From a virus (Duplodnaviria > Caudoviricetes), in the IMG/VR virus record IMGVR_UViG_3300033273_000282, positions 128,001 through 192,000 of that record: a stretch of 64,000 nt of DNA; one strand, written 5' to 3'. The notes beneath the pieces were generated by a model. That model had not been told where the DNA came from. It saw only the letters and a program-made list of their open reading frames with translations, and ran no database searches. The translations under genes were made by a program, and so were the position numbers. Positions 1 to 64,000 of the stretch are shown piece after piece (positions within the stretch are counted from its first letter, which is position 1; the number at the start of each line of letters is the position of its first letter).

Positions 1-1009
1 TAAGTATCGTTGGAAGTATATGTACACCATCGATGCTGACAATATTCTAAAGTTTGTTACTTCTGAGTTTATTCCTGTTCTGGAGAACCCTCTTGTAGAA
101 GCTGCCGCAGGTGCTGGGTCTGTTGATACTATCGTTATTGAGAATGCTGGTGCTGGTTACAACAATGGTACATATACTAACGTCCCCATTCGCGGAGACT
201 GGGAAATCAACGGTGGATCTCAAGCCTATTGCTCCATCACTGTGATTTCTGGTTCTATTAGCAATGTTACTGTTACTCAGTCTGGATCTAACTACAGTTT
301 TGGCACTATTGACGTTGGTCTGATTCCAAACATCGGTACTGGTGCTAACGCTGATCTAGATGTTATTATTCCTCCTAATGGTGGTCATGGTTCTGATGCC
401 ATCAGAGAACTCGGTTCTTACCGTCTGATGTTTGCTTCTAAACTTGAGACCTCTACTGCTTTTGTTGACTTCCCAACTGACCTCACATTCCGTAGAGTCG
501 GTCTGGTCCTTAATCCATATGACTACAACACCACAACGGTGTCTTCTCAAAATACAAGATCTGGCGTAAAGGCTATGATCTTCCCACAGTCAGGAACTGG
601 TTCTCCCAGTGGTACTTTCCAACCTGGCACAACTATTTCTCAGGCAACTACCCTAGCAAAGGGATATGTAGTTTCCTACGATTCTAATACTAAGATTCTA
701 AAGTATTATCAAGACTCATTTGATGGTACCACTTCTGGTAATATTATTGAGTTTTCTGGTAATTATGAAATCACATCATCTGATTTGATTACTGCCACCC
801 CTGATTCTACTTTTGGTACAGCATCTGTTCCTAAGAGCCAGATTCAGATCGGTGTTTCTGTCTATGAACTTGGTCTCTCTTTTGTAGAGGGATACGCAAA
901 CGGTGAAGTTGAAATCAACTCTGGAGAAATCCTCTACATAGATAATAGGAACCCGATTTCCAGATCGGCGGATCAGAACGAAGAGCTCAAAGTAGTAATT
1001 GAATTCTAA
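1..1009 (+). CDS. gp8: Baseplate wedge subunit gp8 (5' partial; frame open from position 2)
   Basis: Frame reads KYRWKYMYTI upstream of the ORF-track Met, a conserved internal gp8 motif. C-terminus EILYIDNRNPISRSADQNEELKVVIEF is typical of cyanophage gp8. Confidence 0.88.
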   Translation, partial: KYRWKYMYTIDADNILKFVTSEFIPVLENPLVEAAAGAGSVDTIVIENAGAGYNNGTYTNVPIRGDWEINGGSQAYCSITVISGSISNVTVTQSGSNYSFGTIDVGLIPNIGTGANADLDVIIPPNGGHGSDAIRELGSYRLMFASKLETSTAFVDFPTDLTFRRVGLVLNPYDYNTTTVSSQNTRSGVKAMIFPQSGTGSPSGTFQPGTTISQATTLAKGYVVSYDSNTKILKYYQDSFDGTTSGNIIEFSGNYEITSSDLITATPDSTFGTASVPKSQIQIGVSVYELGLSFVEGYANGEVEINSGEILYIDNRNPISRSADQNEELKVVIEF

Positions 1010-4000
1010 ATGGCACAGAATACCAACCTTAATATCTCCCCTTATTTTGACGACTTCGACGAGGATAAGGGGTTTCTAAAGGTACTGTTTAAGCCTGGAT
1101 ACCCAGTCCAAGCCAGAGAACTAACTACCCTACAATCGCTGCTCCAGAACCAAATTAACTCATTTGGTCAGGGTATCTACCGCGAGGGTAGTATGGTTGT
1201 GCCTGGGGGTATTACCCTCAATAAACAGTATCCAGTTGTACTGGTACAAAATAACTACCTCAACCTTCCCGTTGAGCTCTATAGGGAATCTCTGAATAAT
1301 AAAGTTATTAAAGGTTCTAACTCGAACATTCGTGCTAGGGTCAATTTCAGTATTAGTGCCACTGAGTCTGACCGTGGATACGTATCGTTCTACCTGACAT
1401 ATCTGACAAAGGCAGACGACAATACTACTAGCGTCTTCCAGGCTGGCGAAGTTCTGACTTGCGAAGAAGATATTACTTACAGCACATCTACCATTGTTGC
1501 TGGTACACCTTTGGCTCAGTTGCTAAACTCCAACAGCACTGCCATTGCTTCTACCGCCAACATTGGTAGAGGTGTTTATTTTGTTCGTGGTTACTTTGTA
1601 ACTGTACCCGAGCAAACAATTGTTCTTGATCAATACAGCAACAACCCCTCATACAAGGTTGGTCTGAAGGTTGAAGAGAGAATCATCACCGCTGACGAGG
1701 ATGCCAGTCTGTATGATAATGCTATTGGCAGCACTAACTTCTCTGCTCCTGGTGCCGATAGATTCAAGATCAATCTCACCCTGATCAAAAAGGAACTCAA
1801 GGACCCTAACTCTGCTGACTTTATTGAACTTCTCCGTACCAATGAAGGTAAACTGGAGAGTAAGGTAGAGCGTAGTGACCTTAGCTACATCAATGACATC
1901 CTGGCTCTTAGAACTAAGGAAGAGTCTGGTGACTATTATGTCAAGAGATTTAGTATCGATGTCAGAGAGAATCTGAACGATGCTTTCAATAATGGTGTCT
2001 ATGAAGCAGATGCCACTACTCAAGATGGCAATGAACCATCTGAGTCTAAAATGGCAGTACAGATTTCCCCAGGTACCGCCTACATTTCTGGTTATAGAAC
2101 CGAGAAGTTATCAAATACATTTAAGGATTCTGATAAGCCCAGAACATTTACTGCTGCCGATTCCCAGTCATTTGCTTCTGATTTTGGTAACTATGTTCTG
2201 ATTGATGATCTTTATGGTGGTGTTGAACTTTATGACACCATCGAGCTTCGTGATAGAATTGTAACTACCAACGGCACTGCTGCTGGTAATGTTATTGGTC
2301 TTACTAGAGTCTTGGGCTTTAGTTTTGACTCTGGTGTTAGAGATTCAACTAGCACTATCTACCGAGTTAATATCTCGGATACGACGTTGTTTACCACCCT
2401 CACCATGTCTGGTGCGGTAACTTGGGTCCAAGGAACCAAGATTGTAGGTGTCAACTCTGGCGCGTCTGGCTTCGTTAGAACTAATGGTTCTAACTCTACA
2501 TGTACTGTCTACGGTATCACTGGCAACTTTGTTTCTGGTGAAGCTGTTAGATATGAGAATGCTACCAGCAATCTGGGTACAATCTCTTCTGTTTATGGAT
2601 ATCAGTTTAGTGATATCCGTTCTATGTCCCTTAGTGGTACCTTTACTGCTAACATCCTTTTGGATGTACAAGCAACTCTTGCTGCTAATGGTCCTGTTCT
2701 GAGTGGTGTTTCTGGTGGCAATGCCACCGTCACTGCTAGTCTGTCTAATTTTACTGCTCAATTGAGAATCGGTGACATCATTAGATTCTCCAACAATAAC
2801 CAGCAGCATGTCGCTAGAGTTACCGCAGTAACTAATAACTCTAGTTTCACTATTACTAGAGAGGGTTCTACTACTCTGGCTAATGGTGCTGTAACTTCAC
2901 CAATTACTCTGACGAGACCTCAGATTCAGTTCGCTACTAAGCGTGCTCTGATTACTCCTATTCCTAAGGCTGCTGTTAAGTCTACCAGCACAAACAGTCA
3001 AGGTGCTTCTGTAACTCCTTTGGGTTACTTCCGCAAGTCTTACGTTATCCCTTCTTCGGAAATCACTAGCGGTTCGTTCTCTCTTTCTGCTGGATCTAAC
3101 CTCGTGTTTAGAGCAGCGCAAGATGCTGATGACTTCCAAATTATCGTAACCAGTGTAAGTTCTGGCAGTGGTGTTCTCGGTAACACCTACACCTATCCTA
3201 ACTTCACTACATCGACAGGATCTAACTCTGCCTCCGTTTCTGTCTCTGGTCTTCCTACTACAGTAAACGGTTGTATCGTAATTGCTACTGTCTACTCCAG
3301 CAATAGATCTGCTAAGTCCAAGACCACCGAGCGTATGAAGGTGGCTCTGATTAACAGATCTTCTCAGGGTGCTGTTAATGGTCTTACCAGCTACACCGCT
3401 GGTTATGGTACTAGAGTTCAAGATCGTACCATTTCTCTCGGTTGCCCTGACGTATTCAAGGTCAAAGCAATCTACGAATCAAAGGATTCTCAAGATCCCG
3501 TTATCCCACACTTCGCATATACTAACTTAGTTGGTTCTTATGAGATTAACCAGATTTTAACTGGTGCTTCTTCTGGTGCTAAAGCACAGATTGTATCTTT
3601 TGATAGTAACTATGTTTACTTTGTGATGCTGACAGATACTTTGTTTGATAACGCAGAGATTATTACTACTCCTACAACTACTGCTCGTATTGTAGCCAAT
3701 AGCATTCAAGAAGGTAGTTCTAATGTTACTAGCGCTTTTGATCTTGATAATGGTCAAAGAGAGCAGTATTATGACTACTCTAGAATTGTAAGAAAGAGTG
3801 GTTATTCGCCTGTATCCCATAAACTTCTTGTTATCTTTGATAGATTTGTAACCACTGGTGGCGACGGTTTCTATACTGTAGATTCTTATTCTTCTGACGT
3901 TTATAAGGAGATCCCTGAGTTTGAACTTTTCTCTCTGAGAAACGTTCTGGATTTCCGTCCAATGGTCCCAAGCCAGATTTCTGGTTCTGGTACTAGACTG

Positions 4001-7000
4001 TCTCCTTTTGAACACACCTCTTCTGGTAAACTTGATTTTGATAACAGAGACTTTACTGGTAACTATGTTGGTCTGCCTGGTCAGTCTGACACTACCATTC
4101 TGTCTTATGAATATTATCTCGGTAGAACTGATAAGATCTTCATCAACAAAGATAATAAAATCCAACTCGTCAAGGGTGAGCCTGCTGAGAATCCAGTAGA
4201 ACCCGCCGAGATTGAAGATGCCATGCTTTTGGCTACCATCTTCATGCGTCCATATGTCTTTGACATTGACAAAGATGTAGACATCACCCAGACAAACTAT
4301 AAGAGATATACCTTTAGAGACATTCAGCAACTTGAGACCAGAATTAAAACTCTGGAATACTATACTCAACTGTCTCTTCTTGAAACTGAAACCGCTACTC
4401 TTCAGATTAGAGATACCAACGGTCTGGATAGATTCAAGAATGGTTTCATTGTTGATAACTTTGCTTCTCTGGGAACTAGCGATACTTTCCACCCAGATTA
4501 TAGAGTCTCTATTGACTTTGAAGAAGGTCATCTGCGTCCTTCCCACTACACAACTAACGTCCCTCTGATCTTTAGCTCTAATTCCACCAACATTCAGCAG
4601 ACTGGTGATATTATCACCCTGCCATATACTGATGTTGTTTTGGTTGATCAGCCATTTGCTTCTGCTCTGGAGAATGTCAACCCATTCAACGTCTTTACTT
4701 TTGTGGGTGATATTAAACTTTATCCTGAGTCCGATGACTGGGTAGATACTAAGTCACTGGCTGCTCTTCAGGGTCCAACTGTTGAAGGTAACTACCAGAC
4801 TACTCTCCGTGATATGAGAGCGGATCAAAATGGTATTACTCCTATCCAGTGGGGTTCCTGGCAGACTACATGGTCTGGTCGTATCTGGTTTACACGTCAG
4901 GTCAGCACTGGTAAAGGTAAGAACCGTAGCACTAGAACTGAGAGATTCTCTAGAGTTAGAACTGATCAGACAAGAACTGGTGTACGTTATAGAATTACTC
5001 CTATTATTGAACAGCAGTCGCTGGGCAACAGAGTTGTTTCTGTTGAGCACATCCAGAACATGCGTTCTAGAAACATCGAGTTCAAAGCAGAGAAACTCAA
5101 GCCTAAGACTCGTTTCTATGCTTTCTTTGATGGTGTTTCCGTCAAATCTTATATCACACCCAAGATGCTTGAGGTGACAAAGAATCCTAATGATGACTCC
5201 GCAACAAACAGCATCCCATTCCAAGTCGGTGAGACTGTTAAAGGTCAAACTTCTGGTTGTACGCTCCGTATTCTGGAGCCAAATAATGAGTATAATGTCA
5301 ATCCATATACCAACCAGAACATCGCATCCGTCAGCGACTACACCGCAAACCTCGGTTGGATCAACCTCGACACTTCTTCTCTTGCCGCTCAAGCCCTTGG
5401 TGCTTACTCTGGTAACCCCATTGCTGGTGAAGTCCTGGTTGGACAGTCTTCAGGCGCAAGAGCCAAAGTTAAAGAAAGAAGACTTGTCACCGACAACGCA
5501 GGTTTCCTTAAGGGTACCTTCTTCATTCCAGATCCTAGCAAGTCTACCAATCCTAAGTTTAAGACTGGTACTCGTGTATTCCGTCTTTCGGATACTACGA
5601 ATGATTCGCAGGTAGTTGGTGAGTCTGAGTCCAGCGCACAGACAGAATACAGCGCAACTGGTATTCTCCAAACCACTCAGGAAACAATCATCTCTGTTCG
5701 TAATGCTAAACTTGACGAAGAGAGACTGACTCAAAACAGAACTCTGTGGTCTGACCCACTGGCTCAAACCTTCCTGATTCAGGACGATGAGCTTGAGGGT
5801 GGTGTATTCCTTACTAAGATCGATCTGTACTTCCAGCAAAAGGATTCTGAGATTCCCGTTGCTATTGACATTCGTACAGTGGAAAATGGTACTCCAACCC
5901 AAACTATTCTTCCTTTCTCTAAGGTAATTAAGAAAGCAGCAGACGTTGTTACATCTGCCGATGCTTCTGCTCCAACCACATTTACATTTGAATCTCCAGT
6001 ATTCATTCCTCACCAGCAGGAACATGCTATTGTCGTAACCTCTGACTCTAACCAGTTCAAGGTATTCATCTCGCTCCTGGGCGAAGATGCTATTGACGCA
6101 GCACACGCTGGTGAAAAGATCTCTGAACAACCTTATATTGGTGTACTGTTCAAGTCGCAGAACGCTTCTACTTGGACACCTTCCCAGTTTGAGGACTTGA
6201 TGTTCAAGATCTATAGAGCAGAATTCACTCTGCCTACTACACTGGCTCAGTCTCAAGTCTTCCTGAACAACGCTACTCTCGAAGAGAACAACGGTGGTTT
6301 CCTGCCACTGCTGCCAAACTCGATTGCTGTAACTGACAATCAAGCATACATTGATGTTTTCCACAGCAATCACGGAATGCAAAGTAATGCCAACTATGTG
6401 ATTATAAGTGGTGTTATTTCCGAAGTTGGCAATACTGCCACAACTAGCGCAGTATCAGCAACTGCCTCCCAGATTATTGTTTCTGACGCTTCGCTATTCC
6501 ACCGCTGTATCGGCGGCAATGCCACTCAAGCCGCTTCTCTGACCGCTTCCAACACTGGTCCTGGTAACGCCGCTCCTGCGGTCTCTGACACCAATCCTGG
6601 ATTCATCAAGATCGATGACGAGATCATTGCTTATGAGTACATTAACAATGGTTCCCCCAACTGGGTTATCAACGTTCTGGGTCACAACTCTGGTACCGTC
6701 TCTGGTAGAAACTGGGATCCATCCTCTAACTCTGGCGGTGCTTCTGGTTCTGCTCATGATAATGGTGCTACTGTTGAGTGCTACAACCTTGCTGGTATTC
6801 CTCTTACCAAGATCAATGGTACCCACCACACCACAACCTTTGGTGGTCTCAGCACACTCAATAGTCCCCATAAGTACAGACTGAACATCACTGGATTCAA
6901 GTCCCACAAGACTATCAACGCTGGTGGTGAAAATATCCTGGCTTCCCAGAACGTTCCCTGGGATGTTCTGACACCTCAGATCCAGACCCAAATTCAGCCT

Positions 7001-7690
7001 GGTTGTTCTATCGCTGCTAGAGCAAGAGCTACTAGCGGTACCTCCTGTGGTCCTTTCCCATCAGGAGTCACCCCTGAGACTTCTTTCCAAGCAGATTCTA
7101 CTTGGAGAGAAATTACTCTTAACGATATTAACTACTTCCTGTCCCATAAGATTATTGCTTCCAAGCAGAACGAAATCAGCAACATGTCTGGTGGTAAGTC
7201 TCTAACTCTGGAACTGAACTTCTTCTCTGATGTAAGCCATCTGTCGCCTGTTCTTGACACCCAACGTATGAGTGTCACTACGACTGCTAACCTCATCAAC
7301 TACGCTACACCTAGTCAGGGTATCGGTGATGAGAACGCCGCTATATACATCACGAGACTTGCTAGATTGGAAAATTCGTCTACAGGCGTTAAGGTTGCTT
7401 TGTCTGCTAATACATTCGAGTTCTCAGACATCGTTGCTATGTACAAACTCGTTCCTGCTGGTTACACTGGCGATCCCGACGATATCAACTTTGAATTCTT
7501 CAATACTGATGGTCGTCCTGATAGCGGAAAGATGGTTCCTCAAAACGATCCATTTGTCTGGAATGATTACGAGTATACCCTGAATGACGCGGCTGCTTTC
7601 GATGGATTCCAACTGAAGTTGGTACTGAGAAACTATAATCAGCCATACATTCCAAGAGTTAAGGATCTTAGAATCATCGCTCTGGCATAA
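1010..7690 (+). CDS. VrlC-like / DUF4815-type large virion structural protein (2226 aa)
   Basis: N-terminus NLNISPYFDDFD..KGFLKVLFKPGYPVQARELTTLQS; internal DRFKNGFIVDNF and DPLAQTF..GGVFLTKIDLYF; C-terminus PRVKDLRIIALA; lies directly after gp8 as in T4-like cyanophages. Confidence 0.85.
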   Translation: MAQNTNLNISPYFDDFDEDKGFLKVLFKPGYPVQARELTTLQSLLQNQINSFGQGIYREGSMVVPGGITLNKQYPVVLVQNNYLNLPVELYRESLNNKVIKGSNSNIRARVNFSISATESDRGYVSFYLTYLTKADDNTTSVFQAGEVLTCEEDITYSTSTIVAGTPLAQLLNSNSTAIASTANIGRGVYFVRGYFVTVPEQTIVLDQYSNNPSYKVGLKVEERIITADEDASLYDNAIGSTNFSAPGADRFKINLTLIKKELKDPNSADFIELLRTNEGKLESKVERSDLSYINDILALRTKEESGDYYVKRFSIDVRENLNDAFNNGVYEADATTQDGNEPSESKMAVQISPGTAYISGYRTEKLSNTFKDSDKPRTFTAADSQSFASDFGNYVLIDDLYGGVELYDTIELRDRIVTTNGTAAGNVIGLTRVLGFSFDSGVRDSTSTIYRVNISDTTLFTTLTMSGAVTWVQGTKIVGVNSGASGFVRTNGSNSTCTVYGITGNFVSGEAVRYENATSNLGTISSVYGYQFSDIRSMSLSGTFTANILLDVQATLAANGPVLSGVSGGNATVTASLSNFTAQLRIGDIIRFSNNNQQHVARVTAVTNNSSFTITREGSTTLANGAVTSPITLTRPQIQFATKRALITPIPKAAVKSTSTNSQGASVTPLGYFRKSYVIPSSEITSGSFSLSAGSNLVFRAAQDADDFQIIVTSVSSGSGVLGNTYTYPNFTTSTGSNSASVSVSGLPTTVNGCIVIATVYSSNRSAKSKTTERMKVALINRSSQGAVNGLTSYTAGYGTRVQDRTISLGCPDVFKVKAIYESKDSQDPVIPHFAYTNLVGSYEINQILTGASSGAKAQIVSFDSNYVYFVMLTDTLFDNAEIITTPTTTARIVANSIQEGSSNVTSAFDLDNGQREQYYDYSRIVRKSGYSPVSHKLLVIFDRFVTTGGDGFYTVDSYSSDVYKEIPEFELFSLRNVLDFRPMVPSQISGSGTRLSPFEHTSSGKLDFDNRDFTGNYVGLPGQSDTTILSYEYYLGRTDKIFINKDNKIQLVKGEPAENPVEPAEIEDAMLLATIFMRPYVFDIDKDVDITQTNYKRYTFRDIQQLETRIKTLEYYTQLSLLETETATLQIRDTNGLDRFKNGFIVDNFASLGTSDTFHPDYRVSIDFEEGHLRPSHYTTNVPLIFSSNSTNIQQTGDIITLPYTDVVLVDQPFASALENVNPFNVFTFVGDIKLYPESDDWVDTKSLAALQGPTVEGNYQTTLRDMRADQNGITPIQWGSWQTTWSGRIWFTRQVSTGKGKNRSTRTERFSRVRTDQTRTGVRYRITPIIEQQSLGNRVVSVEHIQNMRSRNIEFKAEKLKPKTRFYAFFDGVSVKSYITPKMLEVTKNPNDDSATNSIPFQVGETVKGQTSGCTLRILEPNNEYNVNPYTNQNIASVSDYTANLGWINLDTSSLAAQALGAYSGNPIAGEVLVGQSSGARAKVKERRLVTDNAGFLKGTFFIPDPSKSTNPKFKTGTRVFRLSDTTNDSQVVGESESSAQTEYSATGILQTTQETIISVRNAKLDEERLTQNRTLWSDPLAQTFLIQDDELEGGVFLTKIDLYFQQKDSEIPVAIDIRTVENGTPTQTILPFSKVIKKAADVVTSADASAPTTFTFESPVFIPHQQEHAIVVTSDSNQFKVFISLLGEDAIDAAHAGEKISEQPYIGVLFKSQNASTWTPSQFEDLMFKIYRAEFTLPTTLAQSQVFLNNATLEENNGGFLPLLPNSIAVTDNQAYIDVFHSNHGMQSNANYVIISGVISEVGNTATTSAVSATASQIIVSDASLFHRCIGGNATQAASLTASNTGPGNAAPAVSDTNPGFIKIDDEIIAYEYINNGSPNWVINVLGHNSGTVSGRNWDPSSNSGGASGSAHDNGATVECYNLAGIPLTKINGTHHTTTFGGLSTLNSPHKYRLNITGFKSHKTINAGGENILASQNVPWDVLTPQIQTQIQPGCSIAARARATSGTSCGPFPSGVTPETSFQADSTWREITLNDINYFLSHKIIASKQNEISNMSGGKSLTLELNFFSDVSHLSPVLDTQRMSVTTTANLINYATPSQGIGDENAAIYITRLARLENSSTGVKVALSANTFEFSDIVAMYKLVPAGYTGDPDDINFEFFNTDGRPDSGKMVPQNDPFVWNDYEYTLNDAAAFDGFQLKLVLRNYNQPYIPRVKDLRIIALA

Positions 7691-8004
7691 TGGATTTTGA
7701 TAAAATTGAGGATATAGTTCGGAAGCGAGAACAAGAAGTTCTCGCTCGTCGTGATCAATCTGAGTATGAAAAAAATAGAGACATCAGAAGAGAACTTGGT
7801 CTGATGAAAGTTGAGGGTCATGAGCATCTTGGTCGTGACCCTAAAACTAATGCGATCGTAAACACTGACAAGAGTGGATACAAAGCCTACATTGAAGCAA
7901 GAGATAAGAACAAACTTAAACTCACTGAAACTCAAGAACTGAAGAACGAGATTAACGAACTGAAGGAAATGCTCAAACTTCTAGTCGAGAAGAACGATAA
8001 ATAA
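7690..8004 (+). CDS. Conserved small cyanophage protein with C-terminal coiled coil (alternative start 7804)
   Basis: KVEGHEHLGRDPKTNAIVN..Y..Y motif followed by heptads LKNEINELKEMLKLL; TAATG overlap with the upstream gene. Confidence 0.75.
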   Translation: MDFDKIEDIVRKREQEVLARRDQSEYEKNRDIRRELGLMKVEGHEHLGRDPKTNAIVNTDKSGYKAYIEARDKNKLKLTETQELKNEINELKEMLKLLVEKNDK

Positions 8005-8018
8005 GAGTGAGCTAAATA
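7997..8018 (+). promoter_or_regulatory. T4-type late promoter-like motifs (ATAAATA 7997-8003, CTAAATA 8012-8018)
   Basis: Matches to the gp55 late consensus TATAAATA shortly upstream of the ATG at 8040. Confidence 0.55.
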
Positions 8019-8039
8019 CTAAAGAGAATATCTTAGCGA

Positions 8040-8378
8040 ATGGCATCTGCTGTATCCAACTTATTGATCTATCAGGGTGCTGATTTCACCATCGACTTTT
8101 CTGTCGAAAATGATAATGGCACTGAGTTCAATTTGTCAGGCTACTCTGCGGCATGTAAAATCAAGAAGCACTATACAAGTTCTTCCTCTGTAACTGTTAC
8201 TGCCGCGATTATTTCACCAGAGACGGCAGGACGTATTCAACTTTCGCTTAATAACTCGCAGACGGCAGCAATGAAGTCTGGTCGTTATGTTTATGATGTT
8301 GTTATCACTGCACCATCTGGTCTAAAAACTAGAGTGCTTGAGGGTACTGTTAGTGTTCTGGAGGGCGTTACACTCTAA
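8040..8378 (+). CDS. Small virion structural protein (BppU N-terminal-like beta sandwich)
   Basis: IYQGADF..DF, G.I.LSL...QTAAMKSGRYVYDVVI, RVLEGTV.V pattern. Confidence 0.7.
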   Translation: MASAVSNLLIYQGADFTIDFSVENDNGTEFNLSGYSAACKIKKHYTSSSSVTVTAAIISPETAGRIQLSLNNSQTAAMKSGRYVYDVVITAPSGLKTRVLEGTVSVLEGVTL

Positions 8379-8599
8379 TGGCAAGATTAAGATTCGGAGA
8401 TCAGTCAGTTCCTAGAGTGACCCGTGTCGCCACTGGTGGTGGCGGCGGAACAATTGGCGCACTTGCGGACATTGACTTGACCGACACATCGTTGGGTGGC
8501 TTACAGGATGGCAGCTTGCTCGTTTATGACAGCAACTCAACTAAATTCATTCCTACTACGGTTCTGAACAACATCACAGTTAACGGGGGTACCTTTTAG
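8378..8599 (+). CDS. Small virion protein (73 aa)
   Basis: L.DID......DGSLLVYD fibre-type motif; ends GGTF; TAATG-coupled to the upstream gene. Confidence 0.65.
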   Translation: MARLRFGDQSVPRVTRVATGGGGGTIGALADIDLTDTSLGGLQDGSLLVYDSNSTKFIPTTVLNNITVNGGTF

Positions 8600-10287
8600 T
8601 GGCATCGGAAATTCTAATTAAAAGAAGTACAGGCACAGTTGCGCCTGGTACTATCAATTACGGTGAACTTGCCGTAACCGTCGGCTCAGGTACTCAAGGT
8701 AACCTGGGCGACCGTCTTTTTGTTGGTGATAATAACTCCGCTGCTCAGGTAGTTGGTGGTAAGTATTTCACCGACATGCTGGATCAGGTACATGGTACTC
8801 TGACCGCATCTAGTGCTGTAATCGTTGACAGCAATCTCAAAGTTGATCAATTCCTGGTTGACAACATTACCCTTGATGGTAATACAATTACCACCAACGT
8901 AACCGATAGTGATCTGATCCTCGGTGCTAACGGTGCTGGTAAAGTTGTCCTCCTGGATGGTCAGGAGATTGAGTTCGGTACATCTGGTGATATCGAACTG
9001 GCTTGGAACGACACCACTGGTGACGTAGAGATTCGCAGATCAGGCGGTAACGCTAATGCTGCTTTGTTGGTACAGGACGACATCCCCCTGAAGTTCGGTA
9101 GTAACAATGATGCTCGCGTTTACTACGATGAGGCGACTCTCGATAAACTGCGTTGGGCTGGCGCTGATCAAGAATTTGATCTTGGTGTCCAAGTAAAGTT
9201 TGCTGACAATACTGCTGCTACTTCTACAGCAACTGGCGCTGTCCAAGTTGTTGGTGGTGTGGGTGTTGGTGGTACAGTCTGGGCAAATGGTTTGGCTGTT
9301 GATGGTGATGCCACCATTGGTGATACCACTTCTGATAACCTGACTGTCAACTCTGCTACTACCTTTAACGGCAATGTTATCTTTAATGGTACTAGCACCG
9401 TTAGTGGTAACACCTCTCAGACTGGTTACATTGACATTGACCAACTGAGACTTGATGGTAACGCTCTGTCTACCACTTCTGGTACAGAACTGATCATTGA
9501 CCCCTTCCCCGCTGGCGGTGATGCTGAGGGTCTGGTTATCATCAAAGGTGACCTCCAGATCGACGGTACTACAACCACTGTTAACTCGGCTTCTATGTCG
9601 GTTAACGATCCTACTATCGAACTGGGTGATCCCACTACTGTCCTGACAGTAACTACTAATGCTCTGTCTGGTGCTACTACCCTTGAGGTAGATAAGGTAG
9701 ATGGTATTGCTATCAATGATACAATTTCTGGTACTGGCATTCCTGCTGCTACCACAATTAGCAACATCTCTTCTGCTGGTTCTCCAGTAGTTCACACTCT
9801 TACTTTGAGTGCTGCTCTCACCGCAAACTGTAATGCTGGTGAGCAACTGACAGTTGTAAGGGACACCAACGACGCTCTTGATCGTGGTGTTAAACTTCAC
9901 TACCATGATGGTAGTGCTGCCAAATTTGGCTTCTTTGGTTACGATCGCAGCGGTGGTGCTGACGGTCAGGGTGCTTGGACCTTCATCGAAGATGCTACCG
10001 ACGTTGGCACCGTATTCGGTGTAAATGGTCAACGCGGTACTGTTGTACTGGGCGACTTGGAACTCGATACTGATCTTGCTGTTCAGTATGGTGGTACTGG
10101 TGGTTCTACCTTTACTCAGTATGGTATTATCTACGGTAATGCCGCCAATCCTTTCCAAGTAACAGATGCTGCCAATATGGGAGCTCCTGGAACTGGTAGC
10201 GATGCTACTACCTCTTACCAAATCCTGACAGTGACCTCTGCTGGGATCCCCGTCTGGACTAACGTCCTAGATGGAGGAACTTTCTAG
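8599..10287 (+). CDS. Fibre-like structural protein (562 aa, GTG start)
   Basis: N-terminal ILIKRSTG..APG....GELA motif typical of fibre/Mtd-type N-termini; IKGDLQIDGTTTTVNS..V.DP.IEL repeat; TAGTG stop/start overlap. Confidence 0.75.
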   Translation: MASEILIKRSTGTVAPGTINYGELAVTVGSGTQGNLGDRLFVGDNNSAAQVVGGKYFTDMLDQVHGTLTASSAVIVDSNLKVDQFLVDNITLDGNTITTNVTDSDLILGANGAGKVVLLDGQEIEFGTSGDIELAWNDTTGDVEIRRSGGNANAALLVQDDIPLKFGSNNDARVYYDEATLDKLRWAGADQEFDLGVQVKFADNTAATSTATGAVQVVGGVGVGGTVWANGLAVDGDATIGDTTSDNLTVNSATTFNGNVIFNGTSTVSGNTSQTGYIDIDQLRLDGNALSTTSGTELIIDPFPAGGDAEGLVIIKGDLQIDGTTTTVNSASMSVNDPTIELGDPTTVLTVTTNALSGATTLEVDKVDGIAINDTISGTGIPAATTISNISSAGSPVVHTLTLSAALTANCNAGEQLTVVRDTNDALDRGVKLHYHDGSAAKFGFFGYDRSGGADGQGAWTFIEDATDVGTVFGVNGQRGTVVLGDLELDTDLAVQYGGTGGSTFTQYGIIYGNAANPFQVTDAANMGAPGTGSDATTSYQILTVTSAGIPVWTNVLDGGTF

Positions 10288-10299
10288 ACCTAAATTAAC

Positions 10300-10509
10300 A
10301 TGGATGTAAACCTTATTATTTCTACATTACAACGTAAAGTTTCTGAGTTGACCTTGAGTAACATTATGTTGGAAGCGAAAATTCTCGATTTAACTAACCA
10401 GTTAAATAGTATCAACCAAGAAAAAAACTCACCAGAGAATGCTATAAATGGCAACGAGGATCAAACTCAAAAGCTCAGTAACAGCCAGCCAGGTTCCAAC
10501 GACTTCTGA
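10300..10509 (+). CDS. Small coiled-coil hypothetical protein
   Basis: MDVNLIISTLQRKVSELTLSNIMLEAKI heptad pattern; overlaps the next gene by 62 nt. Confidence 0.65.
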   Translation: MDVNLIISTLQRKVSELTLSNIMLEAKILDLTNQLNSINQEKNSPENAINGNEDQTQKLSNSQPGSNDF

Positions 10510-13500
10510 CTTAGAAGATCGTGAAGTTGGCTTAAATATTACTGACAAAAAATTATACGTCAATAACAATGGTACGATTGAGGAGGTGGCTAACGCCGAA
10601 CCCAATCCTGCTAGTGTTACTACGGCGATGCTTGCCACGGACATTACTAATGGTCCTGGGGCAACTTGGTTTGTCGCTCAAAATGGTACTGATGTAACCA
10701 CCCTAGGTGGTGGTGGAGCAAACGGTAAACACCCTGATACTCCATTCCTAACTGTTGCTAAGGCTTTGAGCGTTGCTCAGCCTGGTGATTCTATTGAGAT
10801 TGCTGCTGGTTCATATGTAGAGACCTTTCCTCTTACCATTCCTGATGGGGTTCATGTTAGGGGTTCTGGTATTCGCCAAACAGAAATTAAACCATCTGGC
10901 GGCACAAATGATCTGAACGCATTCGTCCTTAACGGTGATGTCACTGTTGAGGATCTTACTATTCGTGACTTTTTCTACAACAGCACGAATGACACTGGTT
11001 ATGGTTTTGTATGTGCTAATAATTGGAACTCCGAGAGAAGCGCATACATTCAAAGAGTCACTATCCTCAACAAAGGTAGTGTAACTTCTGGCTCTGACCC
11101 ATATGGTTTCCAGCAAGGTGATGCTGGACGTGGTGCTAAGCTGGATGGTTCTATTGCTAACAGCGCTGGTATTGAAGCTGCTGTTCTTTTCAACGAATGT
11201 ACGTTCATCGTACCTAATTCCGTTGGTCTGTATCTGACTAATGGTATTCGTGTAGAGTGGCTTAACGGCTTCATCTACTTTGCTGATGAAGGTATTAAAG
11301 GTGTTCAGGGTGCCACTGGTGCGTTTGGTACTGGTAGAACACGTCTTAGACTTTCTGGTACCTCTGGTACATTTGCTGCTGGTGAAGAGATCTATCAACT
11401 GGAAGACCAATTCCAGTCTGGTACTTATTCGAGATCTGGTACCACAGTTACCATTACCAGAAATGCTCACGGTCTGGTAAATGGTGACCGTGTATACGCT
11501 GACTTTATTACTGGTACTGCTACTGACAATTTCTATGTCGTCGGTGGAGTTACCACAAATACATTTACTCTAACTGATAGCGCTTCTGGATCCACAAGCG
11601 GCAACGTAACTTATAAGAAAGCCGACGCTTACGGTTTAATTACTCTTAACGATGGTAGCTACATTTACCTGAGTGGTAAGGGTGAGGGTCAATTTACAAC
11701 CACCGTTGAGGGTGGTAAGACTGCTGTACCTAATGCTGATGCTCAGGCAGATAACTCTGTCAAGAAGTTTGGTACTGGATCTCTGTTACTTGATGGTACT
11801 GGCGACTACGTTAACTATGCTTCCGAAGCTGACTTTGGTTTCGGTACTGCTAACTTCTGCGTTGAGACTTGGATCTACGCAAACGCTCTTTCTGGCACTC
11901 AGACTCTGCTTGACTTTAGAGGATCTGCTGCCGACATTGCTCCAACTCTGAGACTTAATGGTGGAACCGTTGAGTACGCTGTTGGCGGCACAACTCAGAT
12001 TTCTGGTGGCTCTCTTACCACTGGTACCTGGGTACATATCGCCGTTGCTAGATTCAACGGATCTACAAAACTCTTTGTTGCTGGTAACCAAGTAGGTTCT
12101 ACCTATACCGATACTAACAACTATGGTGCTGAGAAAGGACTGAAGATTGGTGCTCAGTATGACAACAGCACTAATTATAATGGTCACCTTGATGAAATCA
12201 GAGTAAGTAAGGGTACTGCTCGTTTCACTGGTAATTTTACTCCATCTTCTGCTGAGTACGGAACTGACATCTTTACAGTTCTGCTGCTCCACTTCAATGC
12301 CAATGATGGCGCTACAATCTTCATAGACTCTGGTTCTGCCATTAAGGACATCCGTTCTAATGGTGGCGACTCGGCTACTGGCATTGCTCTGGTTGACTAC
12401 AACCAGTTTGGCGCTGAACTTAGATCGATTGCTTCGGCAAACGTTTATGGTAATAAGGGTGTTGTTGCTGATGGCAACGGTGTAAAACTCCTTCTTACTG
12501 CTCACAACTTTGCTTATATTGGTGCTGGACAAGACTTCACCAATGATGGTTCTCTCGCTGCTCAGAGCAACGAAGTAGAAGAACTGAATGGTGGTCGTGT
12601 CTTCTACTCCTCTACTGACCAGAAAGGTGACTTCCGTGTAGGTAACGTCTTCCTGGTTGACCAGGAAACTGGTAACGTTAATTTTAGTTCTACCTCTACC
12701 TCTCAGGAAGCCGCTAGCATCACCCTGTCTGATGTTACTGGTACTACAAATATCTTCCCAGCGTATATTGAAACTGGGAACCTGCGTCTTGCTGGCAACA
12801 CGGTCTCCACTACGAGTGGTGATATTATCTTTGATCCCGCTGGTAACCAGGACGTTATATACAATGCTGAAGTCGTCTTCACTGAAGGTGTCTACTACGA
12901 TCAACCAAAATCCGCTAACTTTAAGACTGATGTCCCTGGTAACTTAGGTTTCTATGAGGGTCAGAATCAAAGACGTGGTGGATTTAATGGTTACGGTGTA
13001 CAATCTGACACCAACTTCTACTTAACCAAAGAACAAGTCACTACAGTTACTGTAGATACTGAAGGTGATGGATACACTGGCGGCGCGGCAACAATTGATG
13101 CCGATACTAACCCTCCAGTAGTATGTACCGCTACCCTGACACTGGATCTTCAGGACGGTGCTCTCAAGGAGATCAACGTTACCGCAGGGGGTGACAACTA
13201 TGTCTCTGATCCTACGGTTGGGTTTAGTGCTCCACAAGATGCTGGTGGATCTACTCCTTCTGTTTCTGCTGTTCTTTTCAGCTATGGTGACGTTCAGGCA
13301 ATCACTGTAGATGATGGTGGTGCTGGTTATGCTGCTGCCCCAGGTCTTGTTATTGACGCTCCTGGTGGTATCTCTTTCGATACTGAATCGGACATTTCTG
13401 GAAATGCCATTCAGTCGGCTAACCACCCGATGCGAAATGGTGATCGCGTTGTTTATAGTCAGAATCAAGGTGCCGAAAATATCGGTCTTACCGATGGCAC

Positions 13501-16500
13501 AACATACTTTGTTGTTAACGCTGTTAACGACTCGATTGGTGCTGGTGTAAGTTTCCAACTTTCTGCTACCCAAGGTGGCGCTGTTATTCCTCTGACTGCC
13601 TCTGCTTCTGGTAGTGGAGAGTCTCAAGCAATCAATGGTGTACAAGCCACCGCAACTTGTACTTTGTCGGGTGATGCTATTGCTAGCGTTACCATCACCG
13701 AACCTGGATCTTTGTATGACAGAGGTGCTGGTGTTTCTGTCCAAGAAGATGGATCGCAGTCTCCAACAACCGCTGCTACTCTGACAGTTTATATTGGGTC
13801 TCCTCTCTCTGGATTTATCATCAATAGCAGAGGTAGTGGATATAATGCTGCTCCAACAGTAAGCTTTACCAATGCTGCCGTTGATACTTATGGTGCTGGT
13901 GCTGCTGCTACAACTACCATTGGATTCCCACTCGCCCAAGAACCTGCTGGTCTAACTGTAACTAACGCAGGTGCTGGTTATGCCTTTGCTCCTCAGTATA
14001 AACTGAGTGGTGGCAATCCTGTTACAGAAGCAGTTCTGTCACCAACCCTCGATAAGAAGAAAGGTAATATCAGTTCAGTTGGTATCACTGGTTTTGGTGT
14101 TGGATATTCGTCTGCTCCTACCGTAACATTCTATGGTGGCGCTGGTGACGGAGCCAGACTCACTGTTAATGTTCAATCCTTAGATGGTACCATCACTAAT
14201 GGTGGTACTGGATACGTTGCTGGTAAGTACCAGAGTGTAGAACTTGAATATGTTTCTGGTGGTAGTGGTGCCCCTGCTAGCAATGCTACCGCAGACTTCA
14301 CTGTCGCTGGTTGGACTGGTAACGTCACCAATGCTGGTAGTGGTTATATTGACGGTCAGTATGACGGTCACGTTATGTACAACGTGCCTGCTGCTACTTA
14401 TACCGTAACGGTTATTACCAACCCTGGAGCTGCGCCACCAGATAACGTATATGTTATCAATGGTACTACCCAAGCTTCTCTTAACTTTGTTGAGGGTAAT
14501 ACTTATCGCTTTGATCAGTCTGATTCTTCCAACAGTGGTCATCCACTTCTCGCTGGTAGAGAAGATGGTGGAACCCTTTCTACTGATATTCTTGCCGTTA
14601 GTTATGGTACTCCTGGTGACGCAGGTGCCTTCACTGACATTATCGTAAAGCCAGGTACTGCTGGCGAAGTCCTTGATTATATCTGTAGCAACCATTCCAA
14701 CATGGGTGGCAGCGTTACCATTGGTACTGGTGCTGCTGGTAACTATGGTACTGGTCTTTCGGCAAATGTGACCGTCTCAGGCGGACAGATTACTGCTATT
14801 GAGTCTGCCGCTCAAGGTACTGACTACGCTGTTGGTGATACAGTTTCTGTCAATCCATATGCCATGGATACCAGTGGCGCTGGTAGTGGCTTTTTGTGGA
14901 CTCTTGCTGCTAATGACACAACTATTAGTGTCGTAGACAACATCAGTTTGACTGGTGGTCCATACGAAGTTGGCATGATTCTGTCGGTTGACGTACAGAA
15001 TGTCGGCGGCTCTGGTTCTAACTTTACCTATACTGTATCTAAAGCAGGTTTTGTAAAAGATGTTGACGTAGTTCAGGGTAGTGAAGGTTATGGATACACC
15101 GCAGGTGAAATTCTCTATCCAAGAATTGACCCAACCACAACAGGCAATGCTTTCCAACTCACTGTAGGTAGCACAACTACAACACCCGTTTGGGAATTTA
15201 CTCACGATGGTAGCATTGTAAACTCAGCATTTAATGTTGCTGGTACTAAGGACCCAACTTATGACCCAGGTACTCTGAGTCTCGGTTCTGGTGTTCCTAA
15301 GATTGTAATGGAGACCGAGTTTGGTAACATTACAACCGACGGTAACCTCACTGTTAAGGGCAATCTTACTCTTGGCGATGATGCTGCTGTTGACACAATT
15401 ACAGTTGCTGCTTCTACAACTGCTACTGGTGATACTACTCAGACTGGTGATTTCTCCCTGACAGGAGATATGACCATCGATGGTATCTTTACTCAGTCTG
15501 GTGGTGCTTCCTTCCTTGAGGAATTAACTGGTACCATTGCTGATGGTACTGCCGCTGCTCCTTCTCTGGCTCTTAACACCAGTCCCACCACTGGTTTGTT
15601 CTGGGCAGACACTGACATCATTGGAATTTCTAATGCTGGTGTTGAGACTGGCAGAATTGGTCCTGCTGCTTATGCCGTTGGAACTAGATTCCAAGTTGGT
15701 TCTAGTTCCATAACCGCATCTCCTCTCCTCGATGCTAACCCAGCAACTAACCTTGTAAGAATTGGTAGTTCTGCTAGTGGTCTTAGTATCAGTAGCACTG
15801 GACTCATTGAAGGTAATGGTACCGATGCTAATATTGGTATTACACTTCAACCAAAAGGTACAGGCAACGTTACTGTTGTTGGTGGTACTGATAAAGACTT
15901 TGTTCTGAACGATGGTACTTCTCTCGAACTGTTCAAGGTTGATTTAGATAGTGGTGACGCTAATCTTAAGGGTGGTCTGACTCTTAACAGCAGACTGGAG
16001 ATTAAAGATTACACACTCACTAACCAGTCTCTCGCTACTGCGTCCTTTGGCGAAGTCGTTTCGTTTGATACCAGTGGTACAGCAACTCTGTTTACCGATG
16101 GTAGTTTCACTAACGTCAACATTACCGCAACTGGTACTGGAAAAGGTACTGGTGGTCAGGTAGACGTTACTGTTGTCGGCGGTACTATCACTACCGTTGT
16201 TAAAGCCATTTCTGGATCTGCTGGTAGAGACTATGTTCTCGGGGATACAATTACAATTGACCCCGCTATTATCGGTACTGATCCTGCCCAGACAATCACC
16301 ATCACCGATGTTTCTGGTGCTGGTATTGACCTGAAACCACAGGCTCGTAAGAACGTTAGAATTAACGGTACAGGTACATTTGTCGTTCCCGTTGGTGGAA
16401 CAAATGATAGACCTGTCGCTGACGATCTCTACGTTGGTGGCATCAGATATAACACAACTACCTCTCAGTTTGAAGGATATAACGGCATTGACTTTGTATC

Positions 16501-17626
16501 TCTGGGTGGTGTTCGTGACGTTGACCAAGATACCTACATCCTTACTGAGGTAAGTCCTGGATCTGACGAGGATACCTTCGAGTTCTACAACGCTGGTTTT
16601 AACAGCCTGAGCATTGATGTTAATACCATCACGCTTAAGACTGCCAGAACAATGGACGTTGAGGGTACACTAACCCTTAATGGAACAACAGGTTTGGATA
16701 CGCTGGATGTTCAGCGTAAGTCTACTTCTATTGTCAAAGTAAGAACAACCAAGGATCTGGAGATCACTGGTGGTTTCTATCTCAAGAACCAGTTGGCTGC
16801 TGGTACCATTGCTAGCTTTGATGATGGTACTCTGGGTGCCTCTCCTGGATCCTTCAACAGCGCAGGTAATGTATATACTCCATCTCAAACATTTAGTGCT
16901 GTTGCTGGTGTATCTGAGTTTGCTGGATCTGGATCCACATTCGATGTTGTAACTAACGCTAGTGGTGGCATTACTAGCATCAGCATTGTTAGTGGCGGTT
17001 TTGTTTATGAGGTTGGTGAAATCATCACCATCCCAGGTGGTTTGCTTGGTGGTGGCGTTGGTTCTGATGTTACCTTCACTGTTGCTAGCATCAGCAACGC
17101 TGACGTTGCTCACGGTAAAGTTAGTGCTCTCCAGAGTGAACTTCGCTTTAACCTGAACGGCGACAAGCAATTCCTCAGCCTTGATTCTAATCTTACAGAA
17201 GCTCGACTTAAAGTCAACAGAGACTATGCCACTGGTGGGCAGAACTATCTGACAGTTCTGGACTCCACAGCAAAATTTGTTGAACTCAATGATGCCAGAG
17301 TGGAGGGTGGTGAGATTACCTCCTTCTCCACAACCGTAACTATCACCCAGTTTGAGAAGACTCAGTATAAGGGTGCTAAGACTTTGATCACTCTTGAGAG
17401 TGATGATGGTAAGGTACACATGTTTGAAGTAACAACCATCTGTGCCGCTAGTGGGACTGTGGCTCACGCTACCGTCACAAACTCCATCACATCCGACAAT
17501 GATTTGATGGATGCTTCAGTATCGGTTGCTGGCAACAACGTCCAGATTTCCTTGGCAAAATCGTCGCAGGCAACCTCTTCTTCGACCTTTACAGGTAGAT
17601 ATACAACTACCAAGGTCAAGGTATAA
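10448..17626 (+). CDS. Giant tail-fibre-like protein (2392 aa): beta-helix, LamG domain, GxGY..P repeats, cupredoxin-like domain
   Basis: Fibre N-terminus MATRIKLKSS..VP...L..E.GLN; PFLTVAKAL..G.Y.E beta-helix start; LamG motifs FCVETWIY, WVHIAVAR, GHLDEIRVSKG (about 11762-12300); IRYNTTTSQFEGY motif. Confidence 0.8.
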   Translation: MATRIKLKSSVTASQVPTTSDLEDREVGLNITDKKLYVNNNGTIEEVANAEPNPASVTTAMLATDITNGPGATWFVAQNGTDVTTLGGGGANGKHPDTPFLTVAKALSVAQPGDSIEIAAGSYVETFPLTIPDGVHVRGSGIRQTEIKPSGGTNDLNAFVLNGDVTVEDLTIRDFFYNSTNDTGYGFVCANNWNSERSAYIQRVTILNKGSVTSGSDPYGFQQGDAGRGAKLDGSIANSAGIEAAVLFNECTFIVPNSVGLYLTNGIRVEWLNGFIYFADEGIKGVQGATGAFGTGRTRLRLSGTSGTFAAGEEIYQLEDQFQSGTYSRSGTTVTITRNAHGLVNGDRVYADFITGTATDNFYVVGGVTTNTFTLTDSASGSTSGNVTYKKADAYGLITLNDGSYIYLSGKGEGQFTTTVEGGKTAVPNADAQADNSVKKFGTGSLLLDGTGDYVNYASEADFGFGTANFCVETWIYANALSGTQTLLDFRGSAADIAPTLRLNGGTVEYAVGGTTQISGGSLTTGTWVHIAVARFNGSTKLFVAGNQVGSTYTDTNNYGAEKGLKIGAQYDNSTNYNGHLDEIRVSKGTARFTGNFTPSSAEYGTDIFTVLLLHFNANDGATIFIDSGSAIKDIRSNGGDSATGIALVDYNQFGAELRSIASANVYGNKGVVADGNGVKLLLTAHNFAYIGAGQDFTNDGSLAAQSNEVEELNGGRVFYSSTDQKGDFRVGNVFLVDQETGNVNFSSTSTSQEAASITLSDVTGTTNIFPAYIETGNLRLAGNTVSTTSGDIIFDPAGNQDVIYNAEVVFTEGVYYDQPKSANFKTDVPGNLGFYEGQNQRRGGFNGYGVQSDTNFYLTKEQVTTVTVDTEGDGYTGGAATIDADTNPPVVCTATLTLDLQDGALKEINVTAGGDNYVSDPTVGFSAPQDAGGSTPSVSAVLFSYGDVQAITVDDGGAGYAAAPGLVIDAPGGISFDTESDISGNAIQSANHPMRNGDRVVYSQNQGAENIGLTDGTTYFVVNAVNDSIGAGVSFQLSATQGGAVIPLTASASGSGESQAINGVQATATCTLSGDAIASVTITEPGSLYDRGAGVSVQEDGSQSPTTAATLTVYIGSPLSGFIINSRGSGYNAAPTVSFTNAAVDTYGAGAAATTTIGFPLAQEPAGLTVTNAGAGYAFAPQYKLSGGNPVTEAVLSPTLDKKKGNISSVGITGFGVGYSSAPTVTFYGGAGDGARLTVNVQSLDGTITNGGTGYVAGKYQSVELEYVSGGSGAPASNATADFTVAGWTGNVTNAGSGYIDGQYDGHVMYNVPAATYTVTVITNPGAAPPDNVYVINGTTQASLNFVEGNTYRFDQSDSSNSGHPLLAGREDGGTLSTDILAVSYGTPGDAGAFTDIIVKPGTAGEVLDYICSNHSNMGGSVTIGTGAAGNYGTGLSANVTVSGGQITAIESAAQGTDYAVGDTVSVNPYAMDTSGAGSGFLWTLAANDTTISVVDNISLTGGPYEVGMILSVDVQNVGGSGSNFTYTVSKAGFVKDVDVVQGSEGYGYTAGEILYPRIDPTTTGNAFQLTVGSTTTTPVWEFTHDGSIVNSAFNVAGTKDPTYDPGTLSLGSGVPKIVMETEFGNITTDGNLTVKGNLTLGDDAAVDTITVAASTTATGDTTQTGDFSLTGDMTIDGIFTQSGGASFLEELTGTIADGTAAAPSLALNTSPTTGLFWADTDIIGISNAGVETGRIGPAAYAVGTRFQVGSSSITASPLLDANPATNLVRIGSSASGLSISSTGLIEGNGTDANIGITLQPKGTGNVTVVGGTDKDFVLNDGTSLELFKVDLDSGDANLKGGLTLNSRLEIKDYTLTNQSLATASFGEVVSFDTSGTATLFTDGSFTNVNITATGTGKGTGGQVDVTVVGGTITTVVKAISGSAGRDYVLGDTITIDPAIIGTDPAQTITITDVSGAGIDLKPQARKNVRINGTGTFVVPVGGTNDRPVADDLYVGGIRYNTTTSQFEGYNGIDFVSLGGVRDVDQDTYILTEVSPGSDEDTFEFYNAGFNSLSIDVNTITLKTARTMDVEGTLTLNGTTGLDTLDVQRKSTSIVKVRTTKDLEITGGFYLKNQLAAGTIASFDDGTLGASPGSFNSAGNVYTPSQTFSAVAGVSEFAGSGSTFDVVTNASGGITSISIVSGGFVYEVGEIITIPGGLLGGGVGSDVTFTVASISNADVAHGKVSALQSELRFNLNGDKQFLSLDSNLTEARLKVNRDYATGGQNYLTVLDSTAKFVELNDARVEGGEITSFSTTVTITQFEKTQYKGAKTLITLESDDGKVHMFEVTTICAASGTVAHATVTNSITSDNDLMDASVSVAGNNVQISLAKSSQATSSSTFTGRYTTTKVKV

Positions 17627-17629
17627 ATA
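17622..17629 (+). promoter_or_regulatory. T4 late promoter TATAAATA
   Basis: Exact consensus overlapping the upstream stop codon, 20 nt before the ATG at 17650. Confidence 0.75.
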
Positions 17630-17649
17630 ACGAAAGGTAACCTAAAACA

Positions 17650-18186
17650 ATGGCGATTAAGAACTTTTCATCGGTAGGGGGGTTTGCCGTAGGCTCAACT
17701 GAGGTGCTCAACACCGAGTTTGAACTTAAAAATATCTCAGCCATCCACATGGTTAGTGATAATTTTAGCGATGCTACAAATGACTTGTACATTGCTAAAA
17801 GGACAACCGACCCCTCGAATACAGTTCTTCGTTTGAGCCTTGATGGTAGCACTAACATTGATACCAACACGCCAGCTTTGGGACACAATAGTGTGGCGTT
17901 TATTAAGTCTAAAATCTTTGGGCAAGAGCAAAATGACAACACCTATATCCTTGCGGGTATAGATGAGTCAGTGGTTACGGTTGATGCTAGTGGGGTCCCA
18001 ACACTTCAAGCAACTTATAAAACTGTTATTCACGAGCATCTGCCTGGTACGGAAACCTGGAGTTTTACTCCAGTAGCATTCCAAATTGGTGCTGCTGCTT
18101 ACTTCAGTTATGACGTTGAGACGGTAACTAATACCTCTACTGTAAAATGGCTTGCGATGATTGAAATCACTAATGTCACAACATAA
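17650..18186 (+). CDS. Hypothetical virion-associated protein (178 aa)
   Basis: Beta-rich ORF between two giant fibres, behind a late promoter. Confidence 0.65.
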   Translation: MAIKNFSSVGGFAVGSTEVLNTEFELKNISAIHMVSDNFSDATNDLYIAKRTTDPSNTVLRLSLDGSTNIDTNTPALGHNSVAFIKSKIFGQEQNDNTYILAGIDESVVTVDASGVPTLQATYKTVIHEHLPGTETWSFTPVAFQIGAAAYFSYDVETVTNTSTVKWLAMIEITNVTT

Positions 18187-18206
18187 AGACTTCGGAGTAT
18201 CCTTAG

Positions 18207-21200
18207 ATGAGCTTAAGCCTTAATTCTTCACAGCAAAGACTTGAGGGTAGCGGTCTAGTCCCCCAGGGTCCCTGGACTTCCGCTACTTATGGTAGAGCTA
18301 ATGGTATCGTCACTGTTACTTCCGTTGCTCACAGATTAAACGATGAAGAAAGAATCTATATCAAGTTTGGCGAAGACCAACTTTTGAGAACGATTCCTGC
18401 TGGTCAGCATGAAATCAATGTAGTTGACGACGATACATTTACCATTACTGGTACTGGGCAGAACTTTATTGAGGCTGCTACTGCTTGTTCTTATCGTCTG
18501 GTAAGATCCTTTGTACTTAACGCCACCGACTCCATGGCGTTCACCGTTGGCACTGGAGCCAACGAAGATGATGCTGTCTTCATTAACAAAGGTCCTACTG
18601 GAAACATCCGTGTTGGTATTAACAACACTAACCCTGAGTTTGACCTCGACGTTGAAGGTCAGATCAGAACCACTCGATCCATCATTTCTGATACAGCGCA
18701 AATCAGAAACCTGGATGTTACCAACGAGTTTGTAACCAAGGGTCTGGATCTGCGTGGTCCTAACCTTATTAACTTTGAGGAAACTGATCCTACCGCTAGT
18801 GACTTCGGTACGATCTACTATCCTACTGCTGACAACCCTCCACGTCAGACACAGAATAATAGAATTGCTACAACCAAGTTCGTATATGACGTTGCTACTG
18901 CCGATAACGGCGGTCGTGTATACGTATCTTCGGTCCCTGGTATTGGTGATGACGAGAACGATGGTCGTTCCGCCGCTAAGCCAGTTCGTACTATTAAGAA
19001 GGCAGCACAGATTGCCTACTCCCTCCAGCAGGACACTGAAGTACCTGAGTACGTGTCCATCATTGTATCGGGTGGTGACTATGTTGAAGACAACCCAATC
19101 TCGCTGCCTTACAACTGCTCGCTGATTGGTGATAACCTTCGTCGTGTTATCCTGCGTCCTCTGAACCAGGATCGCCACATGATCAAGGCGTCCAACGAGA
19201 CGTATGCTGCTGGCGTTGTTTTCAGAGATCACCTCGACAACACTGGAACTCCAGACTGGACCTGGAAGTACGCTTACGTATTTGACGACAAACAGCGTCT
19301 GTACTACGAGCCTGAAATTGCTCCATTCTCCTTCTCTCCTGGTCTTGAGAACCAAGGTCGTAACCTTTTTGCTATCACCTTTGAGAACCATACTGGTGAT
19401 AACACAACCCTTCTCGTCGGTTATGCCGTTGAGGGTGGTTCTTCGTCCTCTAGAGGTATCATTGAATCTGTAGTATTCACTGGTCCCAATGCTTCTCCAT
19501 ATTCTTCTGGTACCATTCAGGTATTGATGAGTGACGATCAGTCAACATTCCTGTTGGCTGAAAAACTATACTATGCTGACATCTACGCCAACATCGTTAA
19601 GACAGGTGCTTCCCCATCTGACTCTCTTGACGTTGCTGACCGTGAATCTCAGAGACCAGAAACTGAGGTTATCAAGCACCAGAGATATCAGCACGTTATT
19701 AGTTCTGAGACTGAGACTCTGCGCTTTGATGGTACAGATCTTAATAATGTCATTGATACTACTGACAACAGAATTACAATCCCACTCCACAGATTGTATA
19801 CTGGTGCCAAGGTAATCTATAAAGTTCAGAATGAAGACGGCGCTCCCGTTGAGGGTCTGACTGATAACACCACTTACTTTGTTCGTGTTATCAATGACAA
19901 TACTATCGAGTTGTATGATACTTGGCTGGATGCTACAAGTCTCCAGACTACAACTGGTATTAGAAACCTGAGTGATGAAGGTAGTGGCGATGAGCACACC
20001 CTGTTCACATGTAGGGTTTCGGTCAACGACGACACTATCTACTTCCCCAACCATGGTCTGTTTACGGGCAATGGTATTTACTACCGTGCTTCTAAGGCAG
20101 GCGGTATTGGTGGTCTTAATGACAACTCTCTGATCTTTGTCTATAGAGTAGACAGCCATCACTTTAAGCTTGCTAATACTCAGGCAGATGCTACCAATAA
20201 GAACATTTCTGGTGAAGATGCTCCAGTAATTCTGCCTCTGACTTCTGAGGGTATTGGTTATCAGCGCTTTGAGAAAGCAATCAACGTTGTTGACATCTCT
20301 AGCGTAACTACTGACGTTGCTACTCAGCAAGCATACAACGGTATCATCTATGAAGTCACTGCGGCTTCTAGAGTTATTGAAGGTATTAACTTCGTTGGTC
20401 ATGACTATGAAGTCGGTCAAGAAGTACAAATCTATGGTCTTCCTTACACCGCACTGAGTTTCGGTAGCGGTGCTAGTGCTACCTATACTCAAACAGCAAA
20501 CCTGATTACAGTTACGGTCTCCAATACAGACCCAACTGTAATGAACGTTCTTTGGCCAAACCTCAAGACCCTTGGTCCTGTTGGTGGTAAGGGCGTTGGT
20601 GTTCGCATGGTCTTTGACGATGCTGGTAACACTGGACATATCAATAAGTCTTTCCACATCGCCACGTATCAAGACGGTACACTGGCTCAAACCCAGTCCG
20701 ATTTTAATGCTTATCTGGGCAGCCCATCTAACCTGGGCGCTGGTGTTGCTAGATATAATTCTTCTACTAATGAGGTTTACTTCCTCCTTAGAGCAGTAGA
20801 CTCTGCTACCAGAAGTGGTACAGTAACTGTCTTCGACAACCTTGGCGACTTCAATGGTCGTAAGTACGTTACTCATCGTATTGAGCGTGCTGACGGCTAC
20901 TCTGTTAAGTTCGTAACTAGAGGTTCTTGCTCTAGAATTGCTACGGCTCTTGACCCATCTGGTGACCAGCAGGTTTGTTCTGCTACCAACTATGCTTTGA
21001 TGTCGCTGAGGAACTCTCCTTATGCGTTCGATAAAGTAGAGTTTGGCGCTAACGTCCAAGAATCTGCTAAGCAAAGAGACGCTGCTGAGACAATCAACAA
21101 TAACCTCAGCTTCATTGCTGAGGAATCTTACGCTTATGTTAAGTCCCAGTACAACGCTGGTACTAACACAAGTTTCTCCAGAACTGGTACATACACCTGC

Positions 21201-24200
21201 TCTGGCAATGTAATGACTGTTACTTGCCCTAGAGGTTCTGCTGTATTTGCCAAGAACTCCTACGCTTTTAACTTCAGCGGTGCCACTACAGACGGTGCTT
21301 ACATCGTTGATGACTGTGAGGATCACAGAAGATTCACAATCATCCTCCCTGCTGCTAGCACGGATTCTGGTACAGTAACTATCACCATCCCTGCTCCTTG
21401 GCAGACACCAAACTCTGTTCCTCCCGTTGACAGAGCTGCTGATGGCACATCTTTGATTCTGGCTAACAAGCAACTGATTGCTCAAGAAGCAGTTGCTCGT
21501 ATGTTGATTGCTAACCCAACCTTCAACATTCCAACTGGCAACCAGGCTTGTATTGATGATGCTGTTGACTTCCTGGAAGCAATGGCATACAACCTTGCTT
21601 ACGGTGGTAACGATCAGGTCTATGATGCCGCTAAGTATTATGTTGATGGCGCTCACGTTGTAGGTGAGGAAGATGAATCTGTAGAGGTCTTCAACAACGC
21701 CAGAGACATTGCTATTCAAGTAATGCGTAACCAGACGGTTACCATCCAAGGTAGCCATGGTCTGACTCAGATTAAAGACTTTACCATCTCCCCCGACTCT
21801 GCTAACTCTGGAGTCGGTGATCGCTTCAGTGATGCTCGCAACCTGATCTACAAGAACAAAGAGTTCATTGCTGAGATCGCTGTCGGCAGATTGAATGCCA
21901 ACCTCGGATATGAGGTTGTAGATTCCAGACACATGGATGCCCACGATCTGCTGATCGCTAACCTGGACTTCATTGCTGAAGAAGCATATGCTGTTCAGTT
22001 GGCTGCCGATCCTAATCTGACCACCCCAACAGGTGATCCTCAGGATTGTATCGATGACGTTAGAGACATCCTTACCGCAGTTGCTTTCAACGTACAGCAT
22101 GGTAGCAACAACCAAGTCTGGGATGCTGCTAACCTGTATGTTGGTACACCTCACATTCAAGGTGAAGAAGCTAACTCTATTGCGATTATCAACCACGCAA
22201 GAGACATTGCTAAACTGGTAATCACCAACAGAACTCACACTAAAGTTGGTAGTCACGAATACACCCAGTCCTTCGATACCACCATCACCCACGATCAATC
22301 TGCTTCTGGTGGCGCTTACAGTTCTGCTGATTGCGCTAACGTCCAGAGCACCATTGATTCTCTGATGCTGATCGTTACCGATGCGATCACCAACCAGACT
22401 CTGAATGGTGTTACTAAGACTACCCCTGCTACCTTCTCCGTTCCAACTGGCAACCAGTCCTGTATTGATGACATCATCAATATTCTGGAAGTTGCTTCCT
22501 GGAACTTGGCTATGGGTGGCAACGACTTCACCTATGATGCTGCTAACCTGTACATCACAGGCAACCACGTCGTTGGCGAAGAGAACCACTCCATCTATGC
22601 TTTCCGTCAGGCAAGAGATATTGCCATCGAGTGTTTCCAGAATGAAGATGTAACTACTGGTGGATACACCCAACGCACTCAATTTAAGGATCTTACGATC
22701 ACTCAGGACACAGGTCTTCCAATCTGTGCTAACGTAATCGCATCACTTACTGCGTTGATGAACGTTGTTGAAGTTGCTATTGATACCCAGTCTCTGTCTT
22801 CTTTTACTAGAACGGATTCTTACGCAAACAGATGTTCTGACACTGCTGCTGCCATCACCTCTCTGACTGGTGTTGTTACAGGTGCTATTGGTAGCACTGG
22901 TAACCCTGGTAGCCTGAGTGGTGTTGTTAGAACATATCCAGTTAGCGACCAACAGTGTATTGATGACGTATATCACGTACTCCGTGCTTGGATGTACGAC
23001 ATGCGTTATGGCGGTAACTCCAAGACTATTGAAGCCGCACAGAAGTACATCCAAGGTACTAACGTTAACTACGTTACTAATGAAGTACCTCAAACTCGTG
23101 AGGTATATACAAGAGCCGAGCAACTTGCTACTCTTGCTATTCGTAACCAACTCCCTCAGGGTGAGTTCTCGCAGATTGCTCCATTCCACAACGCATCTAC
23201 AACAGTTGATAGCAACCAACCCGAGTGTGGTGCTTCTATCACCTTCCTGAATGGTCTTGCTACCATTCTGGATGACGCGCTGTCAACTGCTGGAACATCA
23301 CTTTCCAATGTTACTCTCACCGAGCCAAGCACACTCCTGAAAGATGACAGTGGACTTAAGATTGTCCCAATGTTGGCTGACAACCTTGACCTACCTGTTA
23401 TTGAGGCATCGCCTTACATCCAGAACGCATCGCTGATTTCGTTCCTGGGTGCGTCTGGTGCTGAGATCGATGGTGCTAAGGTTGCTTCTCCCAACGTTCC
23501 CCGTCCTGGTGTATTCCTCGACGGTAACGGTGTTGAGCGTTCTACTTTCCCACCTCAGGGTAAGTCGATGGTTGCCAACGCCTTCACGATCATCTCGGTC
23601 AACGGCGGTGTTGGATATAACATTCTGAACGATGGTTACACCCAGCTGGTGTCGGTCTTTGTCATCTTCGGTGGAGATGGTGTTATTGTTCAGTCTGGTG
23701 GTTATGCCTCACTGACTAACTCTGCTTCTAACTTTGGTACCCGTGCTCTGAAGGCAACTGGTTACCGTTCTGAGGCTTATGAGTTTGACGTTGGTACCGT
23801 AACCCAGATCAGAAACCAAACAGACAACAACGGTGCTCAAACTGGTCGTCAGATCATTGAGGTCGGTGGTCCTATCACCAACTTCCCTGTTGAAGACTAT
23901 ATCATCAAATTTGAAGGATTTAGAAATTCTGATCCTGCTAAGGAATACTTCGTCCTTGGTACGGAACAACTGTCTGGTTCGATCGGTACTCAGATTACCG
24001 CTAACGTTACTACTAACGACGGTCTGGGTCTTGATCTGATCAGAGAGTCCGATAGCACAAACGTGTCGTTCCAGAACGGCAACCTGGATCTGCTGAACAA
24101 TGCGGTCATCAAATTCCACAGACCTTCGATCTGTAACTCCTCCTCCCACACCTGGGAATATGTTGGTGCTGGTGATACCTATAACGCTCTGCCTCAAAAC

Positions 24201-27200
24201 GGTGGTGTTGGTATTCCTGCTAACGAAGCAGTTGAAGAAGCATACGGTCAGGTCTACACCTCTGGTACTAACGAATTCGGTGACTTCAAGGTTGGTGACT
24301 TTGTTACCATCTTCAACAGAACTGGTAGTATCAGCTTCGTTGGTACTGTTAGTATCTCCGAACTGTCTTCGATTAAGATCGTTGGTGGCTCTATCACCAT
24401 TACTGGATTCTCCGACAGTGATGAACTGGGTGGTGCTTTTGCTTCTGACTCCTTGCTGCCTACACAGGCTGCTGTTAAGGACTACATCACCAACAAACTT
24501 GGTCCATACCTGAACCAGCCATACTCAACCAACGCTGTTCCTAGCGCTCTGGTTCAGTTGACCACTAGCGGTAAGATCAACATTGAACAGATCCCCGCTC
24601 TGCGTCCTTTCAATATCACATCTGTTGCCTCTACTGCCGAGCGTCTTGCTATTGAAGATGCCAGCGCTGGTGACATCGCTATTGAAACAACTTCGACTTC
24701 TTATCAAGTTGCTCCTTCTAGCGTTGATATTGTCAATGAAGTTATCACCATTCCTTCTCACGGTCTTACCACTGGCGATATTCTGACCTACTTCCAAGGT
24801 ACCTCCAACATTGGTAACTTGGCTGATGGTGCTAACTACTATGTAATTCAACATGCTATTGGTGCTAACACCACCGACTACATCAAACTCGCTACTTCCT
24901 TGGCTGATGCTCAGGCAGGCACTGCGAGAAACCTGACTTCTCAAGGTACTGGCACCCACGTCTTCCGTACTGAAGGTGCTGCTATTTCCTACATTCTGGA
25001 AAATGACCTTGATACAATGTATGCTGCGTTTGTTCCTAACAGCGCATACGTATTCAGCAACAACTCTCTGATTATTGGTTCTCAGTCTACTGCTCAGGTA
25101 ATCGTCACCAACTACGAAGGTGGTGTCGTCAGAGACATTCTGATCGATGATCCTGGTTCTGGTTACGCTACTGCTCCTGGTATTAGCATCAGTGCTCCAC
25201 CTAGCGGTACTCAAGCAACTGCGAGTTGTACTATCACTAATGGTCAGGTAGCGTCGATCACCATTACCAACCCTGGTTCTGGTTACTACACAGCACCTAC
25301 AGTTTCTTTCACAGGTGCTCCTACAGGCGGTACAACTGCTACTGCTCAGGGCAATGCTGCTAGAATTGAAGCCAGACTTTATGTTGATCTTGCTAATAAT
25401 ATCAAGATCTCTGACATTGACTTCATTCTTGACGAAGCAAACGTCACCGTAGCCAGCGGCGTATACACCCACGATACCTTCGATATCACAATTACTGAAA
25501 CCAATCACGGATTTAGCCAAGGTGATACGGTATATCTGGAATTCACATCTGGTTCTTCGACCAGTGGTTTCTACTCTGTTGATAGTATTGTCAACGCAAA
25601 CGAGTACACGGTTGTTGCTCAGACAGCACTCCTTACCTCTGGTAACTACAACAGAAAGAGAATCGTTGACATCACCAGAGTTGTTAACACCTCTGCTTCT
25701 AACGCTCAGAACTGGACTCAGTTGTCCTCCACTAACATCGATGCTTCTAACATCGTTGCTGGTGTTATTGACCCACAGCGTTTGGCTGACACTGGTGTTG
25801 CTAACTCCTTCACCTTCCTTAGAGGTGATGCTTCCTTCCAGTATGCTGTTCAGTCGATTAAATTTACTACAGACGATGTTCTGGTTGGTGAATCTTCGAT
25901 TCAGGATAACAGCTACATTGAGAAAGTTAATATCGTTAACCCTGGTTCTGGTTATACCGTTGGTACATACCAGAACATCCCAATGGTCGGCGGTAACGTT
26001 CAGATCTCTGAGCAAGGCGTTGCTCGTGCTACCTATACCGTCGCTGACGTTGTAACTGGTGGTATTGTAGATAGCGTAAGTAACCTGTCGTTTACCCCAG
26101 GATCTTACACCCCCAGCAGCACATTTGACGTTTCTGTTTCTACCACCGATGGCGCTGGTCTCGGTGCTCAGATCAGATTCGTAACTGATGTCAACGGTGA
26201 TATCGCAGTTGATATCATTCTCGATGGTGGATCTGGATACAATGGTGGCGATACTCTTGAATTTGACGGTCCACTCTTCGGTGGTACTGTACAGCAGGGC
26301 GTAAGCGTAACTGTATCCACGTTGACTTCCAGCACAACCCTTGGTGCTATCACTAGCGTTTCGGTTGTTACTCCTGGTACTGGATACACCTCTGACTTTA
26401 CACTCACAGTTCCTAGCGAACTGGGTCAACCAGTTCAGGCAGGTAGTCTGACTGCTGTTAAGGGTACATTGTCTCGTTACTACGGTAACGCTTCGTTTGA
26501 CCTTCTCAAGGCAAACAACCTTACCCCAACAACCCTCCAGGCTGGCGGTTCGGTCTTCGGTAACTATGGTATCGCCAAGTTCCGTAAGCCAGCTGCTGAG
26601 CAAGCGCTCGCTAACCAAGACCTCGGTGGTTTCGTTATTACCACTGCTGGTGAAGTTACCATTGACCAGGGTCCTGGTTCTAAACTGAACGCTGATAAAC
26701 TGGATGGTAACGAAGGTTCCTTCTACCAGAACGCTACCAACCTTATTGAGGGTATTCTTGATCCTCAGCGCCTGGCAAACACCACCTACAACATCTCGAT
26801 CTCTGGTACAGCAGACTACGCAAACACTCTGTTCTGCGAAACAACTGCTCCATCTTCCGCTAACGCTTCCCTCGTCAGCGCTGCTAACGTAGGTACCCAG
26901 CTTGCCCTGAGATCCAACTCCGTAACTGGTATTCCTACCGATGCTGGTGGAACCAGAGCGGGTATCATGACGTTCCGTCGTTCCGCAACTGGTAACTCTG
27001 TTGCTCAGTTGGCTTTCTCTGCCACCGACAACCTGTACCTGAGAGGCAACTCTGACACTGGTACTGTATATGGTCAGTGGGCGAAGATCTGGTCTTCTGA
27101 GAACGATGGTGCTCCCGATCCTAACGATCCTCGTCGTGGCACTCTGCCTGGTCCAGATGCCGACTACCTCGATGGTAAGCAAGGTCTCTGGTATCAAGGT

Positions 27201-29108
27201 GGTTACAACATCAATGACCAGCGTGTTGCTGGTGTCATCGGTGACACTGCTCTGCCCGAGCTGCTGGGTCGTAATAAGTATTTCGCTGACAACCTGTATC
27301 TGGTTGCTTCAAGTGAGACTTACGAACTGTATGTTCCCGACTTCTTCTGTGCTACTGGTACTGCTCCTGTTGGTAACTTGGCTAACAATGGAGTTTATAC
27401 ACTCTACTCCGATGAAGCCGCTGTCAATAACATCGGTACAATCACCATTCTTGCTAACGGTATTTCCGAAGTTAACGACACCACTACTGGTTCCATCTAC
27501 ACAACGATTAGAGGTACAATCAGTTTCGTTGGTAACTACACCAACAAAGATATCAAGGTCTTTGGTCCTAACCCTGGTACTAAGTGGACTGTTACTTCTT
27601 CCAACCTGCTGACCACTGGCGCAAGTCAAGTGTTCGCTATGAGCAACACCGCTAACGGTGCTCTGCTTGAAATTGGTAGAACTAACATCGTTGCTACCCC
27701 AACCATTGACTTTAGATCTGGTGCTCTGGCTTCTGACTATGATGTAAGATTTGAAGTTAGCGGTGGCACCGCACAGAACGGTGAAGGTGTTATCGAACTG
27801 AAGACCAGTTCCTTCACCCTGAACGGCAACACTGTATGGCACTCTGGTAATGACGGTGTTTCCTCTCAGTTGGACGCACACTATGTTGATGGTTACATCC
27901 AGAGCTCTTCTAACACAAACAATGCTCTTGTAAGAAGAACATCAAGCGGCGACATTAACATCTCTGACGTATACGCTGATCAAGGTATCTTCGCCAACAC
28001 TGGTGAATCCATCCTTCAACTTGCTGATAGCAACGGTATCAACCTCGGTAAGGCAGGCACTAACGTTCTGTCCCTCAGAGGTAGACAGAATACCAATACT
28101 GGTTACATTGAGTTTGGTAATGATTCCAAGAAACTTGGTTGGAACGGTACTCACCTGTCCTACGGTACAATCTACTTCCGTAACAACAGAATCGGTATTG
28201 GCAATGATAACCCACAATATGATCTTCACGCCGCAGGTGATATCGTCACTGGTAGCACAAGCAGATCCGCTAATACAGTTGTTCGTGCTCTCTCGGGAGA
28301 CAGCAACCAAGCAGGCTTTGAAGCGTACGGTAACAGCCAAGGTACTGGTTACCTGTACATAGGTCAGTCTACTTCTTATGGTGGTGGTATTGCCTATAAC
28401 GGCGACAACTCCCCCGCAGCGTTCGGTTCTGAACAGGGTGACGATATCACCTTCTACAGAAGAAACAACGGCACTGACACCCGTGTCATGAAGTACCGTT
28501 ATAATGATTCTACCGTTCACTTCTTCGGTCAGATTCGCTCTCGCGTTGCTACTGGTACCGCTCCCGTCGATGTAGACTCCACTACAGTATGTAATAACCT
28601 GAACGCTGACCTGCTCGATGGATACCAGGCAAACAACCTGCCTTACCTGTCCAGAGCAGTCAACACCTGGATTACTGATGCGAACGGTCAGCAGAGATTC
28701 TACTTCTCTAACAACTCTCATACATACTTCAGAACTGGTAATGACTTCTTCTTCAGAAATGATTCTGATCAGACATTCTTGTCGATGGATGAGGGTGGTA
28801 GAGTTCACTTCCACGAGCCAGGTAGCAACAGCATTCAGAGCAGCTACAGACTCCAAGTTACTGGAGATAGTGGTCTTAACATTAACGCTTCTGAAAGTCT
28901 CTCTAGTGGTCAGAAGTCTACTGTTCTCAGAGCAACTGGAGACAAGCAGTATCTTGACTCCTATGGTATAATCAAGAGAAACCGTCAGAACATTAGCGAG
29001 TCTATCACCATCAACAACGGTGATTCTTGTGGATCCTTTGGTCCTATCACTATAAATAATAATGTGACCATTCAAGTCGCCCCAGGCGGTGCCTGGGTAA
29101 TTCTCTAA
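18207..29108 (+). CDS. Giant multidomain virion/fibre protein (3633 aa) with split beta-helix and four phycobiliprotein-like helical domains
   Basis: Single open frame with GGAG SD at 18194. Contains DDENDG....P..TIKKA beta-helix start, NHGL..G..Y repeats, CIDD..YGGN helical repeats, RIGIGNDNP and LNADLLDGY fibre motifs, and C-terminal GPITINNNVTIQVAPGGAWVIL. Confidence 0.8.
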   Translation: MSLSLNSSQQRLEGSGLVPQGPWTSATYGRANGIVTVTSVAHRLNDEERIYIKFGEDQLLRTIPAGQHEINVVDDDTFTITGTGQNFIEAATACSYRLVRSFVLNATDSMAFTVGTGANEDDAVFINKGPTGNIRVGINNTNPEFDLDVEGQIRTTRSIISDTAQIRNLDVTNEFVTKGLDLRGPNLINFEETDPTASDFGTIYYPTADNPPRQTQNNRIATTKFVYDVATADNGGRVYVSSVPGIGDDENDGRSAAKPVRTIKKAAQIAYSLQQDTEVPEYVSIIVSGGDYVEDNPISLPYNCSLIGDNLRRVILRPLNQDRHMIKASNETYAAGVVFRDHLDNTGTPDWTWKYAYVFDDKQRLYYEPEIAPFSFSPGLENQGRNLFAITFENHTGDNTTLLVGYAVEGGSSSSRGIIESVVFTGPNASPYSSGTIQVLMSDDQSTFLLAEKLYYADIYANIVKTGASPSDSLDVADRESQRPETEVIKHQRYQHVISSETETLRFDGTDLNNVIDTTDNRITIPLHRLYTGAKVIYKVQNEDGAPVEGLTDNTTYFVRVINDNTIELYDTWLDATSLQTTTGIRNLSDEGSGDEHTLFTCRVSVNDDTIYFPNHGLFTGNGIYYRASKAGGIGGLNDNSLIFVYRVDSHHFKLANTQADATNKNISGEDAPVILPLTSEGIGYQRFEKAINVVDISSVTTDVATQQAYNGIIYEVTAASRVIEGINFVGHDYEVGQEVQIYGLPYTALSFGSGASATYTQTANLITVTVSNTDPTVMNVLWPNLKTLGPVGGKGVGVRMVFDDAGNTGHINKSFHIATYQDGTLAQTQSDFNAYLGSPSNLGAGVARYNSSTNEVYFLLRAVDSATRSGTVTVFDNLGDFNGRKYVTHRIERADGYSVKFVTRGSCSRIATALDPSGDQQVCSATNYALMSLRNSPYAFDKVEFGANVQESAKQRDAAETINNNLSFIAEESYAYVKSQYNAGTNTSFSRTGTYTCSGNVMTVTCPRGSAVFAKNSYAFNFSGATTDGAYIVDDCEDHRRFTIILPAASTDSGTVTITIPAPWQTPNSVPPVDRAADGTSLILANKQLIAQEAVARMLIANPTFNIPTGNQACIDDAVDFLEAMAYNLAYGGNDQVYDAAKYYVDGAHVVGEEDESVEVFNNARDIAIQVMRNQTVTIQGSHGLTQIKDFTISPDSANSGVGDRFSDARNLIYKNKEFIAEIAVGRLNANLGYEVVDSRHMDAHDLLIANLDFIAEEAYAVQLAADPNLTTPTGDPQDCIDDVRDILTAVAFNVQHGSNNQVWDAANLYVGTPHIQGEEANSIAIINHARDIAKLVITNRTHTKVGSHEYTQSFDTTITHDQSASGGAYSSADCANVQSTIDSLMLIVTDAITNQTLNGVTKTTPATFSVPTGNQSCIDDIINILEVASWNLAMGGNDFTYDAANLYITGNHVVGEENHSIYAFRQARDIAIECFQNEDVTTGGYTQRTQFKDLTITQDTGLPICANVIASLTALMNVVEVAIDTQSLSSFTRTDSYANRCSDTAAAITSLTGVVTGAIGSTGNPGSLSGVVRTYPVSDQQCIDDVYHVLRAWMYDMRYGGNSKTIEAAQKYIQGTNVNYVTNEVPQTREVYTRAEQLATLAIRNQLPQGEFSQIAPFHNASTTVDSNQPECGASITFLNGLATILDDALSTAGTSLSNVTLTEPSTLLKDDSGLKIVPMLADNLDLPVIEASPYIQNASLISFLGASGAEIDGAKVASPNVPRPGVFLDGNGVERSTFPPQGKSMVANAFTIISVNGGVGYNILNDGYTQLVSVFVIFGGDGVIVQSGGYASLTNSASNFGTRALKATGYRSEAYEFDVGTVTQIRNQTDNNGAQTGRQIIEVGGPITNFPVEDYIIKFEGFRNSDPAKEYFVLGTEQLSGSIGTQITANVTTNDGLGLDLIRESDSTNVSFQNGNLDLLNNAVIKFHRPSICNSSSHTWEYVGAGDTYNALPQNGGVGIPANEAVEEAYGQVYTSGTNEFGDFKVGDFVTIFNRTGSISFVGTVSISELSSIKIVGGSITITGFSDSDELGGAFASDSLLPTQAAVKDYITNKLGPYLNQPYSTNAVPSALVQLTTSGKINIEQIPALRPFNITSVASTAERLAIEDASAGDIAIETTSTSYQVAPSSVDIVNEVITIPSHGLTTGDILTYFQGTSNIGNLADGANYYVIQHAIGANTTDYIKLATSLADAQAGTARNLTSQGTGTHVFRTEGAAISYILENDLDTMYAAFVPNSAYVFSNNSLIIGSQSTAQVIVTNYEGGVVRDILIDDPGSGYATAPGISISAPPSGTQATASCTITNGQVASITITNPGSGYYTAPTVSFTGAPTGGTTATAQGNAARIEARLYVDLANNIKISDIDFILDEANVTVASGVYTHDTFDITITETNHGFSQGDTVYLEFTSGSSTSGFYSVDSIVNANEYTVVAQTALLTSGNYNRKRIVDITRVVNTSASNAQNWTQLSSTNIDASNIVAGVIDPQRLADTGVANSFTFLRGDASFQYAVQSIKFTTDDVLVGESSIQDNSYIEKVNIVNPGSGYTVGTYQNIPMVGGNVQISEQGVARATYTVADVVTGGIVDSVSNLSFTPGSYTPSSTFDVSVSTTDGAGLGAQIRFVTDVNGDIAVDIILDGGSGYNGGDTLEFDGPLFGGTVQQGVSVTVSTLTSSTTLGAITSVSVVTPGTGYTSDFTLTVPSELGQPVQAGSLTAVKGTLSRYYGNASFDLLKANNLTPTTLQAGGSVFGNYGIAKFRKPAAEQALANQDLGGFVITTAGEVTIDQGPGSKLNADKLDGNEGSFYQNATNLIEGILDPQRLANTTYNISISGTADYANTLFCETTAPSSANASLVSAANVGTQLALRSNSVTGIPTDAGGTRAGIMTFRRSATGNSVAQLAFSATDNLYLRGNSDTGTVYGQWAKIWSSENDGAPDPNDPRRGTLPGPDADYLDGKQGLWYQGGYNINDQRVAGVIGDTALPELLGRNKYFADNLYLVASSETYELYVPDFFCATGTAPVGNLANNGVYTLYSDEAAVNNIGTITILANGISEVNDTTTGSIYTTIRGTISFVGNYTNKDIKVFGPNPGTKWTVTSSNLLTTGASQVFAMSNTANGALLEIGRTNIVATPTIDFRSGALASDYDVRFEVSGGTAQNGEGVIELKTSSFTLNGNTVWHSGNDGVSSQLDAHYVDGYIQSSSNTNNALVRRTSSGDINISDVYADQGIFANTGESILQLADSNGINLGKAGTNVLSLRGRQNTNTGYIEFGNDSKKLGWNGTHLSYGTIYFRNNRIGIGNDNPQYDLHAAGDIVTGSTSRSANTVVRALSGDSNQAGFEAYGNSQGTGYLYIGQSTSYGGGIAYNGDNSPAAFGSEQGDDITFYRRNNGTDTRVMKYRYNDSTVHFFGQIRSRVATGTAPVDVDSTTVCNNLNADLLDGYQANNLPYLSRAVNTWITDANGQQRFYFSNNSHTYFRTGNDFFFRNDSDQTFLSMDEGGRVHFHEPGSNSIQSSYRLQVTGDSGLNINASESLSSGQKSTVLRATGDKQYLDSYGIIKRNRQNISESITINNGDSCGSFGPITINNNVTIQVAPGGAWVIL
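29051..29058 (+). promoter_or_regulatory. T4 late promoter TATAAATA embedded in the 3' end of the 3633-aa gene
   Basis: Exact consensus 58 nt upstream of the ATG at 29117. Confidence 0.55.
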
Positions 29109-29116
29109 GTAAATCT

Positions 29117-29869
29117 ATGAGTAGGTTATACGTAAATAATATCCGCGCTTACAGCGGATCAACTATTTCCATTCCTGCCACTACTGCCCTCTCTCTTGGT
29201 GGAGCCAAGATTGACGAGAACTCTGTTCTGCCCAGTGCTTCTGGGCAGGCTAACCGAGCAGTTGGTAGTGATGGTGAGCAAGTTGTATATGACACTTACG
29301 GTGCTCAGTCGATCCAAGTGTTCCAAAGTTCTGGAACATACACTAAATCGGCTGGCGTCAATACCGTTCTTGTCAGGCTTGTAGGTGGCGGTGGTGGTGG
29401 TTCAGGTCATGCTGAATCTGGTGGTGCTGGTGGATACGCTGAAAGAGTTTGCGATGTATCTGGAGTAAATACAGTATCCGTTGTCGTTGGACAGGGTGGT
29501 GCTGGTACTTACTACTCTGGTAGATCGAGCCAAGGTGGTTCTACTTCATTTGGTTCTTTCTGTTCTGCTACTGGTGGCGATGGCGCTAACCAGTCTTTCC
29601 AACATGCTGGTGGACTGGGGGGAATCGGTGCTGGTGGAGATGTTAATATGTACGGCGGCGGTGGATCTGCCCACGGTAGATATAACGGAGCAGGTGGATA
29701 TTCCTTCTTCGGTGGTTGCGCTGCTAGAGGACACCCCCGTGGTGGCGACTATTCAAGAAACCACCAATCAAGATGTGCTCCTGGATCGGGTGGCGCTAAC
29801 GGCTGGTTTCGATCCTACCTCGGACCAGATGGTAAACACGGTATGGTAGTAATCTGGGAATTTAAGTAA
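29117..29869 (+). CDS. Glycine-rich fibre-tip/adhesin-like protein, paralog 1 (250 aa)
   Basis: MSRLYVNNI fibre-adaptor N-terminus; GGGGGGSG..E.GGAGGY, GG.GAN..QH.GG and YGGGGS.H motifs. Confidence 0.7.
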   Translation: MSRLYVNNIRAYSGSTISIPATTALSLGGAKIDENSVLPSASGQANRAVGSDGEQVVYDTYGAQSIQVFQSSGTYTKSAGVNTVLVRLVGGGGGGSGHAESGGAGGYAERVCDVSGVNTVSVVVGQGGAGTYYSGRSSQGGSTSFGSFCSATGGDGANQSFQHAGGLGGIGAGGDVNMYGGGGSAHGRYNGAGGYSFFGGCAARGHPRGGDYSRNHQSRCAPGSGGANGWFRSYLGPDGKHGMVVIWEFK

Positions 29870-29872
29870 ACA

Positions 29873-30634
29873 ATGTCTATTCTTAAGGTCAATGAATTGA
29901 GAGCCCAGTCGGGCAGTAACGTAACCATTCAAAGTGGTTATAGTCTTCGCCTGGGAACTAAGACACTGGATGCTTCTAGTGTTATGCCCTCGCCCTCTGG
30001 TCAGAATGGTAAAATTCTTACCAGTAATGGATCTACTAGATCATGGACTGAACATGGTGCCGTATCGATGCAGGTATGGACTTCCAATGGAACTTGGAGC
30101 AGACCATCTGGGGTAAAGAGAATTCTTGTTAGAATCTCTGGTGCTGGCGGTGCTGGCTCGGGTGTTGGTGAAGCAGGTGGTGCTGGTGGATACGCTGAAG
30201 AAATTATCGACGTTACTGGTATCTCTTCTGTTTCTATTACTGTAGGTCAGCCTGGTTCCTGGGGTGGTACTTACTACTCAGGTGGTGCTGCTAATGGCGG
30301 TACTACTTCTTTCGGTAACTATCTCTCTGCCTCTGGTGGTAACGGTGCTAACCGTAATTACCAGCACTGTGGAGGACTTCCTGGCGTAGGCTCAGGTGGT
30401 CAACTTAACATCTACGGTGGCGGTGGATCTGGTCACGAGTATTGGTCTGGTTATCCTGGTGGCGGTTCCTTCTGGGGTGGCGCAGGTGCGACTGGTCACC
30501 CTCGCGGTGGTCACTATGCTTACACCCACCAATATAGAGCCGCTCCTGGTAGCGGTGGTTCTCCTGGGTATCACACTTCTCGTCGTGGTGCTAGGGGTAT
30601 GGCTGGAATCGTAGTAGTTTGGAACTTCGCATAA
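29873..30634 (+). CDS. Glycine-rich fibre-tip/adhesin-like protein, paralog 2 (253 aa)
   Basis: Collinear with paralogs 1 and 3 along its whole length. Confidence 0.7.
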   Translation: MSILKVNELRAQSGSNVTIQSGYSLRLGTKTLDASSVMPSPSGQNGKILTSNGSTRSWTEHGAVSMQVWTSNGTWSRPSGVKRILVRISGAGGAGSGVGEAGGAGGYAEEIIDVTGISSVSITVGQPGSWGGTYYSGGAANGGTTSFGNYLSASGGNGANRNYQHCGGLPGVGSGGQLNIYGGGGSGHEYWSGYPGGGSFWGGAGATGHPRGGHYAYTHQYRAAPGSGGSPGYHTSRRGARGMAGIVVVWNFA

Positions 30635-30637
30635 ACA

Positions 30638-31393
30638 ATGTCTAATATCCGTATCAATGAACTCGACGCTGCGTCGGGAACTACTATTCTTATCCCCGAT
30701 GGATACAATCTATCCCTCGGCGGCACTACGCTGAACAAGAACTCGATTCCCCCACCACCAGCGGGGAACGCTGGTAAGTTTCTTGTTAGTGATGGAACTT
30801 CTGCGTCGTATAAAAACATCGGTCCCGCTAGTATTCAGACTTTCTATAGCAGTTCTACTTGGACTAGACCTCCTGGGATTAACCGTGTTCTGGTCCGTGT
30901 AGTCGGCGGCGGCGGCGGTGGATCTGGACACTCAGAATCAGGCGGAGCAGGTGGCTATTCTGAAGAGGTAATCGATGTCCGTGGAATCTCGTCTGTTACT
31001 ATTACTGTGGGCAATGGCTCTACGGGCGGCACTTATTATTCTGGTAATGGCGGAGGCGGTCAGACATCCTCATTCGGAAACTACCTTTCTGCGTCGGGTG
31101 GTCTCGGTGCTAACCAGTCTTACCAACATTGCGGTGGTCTTGGTGGTTTGGGCTCTGGTGGCAATTTGAATATCTACGGTGGCGGTGGTATCGGACACAT
31201 GAACTACATGGGTCATGGTGGCGGATCATTCTTTGGTTGTGGCACCATGAGCGCTCATGGTAATTGGGTACAAGGTACCCGTTCTAACCAACTTCGTGCT
31301 GCTTATGGTGCTGGTGGAACGTCTGGTTATCAGCGTTCTTATCAAGGTGCCAATGGCATGCAGGGGTGCGTTATTGTAATGGAGTTTATTTAA
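30638..31393 (+). CDS. Glycine-rich fibre-tip/adhesin-like protein, paralog 3 (251 aa)
   Basis: Collinear with paralogs 1 and 2 along its whole length. Confidence 0.7.
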   Translation: MSNIRINELDAASGTTILIPDGYNLSLGGTTLNKNSIPPPPAGNAGKFLVSDGTSASYKNIGPASIQTFYSSSTWTRPPGINRVLVRVVGGGGGGSGHSESGGAGGYSEEVIDVRGISSVTITVGNGSTGGTYYSGNGGGGQTSSFGNYLSASGGLGANQSYQHCGGLGGLGSGGNLNIYGGGGIGHMNYMGHGGGSFFGCGTMSAHGNWVQGTRSNQLRAAYGAGGTSGYQRSYQGANGMQGCVIVMEFI

Positions 31394-31395
31394 TT

Positions 31396-31402
31396 CTAAA
31401 TA
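31396..31402 (+). promoter_or_regulatory. Late promoter-like CTAAATA
   Basis: Intergenic, 23 nt upstream of the ATG at 31426. Confidence 0.55.
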
Positions 31403-31425
31403 GTTACCAAGGAATCTAGAGTAAA

Positions 31426-31941
31426 ATGGCTAAAAGTTGTCTTGTAGATTACAGAGGATTTATCACCGACATCAGAGAATGCGGTGATGAATTTGAAGTA
31501 TACCAAGGTCCCGATTCTCATATCCGCTGGGTCATTTGTGATGATGACAACGTGGATAATACTTGGGTCCTTTATAACGGGGAGTTTTTCCCTGGAGATC
31601 TTCGCCTGGAACGTAACCAGGATATGAAGCGTAAGGTTGCTTACGGATCGATCGAAGAGCAGTTGGACATGATGTACTGGGATCAGGTCAACGGAACGAC
31701 CACCTGGAGAGATCATATTGGCTCGATCAAATCAGCGGAACCCACTCAGTCCGTTGCTGACGCTGATCCTACCTTCTACGCTGATAAGCGAGAGTTTGAG
31801 ATGGGTACTGAGGATGCTCCTGCCTGGGAAACTCTTCCCGCAGTAAAGCGTCAGAAGATCACCACCTTCAAGAATGGGACAGTTTATGAAGAGGGCTGGG
31901 GTCCTGACCCTGTGACTGGCAAACCTGTTAGACTGGCTTGA
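31426..31941 (+). CDS. Tail-fibre assembly/chaperone-like protein (171 aa)
   Basis: R..AYGSIEEQLDMMYWD..NGTTTWRDHI..IK motif common in small proteins that follow fibre genes in marine phages. Confidence 0.55.
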   Translation: MAKSCLVDYRGFITDIRECGDEFEVYQGPDSHIRWVICDDDNVDNTWVLYNGEFFPGDLRLERNQDMKRKVAYGSIEEQLDMMYWDQVNGTTTWRDHIGSIKSAEPTQSVADADPTFYADKREFEMGTEDAPAWETLPAVKRQKITTFKNGTVYEEGWGPDPVTGKPVRLA

Positions 31942-31958
31942 GGATATCCATCTAGATT

Positions 31959-33527
31959 ATGATTGATAAAATTTGTATTGTTGGCGGCGGCACCGCTGGA
32001 TGGATTGCCGCTGCTTCTTTGATTAGATTTTTTCCTAAAAAAGAAATTACTCTGATCGAATCAGAAGAGATCCCCACCATTGGTGTGGGTGAATCTACCA
32101 CCCAGTTCTTTAGAGACTGGACTCGGGAGATGTGTATCTCTGATGTCTGGATGGATGAGTGTGAAGCCACCTATAAGTACAGCGTGAAGTTTAGAAACTT
32201 CAGCGAGTACGGTGATTTCCATTACCCATTTTTTCCTGGTAAAGAGCCACCTAACGCAAAGCTGGGACTTCTGGATTGGTTCCTTCATTACCGTGCTACT
32301 AACGGTAATCCAGAAAAGTCCTTCTGTGAGTGGATGGTTCCTTATTGGAAAGTCATCGAAGATAATAAGGTTGTTCCTCGGGACGTTGATTACTTCAGCT
32401 ACTTGGACAATGCTGGGTATCATATGGATGCTCAGAAGTTTGCTGAGTATCTCCGTCGGGAGTTCTGTGTTCCTCGTGGCGTCAAGCACGTTAAGGGTAC
32501 AGTAACTGAGATTGATCACGATGAGACTGGTATCAAACGTCTATATGTTGGCGATGTGTTCTACACTGCCGACCTCTTTATTGACTGTACTGGATTTAAG
32601 TCTCTGCTTCTGGGTGAAACTCTGGGTACCGAATGGGATGAGTTCCCCTTCCTGATCAATGATCGTGCCTGGGCAGTTCGCCTGAAGTATAAGGACAAGA
32701 AGACAGAGATGCTCAACCATACTCTGTGTACCGCACTGGGTAATGGCTGGGTTTGGCATGTCCCCCTCAGCACTCGCTACGGCACTGGATATAACTTCAG
32801 CAGTAAGTTCATCTCTGATGAGGATGCTCTGGAGGAGTTCAAGTCGCACCTGGGCGAAGAATTTGAGGATCGTCAAATCAGTGACTTCCGTTTGATCAAG
32901 TGGAAGAACGGTATCTCTAAGAAGATCTGGAATAAGAACGTCGTTGGTATTGGACTCTCTGCTGGCTTCATTGAACCCCTGGAATCCAATGGACTCATGA
33001 GTGCTCATAACTTTGCCATGTATCTGTGTGATGCTCTGACAGCACATAATGGTAAGGTGAACACATTGATCAAGGATCAGTTCAACCGTCGCTGTCGTCA
33101 GAACTTCCAGAACTTTGCTTACTTTGTGGGCAACCACTTCATGTTATCCACCAGGGATGATACACCCTACTGGAAGTACATCACTCAGGATATTGATTAT
33201 CTCAGTGCTCACGTTCAAGATGAGTATCGAGTGTATCCTCAGAACCAGATCTTCCTGGACATGCATGACATGAGCATCTGGAATATGAGTAACCTTGAAG
33301 GTAACGCATATCTTGCTGCTGGATTCAACCAGCATCCAGTTACTGAATGGCACGCTGACTACATGGAGAGGCGGCATAGCCTTGACTTAAGTCAGTGGAG
33401 GACGCTAGAATCTGGGTACGAACTCCACCCCGATGCGGTGAGGGAGATCGATGAATTTCCAACACCAGCAGAGTTCTACTATGAGGACGTTGCTGGTATA
33501 GACATGCCCTACTACATTCATGGCTAA
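31959..33527 (+). CDS. prnA: Flavin-dependent halogenase, tryptophan halogenase family (copy 1)
   Basis: GGGTAG FAD motif, IGVGEST, ATYK catalytic Lys, FIDCTGF, WVWHVP (WxWxIP variant), FIEPLESNG (Fx.Px.Sx.G). Confidence 0.9.
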   Translation: MIDKICIVGGGTAGWIAAASLIRFFPKKEITLIESEEIPTIGVGESTTQFFRDWTREMCISDVWMDECEATYKYSVKFRNFSEYGDFHYPFFPGKEPPNAKLGLLDWFLHYRATNGNPEKSFCEWMVPYWKVIEDNKVVPRDVDYFSYLDNAGYHMDAQKFAEYLRREFCVPRGVKHVKGTVTEIDHDETGIKRLYVGDVFYTADLFIDCTGFKSLLLGETLGTEWDEFPFLINDRAWAVRLKYKDKKTEMLNHTLCTALGNGWVWHVPLSTRYGTGYNFSSKFISDEDALEEFKSHLGEEFEDRQISDFRLIKWKNGISKKIWNKNVVGIGLSAGFIEPLESNGLMSAHNFAMYLCDALTAHNGKVNTLIKDQFNRRCRQNFQNFAYFVGNHFMLSTRDDTPYWKYITQDIDYLSAHVQDEYRVYPQNQIFLDMHDMSIWNMSNLEGNAYLAAGFNQHPVTEWHADYMERRHSLDLSQWRTLESGYELHPDAVREIDEFPTPAEFYYEDVAGIDMPYYIHG

Positions 33528-35085
33528 AAGTATTTGTATTATTGGCGGTGGCAGTTCAGGATGGATGACTGCTGCCGCTTTTGCTGTCCGTTTTCCAGAT
33601 TGGGATATCACTCTAGTTGAAAGTGAGTGGTCTAAGGCTATTGGTGTAGGCGAATCCACCCTAGGGCATTTTAATCGGTACCTGGATTGTTTGGGTATTG
33701 AGGATAAAGACTGGATGCCTGCGTGTAGCGCAACCTATAAAGTATCGATCCAGTTTACCAACTGGAAGAACGAAGGTGATGTCTTCCAATATCCTTTCGG
33801 GGACTTTGACTTTTCCCGTGGAGGATTCCTAGATTGGTATCATCTTCACAACTTCTTTCCAGAAAAGTTCCCTGATACATCGTTTGCTGAGTTCTACAAT
33901 CCGATCTCCTTCTTGGCTTCTGCCAATAAGATGTGTGATACGGATCAATATATTCCAAACTTTAGCAGACGCTGGAACGCCGCCTACCACTTTGACGCTG
34001 ACAAGTTCGGGCAGTGGTTGCGGGAGAACCTCTGTAAGGATGTAACCCATCACAGAGGTGACATCTGTGGAGCCGTACATAAACACACGGGTGATATTGC
34101 TTACCTGCTCGATGAAGAGGGGCACCAATATCATGCTGATTATTTTATCGACTGTACTGGATTTAAGTCAGCAATCCTAGAAGGATTCATGGGAGTTCCC
34201 TTTATCTCCTTTGAGAATGATCTCCCTAATGATTCGGCAGTAGCAGCACGTATCCCCTACACTAATCGTAGGGAACAGATGAGAAATACTACCGATGGGT
34301 ATGCTCTGGATAATGGCTGGGTGTGGACTATTCCCACTTGGGATCGCATTGGTACTGGTTATGTGTACTCATCTAAGTTCTGCTCACAGGAGCAGGCAGA
34401 GAAAGAGTTCCGTGAGCATGTTAAGTGGGACGGAGAAGTTAAGCACATTAAGTTCCGTCATGGTAAGCACAAGTATGGATGGTCTAAGAATGTCATTGGT
34501 ATTGGACTATCTTATGGTTTCCTAGAGCCACTAGAATCCACAGGTCTCTTTACTACACATGAAAATATCCTAAGACTGATTGACACCTTTGAAAGAAGGA
34601 ACGGCAAGATCACTCAACTGGATATTGACGGATTTAATCACGCTGTATCATACGAACTTGAAGCAATGAAAGAGTTTGTGTACATGCATTATTATCTGTC
34701 ACCTAGAGATGACACTCCTTACTGGAGGTATTACACTGAGCGCAGTCCACTGACATATGAGGAAATGTATGATAAAGTGGTAAGGTCACCTAGACTGTAC
34801 CAGGAGTTCATACATAACTTCAATATCGCTAATGCTCCCAAAGACCTTGGAGGATTGGTCTATATCGCTGCTGGTCTTGGATACCATCCATTGACTATGA
34901 CGGATAGTCTTCATACGAGAAATCGTAAAGAGTATCCTCAAGAGGAAATGGAAACCACTGTTACACAGTTTGAGAAATATAAGACCAGTCTAGAAAGGCA
35001 CGTTGCTAAACTCCCAAGTCACTATGATTACCTTGTTGAAAACATTTATGGGGTTGATAAAGAAACCCAAAAAACCTCGTGCTAG
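33520..35085 (+). CDS. prnA: Flavin-dependent halogenase, tryptophan halogenase family (copy 2)
   Basis: GGGSSG, IGVGEST, ATYK, FIDCTGF, WVWTIP, FLEPLESTG. Confidence 0.92.
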   Translation: MAKSICIIGGGSSGWMTAAAFAVRFPDWDITLVESEWSKAIGVGESTLGHFNRYLDCLGIEDKDWMPACSATYKVSIQFTNWKNEGDVFQYPFGDFDFSRGGFLDWYHLHNFFPEKFPDTSFAEFYNPISFLASANKMCDTDQYIPNFSRRWNAAYHFDADKFGQWLRENLCKDVTHHRGDICGAVHKHTGDIAYLLDEEGHQYHADYFIDCTGFKSAILEGFMGVPFISFENDLPNDSAVAARIPYTNRREQMRNTTDGYALDNGWVWTIPTWDRIGTGYVYSSKFCSQEQAEKEFREHVKWDGEVKHIKFRHGKHKYGWSKNVIGIGLSYGFLEPLESTGLFTTHENILRLIDTFERRNGKITQLDIDGFNHAVSYELEAMKEFVYMHYYLSPRDDTPYWRYYTERSPLTYEEMYDKVVRSPRLYQEFIHNFNIANAPKDLGGLVYIAAGLGYHPLTMTDSLHTRNRKEYPQEEMETTVTQFEKYKTSLERHVAKLPSHYDYLVENIYGVDKETQKTSC

Positions 35086-35854
35086 ATTCTTTAGCCTGAT
35101 TCCTGGGGCGCATACTTTGTACCCTGTGGTTCGATCTGAAGAACTCGATCGGGATTGGATTAAGCAAGAGAAAGAAGACTATAGGGAACGGCAAACTAAG
35201 TGCCCTATGGCTAATATCATAAACGCGATTCCTTTTAACCAACCCCATAGTATTGGTAAGTGTCCAGCGATTAACTCTGTGATGCGAACTGGGTATGTTG
35301 TTCGTGCTCCAGCTGACTTTAAGGTCCATACTAATGGAGATGGACATACCATCCTCTTTACCACAACTGCTTTCAGTCCTCCTGGATCTGACTATGTGGT
35401 CCTTCACGATAGTGATACGGCTAAGTGGTTGATGGATTCAACTAAGGATAATGTTATCGATCAGGTTATCAAAGTCAATACGTGTTGGAGAGTACAAGCA
35501 GATGATGATATTGTGTTCCTCCAGACTAAGGTTCCTTTTGTAAATGAATCTCGTTTCAGCGCTATTACTGGTATCCTTGATCCACGATCGGCTTATGAAA
35601 TCAATGTTCAACTCTGGTGGCATGTGAAGGAAGGGGATGAAACTATCAAAGCAGGAACTCCCCTAGCATGTTATGTCCCTATCTCTCGCAAGCTTCTAGA
35701 AGATCTGAATGTGGATATCGACATAGCCACTCCAGAAGATTATGTTCTAGAGAACGAGTTTCAATATACAGCCTATAATGAATTTCCTGACACGGTGAAT
35801 GTTACCAGGCGTCAGTTAAAAACAAACAAGATCCTTCGCAAGTATTGGAAATGA
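35048..35854 (+). CDS. Conserved hypothetical beta-rich protein (possibly DUF6065-like); start probably 35048 rather than 35003
   Basis: KCPAI...M.TGYVV.AP.D, IK.NT.WRV and IKAGTPL..Y.P motifs of a family often found beside phage 2OG oxygenases. Confidence 0.55.
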   Translation: MGLIKKPKKPRARFFSLIPGAHTLYPVVRSEELDRDWIKQEKEDYRERQTKCPMANIINAIPFNQPHSIGKCPAINSVMRTGYVVRAPADFKVHTNGDGHTILFTTTAFSPPGSDYVVLHDSDTAKWLMDSTKDNVIDQVIKVNTCWRVQADDDIVFLQTKVPFVNESRFSAITGILDPRSAYEINVQLWWHVKEGDETIKAGTPLACYVPISRKLLEDLNVDIDIATPEDYVLENEFQYTAYNEFPDTVNVTRRQLKTNKILRKYWK

Positions 35855-36231
35855 ACATCCCCACATTTAATACACCTGAACACCAAGAAGAGTTTGAACT
35901 CGTCTTTGCTGAAAAAGCAGTAGAGTATGTCAAACTCATGAATGTTGTGAGAGAACTGATGTATGGTACTGGTAATGGTAACTATGCTAATCTCCCTGGA
36001 TCATGCCTAGAAATAGTCAATGACATCACACGTTCTCTACTCTATGATTGTGAAACTCAATTCAAAGAGTATCACCCAGAGTATAAGACTGATGAAGATG
36101 AGATCTTCATTCCACGTAAGTCATTCAAAGAAAATGTAACTGAAGCACTGCTAGAAGCAAACCAGAAGTTCTGGAATAGTGGTGATGAACCTACCGAACT
36201 ACAGTGCGTTGATCATCTTACTGACGAGTAA
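35851..36231 (+). CDS. Hypothetical helical protein (about 126 aa)
   Basis: ATGA overlap with the upstream stop; TAATG overlap with the downstream start. Confidence 0.6.
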   Translation: MNIPTFNTPEHQEEFELVFAEKAVEYVKLMNVVRELMYGTGNGNYANLPGSCLEIVNDITRSLLYDCETQFKEYHPEYKTDEDEIFIPRKSFKENVTEALLEANQKFWNSGDEPTELQCVDHLTDE

Positions 36232-36836
36232 TGACTATCCATCCTTTGTTCTCGGTTCCAGTATTCAAGGGGCATCTTTGCCCCACCGAATATCAAGAAG
36301 CCGAGTTTGATGATATCCTCAACAGGATGTTTTTGGATTGTAAGTTGGGTGACTTTACTGGGGAGACTGGGTTGTCTACCGCACCCAACGGTATGAACCT
36401 TCATAAGATCTCAGAGTTGAAATGGTTCTGGGAGAGAATTGATTATGCTGTGCGAGACTACTGGGTAAACATCCTTGGATATAGGAGGATGTCTTACGTT
36501 GAGTGTCAGCACTCTTGGGCAAACAAACACTTTTCTAATGACAGCACCGCAGAGCACAGTCATAGAGATGGTTGGAATGGTAGATGTCAGGTCTCTGGCG
36601 TATACTACTTTAAGAAGCCAAAAGGATCTTCTAACATCCACTTCTGTAATCCAAACGATTATATTTTAAGGATGACTCCATACGAGCACATGACAGGCAT
36701 AGATACTATATCTACTGAAGTGACAGCAGAGCAGTACGATTTTATTCTCTTCCCCTCCTGGGTTAGACATAGAGTCCCACCAAGCAATGCTTCTCAGAGG
36801 ATCGCTATATCATTTAATTACCTTGGTTATGATTGA
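36231..36836 (+). CDS. Fe(II)/2-oxoglutarate oxygenase (TIGR02466-like)
   Basis: LFSVPV, SWAN, EHSH, VSGVYY, LFPSWVRHRV, RIAISFN. Confidence 0.85.
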   Translation: MTIHPLFSVPVFKGHLCPTEYQEAEFDDILNRMFLDCKLGDFTGETGLSTAPNGMNLHKISELKWFWERIDYAVRDYWVNILGYRRMSYVECQHSWANKHFSNDSTAEHSHRDGWNGRCQVSGVYYFKKPKGSSNIHFCNPNDYILRMTPYEHMTGIDTISTEVTAEQYDFILFPSWVRHRVPPSNASQRIAISFNYLGYD

Positions 36837-37611
36837 AGACTTTAAGATTCTTCCAGTCCCTAAACACTTAGCACTCTTTGTCAAGCCATTTGATGAGTGG
36901 AACTGGACTTATCACGGGTACTACTGGCGTATCCGTGATATGTTCTATGAACTAGATAAGTTTATTGAAGTCCTTAAGTGCTATCCCATTGAGGATATGA
37001 ACAATGCTGATAGTGCGGACGATCCGAACCCTTTCGCGCAAACGTCGATACCTTATTGGATATTTGCCCCCATAGCGGAGCAGATCAGAAACTTCATCAT
37101 TGTCAATCACTTCAAGCAAGAAGTATCTTTCTCGCTACACGATGAGCGTCTCTCTGAGTGGGGTAACGTATACTCTAAGAAACACTCTAGACCTGTTGGG
37201 TGTTGGCAAATGCCCCATCGAGATTTTGGTACCGATGAAGGATTCATTGGCAACCTCTGGCTTTCTCACCACGAACCAAATGAAACAGGAACCGCGTTCT
37301 TTGACTATAAAGGAACGATTGATGAGGGACGGTACGATTTCCAAATCGATCCAAATCACCACAGGTATAAAGAGTGGCATAATTGGCACGGAAGCGGAGC
37401 CGATCACGACGACCGATGGATCAACTTCGACTCAAATAAGCAACGGCATTGGGGTTTCATTAAGAGAGGTTTCGCAGCAGCTGAATATGGAACTATGACA
37501 CTTTACGATGCGAACGCTATCCACTCACCGTACATCCCTGATAGTGTAGAATGGCGTTGGAGCCATTGCTTCGGATTCAAGTATACTCCTTTACGAAATG
37601 TTCTTAGATGA
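36829..37611 (+). CDS. 2OG-Fe(II) dioxygenase-like protein (DUF6445-like); start probably 36829
   Basis: MPHRD (HxD), GTAFF, TLYDANAIHSP distal His. Confidence 0.7.
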   Translation: MIEDFKILPVPKHLALFVKPFDEWNWTYHGYYWRIRDMFYELDKFIEVLKCYPIEDMNNADSADDPNPFAQTSIPYWIFAPIAEQIRNFIIVNHFKQEVSFSLHDERLSEWGNVYSKKHSRPVGCWQMPHRDFGTDEGFIGNLWLSHHEPNETGTAFFDYKGTIDEGRYDFQIDPNHHRYKEWHNWHGSGADHDDRWINFDSNKQRHWGFIKRGFAAAEYGTMTLYDANAIHSPYIPDSVEWRWSHCFGFKYTPLRNVLR

Positions 37612-38161
37612 AATCTTCCCTACCCCAATATGGGGAGCGGATCTCAATCTTGATGTGGATAGCATCATGTATTGGGCATACCGCCAGAAAGAAGAAGATG
37701 AAGGTAGGATCATATCTAATGTTGGTGGGTGGCAATCAAATGATTACAGAAATTTTTCTGGAACTCCACTCCTCCCCCTGACGGAGGCAATTTCTAAGCT
37801 TGCTATTCAAGCCAGCGAAGACCTGGGTATACCAGAACCTGCTGATGCTATTGTTAACTTGTGGGTTAACATCAATCCTAGACTTTCATATAATCAAGTT
37901 CATGTACACCCTGAGTGTAAACTGTCTGGTGTCTTCTATGTGAAAGCAGAGAAGGATTGTGGTAATCTTTGTTTTACTAGAGGATCTAATGACTTTGCTC
38001 TAGGAACGGTTGCTCCGAATCAAACTAGATATAGTAGTGCTGAATATGAGTACACGCCTAAACCAAATCGCTTGATTATTTTCCCAGCGTGGGTGATGCA
38101 TCATGTGAAAGCTAATCTATCCTATTCTGATAGGATATCTTTGTCATTTAATTTACGATGA
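37598..38161 (+). CDS. Fe(II)/2-oxoglutarate oxygenase (TIGR02466-like)
   Basis: IFPTPIW, SNVGGWQS, LWVNIN, VHVHP, LSGVFYVK, FPAWVMHHV, RISLSFN. Confidence 0.88.
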   Translation: MFLDEIFPTPIWGADLNLDVDSIMYWAYRQKEEDEGRIISNVGGWQSNDYRNFSGTPLLPLTEAISKLAIQASEDLGIPEPADAIVNLWVNINPRLSYNQVHVHPECKLSGVFYVKAEKDCGNLCFTRGSNDFALGTVAPNQTRYSSAEYEYTPKPNRLIIFPAWVMHHVKANLSYSDRISLSFNLR

Positions 38162-38772
38162 AAGAGTTTAAGAATTTTCTACCAGTATCTCAAGCACTTG
38201 AGATTCATGACATCCTTACTTCTAGTATCTTCCCATGGTACTGGCTTGATGATGTAACTGTTTCTCCTGAGGAGAGAGATGAGGTTCCAGCATATTACAG
38301 GTCTCAACCTGGAATGCATCATACTCCTTTTGTTGATGGTCGCGCTAGTGAGTGGTACGATAAGTTTAGTTTCATCTATCACTACATTCTGGATGCGATG
38401 GAACTGGATTATAAGGAATGGCAACTGGCTCGGATTCGATGTGGATTAAACTTCCCCACCTTTAGGGATGAGCACATGCTCCACAACCAGCCACACATTG
38501 ATTACCCAGAGACTCAAGTGGGGGATCACTTCACCTGTCTGTATTATGTGAATGATTCGGACGGTCCTACAGTTGTGTTCAACGAAACCGAAGAGTCTGA
38601 TAAGTACACAATTAAGTATCAGTGTCATCCAGAAAAGAATAAACTCTTTGTCTTTAATGGTAAGCACTATCACGCATCCTCATGTCCCAAGCATCATGAT
38701 GCTAGAATGGCATTGACAATTAACCTTTGTAGCAGAACTCGAAATGTGGAACAGTTTCTTCGCGGCGTCTAA
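38158..38772 (+). CDS. Fe(II)/2-oxoglutarate oxygenase (prolyl-hydroxylase-like)
   Basis: FPWYW, PHID, LYYVNDSDGPT, VFNGKHYHASS, R..LTINL. Confidence 0.85.
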   Translation: MKEFKNFLPVSQALEIHDILTSSIFPWYWLDDVTVSPEERDEVPAYYRSQPGMHHTPFVDGRASEWYDKFSFIYHYILDAMELDYKEWQLARIRCGLNFPTFRDEHMLHNQPHIDYPETQVGDHFTCLYYVNDSDGPTVVFNETEESDKYTIKYQCHPEKNKLFVFNGKHYHASSCPKHHDARMALTINLCSRTRNVEQFLRGV

Positions 38773-39427
38773 TTTATTAGGCAAAGATCAAGCGGCTTAC
38801 GTTCCAGATTTTCTCAAGTCTCCTGAGAAGTATTGTTCTTGGGAGACTGTAGAGGATGCCTTACATAGATCCGATATGTATTGGGAACTCATCAATCCCA
38901 ATGGGGGCAAAGATGATGTCGGTGAGTATAAACCAGCATGGGCTAGAACACCAGACCAAGACAAAAGGCACATTCATGATCACATCATGAGTGGTAAAAG
39001 TTTTGTTATCTTGTCTTATAGTAGAGCGAACGCTAGAGTTAGATCTCTATGTGCTGAGATAGAAAGGCACTTCAATGTGAATACTGACATCCATGTATAT
39101 GGAGCGAGAGATTCTGCTAATTCTTTCAAGTGTCATTATGATCACTTTGCCAATTTCATCATCCAATGCGAGGGTGAAACTGATTGGGTAGTCTATAAGA
39201 ACAGGGCTACCTCTCTATGGGAAGCAAAGAATGATAAACCTGTAGATGAATCAAATTATGAAGTTGACTGGAAGGGGGTTCTCAAACCTGGAGATATGCT
39301 GTATATTCCAGATAGGGCGTGGCATAAAGCCACACCAACTTCCAGAAGACTGTCAATGAGCATCCCATGTATGCCCACTGTGATACCCTCTAATTTCTAT
39401 GACCGAACTCATTATAAAATCACATAG
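38744..39427 (+). CDS. JmjC/cupin oxygenase (ribosomal-oxygenase-like)
   Basis: HIY..SFKCHYDH.NFIIQCEG..W.VY, LKPGDMLYIP..WH.AT, RLSMSI. Confidence 0.85.
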   Translation: MWNSFFAASNLLGKDQAAYVPDFLKSPEKYCSWETVEDALHRSDMYWELINPNGGKDDVGEYKPAWARTPDQDKRHIHDHIMSGKSFVILSYSRANARVRSLCAEIERHFNVNTDIHVYGARDSANSFKCHYDHFANFIIQCEGETDWVVYKNRATSLWEAKNDKPVDESNYEVDWKGVLKPGDMLYIPDRAWHKATPTSRRLSMSIPCMPTVIPSNFYDRTHYKIT

Positions 39428-40031
39428 AAAACCATTTGTCAAACTGGTTAGGCAAATGGTATCTCCTAATGTTATTGATCTTCTTGCTACCGAGTTTAGG
39501 CTTATGCGAGATGCTCTAAAAGCAATGGGAAACAATGAGGGTTACAATGACCCTACTGTCCCAAACACATTTTCTTGGTACTCTCCCCTTTGTTTCGAGT
39601 CTCTAAGTTTGGTTCTCCAACCAAAAGTCGAGAGGATCTTAGAAGAGAAATTGTATCCGACCTATTCTTATGGTCGCATATATACTGAAGGTAGCGAGCT
39701 TGTTCGGCACGTTGACCGAAGAAGTTCTGAAGTAGCAGTAAACGTCAACATCGCAAGGGATGAGGAGCACCTATCGTTCCTCTACTTTGAATGGGAAGGC
39801 AATCTAAGAAAGGTTGACCTTGAGCCAGGAGATGTGGTAATATATTCAGGATCACTCATTCCCCACTGGCGTGAGAAGTATACTGGTCGAGAGCAAATGA
39901 ATGCTTTCATGCAGTATGTCTTTGCTAATGGTCACTACAGTGATCTAAAGTATGATACCCGTCCCTATCTTGCTACTCCATATGAGCTGACAGAAGGACA
40001 CATTAAAGATGAAGTGAAAAACTATGTCTGA
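39399..40031 (+). CDS. Fe(II)/2-oxoglutarate oxygenase
   Basis: LYPTYSYGRIY..GSEL.RHVDR, PGDVVIYSG...PHWRE, FMQYV. Confidence 0.85.
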   Translation: MTELIIKSHRKPFVKLVRQMVSPNVIDLLATEFRLMRDALKAMGNNEGYNDPTVPNTFSWYSPLCFESLSLVLQPKVERILEEKLYPTYSYGRIYTEGSELVRHVDRRSSEVAVNVNIARDEEHLSFLYFEWEGNLRKVDLEPGDVVIYSGSLIPHWREKYTGREQMNAFMQYVFANGHYSDLKYDTRPYLATPYELTEGHIKDEVKNYV

Positions 40032-40293
40032 AGAAACAACAACCGAAGGTCTCTTGGATTTTACGGAGGTGTGGGATGACTTTGTTGAGCAGCTTCTCGC
40101 TTGCCGTAAAGAGGTTAAAGAGCGTGAAGATGAACTCGAAAAAAATTCTGCTCTTCTAACTCGTGTAGACCTCAGCGAACTCAATGAAGTTCGTAACAAG
40201 TGCCTTAAGCTTGAAGGTGCTTGTGAAGCCCTTGACCTTGTACGCACCAGAGTTATGGGTGAAGAATCCAAAATCCAAAGGAGTGAAGCATGA
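40024..40293 (+). CDS. Small coiled-coil hypothetical protein
   Basis: Heptad pattern with LKLEGACEAL; similar to the downstream ORF. Confidence 0.6.
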   Translation: MSEETTTEGLLDFTEVWDDFVEQLLACRKEVKEREDELEKNSALLTRVDLSELNEVRNKCLKLEGACEALDLVRTRVMGEESKIQRSEA

Positions 40294-40493
40294 CTATTGA
40301 AGAAATGATTAAAGATTTTGAAGAGCAGCGCGGTAAAATCCGTGGTGAAATCTCTGAGATCGAAGACGCACTGAAAGCCAGACAAGAACAACTCTTGCGT
40401 CTTGGTGGCGCAATCGAAGGTCTCCGTCTGGCTGAAAAGAATCTAGACGCCGCACCCGTTGCTACGGGTAACGTAGAGGTTGCCGCTGACTAA
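40290..40493 (+). CDS. Small coiled-coil hypothetical protein
   Basis: EQLLRLGGAIEGL motif seen in many cyanophage small ORFs; ATGA overlap with the upstream gene. Confidence 0.65.
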   Translation: MTIEEMIKDFEEQRGKIRGEISEIEDALKARQEQLLRLGGAIEGLRLAEKNLDAAPVATGNVEVAAD

Positions 40494-40765
40494 AGCAGTG
40501 CCTTGCTGCTGAGCATATCATGCTTCTCATCGAATTCAAATCTTTGAGGAGCATGAGTCCTATCACCAGCAACGATTAGGTAATATCTTTTACCGTAAAT
40601 ATTTTTGGTAATACCGATGGATCTGATTTCTCTTCCATCATATTTACCACCAACTTCGTAGGGGACAGTCTCTGGAGTACCGTCAAACTGTGGTTTGATA
40701 CGGGACCAAAGATGTTCCCTTTCTCTGTATTCGCCAGTAATTGGCTTTCTATCTCTTAACGACAT
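40490..40765 (-). CDS. Hypothetical protein (about 91 aa); the only credible minus-strand gene
   Basis: Fills an otherwise empty 320-nt gap. The ATG at 40765 avoids overlap with the next gene, and its stop overlaps the convergent stop at 40491-40493. Confidence 0.6.
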   Translation of the reverse strand: MSLRDRKPITGEYREREHLWSRIKPQFDGTPETVPYEVGGKYDGREIRSIGITKNIYGKRYYLIVAGDRTHAPQRFEFDEKHDMLSSKALL

Positions 40766-40770
40766 TAGGG

Positions 40771-40778
40771 TATAAATA
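40771..40778 (+). promoter_or_regulatory. T4 late promoter TATAAATA
   Basis: Exact consensus 34 nt upstream of the ATG at 40813. Confidence 0.75.
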
Positions 40779-40812
40779 CAAAAGAGGATAACACTGACCT
40801 GGACAGGCGTAC

Positions 40813-43800
40813 ATGGCAACCCTATTAGTTAAGGTCGCAGACTCATTTGACGTTAACGATGTAAAGGATACTCTCCTTAGTCAGCATGATTATTTAGAGT
40901 TTGTAAAGACACTTAGATCATTCCGTACCATCAGATTCAGCGTGGCAGACGAGAATGCTACTGCCGAGAATTTAGAAAGCGTACGTCTAACCGAGGGTCT
41001 CCAAGGAGCCACCTGGGACAGAGAGTTTCGTGTCACCGATTATGATGACGGTGGCGAAGTATTGAATGTAGAGTATGTAGGTGATGAAGTTGAAGAAACT
41101 GATGCTCAACTTCAAGACACCAAGAATACCAGAATTCTTTCTACTGGTTCTGGTGGTACTATCTACGTTCGTGTTCAGAACTTTCCTGCTGGTCCAAGAT
41201 ATACATTCTCAACTATCAGCGGTGGTCCTTTCAGCAGGATCAGTACCTTTACTGGCTTCCTCCAAGGCGGTACATATACTTTTGACCAGTCAGACTCCTC
41301 AAACGCAGGTCATCCTCTTAGACTCTCTATTACTCCAGACGGCACTTGGACTGCTGGTGGCGTTATTTACTCTACGGGTGTAACTGCTGCTGGTACTCCT
41401 GGACAGTCTGGTGCGTACACTAGAATTGTAATTAGTTCTAGTACACCTTCTGTTCTCTATTGGTATAACACCAACTCTTCCAACTACGGCAACTATAACG
41501 ATAGTCCTGCTCGTTTTGGTAAGTTATGTGTTCATGACTTTTGGCATCTTGACAGAATTACAAAACAGAATCGTTCTTACATGAACGGTGTCTACAATAG
41601 CCCAGAGGAAGGCGACGGATGCGACCTCTACGTTATTGATACTGGTGTTCGTGGTTCTTCTAGACCCACTGGTAACAACGCTGCGCTCCACCCAGAACTG
41701 TATGATCCCGACAACATCACCGACCTGAACGGTACTTCGGAGCAACAGTCTTATCGTGTATATGAAGTAACTGGATTCCAATCTGGTTATACCGTTGGTG
41801 GTAGTGCTAACTCTAACGAAGATGACCAGGGTCATGGTACCAACTGTGCTATCTGTGCCGCTGGTATTAAAGCAGGTGTGGCTCGAAAGACAAAGATCTA
41901 TGCCCTGAAGGCTTTCAACAGCGGTGGTAGTGGATCTCTTTCCGACATCATTGATGCTTATCAGGCAGTCCTTGATCACAACGATTCAGGTCACCCCAAC
42001 TACAAGGGCAACACAAGACCTGCTGTCATCAACGCTTCCTTTGGTCCCACAACTCCAAGCGGCGCTTTCCCTTACGTTGAGATTAACGAGAGCGGACAAG
42101 ATGCTGGCTTCGATCTGGAACTCTATGACGAAGTTGAAAAAATAATCGTTGATAATAACATTATCCTTGTCAGATCTGCTGGTAATGGATTTATCGACGC
42201 CTCTTCTAACTTCGCTGGTCCTCTCCAGACAAGATATGTTGCTGGCGCTAGATCCTCTGGTTTCTCTGACAATGATGTAAACTATCAGGACGTTAATATC
42301 AAGAGCATCGCGGTTGGTGCTTCTGATTACAACGACCGTTGGGCAGACTTCTCCAACTATGGTTCTGGTACAACCACAGTTGCTCCTGGTGCTCACCTAA
42401 CAATCCCAAGATACGACTGGACCGCTAACACTCCATACACCAGCACTGGTAACTATGGAAATATCAGTGGTACTTCGTTCTCTAGTCCCATCGTTGCTGG
42501 CATCATGTGTCAGTGGGTAACCTCTAATAACTATACTCTGGGAACTAGTGATGTACCTGGACTGGCTAAAACGTTCATCCGTACATCAGGTCCTGTTAGT
42601 GACATTTCCGCCGTTAGCAGTTCGGCATATCCAATCAACACTGCTACTGAATACAAACTACCATCTGATCCATTTGCTACAACGGCATCTAGCACTGCGC
42701 TGAAGATTTCTTTCCCACCAGCACAGTCTTCGGTATTCCTCAACAACATTAACAAGTATATCCAGTTCAGAGTTGGCGCTTCTTCTCTGACTGTTGGTGG
42801 TGTTAATATCAAGGATGAATCCTATCAGTGGCACCAGATTACAGCACAGGATCCTGTAAACAATACGATCACCATCACCCTTCAGAACGCTGCTACTGGC
42901 ACAGCGTCTGGTGGTGGATCAAATAATTTCATGTGTATCATTTCGGATACCCATGAATTTACCGATGGACCTGAGTTCAGCAATGTTACTCTCTATGCTG
43001 AACTTGATTCCGAGGAGGCTACTCATAGTGGTAGAGCCATCAACAACATCCCCGTACACACAGGGGTTGACTTTGATGCGTCTAGCACTAATGACGTGAT
43101 CTCCAAAGTAATGGGTATGTTCAACCCATTCATTCCTAAAACAATCTCTTGGTATACTAGCGCGGGAGATCTTACTAGCGGTCAAGGATATGACAACGGA
43201 GATTCCGTCAACGTACAACTTGGCATCCAAACTATTGTTTCATATGCTAGTGAGCCATTTACTGCTAGAGAATATAGTCTGACTGGTGATGACATCAGCA
43301 GCACTGGATTGACATTCAGCACTAGCTCTGGTGTTCTCTCTGGTACAGTAACTTCTAGTTATCAGGATCTCACATTCAATATCACAGTCACCGAAGTAAA
43401 GAGCGGTGAGTCTCGTAGTTATTCCTTCCAGACAAACGGAACGGGTGTTCTTGTATTCGTTACATCTCAGCCCGTTGACCAAGTTATAGAAGCTGGTGCT
43501 GGGACTAACGCTACGTTCGGTCCCCTTGGAGGATACTCTTCTGATGGTTCTACTGTTACTTATCAGTGGCAGATTTCCACAGACAATGGAAGCAACTGGT
43601 CCAACATCAGTGCGTTGGCTGGACACTCTGGAGAAACTACCGAAACTCTGACTGTTGATGATGATTTCGCATTCAACGGTTATCAATATCGTTGTATTCT
43701 AGACTCCAACACTGCGGTACAGACAACAACAACTAATGTTGCTAACCTAAGTCTGTACAGAGTTATCACAGTATCGACAGACCCACAACCACAAAGCGTT

Positions 43801-45954
43801 GTGGCTCCTGCTGCTGCTACCTTTACTATCGTGGCAGCGACTGCTGATAACGCAACTCTCGCTTATCAGTGGAAAAGATCTACCTCTCTGAACGGTACTT
43901 ACTCCGACATCGGTGGTGCTACTGCTCCCGCATATACAACACCAGCAACTACATACGCTAACGATAACAGTACATTCTTCAAGTGTAATATCACCGTTGA
44001 TGGTTCATCTTCTGTTCTATCTACAGCAGCAGAACTGACAGTCACTAGAACTATCGTTATCATCACTCAACCTGCTAACGATACTGGTTCTGTTGGTGGT
44101 ACTAGAACATTTAGCGTTGTTGCTAATACATCTGATAATGTTCCTGGTGATCTTACTTATCAATGGCAGTTGTCCATTGATGATGGATCTAACTGGTCTA
44201 ACATTACTGGTGCTACATCTGACAGTTATACAACTGGAACACTCACGGCTTCCGATGATGACTATCGTTTCAGAGTTCTGATTGCTGCTGCTGGTGCCCC
44301 AACAGTAACTTCCGATGCTGCGATCCTTCAGGTTGAAACTGTATCGATTGCGATCACACTCAACCCAACCCCACAAACAGTTAACGAGGGGCAGACTGCT
44401 ACGTTCACCGCTGATGGTAACGCAGTCAACAATAGCATCAATGCTCTGGTAAGTTCTTCGTTTGGTATTAGTCAATGGGATTCTCCTGCTGGCGGTGGTA
44501 ACCAATTTGAAGATCCAGAACAGCAGTTGCTCTGGGATAAGACCTGGGCTAAGATTGCTTCCGATCATACTCCATCTGTTACTTTCCAATGGCAAAGAAC
44601 TGACGATCAAGGAGTCAACTGGAGTGACATCAATGGAGCAACATCAAATAGTTACACTACACCTAATCTGACATACGCTGATGATCATGATGATCGTTAT
44701 CGTTGTAAGATTGATGCCGTAGGCGCAGAAGCTCCTGCCTTTACAAGTGCTGCTCTGCTGACTGTCTTCAGAACACACTCTGTACAAACTGAGCCATCCA
44801 ACCAGACTGGCAATGAAGGAGGCACGGCAACCTTTACCGTTGTCGGACAAACATCCAGTGGAACACAGACTTTCCAATGGCAGAGATCTGATGACACAGT
44901 TAACTATAGTGACATCCCAGGTGCTACAAGTTCGTCCTACACCACGCCAAATCTGGTGTTCGCTAATGACAACGAATCTAGATATCGTTGCGTACTTTCT
45001 CTGGTCGGTTCTCAAGCGCCAGTAACTTCTACCTATGCTGTACTGACTGTTAACAGGGTCATCACAATTGATACCCAACCAACAGGTCAGGCAGTCATTG
45101 AAGGCAACAGAGCCACATTTACTATTGCTGCTTCTATCACATCTGGTACGGTTAACTACCAGTGGCAGATTTCCACAGACAATGGTTCTAACTGGAATAA
45201 TATTTCTGGTGCTAATAGCACAAGTTATGAGACAGAGGTTCTTCCATTCCCAACTCTGAACAGAAAGTATCGTTGTGTACTTAGTAATAGTAATGCTATT
45301 ACAGTCACATCTGATGCTGCTGCTCTGACTGTTAATGAAGCGGAGTTTGTTGATCCTCCAACTAGCGTCAATGTCAATGTTGATGCTGATACTGGTTTGA
45401 CATTCAACAGACAACCAACGTTTAATGCTTCGGCTTTCAACTCACAGTATGCTGGATCTACTCATGCTGCTAGCTTCTGGCAGATCAAGAGAGTTGCTGA
45501 CAACGTTATCATCTATGATACTTCATCAGTTACTGTTCCTGATCTTTCCCAGGGTGATCCTGTCAACCTGACATCCTTTACAGTACCAGTCGCAGTTCTG
45601 GACTTTGATACTTTGTATCAAGTTGCTGTTAAATATAAGGATAACGCAGGACTGACTTCTCCTTACTCTATCCCAATTCAGTTCCAAACTCCTAAGGTAG
45701 ATCAACCAGAGATTCAAACTATTACTCCAGCGTTCAACCCAACTATCAACGTTATTACTCCTGCGATTAAAACTGGGTATCAGCATGTAACTTCTGATTG
45801 GCAGTTCTCTCAGTCCGATCAGTTCATTGACATTATTCACCAGTCTCTCGGTAACTCTACTAACCTTCTGTCTTATACTCTGCCAGGAGACGTAGTTGTA
45901 CTGCCACTGACAACATATTATGTTCGTGTTCGCTTCAATGTAGATGTAGTGTAA
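40813..45954 (+). CDS. Subtilisin-like S8 protease fused to six Ig-like repeats and FN3-like C-terminal domains (1713 aa)
   Basis: Triad Asp276 (YVIDTG), His341 (QGHGT), Ser555 (SGTSFSSP) and oxyanion Asn458 (SAGN). Repeats QP...ATF..YQWQ.S.D.G.W..I.GAT...Y..YRC. Confidence 0.88.
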   Translation: MATLLVKVADSFDVNDVKDTLLSQHDYLEFVKTLRSFRTIRFSVADENATAENLESVRLTEGLQGATWDREFRVTDYDDGGEVLNVEYVGDEVEETDAQLQDTKNTRILSTGSGGTIYVRVQNFPAGPRYTFSTISGGPFSRISTFTGFLQGGTYTFDQSDSSNAGHPLRLSITPDGTWTAGGVIYSTGVTAAGTPGQSGAYTRIVISSSTPSVLYWYNTNSSNYGNYNDSPARFGKLCVHDFWHLDRITKQNRSYMNGVYNSPEEGDGCDLYVIDTGVRGSSRPTGNNAALHPELYDPDNITDLNGTSEQQSYRVYEVTGFQSGYTVGGSANSNEDDQGHGTNCAICAAGIKAGVARKTKIYALKAFNSGGSGSLSDIIDAYQAVLDHNDSGHPNYKGNTRPAVINASFGPTTPSGAFPYVEINESGQDAGFDLELYDEVEKIIVDNNIILVRSAGNGFIDASSNFAGPLQTRYVAGARSSGFSDNDVNYQDVNIKSIAVGASDYNDRWADFSNYGSGTTTVAPGAHLTIPRYDWTANTPYTSTGNYGNISGTSFSSPIVAGIMCQWVTSNNYTLGTSDVPGLAKTFIRTSGPVSDISAVSSSAYPINTATEYKLPSDPFATTASSTALKISFPPAQSSVFLNNINKYIQFRVGASSLTVGGVNIKDESYQWHQITAQDPVNNTITITLQNAATGTASGGGSNNFMCIISDTHEFTDGPEFSNVTLYAELDSEEATHSGRAINNIPVHTGVDFDASSTNDVISKVMGMFNPFIPKTISWYTSAGDLTSGQGYDNGDSVNVQLGIQTIVSYASEPFTAREYSLTGDDISSTGLTFSTSSGVLSGTVTSSYQDLTFNITVTEVKSGESRSYSFQTNGTGVLVFVTSQPVDQVIEAGAGTNATFGPLGGYSSDGSTVTYQWQISTDNGSNWSNISALAGHSGETTETLTVDDDFAFNGYQYRCILDSNTAVQTTTTNVANLSLYRVITVSTDPQPQSVVAPAAATFTIVAATADNATLAYQWKRSTSLNGTYSDIGGATAPAYTTPATTYANDNSTFFKCNITVDGSSSVLSTAAELTVTRTIVIITQPANDTGSVGGTRTFSVVANTSDNVPGDLTYQWQLSIDDGSNWSNITGATSDSYTTGTLTASDDDYRFRVLIAAAGAPTVTSDAAILQVETVSIAITLNPTPQTVNEGQTATFTADGNAVNNSINALVSSSFGISQWDSPAGGGNQFEDPEQQLLWDKTWAKIASDHTPSVTFQWQRTDDQGVNWSDINGATSNSYTTPNLTYADDHDDRYRCKIDAVGAEAPAFTSAALLTVFRTHSVQTEPSNQTGNEGGTATFTVVGQTSSGTQTFQWQRSDDTVNYSDIPGATSSSYTTPNLVFANDNESRYRCVLSLVGSQAPVTSTYAVLTVNRVITIDTQPTGQAVIEGNRATFTIAASITSGTVNYQWQISTDNGSNWNNISGANSTSYETEVLPFPTLNRKYRCVLSNSNAITVTSDAAALTVNEAEFVDPPTSVNVNVDADTGLTFNRQPTFNASAFNSQYAGSTHAASFWQIKRVADNVIIYDTSSVTVPDLSQGDPVNLTSFTVPVAVLDFDTLYQVAVKYKDNAGLTSPYSIPIQFQTPKVDQPEIQTITPAFNPTINVITPAIKTGYQHVTSDWQFSQSDQFIDIIHQSLGNSTNLLSYTLPGDVVVLPLTTYYVRVRFNVDVV
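43564..43589 (+). repeat. 26-nt exact direct repeat, copy 1 (copy 2 at 45160-45185)
   Basis: cagtggcagatttccacagacaatgg encodes QWQISTDNG in Ig repeats 1 and 6. Confidence 0.85.
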
Positions 45955-46764
45955 ATGGCTAAACCAGGAACCAGACAACAACTTATCGATTATGCTCTGA
46001 GAAAACTGGGTGCCCCAGTTCTGGAGATTAACGTCGATGACGATCAGATCGATGATCTGGTGGATGATGCTATCCAGATGTACAACGAAAGAATGTACGA
46101 TGGATATATCAAAACCTATCTGAAGTATCAATTCGATCAGGCAACTATTGATGCCATGAAAACCAACAGCACCACAACGGTGACTCAAGTTGGTGGTAAG
46201 GCAACTGACTTCTTAGAAGCCAATAACTATATTACAGTTCCCGATTACGTTACCAGCGTCATCAAAATCTTTGACTTTACGTCGAAGAATACTACAAACC
46301 TTTTTGATGTCCGCTATCAGTGGAGACTCAATGATCTGTGGGATCTTACACAGACTGAGATCTTGACCTATGAGATGGTCAACCGTAGATTGGAAGATAT
46401 CTACTTCCTGCTGGAAGGGCAAAAACAAGTTAGATTTGACATGAGAGGTCAACGTCTATTCATGGATATTGACTTCCAAGAGGATGTGGCAGCAGGAGAT
46501 CACTTGGTCTTTGAATGCTACAGAGCTCTGGACCCAGCAGATCATGCTGGTATCTTTAACGATCTCTGGCTCAAGAGATATGTCACTGCTCTGATTAAGA
46601 GGCAGTGGGGTCAGAACCTGATCAAGTTCCAAGGTGCTCAACTCCCTGGTGGTATCACTCTGAATGGGAGAGAATTGTTTGATGATGGGAACAATGAGGT
46701 GAACAAACTAGAAGATGAAATGCTCAGTCGTTATGAAATGCCACCCCTGGATATGATCGGATGA
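45955..46764 (+). CDS. gp13: Neck protein gp13
   Basis: LIDYALRKLGAPVLEINVDDDQIDD; WLKRYVTALIKRQWGQNLIKFQGAQLPGGITLNG. Confidence 0.95.
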   Translation: MAKPGTRQQLIDYALRKLGAPVLEINVDDDQIDDLVDDAIQMYNERMYDGYIKTYLKYQFDQATIDAMKTNSTTTVTQVGGKATDFLEANNYITVPDYVTSVIKIFDFTSKNTTNLFDVRYQWRLNDLWDLTQTEILTYEMVNRRLEDIYFLLEGQKQVRFDMRGQRLFMDIDFQEDVAAGDHLVFECYRALDPADHAGIFNDLWLKRYVTALIKRQWGQNLIKFQGAQLPGGITLNGRELFDDGNNEVNKLEDEMLSRYEMPPLDMIG

Positions 46765-48092
46765 GAAACGTTTTCTTCACTCACGGAACTCGTAACGAAC
46801 AGTTTCTCCAACAAGGACTGGTCGAAGAGTACATCAAAATGTTTGGGATGGATATACTTTACATCCCAAGACAACTTACTCAAAAAGATGGCGTCTTTAA
46901 TGAAGAGGTGTCATCTGAGTTTGATGACTCGTATCTTATCGAGGCTTACTTGGAGAACGCCGAAGGCTTCCAAGGTGGTGGAGATCTGTTGACTAAATTT
47001 GGGATCAGGCAGAACGATGAGATAACAATGGTTATTTCTCAGCAAAGATTCTCTGATCTTATCTCTCAGTTCCTTCTTCTGGATACTGATGTAGAACTTG
47101 GGGAGAGACCACAGGAAGGAGATCTTATTTACTTCCCACTGGCAGGCAACTATTTTGAGATCAAGTTTGTAGAACACGAAGAGCCATTCTACCAACTTGG
47201 CAAGAACTATACTTACAAACTTAAGTGCGAACTGTTCGAGTACAGCGACGAGCAGGGAGACATCTTCATTGGAGACGAAGATCTCGTCGATACTGGATAC
47301 ACTATCAAATACTACTACCTTACTTCTCAAGGTGTCAGTGCTATTGGTGTACCAACACTTCTTAATGGAGGAATCTCTTCGCCAGTTCTCACTGAAGAAG
47401 GTAAGAACTATAACTACACTCCAACTGTCACAGTGAATGGTGATGGCACTGGAGCCACAGTTCGTGCTGATATGATTACAGTTTCCGTTCAGGGTTCCAC
47501 ACCACTGAAGGATGCTGTACTGAAACCAACTGTGGTACAAGGTAAACTTACCAAGTTGGAAATTGTAGATGGTGGCGAAGGATATGATGCTGCTAGATCT
47601 AGTATCGCATTCTCAACCCCACCTTTCGGTGGACTTACACCCGTCGCCAAACCAACGTTTGATACCAATGGTAAACTGGTCAATGTTGAAATTACAAACC
47701 AAGGTAAGGGTTATACTTCTGTATCCAAACTGGTAGTAGAGAATCCTGGCACTGGATACACCACAGCATCACTCGCTATCCAACCAGTATCTCCTGGACT
47801 TACTGGTCAATTCAAGATTGGTGAAAGTGTCACTGGTGGTAGCACTGGCAACCAAGCAGTTCTCGCAGATTGGGATTCTAAGGAAGGTTGGCTTAAACTC
47901 AAAGCACCTACTGGAGACTTTAGAATCGATGAAACACTCATGGGTTCTACCTCTGGTGCTCAGATTGTAATCAACTCCTTTGATCCAATCGATTCTACAG
48001 ATGATAAATATTATGATAATGTTGAGTTTGAACTTGAAGCAGACGACATTTTAGACTTTACTGAGTCTAACCCATTCGGCATAGCAACATAA
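46761..48092 (+). CDS. gp14: Neck protein gp14 with internal insertion
   Basis: EQ.L..LVEEYIKMFG, PQEGDLIYFP, FEIKFVEHEEPFYQLGK, ILDFTESNPFG. Confidence 0.93.
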   Translation: MRNVFFTHGTRNEQFLQQGLVEEYIKMFGMDILYIPRQLTQKDGVFNEEVSSEFDDSYLIEAYLENAEGFQGGGDLLTKFGIRQNDEITMVISQQRFSDLISQFLLLDTDVELGERPQEGDLIYFPLAGNYFEIKFVEHEEPFYQLGKNYTYKLKCELFEYSDEQGDIFIGDEDLVDTGYTIKYYYLTSQGVSAIGVPTLLNGGISSPVLTEEGKNYNYTPTVTVNGDGTGATVRADMITVSVQGSTPLKDAVLKPTVVQGKLTKLEIVDGGEGYDAARSSIAFSTPPFGGLTPVAKPTFDTNGKLVNVEITNQGKGYTSVSKLVVENPGTGYTTASLAIQPVSPGLTGQFKIGESVTGGSTGNQAVLADWDSKEGWLKLKAPTGDFRIDETLMGSTSGAQIVINSFDPIDSTDDKYYDNVEFELEADDILDFTESNPFGIAT

Positions 48093-48093
48093 G

Positions 48094-49101
48094 ATGTTAA
48101 ACACTGGATACACTTATAACAAGATCATCCGTAAGTGCGTTATCGCTTTCGGTACGATGTTCAATAATATCGAGGTTCGCAAAGAAAACCCCGATGGATC
48201 AACGTACCAGAAAATGAAAGTGCCTCTGGCTTATGGACCTAAGCAGAAGTTTCTTGCCAGAATTGAACAGCAGCCAGATCTTAACAAGAAAGTTTCCATC
48301 ACTCTGCCACGCATCTCCTTTGAGATTACTGGCATTAACTATGATGGCACTCGAAAGTTAAGTCCGATCACCTTAAACCTTAAGGCGGATGGTAACAATG
48401 CGGTTAGAAAGGTATACACCCCAGTACCATATAACATCGAGTTTAGTCTTTCTGTTTTATCCAAGACTAACGATGAGGCTCTGGAAATCATGGAGCAAAT
48501 CCTCCCATTCTTCCAACCCTCTTATAACGTTACGATCAAACTTATTGAAGACCTCAATGAGTTCCGTGATGTGCCTATCGTTCTTAATGGCATATCATAC
48601 TCTGATGAATACGAAGGTGACTTTACTCAGAGAAAACTTACAACGATTGACTTCACGTTTTCGATGAAGACATATCTGTTTGGTCCTTCTCAGACTGGCG
48701 CACCCATTAAGAAAGCTTCTGTGGATCTCAAGATGGGAACCAACAGAGAGTTGGCACCACGCAGAGTTACCTATCAAGTTACTCCTGCCGCAATCAGAGA
48801 TGGAGATCTCGACGGCACTTCTACTCTCATGGCTGATCTTACTAAGACAGCAACCACAATTGAAGTACAAGACTCCTCTGTATTCACTATCGGTGAATTC
48901 ATCGAAGTTGACAATGAAGTGATGAAGGTTGCCACACTTGTAAATGCTACAAGCATTACAGTTGTCCGTGGTCAGAAAGGAACCAGTAAAGCACAGCATT
49001 TGGCTGGTGCTTCTATCGATCTGATCAACTCTGCTGACGACGCATTGCTTGAAGCGGGTGATGACTTTGGTTTCAATGAACTGACGAGTTTCTATGGATA
49101 A
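48094..49101 (+). CDS. gp15: Tail terminator / sheath stabiliser gp15
   Basis: FGTMFNNI, KVPLAYGPKQKFLAR, LPRISFE, PVPYNI, EQILPFFQP. Confidence 0.95.
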   Translation: MLNTGYTYNKIIRKCVIAFGTMFNNIEVRKENPDGSTYQKMKVPLAYGPKQKFLARIEQQPDLNKKVSITLPRISFEITGINYDGTRKLSPITLNLKADGNNAVRKVYTPVPYNIEFSLSVLSKTNDEALEIMEQILPFFQPSYNVTIKLIEDLNEFRDVPIVLNGISYSDEYEGDFTQRKLTTIDFTFSMKTYLFGPSQTGAPIKKASVDLKMGTNRELAPRRVTYQVTPAAIRDGDLDGTSTLMADLTKTATTIEVQDSSVFTIGEFIEVDNEVMKVATLVNATSITVVRGQKGTSKAQHLAGASIDLINSADDALLEAGDDFGFNELTSFYG

Positions 49102-49498
49102 GTTTGACGGGTTAGATAAGGCGTTTGAAACTGTGAGTGAACTCTCCACAGTTAGTGAACCCAAGAAACCACCTGCTCCAATTGAAAAGGATCAGGTACA
49201 AGATGATCATGAATATAGCAGAGCAAACCTTTATCAACTGATCGAAAAAGGTCAGGAAGCAATCAATGGTGCTCTAGATGTAGCAATGTCATCTGACCAT
49301 CCCAGAGCATATGAGGTGGCAGGTCAACTTATTAAGCATGTCGGTGATGTTACCGATAAGTTGATGGCTCTTCAGAAGGCAACTAAGGATGTCAAAGAAG
49401 AAAAGAAGAAGGGTCCAACCAATGTTACAAACGCACTGTTTGTTGGATCAACAGCAGACCTTCAAAAAATGTTGAAGGATGCTTCTAAAAAACAATAA
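49094..49498 (+). CDS. gp16: Terminase small subunit gp16
   Basis: DYEYSR.NLY.L, HPRAYEVAGQL, NALFVGSTADLQKML. Confidence 0.95.
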   Translation: MDKFDGLDKAFETVSELSTVSEPKKPPAPIEKDQVQDDHEYSRANLYQLIEKGQEAINGALDVAMSSDHPRAYEVAGQLIKHVGDVTDKLMALQKATKDVKEEKKKGPTNVTNALFVGSTADLQKMLKDASKKQ

Positions 49499-49501
49499 AT
49501 A
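49495..49501 (+). promoter_or_regulatory. Late promoter-like ATAAATA
   Basis: Overlaps the gp16 stop, upstream of the ORF at 49524. Confidence 0.6.
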
Positions 49502-49523
49502 GAAAGAAGGTATTAGTAGTCCA

Positions 49524-49784
49524 ATGATTGTAAAACCACTGTCAGTCGCTGAAGACATTCAGGCAGCTGCTAGTGTCAACGCTACTATTCTTGCTGCTCC
49601 TCTGGTGCTGTGTACGAATAGTTCCGCCACAGCAGCTGCTGCGGTGACCGTTGTTGCCACTGGCTTTGTTGCTTACATTCCACCAGCGAGTTCGCTAGTT
49701 ATTGAAAAACCAACAGCATCTGCTTTGGATGCCACTGGCGCGGCTGCCTCCGTATGGGCAACTGCTGTAGCATATAAAAACTGA
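49524..49784 (+). CDS. Small hypothetical protein (86 aa)
   Basis: Ala/Val-rich beta pattern ..VIEK..S..L; behind a late motif. Confidence 0.65.
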   Translation: MIVKPLSVAEDIQAAASVNATILAAPLVLCTNSSATAAAAVTVVATGFVAYIPPASSLVIEKPTASALDATGAAASVWATAVAYKN

Positions 49785-50038
49785 TGGCAAATAGAATCAA
49801 CGAATACGGAAAGTATTATCTCGCTGAAGTATTATGGCGAGGTAAACCTTATCGTCTTCAGTTGTTCTTTCCCTACCTAAACAAACCACAACGAGGTGAT
49901 ATCCAGAAACAGGCAGACAAGGTTTACCCTGGATGCCGTGTTTATTCTTACTCTGAGTCAGAGTACAAGATTAAGCAAATACCTCTGTTTTTAGCGTTAG
50001 AGTCTGAGCGTGCTAATGTAGACGGGACTCTCCTCTGA
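49784..50038 (+). CDS. Small hypothetical protein (84 aa)
   Basis: WRGK.Y.LQLFFP...P.R..IQ....KVYPG motif; TGATG overlap. Confidence 0.65.
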   Translation: MANRINEYGKYYLAEVLWRGKPYRLQLFFPYLNKPQRGDIQKQADKVYPGCRVYSYSESEYKIKQIPLFLALESERANVDGTLL

Positions 50039-50040
50039 TT

Positions 50041-50361
50041 ATGACAATCTCCCCAACTACCTGGCTACTTTTAGTTCTATTGTTCTGTGTAGCGTACGCT
50101 GGTTGGGAAGGTACCATGCGTTTGATTACGTACATTGAATTAGAAATCAAGTACGGATATGTGAAATTGCGTATGTACTTTATGGAAAAACGTCTTAGAC
50201 GGGAGCTTCAGAAAACAATTACGCAAATGGAAAAAGAGTATGGAATTAAACTCGGAGAGGGAAGTCTCGGACCTGTCGCTCAAAAGAGTCGATTGTCCGA
50301 AGTGCGGAGCGATGTGGATCAACGGTCAACACATCTGGGCGACGGGCAAGATAGGGGATGA
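50041..50361 (+). CDS. Hypothetical protein with N-terminal hydrophobic segment
   Basis: WLLLVLLFCVAYAG hydrophobic stretch. Confidence 0.5.
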   Translation: MTISPTTWLLLVLLFCVAYAGWEGTMRLITYIELEIKYGYVKLRMYFMEKRLRRELQKTITQMEKEYGIKLGEGSLGPVAQKSRLSEVRSDVDQRSTHLGDGQDRG

Positions 50362-50506
50362 GCTTGACTTAGCTGGTCTTGTGTGTAATAATTTAGGAGA
50401 TAGTACCTGTATCAATCCATGCGTAGGTATGGATGGTGGCGATACCTGGAATAAACGCAGGGAATTCCTAGAAACATACGAACCAGAGGTCAAAGAAGAT
50501 GAGTGA
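50240..50506 (+). CDS. Small Cys-rich hypothetical protein
   Basis: CPKCGA.WINGQH.WATG...DLAGLVCN...CINPC. Confidence 0.7.
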   Translation: MELNSEREVSDLSLKRVDCPKCGAMWINGQHIWATGKIGDELDLAGLVCNNLGDSTCINPCVGMDGGDTWNKRREFLETYEPEVKEDE

Positions 50507-50771
50507 AGTTCCAGAAGATCGCATCACGCTCCTTGAAGATCTTCGAGATGAAGCACTAGATAATCCTGATTGGTACCGCAGTTATGTTGCGGAGCATCCT
50601 CCTATTTCGGAGGCTCCCATCACGTTTGATTCTTTGCTTGGAAAATTCTGCGTTGTCTTTGATGGTCATACGATGTTCTTCAATGAGTTTGACGCAGCAG
50701 AGGACTGGTACCAGCTAAATACCCATAGAAAGCATGTAGCCAGCACAGCAGATGTCTCTGACAATTCGTAA
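50499..50771 (+). CDS. Hypothetical protein (90 aa)
   Basis: Overlap-coupled ORF inside a continuous + strand gene run. Confidence 0.5.
   Translation: MSEVPEDRITLLEDLRDEALDNPDWYRSYVAEHPPISEAPITFDSLLGKFCVVFDGHTMFFNEFDAAEDWYQLNTHRKHVASTADVSDNS
50715..50721 (+). promoter_or_regulatory. Late promoter-like CTAAATA
   Basis: 30 nt upstream of the fibre ATG at 50752. Confidence 0.5.
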
Positions 50772-53700
50772 GTTACCTGAGGAAGCCGCAAATCTCCTCA
50801 GACCACCATCAAGTATTTTCCCTGCTCAGATTGGGGACGTTGTTCTGGAAGCGACTTCCAACACCGTCCTTACGATGAAGTTGAAGGGAAGTGATGGTGT
50901 TGTCAGAAACTTTGACGTTGGTGGTGGTGCTTCCTCCATCGGTACTGAATATGATATTAGGATGGTTTCCACAACTGGTGGAGCCATTTTTAGATTGACA
51001 TCATCGTACTCTGTTCTTGATGATATCACCTTTGCGGAGACTGCTAACCAAGTTAGAGTCTACTATACTAACGATGACACCGTTACGTTTGGTCTTGCGA
51101 ATGATGTAACCATTCCAAACGATCTGGTAGTCACAGGTAATCTTACAGTCAATGGCTCGACCACGACTGTGAATTCGACGACTGTCACAATTGATGACAA
51201 GACATTTGAACTAGGTTCTACCTCTAGCCCGACTGATGCTGGAGCCGATGGTGGCGGGATTGTTCTTAAAGGAACCACAGATAAAAGTATTCTTTGGTCT
51301 AACGTCAATGACGCTTGGACCTTCAATCAGCACATCTATCCTGATGTGGATAGCACTTGGGACTTGGGTTCCAACCTAATCCGCTACGCTAATGTATACG
51401 CTGATGCTGCTAACATCACAGCTATCACAGGAGCACTAACAGGAAATGCGGATACTGCCACGGCGCTTCAAACATCTCGCAATATCAGTGGCGTATCTTT
51501 CGATGGCACTGCTGATATCACGCTTGTCACGGACAACGTACAAGAAAGCGGCACCCCGACCAACATCTATTTCACAGATGCCAGAGCTCGTGCTGCCGTA
51601 TCGGCAACCGATGCTGGTGGTGACGGATCGTTCGCCTACGACTCGGGTACAGGTATCTTTACATACACTGGTCCCAGCGCAGCAGAAACCCGTGCTCATT
51701 TCTCGGGTGGCACTGGAGTCACTATCAACTCTGGAGTAGTTGCTATCGGTCAAGCCGTTGCGACAACTGATAGCGTAACCTTTGCTAGTATCAGTGGTCC
51801 TCTGACTGGTAATGCTTCTACCGCAACGGCTCTTCAGACTGCCAGAACAATCAACGGTATCTCTTTCAATGGTACCGCCAATATCACTCTGGATCTAGAT
51901 GACATTGCGGAAGCCCAAGCATCCCCAACTAATCTTTTCTTCACTAACGAAAGAGTTGATGACCGCGTAGCGGTTCTCCTTCAAGGTGGCACGGGCATCA
52001 ATAAAACCTACGATGATGCCAACGATCAACTGACATTCTCTGTTGATTTCTCTGAGTTTGATTCCGATTCTATTGTAGAAGGTAGCACAAATGTCTTCTT
52101 CACCAATGCTAGAGCTCGTAGCGCAATCTCGCTCGTAGACAATGGCGGAGACGGTTCTCTTACTTACAATTCTACTTCTGGTCAGTTTACTTATACTGGT
52201 CCCAGCGCTGCCGAAGTCCGTGCCCACATTTCTGTCACTGATCTTGGTGGTGATGGATCTCTCGCTTATGATTCTGCTACTGGCGTCATCACCTATACTG
52301 GTGGCTCAGCTGCTGAGACACGTCAACACCTTAGTGGTGGAACTGGCGTCACGTATTCATCTGTTAGTGGTGAGATTTCAATCGGTCAGGACGTTGCTAC
52401 CAACTCCAACGTAACCTTCGCTAACATTACATCTGGTGGTTCTGGTCCTAGATCTCTGCTTCTCCAGAATACAGACAACGTTGGTACAGTAGATACTGCT
52501 GCGAACATTACATTTAAGCATAGTGGTATTGACTTTACCTCCGATTCTATTGTTGCTGATGGCAATGATCTGGGTCACATCGACTTTAGAAACAACGGTG
52601 GCTCTATTGTTGCTCAGTTTGGTTTCCGTAAGCGCAACACCGCAACATCCAAGGTTGCCTTTGAGATCGATACAAACAACGACGGAACTCCAGAGTTTGA
52701 AGTTTCCGATAGCAACATCAACTTCTCGTCCACTAACATCGGCATTACAGCAGGTGCTGGATATACAGTAACCACTGAGAATTCCACAGTTGATTACTCT
52801 GATGATGCTGATGGATATGGTCCTAACTTTATCCTCAGAAGAAACAGCACATCTGCTGCTGTTGATGACCAACTCGGTACTATCCAGTTCATTGGTAGAG
52901 ACGCTGCCAACACTGTGGATCTGGAGTACGGAAGAATTAAGACTGACATTCACCTGACTGCTGCTGGCTCTGAGAGGGGTCTGATGAGACTTCAGGCAAT
53001 GGATGCTGGTTCTCTGTTTGACACCTTAGTCCTCAGAGGTCAACTGGTCGGTCTGGGTATTGATGAGCCTGCTGGTCAACTCCACATCAAAGGTAGTGAC
53101 ACGACTGACCAGGTTATTATTGAGAACACAACCAACTCTTCTACTACCGCCCCTGACCTTGTTCTCTACAAGTCGGGTACTATCAGTATAGGACACCAGC
53201 CTGGTCGTATTGACTTCCGTGGCAGAAACGCTGCCGACAACGCCAACGTTAACTACGGTGGTATCTTCGCTGAGGTTGAGTCTACCACCAATGGTCAAGA
53301 AGGTGGTGCCATTAAGTTCCTCACCTCTCAGTTTGGTACTCTCACCGAAGCCGCTCGATTCAACTCCAGTGGTAACCTCGTTCTTCAGGCAGAAAAGGGT
53401 ATTGATTTCAGTAACCAGACTGCTCTCCTTGGCGTTTCTTACCAAGTTCTTGATCATTATGAAGAGGGTTCTTACGACTGTACCCCATACTTTGCTAACA
53501 CAAATAGAGCAGGTATGTCGAACACCTCTACTGGATACTACACCAAGATTGGTAGAATGGTTCATGTGCATGCCAAGATGGTCGTTAACATCCTGGATAA
53601 CACATTGATTGGTGGTGAACTGAGATTCCCACTTCCATTCCAACCATCTGTATCTTGTAGTAACAATGCTGTTCAGCGTGTGATCATGGAGAATGATTCG

Positions 53701-53904
53701 GGTCACTTCCTGAATACTGCTCAAGCAATCTTCCTTGACGACTCTAGAGATATGATTGTTACTCATGCTGGCTCTCAGAATCAGTACGTTCTTCTCCAAG
53801 GTTTGAACGCTGACTATCAGAGAGGATCCCTAATTACTTCCAGCAACTGTGCCATTGGTCTTGGTACTGTATTCATTGACTTTACTTATAGAGCCGCTGC
53901 TTAA
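50752..53904 (+). CDS. Tail-fibre-like protein (1050 aa) in the g16-g17 interval
   Basis: VTGNLTVNGSTTTVNSTTVTIDDK, LTGNA.TAT.LQT.R.I.G.SF.GTA.ITL repeats and C-terminal YEEG.Y..YTKIGR.VHV..LPF fibre module. Confidence 0.8.
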   Translation: MSLTIRKLPEEAANLLRPPSSIFPAQIGDVVLEATSNTVLTMKLKGSDGVVRNFDVGGGASSIGTEYDIRMVSTTGGAIFRLTSSYSVLDDITFAETANQVRVYYTNDDTVTFGLANDVTIPNDLVVTGNLTVNGSTTTVNSTTVTIDDKTFELGSTSSPTDAGADGGGIVLKGTTDKSILWSNVNDAWTFNQHIYPDVDSTWDLGSNLIRYANVYADAANITAITGALTGNADTATALQTSRNISGVSFDGTADITLVTDNVQESGTPTNIYFTDARARAAVSATDAGGDGSFAYDSGTGIFTYTGPSAAETRAHFSGGTGVTINSGVVAIGQAVATTDSVTFASISGPLTGNASTATALQTARTINGISFNGTANITLDLDDIAEAQASPTNLFFTNERVDDRVAVLLQGGTGINKTYDDANDQLTFSVDFSEFDSDSIVEGSTNVFFTNARARSAISLVDNGGDGSLTYNSTSGQFTYTGPSAAEVRAHISVTDLGGDGSLAYDSATGVITYTGGSAAETRQHLSGGTGVTYSSVSGEISIGQDVATNSNVTFANITSGGSGPRSLLLQNTDNVGTVDTAANITFKHSGIDFTSDSIVADGNDLGHIDFRNNGGSIVAQFGFRKRNTATSKVAFEIDTNNDGTPEFEVSDSNINFSSTNIGITAGAGYTVTTENSTVDYSDDADGYGPNFILRRNSTSAAVDDQLGTIQFIGRDAANTVDLEYGRIKTDIHLTAAGSERGLMRLQAMDAGSLFDTLVLRGQLVGLGIDEPAGQLHIKGSDTTDQVIIENTTNSSTTAPDLVLYKSGTISIGHQPGRIDFRGRNAADNANVNYGGIFAEVESTTNGQEGGAIKFLTSQFGTLTEAARFNSSGNLVLQAEKGIDFSNQTALLGVSYQVLDHYEEGSYDCTPYFANTNRAGMSNTSTGYYTKIGRMVHVHAKMVVNILDNTLIGGELRFPLPFQPSVSCSNNAVQRVIMENDSGHFLNTAQAIFLDDSRDMIVTHAGSQNQYVLLQGLNADYQRGSLITSSNCAIGLGTVFIDFTYRAAA

Positions 53905-55586
53905 TGTCGTCTGATCATTATCTTGGTAATCCCAACCTAAAGAAGGTTGGGACTCCCATTGAGTTTACTAAAGAACAAATTGAAGAGTATCTGAAGTGTA
54001 AGGATGATCCCGTATACTTTTCGATGAACTATGTCAAGATTATCTCTCTTGACGAGGGCGTCGTGCCGTTTAAGATGTGGGATTTCCAGAAAGATCTCAT
54101 CAAGAAGTTTCACCACAATAGATTTAATATCGCAAAGTTGCCGCGACAGACTGGTAAGTCTACTACCTGTGTGTCGTATCTACTTCACTATGCCCTGTTT
54201 AACGACAACGTAAACATCGGTATCCTGGCAAACAAACTGTCTACTGCCCGCGACCTGTTGGGAAGATTACAGTTGGCTTACGAACAGTTGCCATTGTGGA
54301 TGCAACAGGGTATAGTGGTATATAACAAAGGATCGATGGAGCTTGAGAATGGCAGTAAGATACTGGCAGCTTCTACATCTGCGTCTGCTATCCGAGGCAT
54401 GTCGTTTAACATCATCTTCCTCGATGAGTTTGCGTTCATTCCAAACCATATTGCGGAGCAATTCTTTGCCTCTGTTTATCCTACTATTACTTCTGGTAAA
54501 AGCACAAAAGTCATCATCATCTCCACCCCAAATGGAATGAACCACTTTTACAAGTTGTGGGTGGACGCACAGAAAGGTAGAAACGGATATACTTGGACTG
54601 AGGTTCACTGGTCACTTGTACCAGGAAGAGATGCGGAGTGGAAGAAGACCACTATCGCTAACACATCAGAACGACAGTTCACTCAGGAATTTGAGTGTGA
54701 GTTCTTAGGATCGGTTGATACACTGATCCATGCTTCTAAATTAAGAACGCTAGTTTACGATGACCCACTGACTAGCCATAAGGGATTGGATGTATATCAG
54801 AATCCTGTAGAGGGTCATGACTATATTATATGTGTGGATGTGTCCCGTGGATTGTCACAGGACTACAGTGCCTTTGTAGTTATTGATATTACGCAAGCTC
54901 CGTGGTGTCTGGTTGCTAAGTATAGGGACCATGACATCAGACCGATGTTGCTACCCAACGTTATTCAGAGAGTTGCTAGCAATTACAACAAAGCGTACGT
55001 ATTGGTAGAGGTCAATGATATTGGTGAGGCAGTGGCTTCCATGCTTCATTATGACATTGAATATGAGAATGTATTGATGTGCGCTATGCGTGGGCGTGCT
55101 GGTCAGATTGTTGGACATGGATTCTCTGGTGGTAAGACCCAGATGGGTGTCAAGATGTCCAAGACTGTCAAGGCTCAGGGTTGCTCTAACCTTAAGACTC
55201 TGATTGAAGATGATAAACTTCTAGTCAAAGACTACAACATCGTATCCGAACTTACTACCTTCATTCAAAACAAACAATCATTTGAGGCAGACGAAGGATA
55301 TAACGATGACCTAGTGATGTGCCTGGTTATTTTTGCTTGGCTTGTACAGCAAGAATACTTCAAAGAAATGACGGATCAAGATATCCGTAAGCGCATCTAC
55401 GAAGAACAGAAGAATCAAATTGAGCAAGACATGGCACCCTTTGGATTTATTCTAAATGGTATTGATGACGAAGATCAAATTATTGATTCGGAAGGTAACG
55501 TATGGTCGGCTGATATGTCTGATGAGAGTGCTAGATATCATCTAGATGAATACGGTGACAGATCGTTTATGTGGGAGTTCCGTTAA
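53904..55586 (+). CDS. gp17: Terminase large subunit gp17
   Basis: YLGNPNLKK, Walker A PRQTGKST, Walker B IIFLDEFAF, nuclease motifs DVSRG and NDDLVM. Confidence 0.97.
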   Translation: MSSDHYLGNPNLKKVGTPIEFTKEQIEEYLKCKDDPVYFSMNYVKIISLDEGVVPFKMWDFQKDLIKKFHHNRFNIAKLPRQTGKSTTCVSYLLHYALFNDNVNIGILANKLSTARDLLGRLQLAYEQLPLWMQQGIVVYNKGSMELENGSKILAASTSASAIRGMSFNIIFLDEFAFIPNHIAEQFFASVYPTITSGKSTKVIIISTPNGMNHFYKLWVDAQKGRNGYTWTEVHWSLVPGRDAEWKKTTIANTSERQFTQEFECEFLGSVDTLIHASKLRTLVYDDPLTSHKGLDVYQNPVEGHDYIICVDVSRGLSQDYSAFVVIDITQAPWCLVAKYRDHDIRPMLLPNVIQRVASNYNKAYVLVEVNDIGEAVASMLHYDIEYENVLMCAMRGRAGQIVGHGFSGGKTQMGVKMSKTVKAQGCSNLKTLIEDDKLLVKDYNIVSELTTFIQNKQSFEADEGYNDDLVMCLVIFAWLVQQEYFKEMTDQDIRKRIYEEQKNQIEQDMAPFGFILNGIDDEDQIIDSEGNVWSADMSDESARYHLDEYGDRSFMWEFR

Positions 55587-55599
55587 GACTGTGATTTTA

Positions 55600-55606
55600 A
55601 TAAATA
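55600..55606 (+). promoter_or_regulatory. Late promoter-like ATAAATA
   Basis: Intergenic, upstream of gp18. Confidence 0.65.
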
Positions 55607-55646
55607 ATTTTAGACAAATTGAAATCATTCATCAGGAGTACCACGC

Positions 55647-57635
55647 ATGGCTAGCACGCTTCTCTCGCCAGGAGTAGCGATCCAAGAAAGAGATTTAACT
55701 CTTGGATCCGTCGAGACTGTAGAAACTAATGTGGGCGCTATCGTTGGCGCTTTCCAGAGGGGACCTGTAGGTGTCCCCACAAGAGTTACTTCAGAAGCCG
55801 ACCTCCTCAACCTCTTCGGTCAACCTAACGATTCCAACGCTGGTACTTGGTGGGTTGCTTCTAGTTTCCTGTCGTATGGCGGCGTCCTGGACGTTGTTCG
55901 TGCTGCTGGTGCTGCTCTGCTTAACGCTAAAGTCGGTGGCAGTGGTATCCTGATTCGTAACGATGATGATTACGAAGGCAACTACTGGTTCCCAACTGGC
56001 GCTAATACAAACACCTGGGAATTCGCCGCTAAAGAATCTGGTACTTATGGTAACTCCCTGAGAGTTGCTATCATCGACCGTGGTGCTGATCAGAATATCT
56101 ACTTGGCTACCACTCCAGTAACGGCGATCAATGCTGGCGATTTGGTCACCAATGCTGCTGCTACCAAGACTGCTTACGTTCACTCCTGGGACTCTACCAC
56201 TCGTAGACTGTCCCTGATCTGGGCAACTGGTGGTCGTTGGACTGTTAGCGCTGGTGGTGGTGACGAACTGGATGATGGCACCAACCCTGATGTAAGCATC
56301 TCCTCCGAGAAGAACTGGTACGATGAGCAAGAAGTCTTCACAGGTCTTCGCTGGAATCAGCTCGCTGGTAGACCTGGCACTTCTCTTTATGTTGGTGACC
56401 GTGGTGGTGCTTATGACGAAGTTCACATCGTAGTTTACGATGCTGATGGCGGCGTCACTGGTACTCCTCTGACAGTTCTTGAGAAGTTCCTCTATGGTTC
56501 TAAGGCTAACGACGCTAAGACCACTGAAGGTTCCAACAACTACTACGCTACCAACATCTTTGATGGTTCGTCCTACGTTTACTGGGGCAAGCATGAAGAG
56601 TCAGTTTGGGATGTAAGCGCTAACGCTTTCACCACTACTGACGGCAACGTCGGGGCTGGTGCTGGTACTACCTTCGACGTTATCGGTAAGGTAAATTACA
56701 CCCTGTCTGGTGGATATGACGCTTACAACCTGACAGACGCTGAAGTCCTGACTGGTTACGATACACTGTCTGACACTGAGACAGTTAACATCGACTACCT
56801 GCTGATGGGCGACTCTGGTTCTAACAGAACCGCCTCCCTTGCTAAGGCAGCAAGAGTTCTTCAAATCGCTTCTTCCAGAAAAGATTGTATCGGTTTCGTC
56901 TCCTCTCACAAAGGAGATGTTGTTGGAGTTCCCGACAGCGCAACCGCAACAAACAACATGATCGCATACTTCGATCAACTTCAGTCCACATCCTACGGTG
57001 TGTTTGACGCTGGTTGGAAGTATCTGTACGATCGCTTTAATGATAAGTATCGCTGGGTACCATGTAACGGTGACGTTGCTGGTCTCTGTGCTGCTACTAC
57101 AGCAAACGGTGATCCTTGGTTCTCGCCCGCTGGTCTGAACCGTGGAGCCATCCGTAATGCTATCAAGCTTGCTTATTCTCCTAAGAGATCTGAGCGCGAT
57201 GCCCTTTATCAGGCACGCATCAACCCCATCACCAGCCTGCCTGGTCAGGGTATCGTTCTCTTCGGTGATAAGACTGCTCTCGCTTCACCATCTGCTTTTG
57301 ATCGCATCAATGTCCGTCGTCTCTTCCTCGTCGTTGAGAAGACAATCGGCAATGCTGCGAAGGGAGTCCTGTTTGAACTGAACGACGAGTTCACCAGAAA
57401 CAACTTCAACAATGTTGTTGAACCATTCCTCCGCGAGATTCAAGCTCGCCGTGGTATGACTGATTTCCTGGTAGTTTGTGATGGATCAAACAACACACCA
57501 TCTGTGATTGATGCTAACGAGTTTGTCGCTGAGATCTACATCAAGCCCGCACGCTCGATTAACTTCATCACACTGACCTTCGTTGCTACACGCACAGGTG
57601 TTAGCTTCGAGGAAGTAGTCCCCCGCAGAGTTTAA
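55647..57635 (+). CDS. gp18: Tail sheath protein gp18
   Basis: LSPGV..QERDLT, WFSPAGLNRG, FGDKT, FDRINVRRLF, IYIKPARSINFI.L.F.ATRTG. Confidence 0.97.
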   Translation: MASTLLSPGVAIQERDLTLGSVETVETNVGAIVGAFQRGPVGVPTRVTSEADLLNLFGQPNDSNAGTWWVASSFLSYGGVLDVVRAAGAALLNAKVGGSGILIRNDDDYEGNYWFPTGANTNTWEFAAKESGTYGNSLRVAIIDRGADQNIYLATTPVTAINAGDLVTNAAATKTAYVHSWDSTTRRLSLIWATGGRWTVSAGGGDELDDGTNPDVSISSEKNWYDEQEVFTGLRWNQLAGRPGTSLYVGDRGGAYDEVHIVVYDADGGVTGTPLTVLEKFLYGSKANDAKTTEGSNNYYATNIFDGSSYVYWGKHEESVWDVSANAFTTTDGNVGAGAGTTFDVIGKVNYTLSGGYDAYNLTDAEVLTGYDTLSDTETVNIDYLLMGDSGSNRTASLAKAARVLQIASSRKDCIGFVSSHKGDVVGVPDSATATNNMIAYFDQLQSTSYGVFDAGWKYLYDRFNDKYRWVPCNGDVAGLCAATTANGDPWFSPAGLNRGAIRNAIKLAYSPKRSERDALYQARINPITSLPGQGIVLFGDKTALASPSAFDRINVRRLFLVVEKTIGNAAKGVLFELNDEFTRNNFNNVVEPFLREIQARRGMTDFLVVCDGSNNTPSVIDANEFVAEIYIKPARSINFITLTFVATRTGVSFEEVVPRRV

Positions 57636-57655
57636 TTAAAGGAGAGTAAATCAAA

Positions 57656-58267
57656 ATGGCTGAAGTATCCGCACTAGGCGTACTTAATTTTCAAACAAAA
57701 ATCAGGGGCGGCGTACGCCCCAACCTGTTCTCGGTCGATCACGATTGGCCAAACGGTCTGGCAAAGCCCGACGAGGATATGGTATCGCTCTTCTGTAAGA
57801 GTGCTGCCCTCCCCGCAACTTCGGTAGGTACAGTTGAACTCCCCTTCCGTGGTCGTGTCATCAAAGTTCCTGGCGACAGAACTTATGAGTCCTGGACTGC
57901 TACCTTCTACATGGACGACGCATTCAGACTGCGTGGTGCATATGAGAAGTGGATCGAACTGACCAACGCTGTTGATGCTAACGTTTCGCAATCGTCCATC
58001 GACAATGTTCTGAGAACTGTTACCATCACTCAGTTGGATAAGTTCAACAATCCTTCCGAGAAAGGTTTCACAAAGATCCGTGGCTATACACTGGTCAAGG
58101 CATTCCCTGTCAGCGTATCTCAAGTTTCGGTTGCTTACGATAACAACGACTCTTATGAAGAGTTCGATGTTGAGTTTGCTTACCAATTCTTCGAGACTAG
58201 CGAGGAGAATGGTGGTGGTGGAAACGAGCAAAAAGCCAAAGTTTCGGTCAACCAAAAATCCAACTAA
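57656..58267 (+). CDS. gp19: Tail tube protein gp19
   Basis: GG.RPNLF, CKSAALP, FRGRVIKVPGDRT, EEFDVEFAYQ. Confidence 0.95.
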   Translation: MAEVSALGVLNFQTKIRGGVRPNLFSVDHDWPNGLAKPDEDMVSLFCKSAALPATSVGTVELPFRGRVIKVPGDRTYESWTATFYMDDAFRLRGAYEKWIELTNAVDANVSQSSIDNVLRTVTITQLDKFNNPSEKGFTKIRGYTLVKAFPVSVSQVSVAYDNNDSYEEFDVEFAYQFFETSEENGGGGNEQKAKVSVNQKSN

Positions 58268-58270
58268 ATA
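58264..58270 (+). promoter_or_regulatory. Late promoter-like CTAAATA
   Basis: Overlaps the gp19 stop, upstream of gp20. Confidence 0.6.
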
Positions 58271-58298
58271 GTCAGGTAGGAATCGTCCACACTATACA

Positions 58299-59927
58299 AT
58301 GGCAGAGCTTTTTGGTTTTTCATTCAAGAAGAGGGAGCAGGCTAAGCGTAGCGCACCTTCTCCCATTGCCCCTTCATCAGAAGACGGAGCCACTAGCTTT
58401 ATCGCAGGCGGTTACTATGGTCAGTACGTAGATCTTGACGGCAACTTCAAGACTGAGTATGACATGGTTACTAAGTATCGCCAGATGGCGATGCACCCTG
58501 AGGTAGACTCTGCCATTGAGGACATTCTACAGGAAGCTATCGTTACAGATTTGAACGATACTCCTGTTCAAATCAATCTTGACAACTTGGATGTATCCGA
58601 GAGTGTCAAGACTATGATGCGTAATGAATTCGATTACGTAAAAACTCTTCTAGGTTTTGATACGAAAGCCCATGAGATGTTCCGTAGATGGTACATCGAT
58701 GGGCGTTTGTATTATCATAAGGTAATTGATTTGAACAAGCCTCAGGATGGTATCCTGGAGCTGCGCTACATTGATCCCCAAAAGATCAAAAAGGTTCGTC
58801 AGATTCAGAAGAATCCGAAGAACACTGAAGAGTTCATGACGTTGGACTTCGGTAAGATCGACGAATACTTCATCTACAATCCAAAAGGTCTTAACAATAC
58901 CTCTGCGAATTCTGGTATCAAGATTGCTAAAGACGCTATCGCGTATGTAACGTCTGGCATCATGGATACCAATAGAAATATCGTATTGTCTTATCTCCAT
59001 AAGGCAGTGAAGGTACTCAATCAACTTCAAATGATTGAGGACTCTTTGGTTATCTACCGTATCTCACGCGCACCCGAGCGTAGAATTTTCTACATCGATG
59101 TGGGCAACCTACCTAAGGTCAAGGCGGAACAGTACCTTAGGGAAGTGATGGGTCGCTATCGCAACAAGCTTGTGTACGATGCCAACACAGGTGAGATTCG
59201 TGACGATAGAAAATACATGTCCATGTTGGAAGACTTCTGGCTTCCAAGACGCGAGGGAGGGCGCGGGACAGAAATTACCACTCTTCCTGGCGGGCAAAAC
59301 CTCGGAGAACTGACTGACATTCAGTATTTCCAAACTAAACTCTACAAGGCTCTTAACGTTCCTGCTGGTAGACTCGATTCCAATACCAGTTTCAATCTTG
59401 GCAGATCCTCTGAGATCATGCGCGATGAACTCAAGTTCACCAAGTTTGTAGGAAGGCTGCGTAAGAAGTTTAGCGAACTGTTTCAAGACGTTCTTAAGAC
59501 TCAACTGATCCTCAAGGGTGTTATCACTCCTGAAGATTGGGAGGACATGAAGGAGCATGTACAGTATGACTACTTATATGACAATCACTTCACAGAACTT
59601 AAGAATATTGAAATGTTAAATGAGAAGCTGAGCGTCATTGCTCAGATGGAGCCCTACATGGGTCGCTACTTCTCTACGGAATATGTTCGTACTGAGATCC
59701 TCAAACAGACTGAGCCTCAGATGAGAGAACTTGATGCTCAAATGGCTGACGACATTAGTCAGGGTCGTATCATCGATCCTCTCGATCAAGTCGCCATGGA
59801 TACTCAAGCGATGGAAGACGAACAGCAGAACGCGGAACTTGATCAGGAGATGAAAAAGGCTCAGATCCAACAGGCAAAGAATCCACCTAAACCTGCCGCA
59901 AGTTCAAATTCCAAAACAAATAAATAA
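58299..59927 (+). CDS. gp20: Portal protein gp20
   Basis: YRISRAPERRIFYIDVGNLPKVKAEQYL, MLEDFWLPRREGGRGTEITTLPGGQNLG. Confidence 0.98.
   Translation: MAELFGFSFKKREQAKRSAPSPIAPSSEDGATSFIAGGYYGQYVDLDGNFKTEYDMVTKYRQMAMHPEVDSAIEDILQEAIVTDLNDTPVQINLDNLDVSESVKTMMRNEFDYVKTLLGFDTKAHEMFRRWYIDGRLYYHKVIDLNKPQDGILELRYIDPQKIKKVRQIQKNPKNTEEFMTLDFGKIDEYFIYNPKGLNNTSANSGIKIAKDAIAYVTSGIMDTNRNIVLSYLHKAVKVLNQLQMIEDSLVIYRISRAPERRIFYIDVGNLPKVKAEQYLREVMGRYRNKLVYDANTGEIRDDRKYMSMLEDFWLPRREGGRGTEITTLPGGQNLGELTDIQYFQTKLYKALNVPAGRLDSNTSFNLGRSSEIMRDELKFTKFVGRLRKKFSELFQDVLKTQLILKGVITPEDWEDMKEHVQYDYLYDNHFTELKNIEMLNEKLSVIAQMEPYMGRYFSTEYVRTEILKQTEPQMRELDAQMADDISQGRIIDPLDQVAMDTQAMEDEQQNAELDQEMKKAQIQQAKNPPKPAASSNSKTNK
59920..59926 (+). 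promoter_or_regulatory. Late promoter-like ATAAATA
   Basis: At the gp20 stop, upstream of the ORF at 59947. Confidence 0.55.
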
Positions 59928-59946
59928 AATATAGTCAAGATTTATT

Positions 59947-60213
59947 ATGTCTACACAAGAACGAGATATCGTTGATTTGCTCTGGGACAATGACCAAGCG
60001 GACGCTCTGGTAAAACTGAAGGACATGCTGAGTGTGAAAGCTGCTATGGCAGTAGACGCATCTAAGCAAGATGTGGCAACAGCAATGTTCCCACATGTTC
60101 CCGAAGAAGGAGATGTAGAGCCCGACAGGGAAGAGATCGAAAACCCAGAAGCTACCGCTGAAACTGAAGAACCCGAAGTAGAAAACGATGAAACTGATCA
60201 CGGAACAGATTGA
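59947..60213 (+). CDS. Small acidic prohead core-like protein (g67/g68 position)
   Basis: Lies between gp20 and gp21; helical N-terminal half with an acidic tail. Confidence 0.6.
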   Translation: MSTQERDIVDLLWDNDQADALVKLKDMLSVKAAMAVDASKQDVATAMFPHVPEEGDVEPDREEIENPEATAETEEPEVENDETDHGTD

Positions 60214-60835
60214 AGACCTTGAGATTCTTACCGAAGAAACCGACGGTAAGAAGAATACCTATATCAAGGGAATCTTTCTTCAAACGGAAATCACTAACCG
60301 CAACGGTCGTATGTACAAGTACGACACGCTTCAGCGTGAGGTGAATAAGTACAACGAAGAGTTTATCAAGCGTGGTCGCGCTCTTGGTGAGTTGGGACAT
60401 CCCGATGGTCCAACTATCAATCTTGACAGAGTAAGCCACAAGATTGTGGAACTTATCCCTGAAGGTACTAACTTCATTGGTAAGGCTAAGTTACTCGATA
60501 CACCTATGGGTAAAATTGCCCAGTCCCTCCTGGACGAAGGTGTACAACTGGGAGTCTCTTCTAGAGGTCTCGGTTCAATCAAGCGTGAAGGAACAGTCAA
60601 CGTTGTTGCTGATGACTTCATTCTTGCGACTGCTGCGGATATCGTAGCAGATCCTTCCGCCCCAGATGCTTTCGTCGAAGGCATTTATGAGGGACGTGAG
60701 TGGGTTTATGCTGAAGGTAGATTCAGAGAATCTTCCATGGAAGATGTTAAGCGTAAGCTTGACAACGCACCAAACCCCTTAGAACTTCAAGAAGCGAAGA
60801 TCGCCGCGTTCTCCGCGTTCTTAAGAAGTCTCTAA
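60188..60835 (+). CDS. gp21: Prohead protease gp21
   Basis: MKLITE, YI.GIFLQ...NRNGR.Y, ALGELGHP, GVSSRG.GS, DIVADPSAPDAFV.GI.E. Confidence 0.97.
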   Translation: MKLITEQIEDLEILTEETDGKKNTYIKGIFLQTEITNRNGRMYKYDTLQREVNKYNEEFIKRGRALGELGHPDGPTINLDRVSHKIVELIPEGTNFIGKAKLLDTPMGKIAQSLLDEGVQLGVSSRGLGSIKREGTVNVVADDFILATAADIVADPSAPDAFVEGIYEGREWVYAEGRFRESSMEDVKRKLDNAPNPLELQEAKIAAFSAFLRSL

Positions 60836-60837
60836 TT

Positions 60838-60845
60838 TATAAATA
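60838..60845 (+). promoter_or_regulatory. T4 late promoter TATAAATA
   Basis: Exact consensus between gp21 and gp22. Confidence 0.8.
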
Positions 60846-60889
60846 AACATATAGCAAATTACCGCAGTCTTTATTCGTAGGAGCAAACA

Positions 60890-61981
60890 ATGTCCACAAT
60901 CGATGAAAAATTCGAGAAACTCATCGCGGAGAAGAAAGCTCAGACCACCGCTGAAGCGGTAGTCGAAGAGGTTGAAACCGTTGATGAAGTTTCCGAGGAA
61001 GCCGCTACTGGTGATAGCGCAATCAAGAAAGGTGCTGTCCCCCAACAGAAATCCGATCTGAAAAATGATGGGAAAGAAGTTGCCAAGAATAGCAAAGAGA
61101 AACCAGAAGGTACTGAAAACCCTGGTGCGAAGGCTGCTGCTCCTGTAACTGCTACTAAAGACTCCACCCTGAAGACCCACCCTAGCGCAGCTTCTAGCGC
61201 TATGCCTGGTGCTCTGTCTGCGAAGATCTTCGACTCTGTTGAGACCGAGGGTGAGGTAGTTAGCGAAGAAGAGATCAGCGAGGACATTGCCGCCATTCTG
61301 GCTGGTGCTGATCTTTCCGAAGAATTCCAAGATAAAGCAAAGACTGTCTTTGAAGCCGCTGTTAGCGCAAAGGTTTCTGAGCAAGTAGTTGCTATTAAGG
61401 AATCGACCGAAGCGAAGATTGCTGAAGAGATTGAAGCAATCAAAGAAGATTTCGCTGGTCGTGTTGAGAACTTCCTGAACTACGCTTGTGACGAGTGGAT
61501 GTCGGAGAATGAACTTGCTATTGAGCAAGGTCTCCGTGCCGAAATCACAGAAGGGTTCATGGATGGACTCCGCAAACTGTTTATCGAAAGCAACATCAAC
61601 GTTCCTACCGAGAAGCTGGATCTGGTTGCTGAGATGAGCGAAAAGCTTGATGAGATGGAGACCCGACTGAATGAACAAGTCGAGCGCAACGTCGAACTTC
61701 ACGAGAGTGTAAGTAAGTATCGTAAAAATGAGATTTTGAATGAACTGACCCGTGGTCTCGCTGAGACCCAAAAGGATAAGTTCTCTTCCCTCGCAGAAGC
61801 AGTTGAGTTCCGTACTGAAGAGTCGTATCGTGAGAAGCTGGTTCAGATTAAAGAGTCCTACTTCGGTGCTCCCAAAGTGGAAGCCGTAGAAGAGATTGTT
61901 CCTGAAGAATCTGCTGCCCCTACAGAAGCAATTAGTGAAAGCATGAGCGCATACGTTGCTGCTCTCGCTAAGCGTCTGTGA
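60890..61981 (+). CDS. gp22: Prohead core/scaffold protein gp22
   Basis: LSEEF..KA.TVFEAAV, YL.Y..DEWM.EN.LAIE.G...E, M.AYV.AL. Confidence 0.95.
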   Translation: MSTIDEKFEKLIAEKKAQTTAEAVVEEVETVDEVSEEAATGDSAIKKGAVPQQKSDLKNDGKEVAKNSKEKPEGTENPGAKAAAPVTATKDSTLKTHPSAASSAMPGALSAKIFDSVETEGEVVSEEEISEDIAAILAGADLSEEFQDKAKTVFEAAVSAKVSEQVVAIKESTEAKIAEEIEAIKEDFAGRVENFLNYACDEWMSENELAIEQGLRAEITEGFMDGLRKLFIESNINVPTEKLDLVAEMSEKLDEMETRLNEQVERNVELHESVSKYRKNEILNELTRGLAETQKDKFSSLAEAVEFRTEESYREKLVQIKESYFGAPKVEAVEEIVPEESAAPTEAISESMSAYVAALAKRL

Positions 61982-62019
61982 CCACACTGTTAACCCAATT
62001 CTAAACTCCCGAGATTCCC

Positions 62020-63387
62020 ATGTTTAACACCGAATCTCTCCAAGAGAAGTGGGCTCCAGTCCTTAGTCATGATGGTCTTCCTGAAATCAAGGATAACTAT
62101 CGTAAGGCTGTAACCGCACAACTCCTGGAGAACCAAGAGCGCTTCATGCGCGAAGAGCGTGCCATCCTTACCGAGGCACCTACTAACGTTGGTCCTATCA
62201 ACACCCCCACCACTGGTGCTGGTGCTGTCGCAGGTTTCGATCCCATTCTGATCAGCCTGATCCGCCGCGCAATGCCTAAGCTGATTGCTTATGACATCGC
62301 TGGCGTTCAGCCTATGAATGGTCCTACTGGTCTGATTTTCGCAATGCGTTCGCGCTATGTGAACCAGACAGGTAATGAAGCATTCTTCAATGAGCCCGAC
62401 GCTCAGTTCTCTGGTACCGATGGTGCTACACCTCCTACCGCTACCACCGAGAACAACCCTGCGCTCATCAACGACGCAACTGGCGGCGGTACCACCGAGA
62501 CCAACTATGATCTCGCATCCTCCAAGTTCTCCACCTCTGAGATGGAAGCTCTGGGTGATAGCGCTTCGACTGCCTTCATGGAGATGGCATTCAGCATCGA
62601 TCGTATTGCCGTTGAGGCAAAAGGTCGTGCTCTGAGAGCCGATTACTCCGTTGAACTGGCTCAAGACCTCAAGGCTATTCATGGTCTTGACGCTGAGTCG
62701 GAGCTGGCAAACATCCTCTCCACCGAGATCCTGGCTGAAATCAACCGTGAGGTTGTCCGTACCGTTTATCGTGGTGCTAAGCCTGGTGCTCAAGTCAACA
62801 CCGCTAACGCTGGTGTATTTGACCTGGATGTTGACAGCAACGGTCGTTGGTCTGTTGAGAAATTCAAAGGTCTGCTGTTCCAAATCGAGCGCGATGCTAA
62901 CGCTATCGCCCTGGAAACTCGTCGCGGAAAGGGCAACGTTCTGATCTGCTCCTCTGACGTTGCTTCTGCTCTCGCTATGGCGGGTGTTCTGGACTACAGC
63001 AGCGGCATCAACCAAGCCGTTGGTGGTCTGGGCGAAATCGACGACACTGGTAACACCTATGTCGGTACCCTGAACGGTCGTATCAAGGTCTACATCGATC
63101 CTTATTCGGCTAACGTTTCCGCTGACCAATACTACGTCATCGGTTACAAGGGTAGCAACGCCTATGATGCTGGTCTGTTCTATTGCCCATACGTACCTCT
63201 CCAGATGTACAGAGCAATCGGTCAGGATACCTTCCAGCCCCGCATTGGCTTCAAGACCCGCTACGGCATGGTCCTGAACCCATTTGCTAAGGGTCTGACC
63301 GCACTGAGCGATTCCGATCCTCAGGCTGCTGGTAACCTGAATGCGAACGCCTACTATCGTCGCGTACGTATCAAGAACCTTATGTGA
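62020..63387 (+). CDS. gp23: Major capsid protein gp23
   Basis: L.EKWAPVL, FDPILISLIRRAMP, GVQPM.GPTGLIFAMR, ELAQDLKAIHGLDA, TFQPRIGFKTRYG. Confidence 0.99.
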   Translation: MFNTESLQEKWAPVLSHDGLPEIKDNYRKAVTAQLLENQERFMREERAILTEAPTNVGPINTPTTGAGAVAGFDPILISLIRRAMPKLIAYDIAGVQPMNGPTGLIFAMRSRYVNQTGNEAFFNEPDAQFSGTDGATPPTATTENNPALINDATGGGTTETNYDLASSKFSTSEMEALGDSASTAFMEMAFSIDRIAVEAKGRALRADYSVELAQDLKAIHGLDAESELANILSTEILAEINREVVRTVYRGAKPGAQVNTANAGVFDLDVDSNGRWSVEKFKGLLFQIERDANAIALETRRGKGNVLICSSDVASALAMAGVLDYSSGINQAVGGLGEIDDTGNTYVGTLNGRIKVYIDPYSANVSADQYYVIGYKGSNAYDAGLFYCPYVPLQMYRAIGQDTFQPRIGFKTRYGMVLNPFAKGLTALSDSDPQAAGNLNANAYYRRVRIKNLM

Positions 63388-63409
63388 TCCATTCGCAAAG
63401 GAAGTAAGG

Positions 63410-63436
63410 GAGGGACCTTCGGGTCCCTCTTTTTTT
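63410..63436 (+). terminator. Rho-independent terminator with cUUCGg tetraloop
   Basis: Stem gagggacc (63410-17), loop ttcg, stem ggtccctc (63422-29), then a T7 tract directly after gp23. Confidence 0.92.
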
Positions 63437-63438
63437 AG

Positions 63439-63445
63439 CTAAATA
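63439..63445 (+). promoter_or_regulatory. Late promoter-like CTAAATA
   Basis: Immediately after the terminator, upstream of the ORF at 63466. Confidence 0.6.
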
Positions 63446-63465
63446 TAACAGCACGTATTTTTATT

Positions 63466-63633
63466 ATGCCTAGAGGAACTATGTCCAAGGTTGATATCTA
63501 TGCTCGTGTCATCAAACTAAAGAACCAGTTGAGTCAGAATGAGTATGGTACTCAGTGGACTCACGATGAAAAGATGGCTGCCCACGGAGCTCTGAACACA
63601 GTGCTTGACATGATTAACGAGTACAGTCAATGA
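63466..63633 (+). CDS. Small hypothetical protein (55 aa; below the ORF-track cutoff)
   Basis: Manual translation MPRGTMSKVDIYARVIKLKNQL...ALNTVLDMINEYSQ; ATGA overlap with gp3. Confidence 0.7.
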   Translation: MPRGTMSKVDIYARVIKLKNQLSQNEYGTQWTHDEKMAAHGALNTVLDMINEYSQ

Positions 63634-64000
63634 GCAAAAAGCGCCTATTCAGTCCTGACAATAAGAACTTTCTTGCTCCAGTTGGATTTAAGTTTATCTT
63701 GGACCGAGCCAAGAATGTAGAATACTTCTGTCAGTCCGTAAATATCCCTGACATCAATATCAACACTAGAGTGTTTGATACCAGGGTGAAGCAGTATGAG
63801 GTACCAGGCGACAAACTCCAGTATGGAGATCTCCAGTTGACCTTCATGATCAATGAGGATCTAGACAACTACTATGAGATCTACAACTGGCTCAAAGGTC
63901 TTACTAACCCAGAGCATGAGAGGCAGTGGTACGAATACATAGAGTCTATTGAAGAAGAAGGTAGAAGCACTGCCTTCCAAAAAATTACCACAGATGCTAG
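63630..64000 (+). CDS. gp3: Tail completion protein gp3 (3' partial)
   Basis: Manual translation NKNFLAPVGFKF...VEYFCQSVNIP...PGDKL.YGDL.LTF.I.EDL.NY.EIYNWL; runs off the window. Confidence 0.9.
   Translation, partial: MSKKRLFSPDNKNFLAPVGFKFILDRAKNVEYFCQSVNIPDININTRVFDTRVKQYEVPGDKLQYGDLQLTFMINEDLDNYYEIYNWLKGLTNPEHERQWYEYIESIEEEGRSTAFQKITTDA

What the first reader, a model, noticed from the sequence alone, without database searches (positions are those of the whole stretch)
21072..23295. Four phycobiliprotein-like (globin-fold) domains inside a giant virion protein
Seen: four repeats with Cys at 1115, 1281, 1419 and 1584: ACIDDAVDFLEAMAYNLAYGG, DCIDDVRDILTAVAFNVQHGS, SCIDDIINILEVASWNLAMGG, QCIDDVYHVLRAWMYDMRYGG. 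Established (quoted from memory): the bilin-binding helix of phycocyanin alpha reads KC84ARD87IGYYL92R93MVTY97CLVAG102G103. The repeats keep the same gap-free spacing (C84, D87, L92, Y97, GG; repeat 4 also R93). The preceding helix ILANKQLIAQEAVARML matches allophycocyanin beta ISANAAAIVKEAVAKSL, and ACIDD matches ACIRD. Inference: a phage structural protein carries domains homologous to host antenna proteins. These could bind bilins (a pigmented, light-responsive or photoprotected virion), mimic or dock on phycobilisome components, or be a repurposed scaffold. Caveat: Arg86, which normally pairs with a bilin propionate, is Asp in all four copies.
Basis: partly seen in the sequence, partly recalled or inferred. 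Interest (0 to 1): 0.92.

Follow-up and report, generated by a model that had tools for sequence, protein, structure and literature searches.

The report
Phycobiliprotein-like domains in cyanophage fibre
A giant baseplate-fibre protein of a marine cyanobacterial virus holds four domains that are true relatives of the host's light-harvesting pigment proteins and keep the pigment-attachment residues, which makes it testable whether such virions carry pigment, why these phages encode a pigment lyase, and why some need light to attach to cells.

Summary
The 3633-aa ORF (window 18207-29108) carries four C-I-D-D helices at Cys1115, 1281, 1419 and 1584.

Homology to phycobiliproteins (PBPs) is supported by independent tests:
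- Pfam PF00502 scores above its cut-off on the cassette.
- A profile of 124 phage copies finds only PBPs in the PDB (best E 3e-6).
- A template-free AlphaFold model (pLDDT 93) matches PBP beta chains (Z 16-17).

The family holds about 1,850 copies in 243 giant proteins. Its two most conserved columns are the PBP bilin-attachment Cys84 (98%) and bilin-coordinating Asp87 (99%). Arg86 is Arg in 67% and Asp in 28%; this window has the Asp variant.

Every named phage that carries the domain is a cyanophage. Among 20 cyanomyovirus genomes it co-occurs exactly with the phage lyase gene cpeT (14 with both, 6 with neither). It is present in S-PM2, P-HM1 and P-HM2, whose adsorption needs light, and absent from P-SSM2 and P-SSP7, which adsorb in the dark.

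Bilin binding is inferred, not shown (about 0.4). A pigment-free scaffold is about equally likely. The copies appear nested inside one another.

I found no paper describing this. First readers of this scan noted similar repeats in two other genomes.

The parts
18207..29108 (+). Giant virion fibre-like protein, 3633 aa (P0001). It lies in the baseplate module, syntenic with P-HM2 PHM2_096 'tail fiber protein'.
   Evidence: ORF list and translation. PHROG tail-fibre and virion-structural families: phrog_5342 E=0, plus phrog_4527, phrog_18802 and phrog_701. Same gene order as P-HM2 and Syn1: gp7, then a small virion protein, then the giant protein.
21024..23327 (+). Phycobiliprotein-like cassette, aa 940-1707: four E-helix cores, four B-type helices and four H-type helices.
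   Evidence: Family-profile matches. PF00502 at 30.4 bits. Four-domain AlphaFold model with pLDDT 79.7.
21024..21221 (+). Orphan B-type helix B0 (aa about 954-982, motif R-D-A). Proposed first helix of domain 4.
   Evidence: Profile match to positions 17-60 only, E 4e-6. The token string of the 79%-identical homologue P0153 is 'B BE B BEH EH H EH'. The assignment to domain 4 is inferred.
21387..21815 (+). Domain 1, helices B-E-F'-G (aa 1061-1203). Cys1115 in A-C-I-D-D; D39-like Asp in A-A-D-G.
   Evidence: Profile positions 15-149, E 3e-54, with no H helix following. Best Pfam PF00502 stretch. A PBP chain (9o61_B) aligns 141 residues over model residues 2..497, i.e. this part plus the helix at aa 1544-1561.
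21798..21920 (+). Orphan B-type helix B2 (aa 1198-1238, motif S-D-A). Proposed first helix of domain 3.
   Evidence: Profile positions 16-48 only, E 5e-8. Helix 141-168 of the four-domain model. The pairing with domain 3 is inferred from the family grammar.
21900..22433 (+). Domain 2, the only contiguous copy (aa 1232-1409). Cys1281 in D-C-I-D-D; D39-like Asp in M-D-A; Cys155-like Cys1376 in D-C-A-N-V.
   Evidence: Profile positions 17-185, E 5e-59. AlphaFold model of aa 1228-1400: pLDDT 93.1, pTM 0.89. Foldseek and VIA matches to PBP beta chains: TM 0.6-0.67, Z 16-17, rmsd 2.1-2.5 A over 138-146 residues.
22404..22826 (+). Domain 3, helices E-F'-G-H (aa 1400-1540). Cys1419 in S-C-I-D-D; Cys1507 in I-C-A-N-V.
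   Evidence: Profile positions 45-187, E 2e-44, with no B helix of its own.
22827..22910 (+). Orphan H-type helix H3 (aa about 1542-1565; Cys1543 in R-C-S-D-T). Proposed closing helix of domain 1.
   Evidence: Helix 480-497 of the four-domain model. It is included in the 9o61_B alignment that spans model residues 2..497.
22911..23327 (+). Domain 4, helices E-F'-G-H (aa 1569-1707). Cys1584 in Q-C-I-D-D; Cys1674 in E-C-G-A-S.
   Evidence: Profile match E 5e-39. pLDDT is lower (39-80) in a model that lacked B0.
10448..17626 (+). Context: gp7-like baseplate wedge protein, 2392 aa, immediately upstream.
   Evidence: phrog_32294 and phrog_13163 'baseplate wedge subunit', E=0 and 1e-235.
17650..18186 (+). 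Context: small virion structural protein, 178 aa, between gp7 and the giant protein.
   Evidence: phrog_5449 at E 2e-41. It occupies the same position as P-HM2 PHM2_095 and Syn1_100, T4-GC 512.

Best explanation
SHOWN. The window is the structural module of a roughly 200-kb T4-like cyanomyovirus. Its 3633-aa baseplate-associated fibre protein contains a 770-aa cassette of four globin-fold domains. These domains are divergent homologues of phycobiliproteins, closest to beta subunits. They lack the N-terminal X-Y hairpin, have a 7-residue deletion before the Cys helix, and have a long G-H loop. The same domain family fills giant virion proteins of most marine cyanomyoviruses. Its two most conserved residues are the equivalents of the bilin-attachment Cys84 and the bilin-coordinating Asp87.

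INFERRED (about 0.4). The domains still use this site to hold a linear tetrapyrrole. The bilin would be thioether-linked to the E-helix Cys. In copies that have the H-helix Cys plus the B-helix Asp, a second bilin would sit at the beta-155-like site. The bilin would be taken from the infected cell's pool during late assembly, and the phage's own T-type lyase CpeT is the candidate enzyme for the beta-155-like site.

FURTHER INFERRED (about 0.2). The pigmented domains on the baseplate fibres act as a light sensor that gates adsorption.

In this window all four copies carry Asp in place of Arg86. That Asp is invariant in the orthologous group, so the site is under selection here too, but it may bind differently or bind something else.
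For: Homology
- PF00502 scores 30.4 bits against a cut-off of 22.2 on aa 1060-1700.
- 50 of 124 family copies hit PF00502 individually, and many homologues carry a precomputed PF00502 hit.
- A profile of 124 copies against the PDB returns only PBPs among the 60 hits shown, best E 3e-6.
- A template-free model (pLDDT 93.1) gives PBP-type chains for all top 50 Foldseek hits, and PBP/ApcE for all top 8 VIA hits, Z 16.1-12.1. Within the four-domain model the match is Z 17.2 at rmsd 2.5 A.

Site conservation (1,848 non-identical profile-matched segments, about 1,400 with the Cys helix, from 243 giant proteins)
- Asp87 equivalent 99% and Cys84 equivalent 98%: the two most conserved columns.
- Arg86: 67% Arg, 28% Asp. 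Lys83: 44%.
- Cys155 equivalent: 73% Cys. Asp39 equivalent: 59% Asp.
- The E-helix Cys stays Cys in 237 copies that lack the H-helix Cys, so it is not kept as that disulfide partner.
- P-SSM4 has lost the Cys in all three of its copies while the domain is still recognised by the profile, so the Cys does not look essential for the fold.
- C-x-D-D is invariant in 99 orthologous regions.

Distribution
- All 353 phage records with a match are Synechococcus or Prochlorococcus phages. Named BFVD matches are cyanophages only.
- The one hit in 185,579 species genomes is a MAG contig 100% identical to phage S-CREM1.

Link to cpeT
- The own genome has cpeT but no heme oxygenase and no bilin reductase.
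- Across 20 cyanomyovirus genomes, 14 have both cpeT and the domain, 6 have neither, and none are mixed. Fisher p is 2.6e-5, uncorrected for phylogeny.
- In Syn1 and S-PM2, cpeT lies 0.7-1.4 kb upstream of a domain-bearing giant gene.

Light
- P-HM1 and P-HM2 do not adsorb in the dark, and S-PM2 adsorption is light-dependent and independent of host photosynthesis. P-SSM2 and P-SSP7 do adsorb in the dark (PMC6628666).
- The first three carry the domain and the last two do not.

Virion location
- T4-GC969 (S-SM1 SSM1_102, three copies) was found in virions by mass spectrometry (PMC3037559). Syn9 gp101 is annotated 'virion structural protein, putative fiber'.

Open questions this would address
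- The roles of phage cpeT, pebS and pcyA are called unresolved or a mystery (PMC3037559).
Against: - No chromophore has been observed. Everything about bilin rests on residue conservation and co-occurrence.
- The pocket is remodelled. The 7 residues before Cys84 are deleted; from my own knowledge this segment includes Arg77/Arg78, which bind bilin propionates in beta subunits. There is also no X-Y hairpin, and a 37-residue G-H loop may fill the pocket.
- In this window Arg86 is Asp in 4 of 4 copies, and it is Asp in 8 of the genome's 12 copies. That should repel a propionate.
- Other near-invariant residues have no known PBP counterpart: Tyr 98%, G-G-N, and Asp/Asn at Cys+14. The conserved face could serve another ligand.
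- P-SSM2 and S-SSM7 carry pebS and ho1 but no domain. Cluster-C phages carry an S-type lyase but no domain (PMC10665884). So phage bilin genes are not tied to the domain in general.
- The six genomes with neither cpeT nor the domain form only about two clades, so the co-occurrence rests on few independent events.
- The Asp39/Cys155 association is strong in raw counts but collapses on a tree: 8 and 18 changes, and the independent-pairs test has no power.
- The light-adsorption match rests on five phages.
- I know of no report of coloured cyanophage virions.
- Complex prediction with CpeT gave no verdict.
Confidence: 0.4

Rival explanations
1. Pigment-free scaffold. The domain descends from a captured host phycobiliprotein gene but now serves only as a compact, stable helical building block, a bead or knob, in giant fibres. 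It is multiplied by tandem duplication and recursive insertion. The conserved Cys and Asp have a structural or assembly role unrelated to bilins.
For: - The copies sit inside very large beta-rich fibre proteins at 2 to more than 30 copies per protein, like a structural repeat.
- The nested grammar suggests selection for a rigid composite body.
- The pocket-forming segment before Cys84 is deleted and the X-Y hairpin is lost.
- Arg86 is replaced by Asp in 28% of copies, including all four here.
- P-SSM4 tolerates loss of the Cys in all its copies.
- No pigment has ever been reported in cyanophage virions (my knowledge).
Against: - It does not explain why the two most conserved columns of about 1,400 copies are exactly the PBP chromophore-attachment Cys and the chromophore-coordinating Asp. 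In PBPs these contact the bilin rather than the fold (established knowledge).
- A lone Cys kept at 98% in an extracellular protein, without a partner Cys, is unusual for a purely structural residue.
- It does not explain the exact co-occurrence with cpeT or the restriction to cyanophages.
Confidence: 0.4
2. Same pocket, different chemistry. The conserved face of helix E (Cys, Asp at +3, Asp/Asn at +14, G-G-N, Tyr) binds another ligand or a metal. Alternatively the Cys makes an intermolecular covalent link, such as a disulfide between fibre subunits or to a host surface component, rather than holding a bilin.
For: - Family-specific invariant residues have no PBP counterpart: Tyr 98%, Asn 89%, and Asp/Asn 100% at Cys+14.
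- The C-x-D-D variant is invariant in this protein's orthologues. It makes an acidic pair better suited to a cation than to a propionate.
- Other members of this fold class bind heme or non-covalent bilins (globin sensors, photocobilins).
Against: - The majority motif K-C-x-R-D matches the PBP alpha-84 site residue for residue (and my knowledge of the PBP motif).
- No ligand other than a bilin accounts for the cpeT co-occurrence.
Confidence: 0.13
3. Host mimic or decoy. The domains imitate apo-phycobiliproteins in order to engage host phycobilisome partners (linkers, lyases, NblA or proteases) inside the cell during infection.
For: Real homology to PBP beta subunits with both lyase-target cysteines retained. 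Cyanophages are known to manipulate phycobilisomes, for example through viral NblA (PMC12695635, listed).
Against: - Domain-bearing orthologues are virion proteins encoded in the baseplate module. Baseplate fibres stay outside the cell.
- The X-Y hairpin and the trimer-forming surfaces used in phycobilisome assembly are absent.
- Prochlorococcus hosts of P-HM2 have no phycobilisome (PMC2984593).
Confidence: 0.05
4. Chance or convergent resemblance of an unrelated helical repeat to phycobiliproteins.
For: Single copies score below the Pfam cut-off (15.9 and 13.3 bits, and two copies with no hit). Sequence identity to PBPs is only 14-21%. AlphaFold DB cluster matches are weak, E 0.1 or worse.
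Against: - A profile search of 177,635 PDB sequences returns only PBPs among the hits shown, E down to 3e-6.
- The match is collinear over the B, E, G and H helices and includes both Cys sites.
- PBPs rank above all other globin-fold proteins in an all-against-representatives structure search.
Confidence: 0.02

Closest known systems
Phycobiliprotein beta subunits (CpcB, CpeB, cryptophyte PE/PC beta; Pfam PF00502)
   Same: Globin-like fold with collinear B, E, F', G and H helices. Cys at the 84 site, Asp87, the G-G/G-D turn after helix E, a second Cys at the start of helix H (beta-155 site) and an Asp-Ala in helix B (beta-39). Best sequence and fold matches.
   Different: - No X-Y hairpin.
- 7-residue deletion before Cys84.
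- 37-residue G-H loop.
- Arg86 is Asp in this window.
- Embedded, and apparently nested, in a 3633-aa virion fibre protein rather than being a free 17-20 kDa subunit.
- No evidence of alpha-beta pairing, trimer discs or a chromophore.
ApcE (core-membrane linker) phycobiliprotein domain with its PB-loop
   Same: A PBP-fold domain that is part of a very large multidomain protein and carries an insertion in the loop between helices B and E, the same loop used for most nesting in the phage family. It is a strong fold match: 4xxi_A Z 14.0 at rmsd 2.0 A, and 7eyd_19, 9wg7_N2 and 7sc7_BD at Z 12.1-12.5. From my knowledge, ApcE attaches its bilin without a lyase.
   Different: ApcE has one PBP domain followed by linker REP domains and sits in the phycobilisome core. 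From my knowledge its bilin Cys is at a different position. The phage proteins insert whole further PBP-like domains, not a loop.
Bilin-binding globins outside phycobilisomes (bacterial fluorescent protein 8u0f; photocobilin globin domains 8j2y/8j2w; BBAG-type proteins of PMC10151467)
   Same: Globin or PBP-fold proteins that bind linear tetrapyrroles outside an antenna. This shows the fold can serve sensing or other roles. 8u0f_C matches at Z 16.6 and the photocobilins at Z about 10.
   Different: These are cellular proteins, single or few domains, and not virion components. No sequence-level link to the phage family was found beyond the shared superfamily.
Cyanophage bilin genes: cpeT (T-type lyase), pebS/pcyA, ho1
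   Same: Same viruses. cpeT co-occurs exactly with the domain in the 20 genomes examined. T-type lyases serve the beta-153/155 Cys (PMC10452541), a site that the phage domains retain.
   Different: These are enzymes, currently interpreted as acting on host antenna proteins. No phage-encoded substrate has been proposed in the papers I could search. pebS and ho1 also occur in phages without the domain.

Membership tests
Phycobiliprotein family (Pfam PF00502 'Phycobilisome protein') | Sequence match to the family model above the curated gathering score | tested here: inconclusive
   The cassette aa 1060-1700 scores 30.4 bits against a cut-off of 22.2, E 4.5e-7. The whole protein scores 22.1 bits, just under. 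Single copies score 15.9 and 13.3 bits, and two copies have no hit. 50 of 124 family copies match at E<=0.1, best 9e-6. The match covers profile positions about 30-98 of 155 only.
Phycobiliprotein family (Pfam PF00502 'Phycobilisome protein') | Globin-like helical fold of PBPs (helices A/B, E, F', G, H) | tested here: met
   Model with pLDDT 93.1. The top 50 Foldseek PDB hits are all PBP beta chains or the PBP-like protein 8u0f, TM 0.53-0.67. VIA-align gives Z 16.1 for 5aqd_M with 150 aligned residues, and Z 17.2 at rmsd 2.5 A over 146 residues.
Phycobiliprotein family (Pfam PF00502 'Phycobilisome protein') | N-terminal X-Y helix hairpin that forms the alpha-beta protomer | tested here: not met
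   Profile and structure alignments start at PBP residue about 21-35. The model has only two short helices before helix E. The Pfam match starts at profile position 30-36.
Phycobiliprotein family (Pfam PF00502 'Phycobilisome protein') | Cys at the position-84 bilin attachment site | tested here: met
   Present in 4 of 4 copies here and aligned to Cys84 by HMMER. It is Cys in 98% of about 1,400 family copies.
Phycobiliprotein family (Pfam PF00502 'Phycobilisome protein') | Asp87, which hydrogen-bonds the bilin pyrrole nitrogens | tested here: met
   Present in 4 of 4 copies here and in 99% of the family, where it is the most conserved column.
Phycobiliprotein family (Pfam PF00502 'Phycobilisome protein') | Arg86, the salt bridge to a bilin propionate | tested here: not met
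   Asp in all four copies here, and Asp is invariant in 99 orthologous regions. Across the family it is Arg in 67% and Asp in 28%. The own genome has Arg in 3 of 12 copies.
Phycobiliprotein family (Pfam PF00502 'Phycobilisome protein') | Beta-type second site: Cys155 at the start of helix H together with Asp39 in helix B | tested here: met
   Cys1376, 1507, 1543 and 1674 open the four H-type helices. The B-type helices carry D-A or D-G. HMMER aligns the H helix with the beta-155 segment, but weakly, at 3 bits. Across the family, Cys is 73% and Asp 59%.
Phycobiliprotein family (Pfam PF00502 'Phycobilisome protein') | Covalently bound bilin chromophore | not testable with these tools
   Needs spectroscopy, a Zn blot or mass spectrometry on virions or recombinant domains.
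Phycobiliprotein family (Pfam PF00502 'Phycobilisome protein') | Assembly into (alpha-beta)3 discs and phycobilisome rods | not testable with these tools
   The context argues against it: the domains are internal parts of a baseplate fibre protein and lack the X-Y hairpin.
Globin-coupled sensor / RsbR-type sensor globins | Best structural neighbours are heme or sensor globins; proximal His for heme | tested here: not met
   Sensor globins rank below all PBP entries: Z 10.9 or less against 12.1-16.1. No Pfam globin hit. Sequence profile hits shown are PBPs only.
T4-like cyanophage giant virion / fibre proteins (PHROG 5342, 4527, 18802, 701) | Sequence membership and position in the baseplate module | tested here: met
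   phrog_5342 E=0, phrog_4527 5.5e-99, phrog_18802 1.5e-60, phrog_701 8e-51. Synteny with P-HM2 and Syn1. Orthologous domain-bearing proteins are identified in virions.

The most novel reading that the evidence does not exclude
Virions of most marine T4-like cyanophages carry covalently bilin-bearing, phycobiliprotein-derived domains on their baseplate fibres. These domains are chromophorylated during assembly by the phage's own CpeT together with host lyases, and they act as a virion photoreceptor that gates adsorption to the host by light. This would give phage cpeT, and in bilin-poor Prochlorococcus hosts perhaps pebS, pcyA and ho1, a phage-encoded substrate. It would be the first light-sensing virus particle.
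Probability: 0.2. Interest if true: 0.97.

Novelty: new variant of a known kind. Interest (0 to 1): 0.85.

Why it matters
Two questions about marine cyanophages have stayed open for 15-20 years.

1. Why do most cyanomyoviruses carry a phycobiliprotein lyase gene (cpeT) without the rest of the host operon, and sometimes bilin-synthesis genes, even when the host has no phycobilisome? (PMC3037559, PMC2984593)
2. Why do phages such as S-PM2, P-HM1 and P-HM2 need light to adsorb, independently of host photosynthesis? (PMC6628666)

A phage-encoded, virion-located family of phycobiliprotein homologues bears on both. It keeps both bilin-attachment cysteines, it co-occurs exactly with cpeT, and it is present in the light-dependent phages and absent from the dark-adsorbing ones examined. 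That offers one concrete, cheaply testable candidate for both questions.

Even if no pigment is bound, two results stand. A host antenna protein has been captured and turned into the commonest repeat of giant cyanophage fibre proteins. And it has multiplied by apparently recursive domain-in-domain insertion. Both are unusual cases of host-gene exaptation and protein architecture.

Tried and rejected
- Complex prediction of domain 2 with the genome's own CpeT gave no verdict (score 0.31, mark 0.32). It counts neither for nor against binding.
- The search for related loci with the 124-copy alignment in genome contigs failed because no stretch was conserved enough. A single-copy query found only a mis-binned S-CREM1 phage contig.
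- A portal-protein sample of IMG/VR contigs, meant for an unbiased cpeT/domain co-occurrence test, returned almost only fragments under 25 kb, so I dropped it. 'relatives' is not available for a virus record.
- The Asp39/Cys155 co-variation looked very strong in raw and identity-clustered counts (p 1e-8 to 1e-31). A tree-based independent-pairs test showed only 8 and 18 changes and no power, so I do not use it as evidence of co-evolution.
- The formal well-formedness test of the nesting grammar was only moderately above shuffled controls (24 of 58 architectures, against about 19% expected). Profile hits miss or merge helices.
- AlphaFold DB cluster search gave only weak matches, E 0.1 or worse.
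- Jia et al. 2010 (light-dependent adsorption of nine phages) and Gasper et al. 2017 (phage CpeT) are not held. I therefore could not check which other phages adsorb independently of light. S-BM3 carries the domain, and I do not know its phenotype.
- I considered that P0024, whose capsid gene is closest to jumbo phages of heterotrophs, shows the domain outside cyanophages. Its domain region matches only cyanophages and uncultured marine viruses, so its host remains unknown.
- I considered that bilin-synthesis genes track the domain. Rejected: P-SSM2 and S-SSM7 have pebS and ho1 but no domain.

Full report
**1. What is there**

The window is the structural module of a T4-like cyanomyovirus. The record is a 200,309-bp IMG/VR virus genome, estimated complete, and the window is C1:128001-192000. 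It encodes:
- a gp7-like baseplate wedge protein (10448-17626);
- a small virion protein (17650-18186);
- the 3633-aa ORF of the finding (18207-29108);
- fibre-assembly-like proteins, a halogenase, terminase, tail sheath and portal.

The order gp7, small virion protein, giant protein is the same in P-HM2 (PHM2_094 to PHM2_096, 'tail fiber protein') and in Syn1. The giant protein matches PHROG tail-fibre and virion-structural families.

**2. The observation**

All four quoted helices are present, with Cys at aa 1115, 1281, 1419 and 1584. No other large ORF of the window has such a motif. The units are 27-43% identical to each other.

**3. Homology to phycobiliproteins: sequence**

- Pfam PF00502 is the only family hit. 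It scores 30.4 bits (E 4.5e-7; cut-off 22.2) on aa 1060-1700. Single copies fall below the cut-off.
- A full HMMER search of 1.84 billion representatives with copy 2 found 300 proteins (148 at E<=1e-10). Most are 1,000-7,000 aa with up to 15 matched stretches, plus some short fragments. The best 150 of them, together with P0001, hold 723 domain instances.
- I aligned 124 copies, all from phage-type giant proteins and with no PBP included (A2). Searched against all PDB sequences, this profile gave 135 hits. The 60 shown are all phycobiliproteins, best E 3e-6.
- The alignment covers helix A/B through helix E and, weakly, the C-terminal helix at the beta-155 Cys.
- 50 of the 124 copies hit PF00502 on their own. 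Many full-length homologues already carry a precomputed PF00502 hit.

**4. Homology to phycobiliproteins: structure**

- AlphaFold2 on A2 (no templates, first row aa 1228-1400) gave pLDDT 93.1 and pTM 0.89, with six helices.
- Foldseek against the PDB: the top 50 are all PBP beta chains or the PBP-like protein 8u0f, probability 1.00, TM 0.53-0.67.
- VIA-align against 48,161 representative chains: the top eight are PBPs or the ApcE PBP domain (Z 16.1-12.1). Globin-coupled sensors and RsbR follow at Z 10.9 or less.
- Inside a four-domain model (aa 1065-1710, pLDDT 79.7) the contiguous copy aligns to PBP beta chains at Z 17, rmsd 2.1-2.5 A, over 138-146 residues.

I regard homology as established, at about 0.95 or higher.

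The differences from PBPs are:
- no X-Y hairpin;
- a 7-residue deletion between the G-N of the B-E loop and the Cys;
- a 37-residue G-H loop with its own conserved motif.

**5. The family and its conserved site**

I collected 1,848 non-identical profile-matched segments from 243 giant proteins. About 1,400 of them contain the Cys helix.
- The most conserved column is the Asp87 equivalent (99% Asp). The second is the Cys84 equivalent (98% Cys).
- Position 86 is Arg in 67% and Asp in 28%. Position 83 is Lys in 44%. The majority motif, K-C-x-R-D, is that of the PBP alpha-84 site.
- The H-helix Cys (beta-155 equivalent) is Cys in 73%. The B-helix Asp (beta-39 equivalent) is Asp in 59%.
- The E-helix Cys is kept in 237 copies that lack the H-helix Cys, so it is not conserved as that disulfide partner.
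- Other near-invariant residues have no PBP counterpart that I know of: Tyr 98%, G-G-N, and Asp/Asn at Cys+14.

The window's C-I-D-D is a sub-lineage state. C-x-D-D is invariant in 99 orthologous regions.

The same genome has two more giant proteins with the domain, outside the window:
- a 4449-aa protein with C-A-R-D, C-I-D-D (three times), C-E-D-D and C-K-S-D;
- a 3796-aa protein with C-K-R-D and C-R-R-D.

P-SSM4 has lost the Cys in all three of its copies.

**6. Distribution**

- tblastn of aa 1070-1400 against 50,697 phage records gave 353 records, all Synechococcus or Prochlorococcus phages or 'Cyanophage'.
- A distant 21-copy protein (P0024) comes from a contig whose capsid gene resembles jumbo phages of heterotrophs. 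It again matched only cyanophages plus uncultured marine viruses.
- Named BFVD structural matches are cyanophages. The rest are uncultured phages or entries with no name at hand.
- The one hit in 185,579 prokaryote species genomes is a MAG contig 100% identical to phage S-CREM1.
- Orthologous domain-bearing proteins are virion components. T4-GC969 of S-SM1 was identified by virion proteomics (PMC3037559). Syn9 gp101 is annotated 'virion structural protein, putative fiber'.

**7. Link to cpeT**

The own genome encodes CpeT (C1:86332-86745) but no heme oxygenase and no ferredoxin-dependent bilin reductase. I then scored the 16 cyanomyoviruses of Sullivan et al. 2010.
- The domain is present in 13 and absent from P-SSM2, S-SM2 and S-SSM7.
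- cpeT is absent from the same three, which I re-tested.
- cpeT is present in Syn1, contrary to the published table. The PF00502... correction: the PF06206 hit has E 1.5e-35 at 19950-20462, 0.7 kb upstream of the domain-bearing gene Syn1_032.

Adding the own genome and three cluster-C phages (no cpeT, no domain) gives 14 with both, 6 with neither, and none mixed. Fisher p is 2.6e-5.

Caveats:
- For eight genomes the cpeT status is taken from the paper.
- The six negatives form about two clades.
- pebS and ho1 occur without the domain (P-SSM2, S-SSM7), and cluster C has an S-type lyase without the domain.

In S-PM2, cpeT (163961-164470) lies about 1.4 kb upstream of a giant domain gene.

**8. 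Link to light**

Liu et al. 2019 (PMC6628666) report:
- P-HM1 and P-HM2 do not adsorb in the dark;
- P-SSM2 adsorbs in the dark, though less than in the light;
- P-SSP7 adsorbs in the dark;
- S-PM2 adsorption is light-dependent and independent of host photosynthesis. [quoted passage not shown]

P-HM1, P-HM2 and S-PM2 carry 5-9 copies. P-SSM2 and P-SSP7 carry none. Five phages make a lead, not a test.

**9. Architecture (partly followed)**

Profile hits split into B-only, B-E(-G), E-(G)-H and H-only pieces, and their order reads like brackets.
- S-PM2: 'BEH B B B BEH EH EH EH'.
- P0034: 'B B B BEH EH EH EH B B BEH EH EH'.
- P0156: 'BE BE BE BE BE BEH H BE BEH H H H H H'.

For this protein the order is B0, B1-E1-G1, B2, complete domain 2, E3-G3-H2, H3, E4-G4-H4. 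This fits domain 2 being inserted in the B-E loop of domain 3, that pair being inserted in the G-H loop of domain 1, and all three being inserted in the B-E loop of domain 4.

One structural alignment supports the outer pairing. A PBP chain aligns 141 residues over model residues 2..497. Domain 4, modelled without B0, has the lowest confidence.

A formal well-formedness test was only moderately above shuffled controls. I could not inspect model contacts.

**10. Mechanism**

Shown: homology, fold, conservation pattern, virion context and distribution.

Inferred:
- a retained bilin site (about 0.4);
- CpeT as the lyase for the H-helix Cys (about 0.25);
- a virion light sensor (about 0.2).

The main rival is a pigment-free scaffold (about 0.4).

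Against bilin binding: the remodelled pocket, Asp at position 86 here, the lack of any report of coloured virions, and the dependence of the statistical links on few independent lineages (for the Asp39/Cys155 pair).

**11. Novelty**

Ten full-text searches and seven papers read found no description of phycobiliprotein-like domains in phage structural proteins. Automatic Pfam hits do exist in databases. First readers of this scan noted similar repeats in two other genomes and on this stretch; those notes are unchecked.

Noticed in passing
window 21024-23327; also S-PM2 NC_006820 55519-58095 (L107) and family proteins P0034, P0025, P0075, P0026, P0156: The domain pieces follow a bracket-like grammar: B^n, then one complete domain, then (E-H)^n; or (B-E)^n ... 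H^n. This implies whole domains inserted recursively into the B-E or G-H loop of another copy, apparently up to 4-8 levels deep. ApcE's PB-loop sits in the same B-E loop.
   Followed up: partly
L116 / GU071105.1 19950-20462 (Syn1): Syn1 encodes a clear CpeT homologue (PF06206, E 1.5e-35, 187-aa ORF), although the published gene table lists none. It lies 0.7 kb upstream of the giant domain-bearing gene Syn1_032. In S-PM2, cpeT is about 1.4 kb upstream of the orthologous giant gene.
   Followed up: partly
L110 (P-SSM4 AY940168 70000-76200): All three phycobiliprotein-like copies of Prochlorococcus phage P-SSM4 have lost the E-helix Cys (A-Q-L-A-R-L, Q-K-K-T-D-L, V-V-Q-N-N-L). The orthologous copies in Syn9, S-SM1 and Syn33 keep it. 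This may be relaxation in a phage of a bilin-poor host.
   Followed up: no
L117 (CAYVOK010000024.1, MAG 'uncultured Acidimicrobiaceae bacterium'): A 42-kb contig of a GTDB species-representative MAG is 100% identical over the 6.5 kb examined to Synechococcus phage S-CREM1. It is almost certainly a mis-binned phage contig.
   Followed up: yes
L104 (Logan SRR32481726 contig, P0024): A 4254-aa protein with about 21 mostly tandem, non-nested copies sits next to T4-type portal and capsid genes. Its gp23 is 70% identical to jumbo phages of heterotrophs (Phosso, CBB, Serratia BF). The host is unknown, and this could be the domain's only occurrence outside classical cyanomyoviruses.
   Followed up: partly
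window 31959-33527 and neighbours 33520-40031: A tryptophan-halogenase-like gene (phrog_2928, E 6e-133) and a run of tightly packed ORFs lie directly downstream of the fibre and fibre-assembly genes. Other first-reader notes call this a possible virion-tailoring operon. I did not examine it.
   Followed up: no
G000:C1:114041-127387 and C1:35022-46409 (outside the window): Two further giant proteins of the same phage (4449 and 3796 aa) carry six and two Cys-helix copies. These include canonical C-x-R-D sites that would be better first targets for a bilin-attachment assay than the window's C-I-D-D copies.
   Followed up: partly
family consensus K-C-x-R-D: Trypsin would cut the canonical site into a C-x-R tripeptide. 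Standard tryptic virion proteomics could therefore not have seen a bilin adduct at this Cys, even if one is present.
   Followed up: no

Follow-up and report, generated by a model that had tools for sequence, protein, structure and literature searches.

A giant virion gene in the window, the 64,000-nucleotide stretch of DNA analysed here, very probably encodes four globin domains derived from phycobiliprotein beta subunits and lacking helices X and Y, set one inside another in last-in-first-out order, A[barrel, B[C[D]]], within a looped-out side arm of a fibre. The gene (18207-29108) lies between an upstream baseplate wedge gene and downstream phrog_863 fibre genes, and its homologues occur in 348 phage records, almost without exception from Synechococcus/Prochlorococcus phages; the phage is uncultured, and the gene product is annotated by homology as a putative T4-like cyanophage tail fibre or virion structural protein. 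An unbroken 236-aa stretch of the homologue P0134 maps to two separate parts of our query, aa 238-339 (40%) and aa 1715-1838 (35%). This suggests that a conserved host domain, probably a β-helix, is split by an insert of ~1,370 aa that includes the nest. The reverse-strand frame at 19566-22682 was taken to be a shadow frame of the fibre gene. The features are as follows.

18207-29108, + strand: giant virion/tail-fibre-type protein with the nest, 3,633 aa (phrog_5342 tail fiber match, 2311 bits)
18918-19223, + strand: putative host domain, N-terminal half, aa 238-339 (alignment with P0134)
21057-21161, + strand: domain A part 1, helices A/B, Asp958 equivalent to β-Asp39 (tiling; docks onto A part 2)
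21171-21392, + strand: small β-barrel, aa 989-1062, in the B-E loop of A, ahead of domain B (structural match)
21423-21797, + strand: domain B part 1, helices A, B, E, F', F, G and most of the G-H loop, Asp1079, Cys1115 (orthologue P0069, models)
21813-21905, + strand: domain C part 1, helices A/B, Asp1209 (tiling, spliced score)
21918-22394, + strand: domain D, contiguous and innermost, Asp1244, Cys1281, Cys1376 (structural match)
22428-22790, + strand: domain C part 2, helices E to H, Cys1419, Cys1507 (tiling, spliced score; closure in three dimensions by exclusion)
22827-22892, + strand: domain B part 2, helix H, Cys1543 (identity to P0069; globin alignments of the model)
22938-23285, + strand: domain A part 2, helices E to H, Cys1584, Cys1674 (tiling, docking, spliced score)
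23349-23720, + strand: putative host domain, C-terminal half, aa 1715-1838 (alignment with P0134)

A sequence-only reading of this region had picked out three recurring segments: a B-helix (D958, D1079, D1209, D1244), a CIDD block (C1115, C1281, C1419, C1584) and a terminal Cys helix, H (C1376, C1507, C1543, C1674). All 12 residues are present at these positions of the open reading frame (D958 at nt 21078, C1674 at nt 23226), in the order B-B-CIDD-B-B-CIDD-H-CIDD-H-H-CIDD-H, and a G helix follows every CIDD block as a fourth segment (1154, 1320, 1458, 1626). Position-specific profiles for the four segments gave 563, 564, 563 and 541 matches in 121 homologous proteins and only 1, 0, 0 and 0 in shuffled sequence, so the motifs do not arise by chance.

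When a profile of contiguous domains was laid on the query, domain D was covered without a break (profile 2-155, aa 1239-1399). The other three were tiled in two pieces each: A as profile 3-36 (aa 954-987) and 37-154 (aa 1578-1696), B as 3-130 (aa 1075-1201) and 125-154 (aa 1536-1565), and C as 2-30 (aa 1204-1232) and 28-155 (aa 1404-1530). An ordinary tandem repeat of complete units placed head to tail is ruled out, since D alone is contiguous. Splicing out the inserts and repeating the profile search, as the earlier reading had proposed, yielded 115-204 bits over 152-154 of 156 positions for all four domains (115 bits over 152 positions for A; 184 bits over 154 for C), using a scoring profile built without the query's own family. 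One profile thus covers all four when spliced, which makes them homologous, and tiling and spliced scores together place B as both an insert in A and the host of C, with C the host of D. The small β module that A was said to wrap along with B is the barrel at aa 989-1062; it resembles the barrel of the phage phi92 endosialidase (Z 9.1, rmsd 2.0 over 73 residues) and also matches the Uba1 FCCH domain.

The kinship of the domains is with phycocyanin and phycoerythrin β chains (PF00502; PDB 7s96_B and 1xf6_C), which are the top structural matches to the A-H globin-like fold of D and share helices A-H (Z 16-17, rmsd about 2.2). Helices X and Y are absent: low-rmsd matches start at β-chain residue 31-34 and the profile match at 35. 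Phage domains without X and Y would therefore form no α-β monomer. Unlike phycobiliprotein β subunits, they have a longer G-H loop and are embedded in a 3,600-aa phage protein. In an alignment of the profile with PDB sequences, the equivalents of Asp39, Asn47, Cys82/84, Asp85/87 and Cys153/155 coincide with those of phycobiliprotein β subunits, so that both bilin sites, Asp39/Cys155 and Cys84/Asp87, are kept. Asp39 is the counter-ion of the β-155 bilin in phycocyanin, and the Asp39 and Cys155 equivalents show the strongest coupling to helix H (z 7.4). Both are retained in 202 domains, both lost in 62 and discordant in 11, a co-loss that mostly tracks one lineage split. The phage genome also encodes cpeT, and elsewhere a homologue with 12 domains has ho1 and cpeT some 4 kb away. 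We consider the chances roughly even that the domains bind bilins at the β-84 and β-155 sites, the latter possibly loaded by the phage CpeT, and that the arm would be a pigment-bearing host-contact or light-related appendage.

It is also quite possible, if somewhat short of an even chance, that the nest is real and its domains are pigment-free structural extenders whose conserved cysteines are disulfides or relics. Co-opted folds commonly serve as spacers in fibre proteins. The arginine preceding Asp87 (Arg86) is replaced by Asp in all four copies (CIDD versus CLRD), neither PebS/PcyA nor haem oxygenase was found in the phage genome, and a large class of relatives lacks Asp39 and Cys155 altogether. 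Against this, Cys155 covaries with Asp39, and the cysteines are not lost together as disulfide partners would be: of the 62 domains without Asp39 and Cys155, 60 retain Cys84, as do P0085-94, whose inner H has lost its Cys, which disfavours an intradomain disulfide. A more elaborate version of the bilin-binding proposal is possible but doubtful: cyanomyovirus virions would carry branched, bilin-loaded arms of host-derived phycobiliprotein-β domains, recombination that preserves the balance would shuffle domain number and branching pattern between genes, and the β-155 site, formed only when two distant segments close, would be the real substrate of the phage CpeT lyase.

Comparison with close relatives, which carry two, three or more copies, shows that each layer comes and goes as an intact unit. 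P0069 is a full-length orthologue with two domains, A[B], in which B is contiguous, and P0047 is a full-length orthologue with three, A[B[x]], with flanks 89-92% identical to those of P0069 and a net gain of 157 aa in the G-H loop of B. At this same site the query has a net gain of 336 aa. The query's B is 77% identical to the contiguous P0069 domain over aa 1101-1177, and H1543 is 61% identical to its H, versus 17-43% for the other H helices. The nearest contiguous relatives of C are 53% identical, and in P0003-13 the B-E loop of C holds 770-1,800 extra residues. Layer changes show up in P0022/P0037 (130+36 aa) and P0020/P0060 (260+72 aa) as paired indels on either side of a more divergent core. 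The comparison turned up no orthologue whose A is empty. Tandem arrays of the domain do occur in other relatives.

More widely, the domain profile has matches in 1,368 protein clusters formed at 50% identity. A strict nest parse was obtained for 137 of the 137 proteins with balanced segment counts, in 35 architectures; the remaining 142 of the 279, whose counts did not balance because they are fragments or have divergent H helices, fell outside this test. These counts are not independent trials because the homologues are related, and the log10 P of about −43 given by a naive null model of strict nesting, which leaves relatedness out of account, is not read as a probability. Nested children sit at the G|H site in 289 cases, B|C in 138 and C|G in eight. 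The commonest nest depth among the sampled proteins is five and the deepest is 10. Three levels of self-insertion, which the sequence-only reading had called unusual, are so among proteins in general but ordinary within this phage family.

Sequence and models together show how the nest is built. On leaving the host domain the chain forms the opening segments of A, B and C; D then folds completely, C, B and A are completed in reverse order, and after A the chain re-enters the host domain about 20 residues on. Cargo is carried in two surface loops, the B-E loop of A and C and the G-H loop of B. A conserved tail after helix H probably draws the two ends of each domain together, which would let the domain fit in a loop. 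A single recombination event may add or remove a layer while leaving the segment count balanced, either through insertion of an entire domain or a pre-nested cassette, or through a double crossover in which repeated opening and closing segments serve as homology arms.

A history of three serial self-insertions within the fibre gene, each copying a neighbouring domain, would fit the orthologue series of two, three and four domains, the clean single-domain gain between P0069 and P0047, and the equal likeness of D to the inner domain of P0047 and that of a paralogous giant gene in the same genome (51% each). We think it rather unlikely, and it is not needed: the four domains are only 28-45% alike, while C[D] is closest to layers 5[6] of the paralogue (49%, almost gap-free, versus 29-36% for other two-layer nests). 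The match extends to the linkers, with the same lengths (35 and 43) and motifs; tree support for the domain groupings is modest (0.76-0.88). Because the pair and both its junction linkers are common to the paralogue, C[D] probably moved as a pre-nested cassette.

Segment pairing was examined by learning covarying pairs on contiguous domains and looking for them in discontinuous ones. For H, the mean z was 0.96 under nested pairing versus 0.32 for first-in-first-out, 0.16 for the next inner domain and −0.04±0.12 for random pairing; for B the corresponding values were 1.69, 0.17, 0.36 and −0.08±0.12, a signal that was clear in the larger protein set only and not in the first small set. Where a contiguous reference at least 70% identical was available, the nested H was the best match in 19 of 29 cases and the first-in-first-out H in none of 29; this test is powerless with references below about 50% identity, as for domain A.

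An AlphaFold model of the query nest region (761 aa) had a pLDDT of 81, but a pTM of 0.58 and a pLDDT below 50 at the B-to-C junction leave its overall shape loose. It is not independent of the sequence parse because the folding alignment included shorter homologues. In this model D is a globin, matching phycoerythrin/phycocyanin β residues 31-177 (Z 16.8, rmsd 2.2 over 138 aa). The discontinuous B is matched too (Z 16.1, rmsd 3.1), and three globin alignments spanning model positions 118-124 to 613-622 show it closed with the distant H1543. The expectation of four closed bundles was therefore borne out for D and B; in neither AlphaFold model did structural aligners (VIA alignments) pick out A or C as a closed globin. 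Three ApcE matches spanning 26-386 in the P0069 model were ambiguous and were not counted. Searching with the whole 761-aa model is uninformative at such length: Foldseek gave no match in the PDB at E<=0.001, and the ESM Atlas returned only weak rows.

B958, with B1209 competing, docked onto part 2 of A with a score of 0.64 (best control 0.01), passing a mark reached by 58 of 80 solved pairs and two of 110 mismatched pairs, although this pass may be driven by likeness to solved phycobiliproteins. Runs agreed in at least 84% of contacts, with a partner pLDDT of at least 66. This docking and the orthology suggest that A closes around its insert; for C, closure is suggested by exclusion and homology. 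A crossing or domain-swapped pairing (first-in-first-out, or B958-C1419 with B1209-C1584), giving an interlocked bundle and no nest, is sterically conceivable given the mutual similarity of the four B and four H helices (16-41% identity) and the lack of a direct display of A and C in the models, but is very improbable, as the covariation signal is lost under first-in-first-out pairing, B958 and C1584-H1674 stay together in two- and three-domain orthologues that have no C or D, the model shows B closed by H1543, and B958 passes docking with B1209 present. Tiling, orthologues, covariation and models thus all support A[β-barrel, B[C[D]]] exactly as first drawn.

Nesting had also been offered as a reason why linear profiles may miss the homology. 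As the main cause it does not hold: the contiguous D scores 13.2 bits against PF00502 and B part 1 scores 16.5, both below the gathering cut-off of 22.2 bits, whereas the summed nested region reaches 31.5. The contiguous orthologue of B has no Pfam score, and many deeply nested homologues already carry PF00502. With D alone, phmmer found no match in the PDB, and a profile was needed to reach phycobiliproteins. Judging from these scores, divergence appears to be what limits detection, with nesting hiding only the split halves of A and C.

That a phycobiliprotein domain tolerates a large insertion is familiar from the PB-loop of ApcE (LCM; chain range 46-242, 129 aligned). The PB-loop sits between helices B and E, the same B-E loop used by A and C here. 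Unlike the phage nest, it is one non-globin loop and not another copy of the domain. Self-nesting of this kind is rare and otherwise known mainly from cyanobacterial RNA polymerase, where Si3 of β' (RpoC2) consists of recursively nested sandwich-barrel hybrid motifs with six reported nesting levels (PMC13114784; PMC10895346). Among 2.7 million classified domains, a census published in 2026 found mostly single-level insertions; it cited the six-level Si3 as an example of complexity and set out a scheme for recursive same-family insertion, A1-B1-C-B2-A2 (PMC13114784). In the phage protein we find closure around an insert (in predicted models), inserts that are themselves hosts, homology between them and an uninterrupted homologue (B in P0069). 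Like Si3, it has one self-inserted domain family, with continuous inner copies, outer copies assembled from distant segments, and branching nodes. Si3 is all-β, with about eight fixed copies in a core enzyme, whereas the phage unit is an all-α globin fold of a virion protein; three of its loops can take inserts, and depth runs from 1 to 10 among relatives. The RTX adhesin AhLap has split Ig-like domains in the levels β-roll > vWFA > insert (PMC12077191); there too an interrupted host domain projects cargo off the axis of a giant adhesin over several levels, but host and cargo have different folds and there is no self-nesting.

We found no description in the literature of phycobiliprotein-like domains in phage fibres or of Russian-doll repeats. 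Here, an all-α domain self-nests routinely, and to variable depth, across a large family of ocean phage proteins, of which the query gene is a modest example in depth. Because the two-, three- and four-domain orthologues and the paralogue-shared cassette show layer gain, nested folding and recombinational expansion can be studied here in a system that is small and tractable, and the contiguous D and the A[B] of P0069 are clean constructs for asking whether bilins occur on cyanophage virions and what the substrate of viral CpeT is.

The four phycobiliprotein-beta-like domains, A to D, lie in a giant fibre gene flanked by baseplate and fibre genes, in a virus whose record runs to 200,309 bases. 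The neighbourhood comprises:

10448-17626: upstream protein of 2,392 aa, with a LamG domain and, at aa 84-288, the same host domain as the giant fibre protein, here lacking the large first insert
18207-29108, + strand: giant tail-fibre-type protein, 3,633 aa (phrog_5342 'tail fiber protein', 2311 bits)
29117-31393 and 31959-35085, 3' of the fibre gene: three equal-length phrog_863 fibre paralogues, then two tryptophan-halogenase genes

By homology, the product of 18207-29108 is a putative T4-like cyanophage virion protein; the nest region matched 348 phage records (tblastn), essentially all from Synechococcus or Prochlorococcus phages. An uninterrupted 236-aa stretch of the homologue P0134 maps to two separated query segments (aa 238-339 and 1715-1838), so that, on this alignment, a conserved host domain is interrupted by the whole nest together with approximately 570 residues of other modules. 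The split domain is probably a beta-helix, which the chain re-enters approximately 20 residues past A's last helix. No phycobiliprotein-like domains were found in the upstream 2,392-aa protein. Antisense to the nest, a 1,038-codon open frame (19566-22682, − strand) is probably a shadow of codon usage.

The twelve residues named in the sequence-only reading as marking B-helices, CIDD blocks and terminal Cys (H) helices are all present in the order stated, and a fourth segment, the G helix, can be added. Iterated profiles of the B, CIDD, G and H segments gave 563, 564, 563 and 541 matches in 121 proteins, versus 1, 0, 0 and 0 in shuffled sequences. A contiguous-domain profile covers the query in complementary pieces; once the inserts were spliced out in silico, a profile built without the query's own family scored 115, 204, 184 and 188 bits for A, B, C and D over 152–154 of 156 positions. 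At the sequence level this represents four complete domains' worth, and is silent on which pieces pair. The top PDB matches were phycoerythrin and phycocyanin beta chains (best E 1.5e-5), whose Asp39, Cys82/Asp85 and Cys153-158 site line up with the B-helix Asp, the CIDD motif and the H-helix Cys, respectively. In an AlphaFold model of aa 950-1710 (pLDDT 81, pTM 0.58), D superposes on phycobiliprotein beta residues 31-177 (Z 16.8, rmsd 2.2, 138 residues), with helices X and Y of beta subunits missing, and aa 989-1062 form an endosialidase/FCCH-type barrel (Z 9.1). As modelled, the domain has the phycobiliprotein beta core fold but is no phycobiliprotein subunit. The proposal that nesting hides the homology from HMMs did not hold as the main explanation: contiguous D scored 13.2 Pfam bits against 31.5 for the nested region and 22.1 for the full protein (cut-off 22.2), contiguous B of the homologue P0069 had no Pfam score and PF00502 is already assigned in many deep nests. 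Detection is limited by divergence, not nesting.

Full-length orthologues, 40–74% identical over long flanks, vary by whole layers. P0069 has the architecture A[barrel,B]; relative to it, P0047 gains a net 157 residues in B's G-H loop, with 89–92% identity on either side, and the query a net 336 at the same site. The contiguous domain of P0069 finds its best query matches in B1079 (57%), C1115 (81%), G1154 (77%) and H1543 (61%; other query H helices 17–43%), and its outer domain is matched by B958, C1584, G1626 and H1674 (C, CIDD block; numbers, residues). In proteins P0003-P0013 the B-E loop of C holds, downstream of D, a further 770–1,800 residues. This cargo (e.g. P0008 aa 1415-2250) is made up of repeated beta modules; their N- and C-half motifs follow one another in bracket-like order (e.g. 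nncc...), suggesting that the gene contains a second module that nests within itself.

Across the family, counts of the four segments were equal in 137 of 279 proteins, representing 35 architectures, and all 137 parsed as strict nests, a necessary rather than sufficient result among related proteins; the remaining 142, unbalanced (fragments or divergent H), fall outside this test. Child domains sit in the G-H loop in 289 cases, in the B-E loop in 138 and at a third site in eight, and nests are most commonly five and at most ten deep. A circularly permuted class (P0141, P0178, P0190 and P0134, the last at locus L003:5567-18721), with the H helix first and without its Cys, nests at the H|B junction and retains Cys84/Arg86/Asp87 without Asp39/Cys155; balance is exact in P0141 (18/18), P0178 and P0190 (12/12), which are 8–9 deep.

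Covariation reference pairs were learned on contiguous domains alone, then tested in discontinuous ones. For H, their mean z was 0.96 under nested (last-in-first-out) pairing, 0.32 under first-in-first-out, 0.16 under next-inner and −0.04 ± 0.12 under random pairing; the values for B were 1.69, 0.17, 0.36 and −0.08 ± 0.12. The nested couplings comprise an antiparallel G-H ladder and links between the helix A start and the H start. The ladder-type pattern was absent under first-in-first-out pairing, and the reference couplings failed to recur under this, next-inner or random pairing.

In the query model, the match to one beta chain extends as far as residue 613 (Z 16.1, rmsd 3.1), and three globins align across model residues 118-124 to 613-622; in the model, therefore, B closes with H1543 over a 336-residue insert. 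Because the folding alignment included shorter homologues, this model and the sequence parse are not independent lines of evidence. The P0069 model (pLDDT 85, pTM 0.85) has B closed up into a globin (Z 17.0), its other well-predicted helices being left over for A. In a three-chain prediction with B1209 present, B958 docked on helices E and G and the beginning of H in A part 2 (contact agreement ≥84%, partner pLDDT ≥66), scoring 0.64 versus 0.01 for the best control; 58 of the 80 solved pairs and 2 of the 110 mismatched ones attained this mark, in a calibration unlike the B958 job, and the pass may be driven by likeness to solved phycobiliproteins. For C, closure is deduced by exclusion and from the closest contiguous relative; the B helix of that relative most resembles B1209. 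The B-to-C junction (pLDDT < 50 in the query model) may be a hinge. Structure prediction returned D as a globin and a discontinuous closure of B, and the nested topology originally drawn is very probably correct.

The observed order of segments is real. Recursive same-family insertion is likewise seen in Si3 of cyanobacterial RNA polymerase, at six levels (PMC13114784, PMC10895346), and RTX adhesins offer a similar case of split domains that project cargo (PMC12077191). The literature collection searched, itself incomplete, yielded no description of phage fibres with phycobiliprotein-like domains or of such domains nesting there.

The whole genome holds 12 domain copies. Two further giant ORFs, outside the window, carry some of them:

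G000:C1:35022-46409, + strand: giant ORF with two tandem domain copies
G000:C1:114041-127387, + strand: giant ORF with six domain copies, arranged as two three-deep nests

Three serial self-insertions, as first envisaged, are not required. The four query domains are only 28–45% alike, and C[D] matches layers 5[6] of a 4,449-aa paralogue in the same genome at 49%, nearly gap-free (other two-layer nests, 29–36%), with common junction lengths and motifs at both junctions. A pre-nested C[D] cassette is likely to have moved between genes, a conclusion short of proven because D alone is as close to the P0047 inner domain as to the paralogue. The chain runs out and back through two permissive loops. 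An [RK]T or T.P motif follows helix H in 60% of tails (background 20%), and this tail may bring the chain back towards the domain start, rendering the unit insertable. In a different gene family, each change of depth shows up as a pair of separate indels (130+36 aa; 260+72 aa), the cores between them being less conserved than the flanks (72% versus 81–85% and 67% versus 82–84%); double crossover at repeated opening and closing segments could generate such paired indels, and balanced counts, in one step.

Both bilin-site residue pairs are present in all four domains. Among 275 contiguous domains, the Asp39/Cys155 equivalents are both kept in 202, both lost in 62 and discordant in 11, a co-loss that mostly follows one lineage split, while Cys84 persists; of all couplings to H, theirs is the strongest (z 7.4). 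From these alignments, a beta-155-type bilin site fits their co-retention better than a disulfide. The genome also encodes a lyase of a type that serves beta-Cys153 (PMC10452541):

G000:C1:86305-86751, + strand: CpeT-family lyase gene (PF06206, 61 bits; loci L001/L002)

Bilin reductase (PF05996) and haem oxygenase (PF01126) had no match in this phage genome. Elsewhere, ho1 and cpeT (L004:2507-3719) lie approximately 4 kb upstream of P0140 (L004:8001-16784), which has 12 domains, ten deep. The odds that the nest domains bind bilin are about even; that they serve as a pigment-free extender is plausible, at slightly less than an even chance. In the inner domain of P0082-P0094 the H-helix Cys is lost and the CIDD Cys kept, with the B-helix Asp also lost in P0092 and P0094; the beta-155-type site was apparently lost separately here.

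What the first reader, a model, noticed from the sequence alone, without database searches (positions are those of the whole stretch)
22329..23295. Each phycobiliprotein-like domain also keeps a Cys155-like site: a candidate substrate for phage CpeT lyases
Seen: four terminal helices each begin with Cys: ADC1376ANVQSTIDSLMLIVTDAI, PIC1507ANVIASLTALMNVVEVAI, NRC1543SDTAAAITSLTGVVTGAI, PEC1674GASITFLNGLATILDDAL. Established (from memory): phycocyanin beta ends GDC153/155SALMSEIAGYFDRAAAAVA with the same spacing. T-type lyases (CpcT/CpeT) attach bilin at this Cys, and T4-like cyanophages commonly encode a CpeT homologue plus bilin synthesis genes whose physiological target is unclear. Inference: the phage lyase might chromophorylate a phage protein rather than a host one. 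No cpeT gene is visible in this window.
Basis: inference. Interest (0 to 1): 0.72.

Follow-up and report, generated by a model that had tools for sequence, protein, structure and literature searches.

The report
Second pigment-type cysteine in cyanophage fibre
A giant tail-fibre protein of a marine cyanobacterial virus contains four copies of the host's light-harvesting pigment-protein fold. Three of them keep a cysteine exactly where the host's T-type lyase attaches a second pigment, which gives the virus's own unexplained lyase gene (cpeT) a testable target.

Summary
The 3633-aa ORF (18207..29108) has Cys at 1376, 1507, 1543 and 1674, each at the start of a helix.

- **Fold:** the four domains are true relatives of phycobiliprotein beta subunits (profile-profile probability 96.6%; structural Z 11-14).
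- **Site:** C1376, C1507 and C1674 align residue-for-residue with Cys153 of a real Synechococcus CpcB, the T-type lyase site.
- **Corrections:** domain 1 has no such Cys. C1543 lies in the N-terminal helix of domain 4, opposite CpcB residue 37.
- **Conservation:** this helix class starts with Cys in 344 of 378 strong-scoring copies. The cysteines are lost independently, so an obligate disulfide is unlikely.
- **Lyase gene:** the genome carries cpeT about 60 kb upstream of this ORF, outside the window, but no pebS, pcyA or ho1.
- **Co-occurrence:** in 31 cyanomyovirus genomes cpeT and the domain go together in 29 (30 if an annotated cpeT that fails the Pfam threshold counts). The cases cluster on the tree, leaving about two independent contrasts, so the link is suggestive only.

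Nothing shows that pigment is attached. I put about 0.35 on T-lyase-type bilin attachment. The scan has already found the phycobiliprotein-like modules on other DNA, in at least eight notes. This report adds the residue-level match of the second site and the cpeT co-distribution.

The parts
18207..29108 (+). Giant virion (tail-fibre or baseplate type) ORF, 3633 aa, P0001
   Evidence: PHROG matches are tail fibre or virion structural protein (phrog_5342 at 2311 bits, phrog_4527, phrog_701). Homologues are annotated gp7 baseplate wedge, tail protein or structural protein in named cyanophages.
21399..21902 (+). Phycobiliprotein-like domain 1 (aa 1065-1232). It has the Cys84-type Cys1115 and no Cys153-type Cys.
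   Evidence: Domain HMM envelope. The Pfam PF00502 match lies here (22.1 bits against a cut-off of 22.2). hhalign places C1115 on CpcB C82, D1079 on D39 and V1203 opposite C153.
21909..22406 (+). Phycobiliprotein-like domain 2 (aa 1235-1400). Cys1281 is Cys84-type and Cys1376 is Cys153-type.
   Evidence: hhalign places C1281 on C82, D1244 on D39 and C1376 on C153.
22314..22799 (+). Phycobiliprotein-like domain 3 (aa 1370-1531). Cys1419 is Cys84-type and Cys1507 is Cys153-type.
   Evidence: AF2 model has pLDDT 78.3 and pTM 0.75. The top 50 Foldseek and VIA matches are PBP beta chains bar one stressosome globin, Z up to 12.1. hhalign gives 96.6% with C1507 on C153.
22803..23300 (+). Phycobiliprotein-like domain 4 (aa 1533-1698). 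Cys1584 is Cys84-type, Cys1674 is Cys153-type, and Cys1543 is an extra Cys in the N-terminal helix.
   Evidence: VIA aligns model 175..328 with PC beta 34..172 at rmsd 2.7-3.0 over 128-130 residues. hhalign places C1674 on C153, C1543 opposite R37 and D1545 on D39.
22332..22334 (+). Codon of Cys1376 (Cys153-type site of domain 2; the same helix serves as N-terminal helix of domain 3)
   Evidence: Kept only in the two closest orthologues.
22725..22727 (+). Codon of Cys1507 (Cys153-type site of domain 3)
   Evidence: Kept in orthologues down to about 41% identity, then replaced by Thr.
22833..22835 (+). Codon of Cys1543 (start of the N-terminal helix of domain 4; not a Cys153-type site)
   Evidence: Family column 9. 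Opposite CpcB residue 37. Kept in 16 orthologous rows.
23226..23228 (+). Codon of Cys1674 (Cys153-type site of domain 4)
   Evidence: The most widely kept of the four, also in distant proteins.
21549..22958 (+). Span holding the four Cys84-type codons (Cys1115, 1281, 1419, 1584), each in the motif C-I-D-D
   Evidence: Family-wide this Cys is kept in 1111 of 1130 copies and the Asp two residues after the next in 1120 of 1130. The Arg86 position is Arg in 661 copies and Asp in 412.

Best explanation
The stretch encodes the C-terminal parts of tandem phycobiliprotein (PBP) beta-type domains embedded in a giant virion fibre or baseplate protein.

- **What is there:** besides the nearly invariant Cys84-type cysteine, domains 2, 3 and 4 keep a cysteine at the N-terminal cap of helix H. 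This is the position of beta-Cys153/155, the one site that T-type bilin lyases (CpcT/CpeT) serve.
- **Proposed mechanism (inferred, not shown):** during infection a bilin made by the host (phycoerythrobilin or phycocyanobilin) is attached by thioether bond to this cysteine while the fibre protein folds in the cytoplasm. The attachment is catalysed by the phage's own CpeT or by the host's T-type lyase. The assembled virion would then carry pigment on its fibre or baseplate.
- **Shown here:** homology, fold, residue-level equivalence of the cysteine, its strong conservation within its helix class, presence of cpeT in this genome, and co-distribution of cpeT with the domain.
- **Inferred:** bilin binding, lyase action and any light-related role.
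For: **1. Homology**
- A profile of 82 diverse domain copies hits 126 PDB sequences at E<=1. The 60 best listed are all phycobiliproteins, the best at 1.3e-5.
- hhalign against the PBPs of Synechococcus MIT S9451 gives 96.6% probability and E 6.3e-10 over query 2-157 and CpcB 28-172.

**2. Fold**
- The AF2 single-domain model has pLDDT 78.3.
- All top 50 Foldseek matches are PBP beta chains with probability up to 1.00.
- VIA gives Z 11-14.

**3. Site equivalence**
- C1376, C1507 and C1674 fall on CpcB Cys153.
- The structural ranges give the same register.
- The local motif [G/S/D]-[D/S/N]-C-[A/S/T] resembles the S-G-D-C-A of real CpcB and the Q-G-D-C-S of CpeB and MpeB.

**4. Asp39**
- Asp39, which from the C-phycocyanin literature as I remember it hydrogen-bonds the beta155 bilin, has an Asp counterpart in domains 1, 2 and 4. 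It is the family consensus.

**5. Conservation**
- 344 of 378 strong H-type helices start with Cys, although Cys makes up only 0.6% of the protein.
- The cysteines are lost independently of each other.

**6. The lyase**
- cpeT is present in this genome (61 bits over the two pieces).
- T-type is the only lyase type found. No S-type lyase was found in the 8 phage genomes tested, and PMC10665884 reports only T-type in clusters A and B.
- T-type lyases combine high site-specificity with moderate protein specificity (PMC2327270).
- The role of phage cpeT is stated as unresolved (PMC3037559).

**7. Co-distribution in 31 genomes**
- Both present in 23, or 24 counting ACG-2014f, whose annotated cpeT fails the Pfam threshold. 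Neither in 6. Domain only in 2 (B3 and ACG-2014f), or 1 on the lenient count. cpeT only in 0.
- cpeT lies directly upstream of the PBP-domain gene in ACG-2014j, S-WAM2 and S-PM2.
Against: - No experiment or dataset here shows a bilin on any virion protein, and I found no paper reporting pigmented cyanophage particles.
- The C-terminal half of the domain has no sequence match of its own to any solved structure (profile A5, 0 hits at E<=10). The Cys-on-Cys alignment therefore rests on the whole-domain profile and on the predicted fold.
- Where the Cys is replaced, the substitutes are Thr, Ser, Gly, Asp and Asn. These are the classic helix N-cap residues, so a purely structural role fits.
- Family-wide the column is Cys in only 34% of copies.
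- P-SSM4, P-RSM4, P-SSM7 and S-SCSM1 have cpeT but no such Cys. B3 has the Cys in 5 of 5 domains and no cpeT.
- The co-occurrence needs only 3-4 changes on the gp23 tree, and only about two independent pairs go the same way. The sign test is not significant.
- In this protein the Arg86 position is Asp in all four domains.
- Domain 3 has Thr at the Asp39 position.
- This genome has no bilin reductase or heme oxygenase.
- cpeT lies about 60 kb from this gene.
Confidence: 0.35

Rival explanations
1. Structural remnant. The Cys is the N-cap or first-turn residue of helix H, inherited from a PBP beta-type ancestor. It is kept because a small polar residue is needed there. It carries no ligand, and the domains are only rigid helical spacers in the fibre.
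For: - Substitutes at the position are Thr, Ser, Gly, Asp and Asn, which are typical N-cap residues.
- The column is Cys in only 34% of all copies, and most inter-core linkers have no Cys.
- C1376 and C1507 are replaced by Val, Thr, Leu or Ala in fairly close orthologues.
- The domains lack the X-Y hairpin that real PBPs use to pair (alignments start at chain residue 28-34).
- They carry a 19-residue insertion in the G-H loop.
Against: - Cys starts 91% of strong H-type helices in a protein with 0.6% Cys. That is unexpected for an exposed position on a particle that lives in oxygenated seawater.
- The Cys84-type Cys and the Asp87-type Asp are kept in 98-99% of 1130 copies that share only about 15% identity. 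This points to a retained functional site in the domain.
- cpeT co-distributes with the domain.
Confidence: 0.3
2. Disulfide or redox staple. After release into oxidising seawater, the helix-start cysteines pair with each other, stapling a domain shut or linking neighbouring chains of the fibre. Candidate pairs are C1543 with C1674, C1376 with C1507, or partners across subunits.
For: - The N-terminal-helix Cys (family column 9) occurs in 64 copies, and 58 of them also have the Cys153-type Cys in the same domain.
- In two-helix linkers the two Cys mostly occur together (17 linkers with both against 24 with one).
- C1543 maps to CpcB residue 37, near Asp39 and so near the beta155 site.
Against: - Partners are lost independently. 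C1376 is Val, Thr or Leu where C1507 stays. C1507 is Thr where C1543 stays. C1543 is Tyr, Trp, Lys or Phe where C1674 stays.
- Most Cys153-type Cys (324 of 382) have no N-terminal-helix Cys in their domain.
- The 58 co-occurrences are mostly close relatives of this protein.
Confidence: 0.12
3. Another thiol chemistry at the same site. The Cys could bind a metal or carry a different covalent modification. Nearby genes in this fibre cassette encode halogenases and oxygenases.
For: - An unpaired, conserved Cys.
I did not test it.
Against: - There is no motif of other ligands (His, Cys clusters) around the site.
- The positional identity with the bilin site of PBP beta chains gives a more direct reading.
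Confidence: 0.06

Closest known systems
Phycobiliprotein beta subunits (CpcB, CpeB, MpeB; Pfam PF00502)
   Same: - Globin-like fold with helices B, E, F, G and H (VIA Z 11-14).
- Cys82/84-x-x-Asp motif on helix E.
- Asp39 counterpart.
- A second Cys at the N-terminus of helix H, aligned on Cys153.
   Different: - No X-Y N-terminal hairpin.
- Arg86 is replaced by Asp in this protein.
- The G-H loop is about 19 residues longer and has its own conserved motif.
- The domains are tandem modules inside 3000-7000-aa virion proteins, not free 160-185-aa subunits.
- Sequence identity is 12-17%.
- No chromophore has been demonstrated.
ApcE (core-membrane linker, LCM) phycobiliprotein domain
   Same: A PBP-type domain embedded in a very large multidomain protein. 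It is a precedent for a bilin-binding PBP fold outside a free alpha/beta subunit. Its chromophore attaches autocatalytically (PMC2327270). A 1239-aa frame with two PF00502 pieces was seen in the Synechococcus genome.
   Different: ApcE has one PBP domain followed by linker repeats and sits in the phycobilisome core. Here there are 4 copies (up to 34 in relatives) in a virion protein. I made no direct comparison with ApcE.
T-type bilin lyases CpcT/CpeT and cyanophage PhiCpeT (Gasper et al. 2017, J Biol Chem 292:3089; cited in PMC10452541, not readable here)
   Same: The genome's 144-aa CpeT matches PF06206. Members of the family attach bilin regiospecifically to beta-Cys153/155, which is the position kept in domains 2-4.
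   Different: The known substrates are host CpcB, PecB and CpeB. As I recall from the 2017 paper, which I could not read here, the phage enzyme bound phycoerythrobilin tightly but did not by itself transfer it to the host beta subunit. A virion protein as substrate has not been reported, as far as my searches reach.
Non-heme globin sensor domains (N-terminal domain of stressosome RsbR, PDB 3zta)
   Same: General globin-type helical fold. It was the single non-PBP entry among the top 50 structural matches (Z 11.5).
   Different: There is no Cys-x-x-Asp motif and no sequence-profile relation. All other top matches, and all sequence hits, are PBPs.

Membership tests
Phycobiliprotein (PF00502), beta type | Sequence-profile relationship to PBPs | tested here: met
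   Profile A2 against PDB: the 60 best hits are all PBPs, best E 1.3e-5. hhalign of A3 against Synechococcus PBPs: 96.6%, E 6.3e-10, 136 columns.
Phycobiliprotein (PF00502), beta type | Pfam gathering score reached by this protein itself | tested here: inconclusive
   22.1 bits against a cut-off of 22.2 for the whole protein. Single domains score 16 and 12.9 bits. Many homologues carry a precomputed PF00502 hit.
Phycobiliprotein (PF00502), beta type | Globin-like fold with helices B, E, F, G and H | tested here: met
   AF2 pLDDT 78.3. VIA Z 10.5-12.1 for the single domain and 12-14.2 for the two-domain model, e.g. model 4..157 against PC beta 34..172. Foldseek top 50 are all PBP beta chains.
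Phycobiliprotein (PF00502), beta type | N-terminal X-Y helix hairpin used for alpha/beta pairing | tested here: not met
   Sequence and structure alignments begin at chain residue 28-34, and nothing precedes the B-type helix.
Phycobiliprotein (PF00502), beta type | Cys84 - x - Arg86 - Asp87 chromophore motif on helix E | tested here: inconclusive
   Cys and Asp are present in all four domains. Arg is replaced by Asp (C-I-D-D). Family-wide: Cys 98.3%, Asp 99.1%, Arg 58% and Asp 36% at the Arg position.
Phycobiliprotein (PF00502), beta type | Second Cys at beta153/155 (start of helix H) | tested here: met
   C1376, C1507 and C1674 fall on CpcB Cys153. Domain 1 has Val there. The structural register agrees.
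Phycobiliprotein (PF00502), beta type | Covalently bound bilin | not testable with these tools
   Needs spectroscopy, Zn-blot or mass spectrometry of the expressed domain or of virions.
Substrate of a T-type bilin lyase (CpcT/CpeT) | Target Cys in the beta155 position, with the Asp39 counterpart nearby | tested here: met
   The Cys is met in domains 2, 3 and 4. The Asp39 counterpart is present in domains 1, 2 and 4 and is Thr in domain 3.
Substrate of a T-type bilin lyase (CpcT/CpeT) | A T-type lyase available in the same infection | tested here: met
   PF06206 match in the same genome at G000:C1:86332-86745, a 144-aa ORF. It is outside the window.
Substrate of a T-type bilin lyase (CpcT/CpeT) | Phyletic coupling of lyase and substrate | tested here: inconclusive
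   29-30 of 31 genomes are concordant, but only about two independent contrasts exist and the sign test is not significant. At the level of the site there are exceptions: B3, P-SSM4, P-RSM4, P-SSM7 and S-SCSM1.
Substrate of a T-type bilin lyase (CpcT/CpeT) | Lyase binds and modifies the domain | not testable with these tools
   Needs an in vitro or E. coli co-expression assay.

The most novel reading that the evidence does not exclude
T4-like cyanophage particles carry covalently bound bilin on phycobiliprotein-type modules of their fibres and baseplate. The second site would be loaded by the phage's own CpeT. The pigmented modules would act as a virion-borne light sensor that gates attachment to the host.

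This would explain the light-dependent, photosynthesis-independent adsorption reported for S-PM2, P-HM1 and P-HM2 (PMC6628666). Those phages have both cpeT and the domain. P-SSM2 adsorbs in the dark and has neither. The phage studied here has a gp23 90% identical to that of P-HM1.
Probability: 0.12. Interest if true: 0.95.

Novelty: new variant of a known kind. Interest (0 to 1): 0.78.

Why it matters
cpeT is among the commonest auxiliary genes of marine T4-like cyanophages. One paper puts it in more than 60% of them (PMC10665884) and another in 12 of 16 (PMC3037559). Its role has been called unresolved since 2005-2010, because the phages lack the other genes of the host's cpeESTR operon.

A phage-encoded protein that keeps the exact cysteine served by T-type lyases, and that shares cpeT's distribution among genomes, gives the gene a concrete and cheaply testable target.

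If pigment is attached, this would be the first chromophore-bearing phage particle. It would also offer a molecular candidate for the unexplained light-dependent adsorption of cyanophages, which shapes the daily rhythm of infection of the ocean's most abundant phototrophs. If pigment is not attached, the modules remain a clear case of a host antenna protein fold recruited as a building block of viral fibres.

Tried and rejected
- **Complex prediction:** domain 3 (alignment A3) with the genome's CpeT (alignment A4) returned 'no answer', score 0.01 against a mark of 0.32. This is neither support nor evidence against.
- **C-terminal half alone:** a profile of the G helix, loop and Cys helix (A5, 55 diverse copies) found nothing in the PDB at E<=10. 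Sequence similarity of this half by itself is not detectable.
- **Single-sequence searches are weak:** phmmer of the region against the PDB gave E 0.4. Pfam on the single domains was below threshold.
- **Foldseek E-values are poor:** best 0.04 for the single domain and 0.42 for the two-domain model, although the hit list is uniform.
- **Megablast** of the region against the phage collection found no match.
- **tblastn with this genome's divergent CpeT** found only 165 phage records, against 348 with the domain. I first read this as many domain-bearing phages lacking cpeT. The Pfam-profile search of whole records corrected that.
- **gp23-based loci from IMG/VR** were mostly fragments of 2-100 kb and useless for whole-genome co-occurrence.
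- **S-type lyase (PF09367)** was sought in B3 and seven other phages to explain the B3 exception; none was found.
- **Gasper et al. 2017 (PMC5336146)** is not held, so its content is cited from memory only.
- **Model coordinates** are not returned, so no Cys-Cys distances or burial could be measured.
- **Chance** as an explanation was rejected on the conservation figures.
Full report
**What is at the coordinates.** The window is bases 128001-192000 of a 200,309-bp virus record that CheckV rates complete. It encodes T4-type terminase, sheath, portal, scaffold and gp23 capsid proteins. Its gp23 is 90% identical to that of Prochlorococcus phage P-HM1. The finding lies inside one ORF, 18207..29108 on the + strand, 3633 aa. 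This ORF matches PHROG families annotated as tail fibre or virion structural protein. It also confirms a second set of Cys at 1115, 1281, 1419 and 1584, each in the motif C-I-D-D. Cys is rare in the protein (23 of 3633 residues).

**The domains are phycobiliprotein relatives.**
- Residues 1065-1698 form four tandem repeats of about 135-165 aa.
- Pfam PF00502 misses its threshold by 0.1 bit (22.1 against 22.2). A single-sequence search of the PDB gives only E 0.4.
- The family is large: 208 giant proteins in one database and 349 clusters at 50% identity in another, with up to 34 domain copies per protein. Many relatives carry a precomputed PF00502 hit.
- A profile of 82 diverse copies hits 126 PDB sequences at E<=1. 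The 60 best are all phycobiliproteins, the best at 1.3e-5.
- I fetched the real phycobiliprotein genes of Synechococcus MIT S9451. A profile-profile comparison gave 96.6% probability, E 6.3e-10, over query residues 2-157 and CpcB residues 28-172.
- An AlphaFold model of domain 3 (pLDDT 78.3, pTM 0.75) has five helices. All of its top 50 Foldseek matches are phycobiliprotein beta chains.
- VIA-align gives Z 10.5-12.1 for the single-domain model and 12-14.2 for the two-domain model. Clean superpositions include model 4..157 on phycocyanin beta 34..172, and model 175..328 on 34..172 at rmsd 2.7-3.0 over 128-130 residues.
- The only non-phycobiliprotein in the single-domain VIA list is a stressosome globin domain.
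- Across 1130 distinct copies that share about 15% identity, the Cys84-type Cys is kept in 98.3% and the Asp87-type Asp in 99.1%. The Arg86 position is Arg in 58% and Asp in 36%; in this protein it is Asp in all four domains.

**The second cysteine.**
- With each domain in turn as master of the alignment, hhalign puts C1376 (domain 2), C1507 (domain 3) and C1674 (domain 4) exactly on Cys153 of CpcB. That residue sits in the context S-G-D-C-A-S-L. Val1203 of domain 1 falls on the same position. The four runs share one alignment, so they are consistent with each other rather than independent.
- The structural superpositions give the same register on their own. The Cys precedes the last aligned residue of helix H by 19 positions in the model (138 to 157), in phycocyanin beta (153 to 172) and in the 177-residue phycoerythrin beta chains (158 to 177).
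- C1543 is different. It starts the N-terminal, B-type helix of domain 4 and falls opposite CpcB residue 37.
- The helix that begins at C1376 is the only helix between cores 2 and 3, so it also serves as the N-terminal helix of domain 3. Core spacings in the family cluster at about 130-139 residues (one linker helix) and about 160-169 (two helices).
- The family's conserved Asp-Ala at the start of the B-type helix aligns with Asp39-Ala40 of CpcB. From the C-phycocyanin structure literature as I remember it, Asp39 is the residue that hydrogen-bonds the beta155 chromophore. Domains 1, 2 and 4 have this Asp; domain 3 has Thr.

**Conservation and the disulfide alternative.**
- Over all copies the column is Cys in 34%, Ala in 25% and a gap in 28%. 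The Ala cases are mostly B-type helices of the next domain aligned into this column.
- I scored the post-core helix with a matrix built from positions +1 to +20 only, leaving the Cys out. Of the 378 strong scorers, 344 begin with Cys. The rest begin mainly with Thr, Leu, Ser and Asp. The matrix came from Cys-bearing helices, so it favours their relatives.
- In rows orthologous to domains 3 and 4 the four cysteines disappear independently. C1376 is kept only in the two closest proteins, while C1507 stays. C1507 becomes Thr where C1543 stays. C1543 becomes Tyr, Trp, Lys or Phe where C1674 stays. This argues against an obligate disulfide.
- It does not exclude an optional disulfide. 58 of the 64 copies with an N-terminal-helix Cys also have the Cys153-type Cys.
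- The substitutes Thr, Ser, Gly, Asp and Asn are the usual helix N-cap residues. A structural role is therefore a serious rival.

**The lyase.**
- The genome has a CpeT: a PF06206 match in two pieces summing to 61 bits, in a 144-aa ORF at G000:C1:86332-86745. It lies about 60 kb upstream of this ORF and outside the window.
- The genome has no ferredoxin-dependent bilin reductase and no heme oxygenase. Any bilin would have to come from the host.
- T-type lyases attach bilin regiospecifically to beta-Cys155 and show moderate protein specificity with high site-specificity. ApcE attaches its chromophore autocatalytically (PMC2327270).
- The role of phage cpeT is described as unresolved (PMC3037559). 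All lyase genes of cyanophage clusters A and B are T-type (PMC10665884).
- I found no S-type lyase in eight phage genomes tested.

**Co-distribution.**
- The domain occurs in 348 of 50,697 phage records. All are phages of Synechococcus or Prochlorococcus, or are named cyanophage or marine virus.
- I searched 30 named cyanomyovirus records, plus this genome, with the Pfam CpeT model and with the domain profile.
  - **Both present (23):** this genome, ACG-2014j, P-HM1, S-RIM2, S-RIM8, ACG-2014a, S-RIM12, S-RIM14, S-CAM8, P-TIM40, Syn10, S-SZBM1, S-SCSM1, S-P4, S-PM2, P-SSM4, P-RSM4, P-SSM7, S-ShM2, S-SSM5, S-WAM2, S-SCSM2R and S-CAM7.
  - **Neither (6):** P-SSM2, S-SM2, S-SSM7, P-TIM68, S-CRM01 and S-TIM5.
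  - **Domain only (2):** B3 and ACG-2014f. ACG-2014f has an annotated CpeT-like gene that matches by tblastn but not by Pfam.
  - **cpeT only:** none.
- The sample was not drawn blind. 14 records (13 in the first panel plus S-WAM2) were picked from the domain hit list. Three more (S-CAM7, ACG-2014f, S-SCSM2R) were picked from the cpeT hit list. Eight were picked for their cpeT status in Sullivan's table: three without cpeT and five with it.
- On a gp23 tree, four of the 'neither' phages form part of one clade that also holds S-SCSM1 (both) and B3 (domain only).
- cpeT needs only 3-4 changes and the domain 4 changes on the 30-phage tree (2 and 3 on the first, 26-phage tree). About two independent pairs go the same way and none the other way. 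The sign test cannot reach significance.
- At the level of the site, 16 of 20 cpeT-bearing phages checked have at least one domain with the Cys153-type Cys: S-PM2 8 of 9, S-RIM14 4 of 4, Syn10 3 of 3, P-HM1 4 of 5. P-SSM4, P-RSM4, P-SSM7 and S-SCSM1 have none, and B3 has 5 of 5 without cpeT.
- cpeT lies directly upstream of the domain-bearing giant gene in three phages: ACG-2014j (290-bp gap), S-WAM2 (about 1.3 kb) and S-PM2 (about 1.5 kb). These three form one clade on the tree. Elsewhere the genes lie 35-90 kb apart.
- The link is therefore suggestive and not demonstrated.

**Reading.** The evidence establishes four things:
- a host antenna protein fold has been recruited into virion fibres;
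- the two cysteine positions that carry pigment in beta subunits are kept;
- the second is strongly conserved within its helix class;
- its dedicated lyase type is the one that phages carry.

No step of pigment attachment is shown. I put 0.35 on T-lyase-type bilin attachment, 0.30 on a ligand-free structural remnant, 0.12 on a disulfide or redox staple and 0.06 on other thiol chemistry.

The most novel reading not excluded is a virion-borne light sensor. P-HM1, P-HM2 and S-PM2 adsorb only in light, independently of photosynthesis, and have both genes. P-SSM2 adsorbs in the dark and has neither (PMC6628666).

**Novelty.** Full-text searches found no paper describing phycobiliprotein-type domains in phage structural proteins, or a phage substrate for CpeT. 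The library is incomplete. This scan has noted the modules before on other DNA. One earlier follow-up concluded that a link limited to cpeT stays open. The present work agrees with that. It adds the residue-level match of the second site, its conservation figures and a tree-aware co-occurrence count.

Noticed in passing
L006 (KJ019069.1 ACG-2014j) 16004-28991; KU686211.1 S-WAM2 17199-33280; AJ630128.1 S-PM2 163961-177267: In one clade of cyanomyoviruses cpeT sits immediately upstream (0.3-1.5 kb) of the giant 'short tail fiber/tail protein' gene that carries the phycobiliprotein-like domains. In other lineages, and in this genome, the two genes are 35-90 kb apart.
   Followed up: partly
L131 (NC_006884.2 P-SSM4 70100-76300): The three phycobiliprotein-like domains of P-SSM4 have lost the otherwise 98% conserved Cys84-type cysteine (Gln, Lys and Val instead), and partly the Asp as well, although the phage has cpeT. 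This looks like a degenerate set of copies.
   Followed up: no
L103 (AJ630128.1 S-PM2 169700-170110): The S-PM2 record annotates five tRNA genes (His, Gln, Trp, Arg, Val) inside the open 3792-aa frame of S-PM2p218, on top of sequence that encodes phycobiliprotein-like domains. This may be an annotation artefact of that old record, or an oddity worth a look.
   Followed up: no
G000:C1:36000-48000 (L135), outside the window: A second giant ORF of the same genome (a 3796-aa frame) carries two more phycobiliprotein-like domains, one of them with the Cys153-type Cys (P-A-C-A-N).
   Followed up: partly
window 22620-22725 and the equivalent loops of the other domains: The loop between helices G and H is about 19 residues longer than in real phycobiliproteins. 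It carries its own conserved motif (T-Q-x-x-D-x-T-I-T-x-D), a family-specific feature of unknown role that lies right before the Cys.
   Followed up: no
G000:C1:86320-86754 (L001:1294-1728) against window 62020-63387: The capsid protein gp23 is 90% identical to that of P-HM1, but the CpeT is only about 35% identical to P-HM1's. Only 8 homologues turned up in a 5.8-billion-protein search, so this lyase gene is unusually divergent or was exchanged.
   Followed up: no
window 1010-7690 and 10448-17626: Two further giant ORFs (2226 and 2392 aa) precede the 3633-aa gene in the same orientation. I did not analyse them.
   Followed up: no
P0128, P0130, P0136 (relatives): Some distant relatives have 20-34 domain copies per protein. 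Their post-core helices lack the Cys altogether, while the Cys84-type Cys is kept. The second site is thus a feature of a subfamily.
   Followed up: partly
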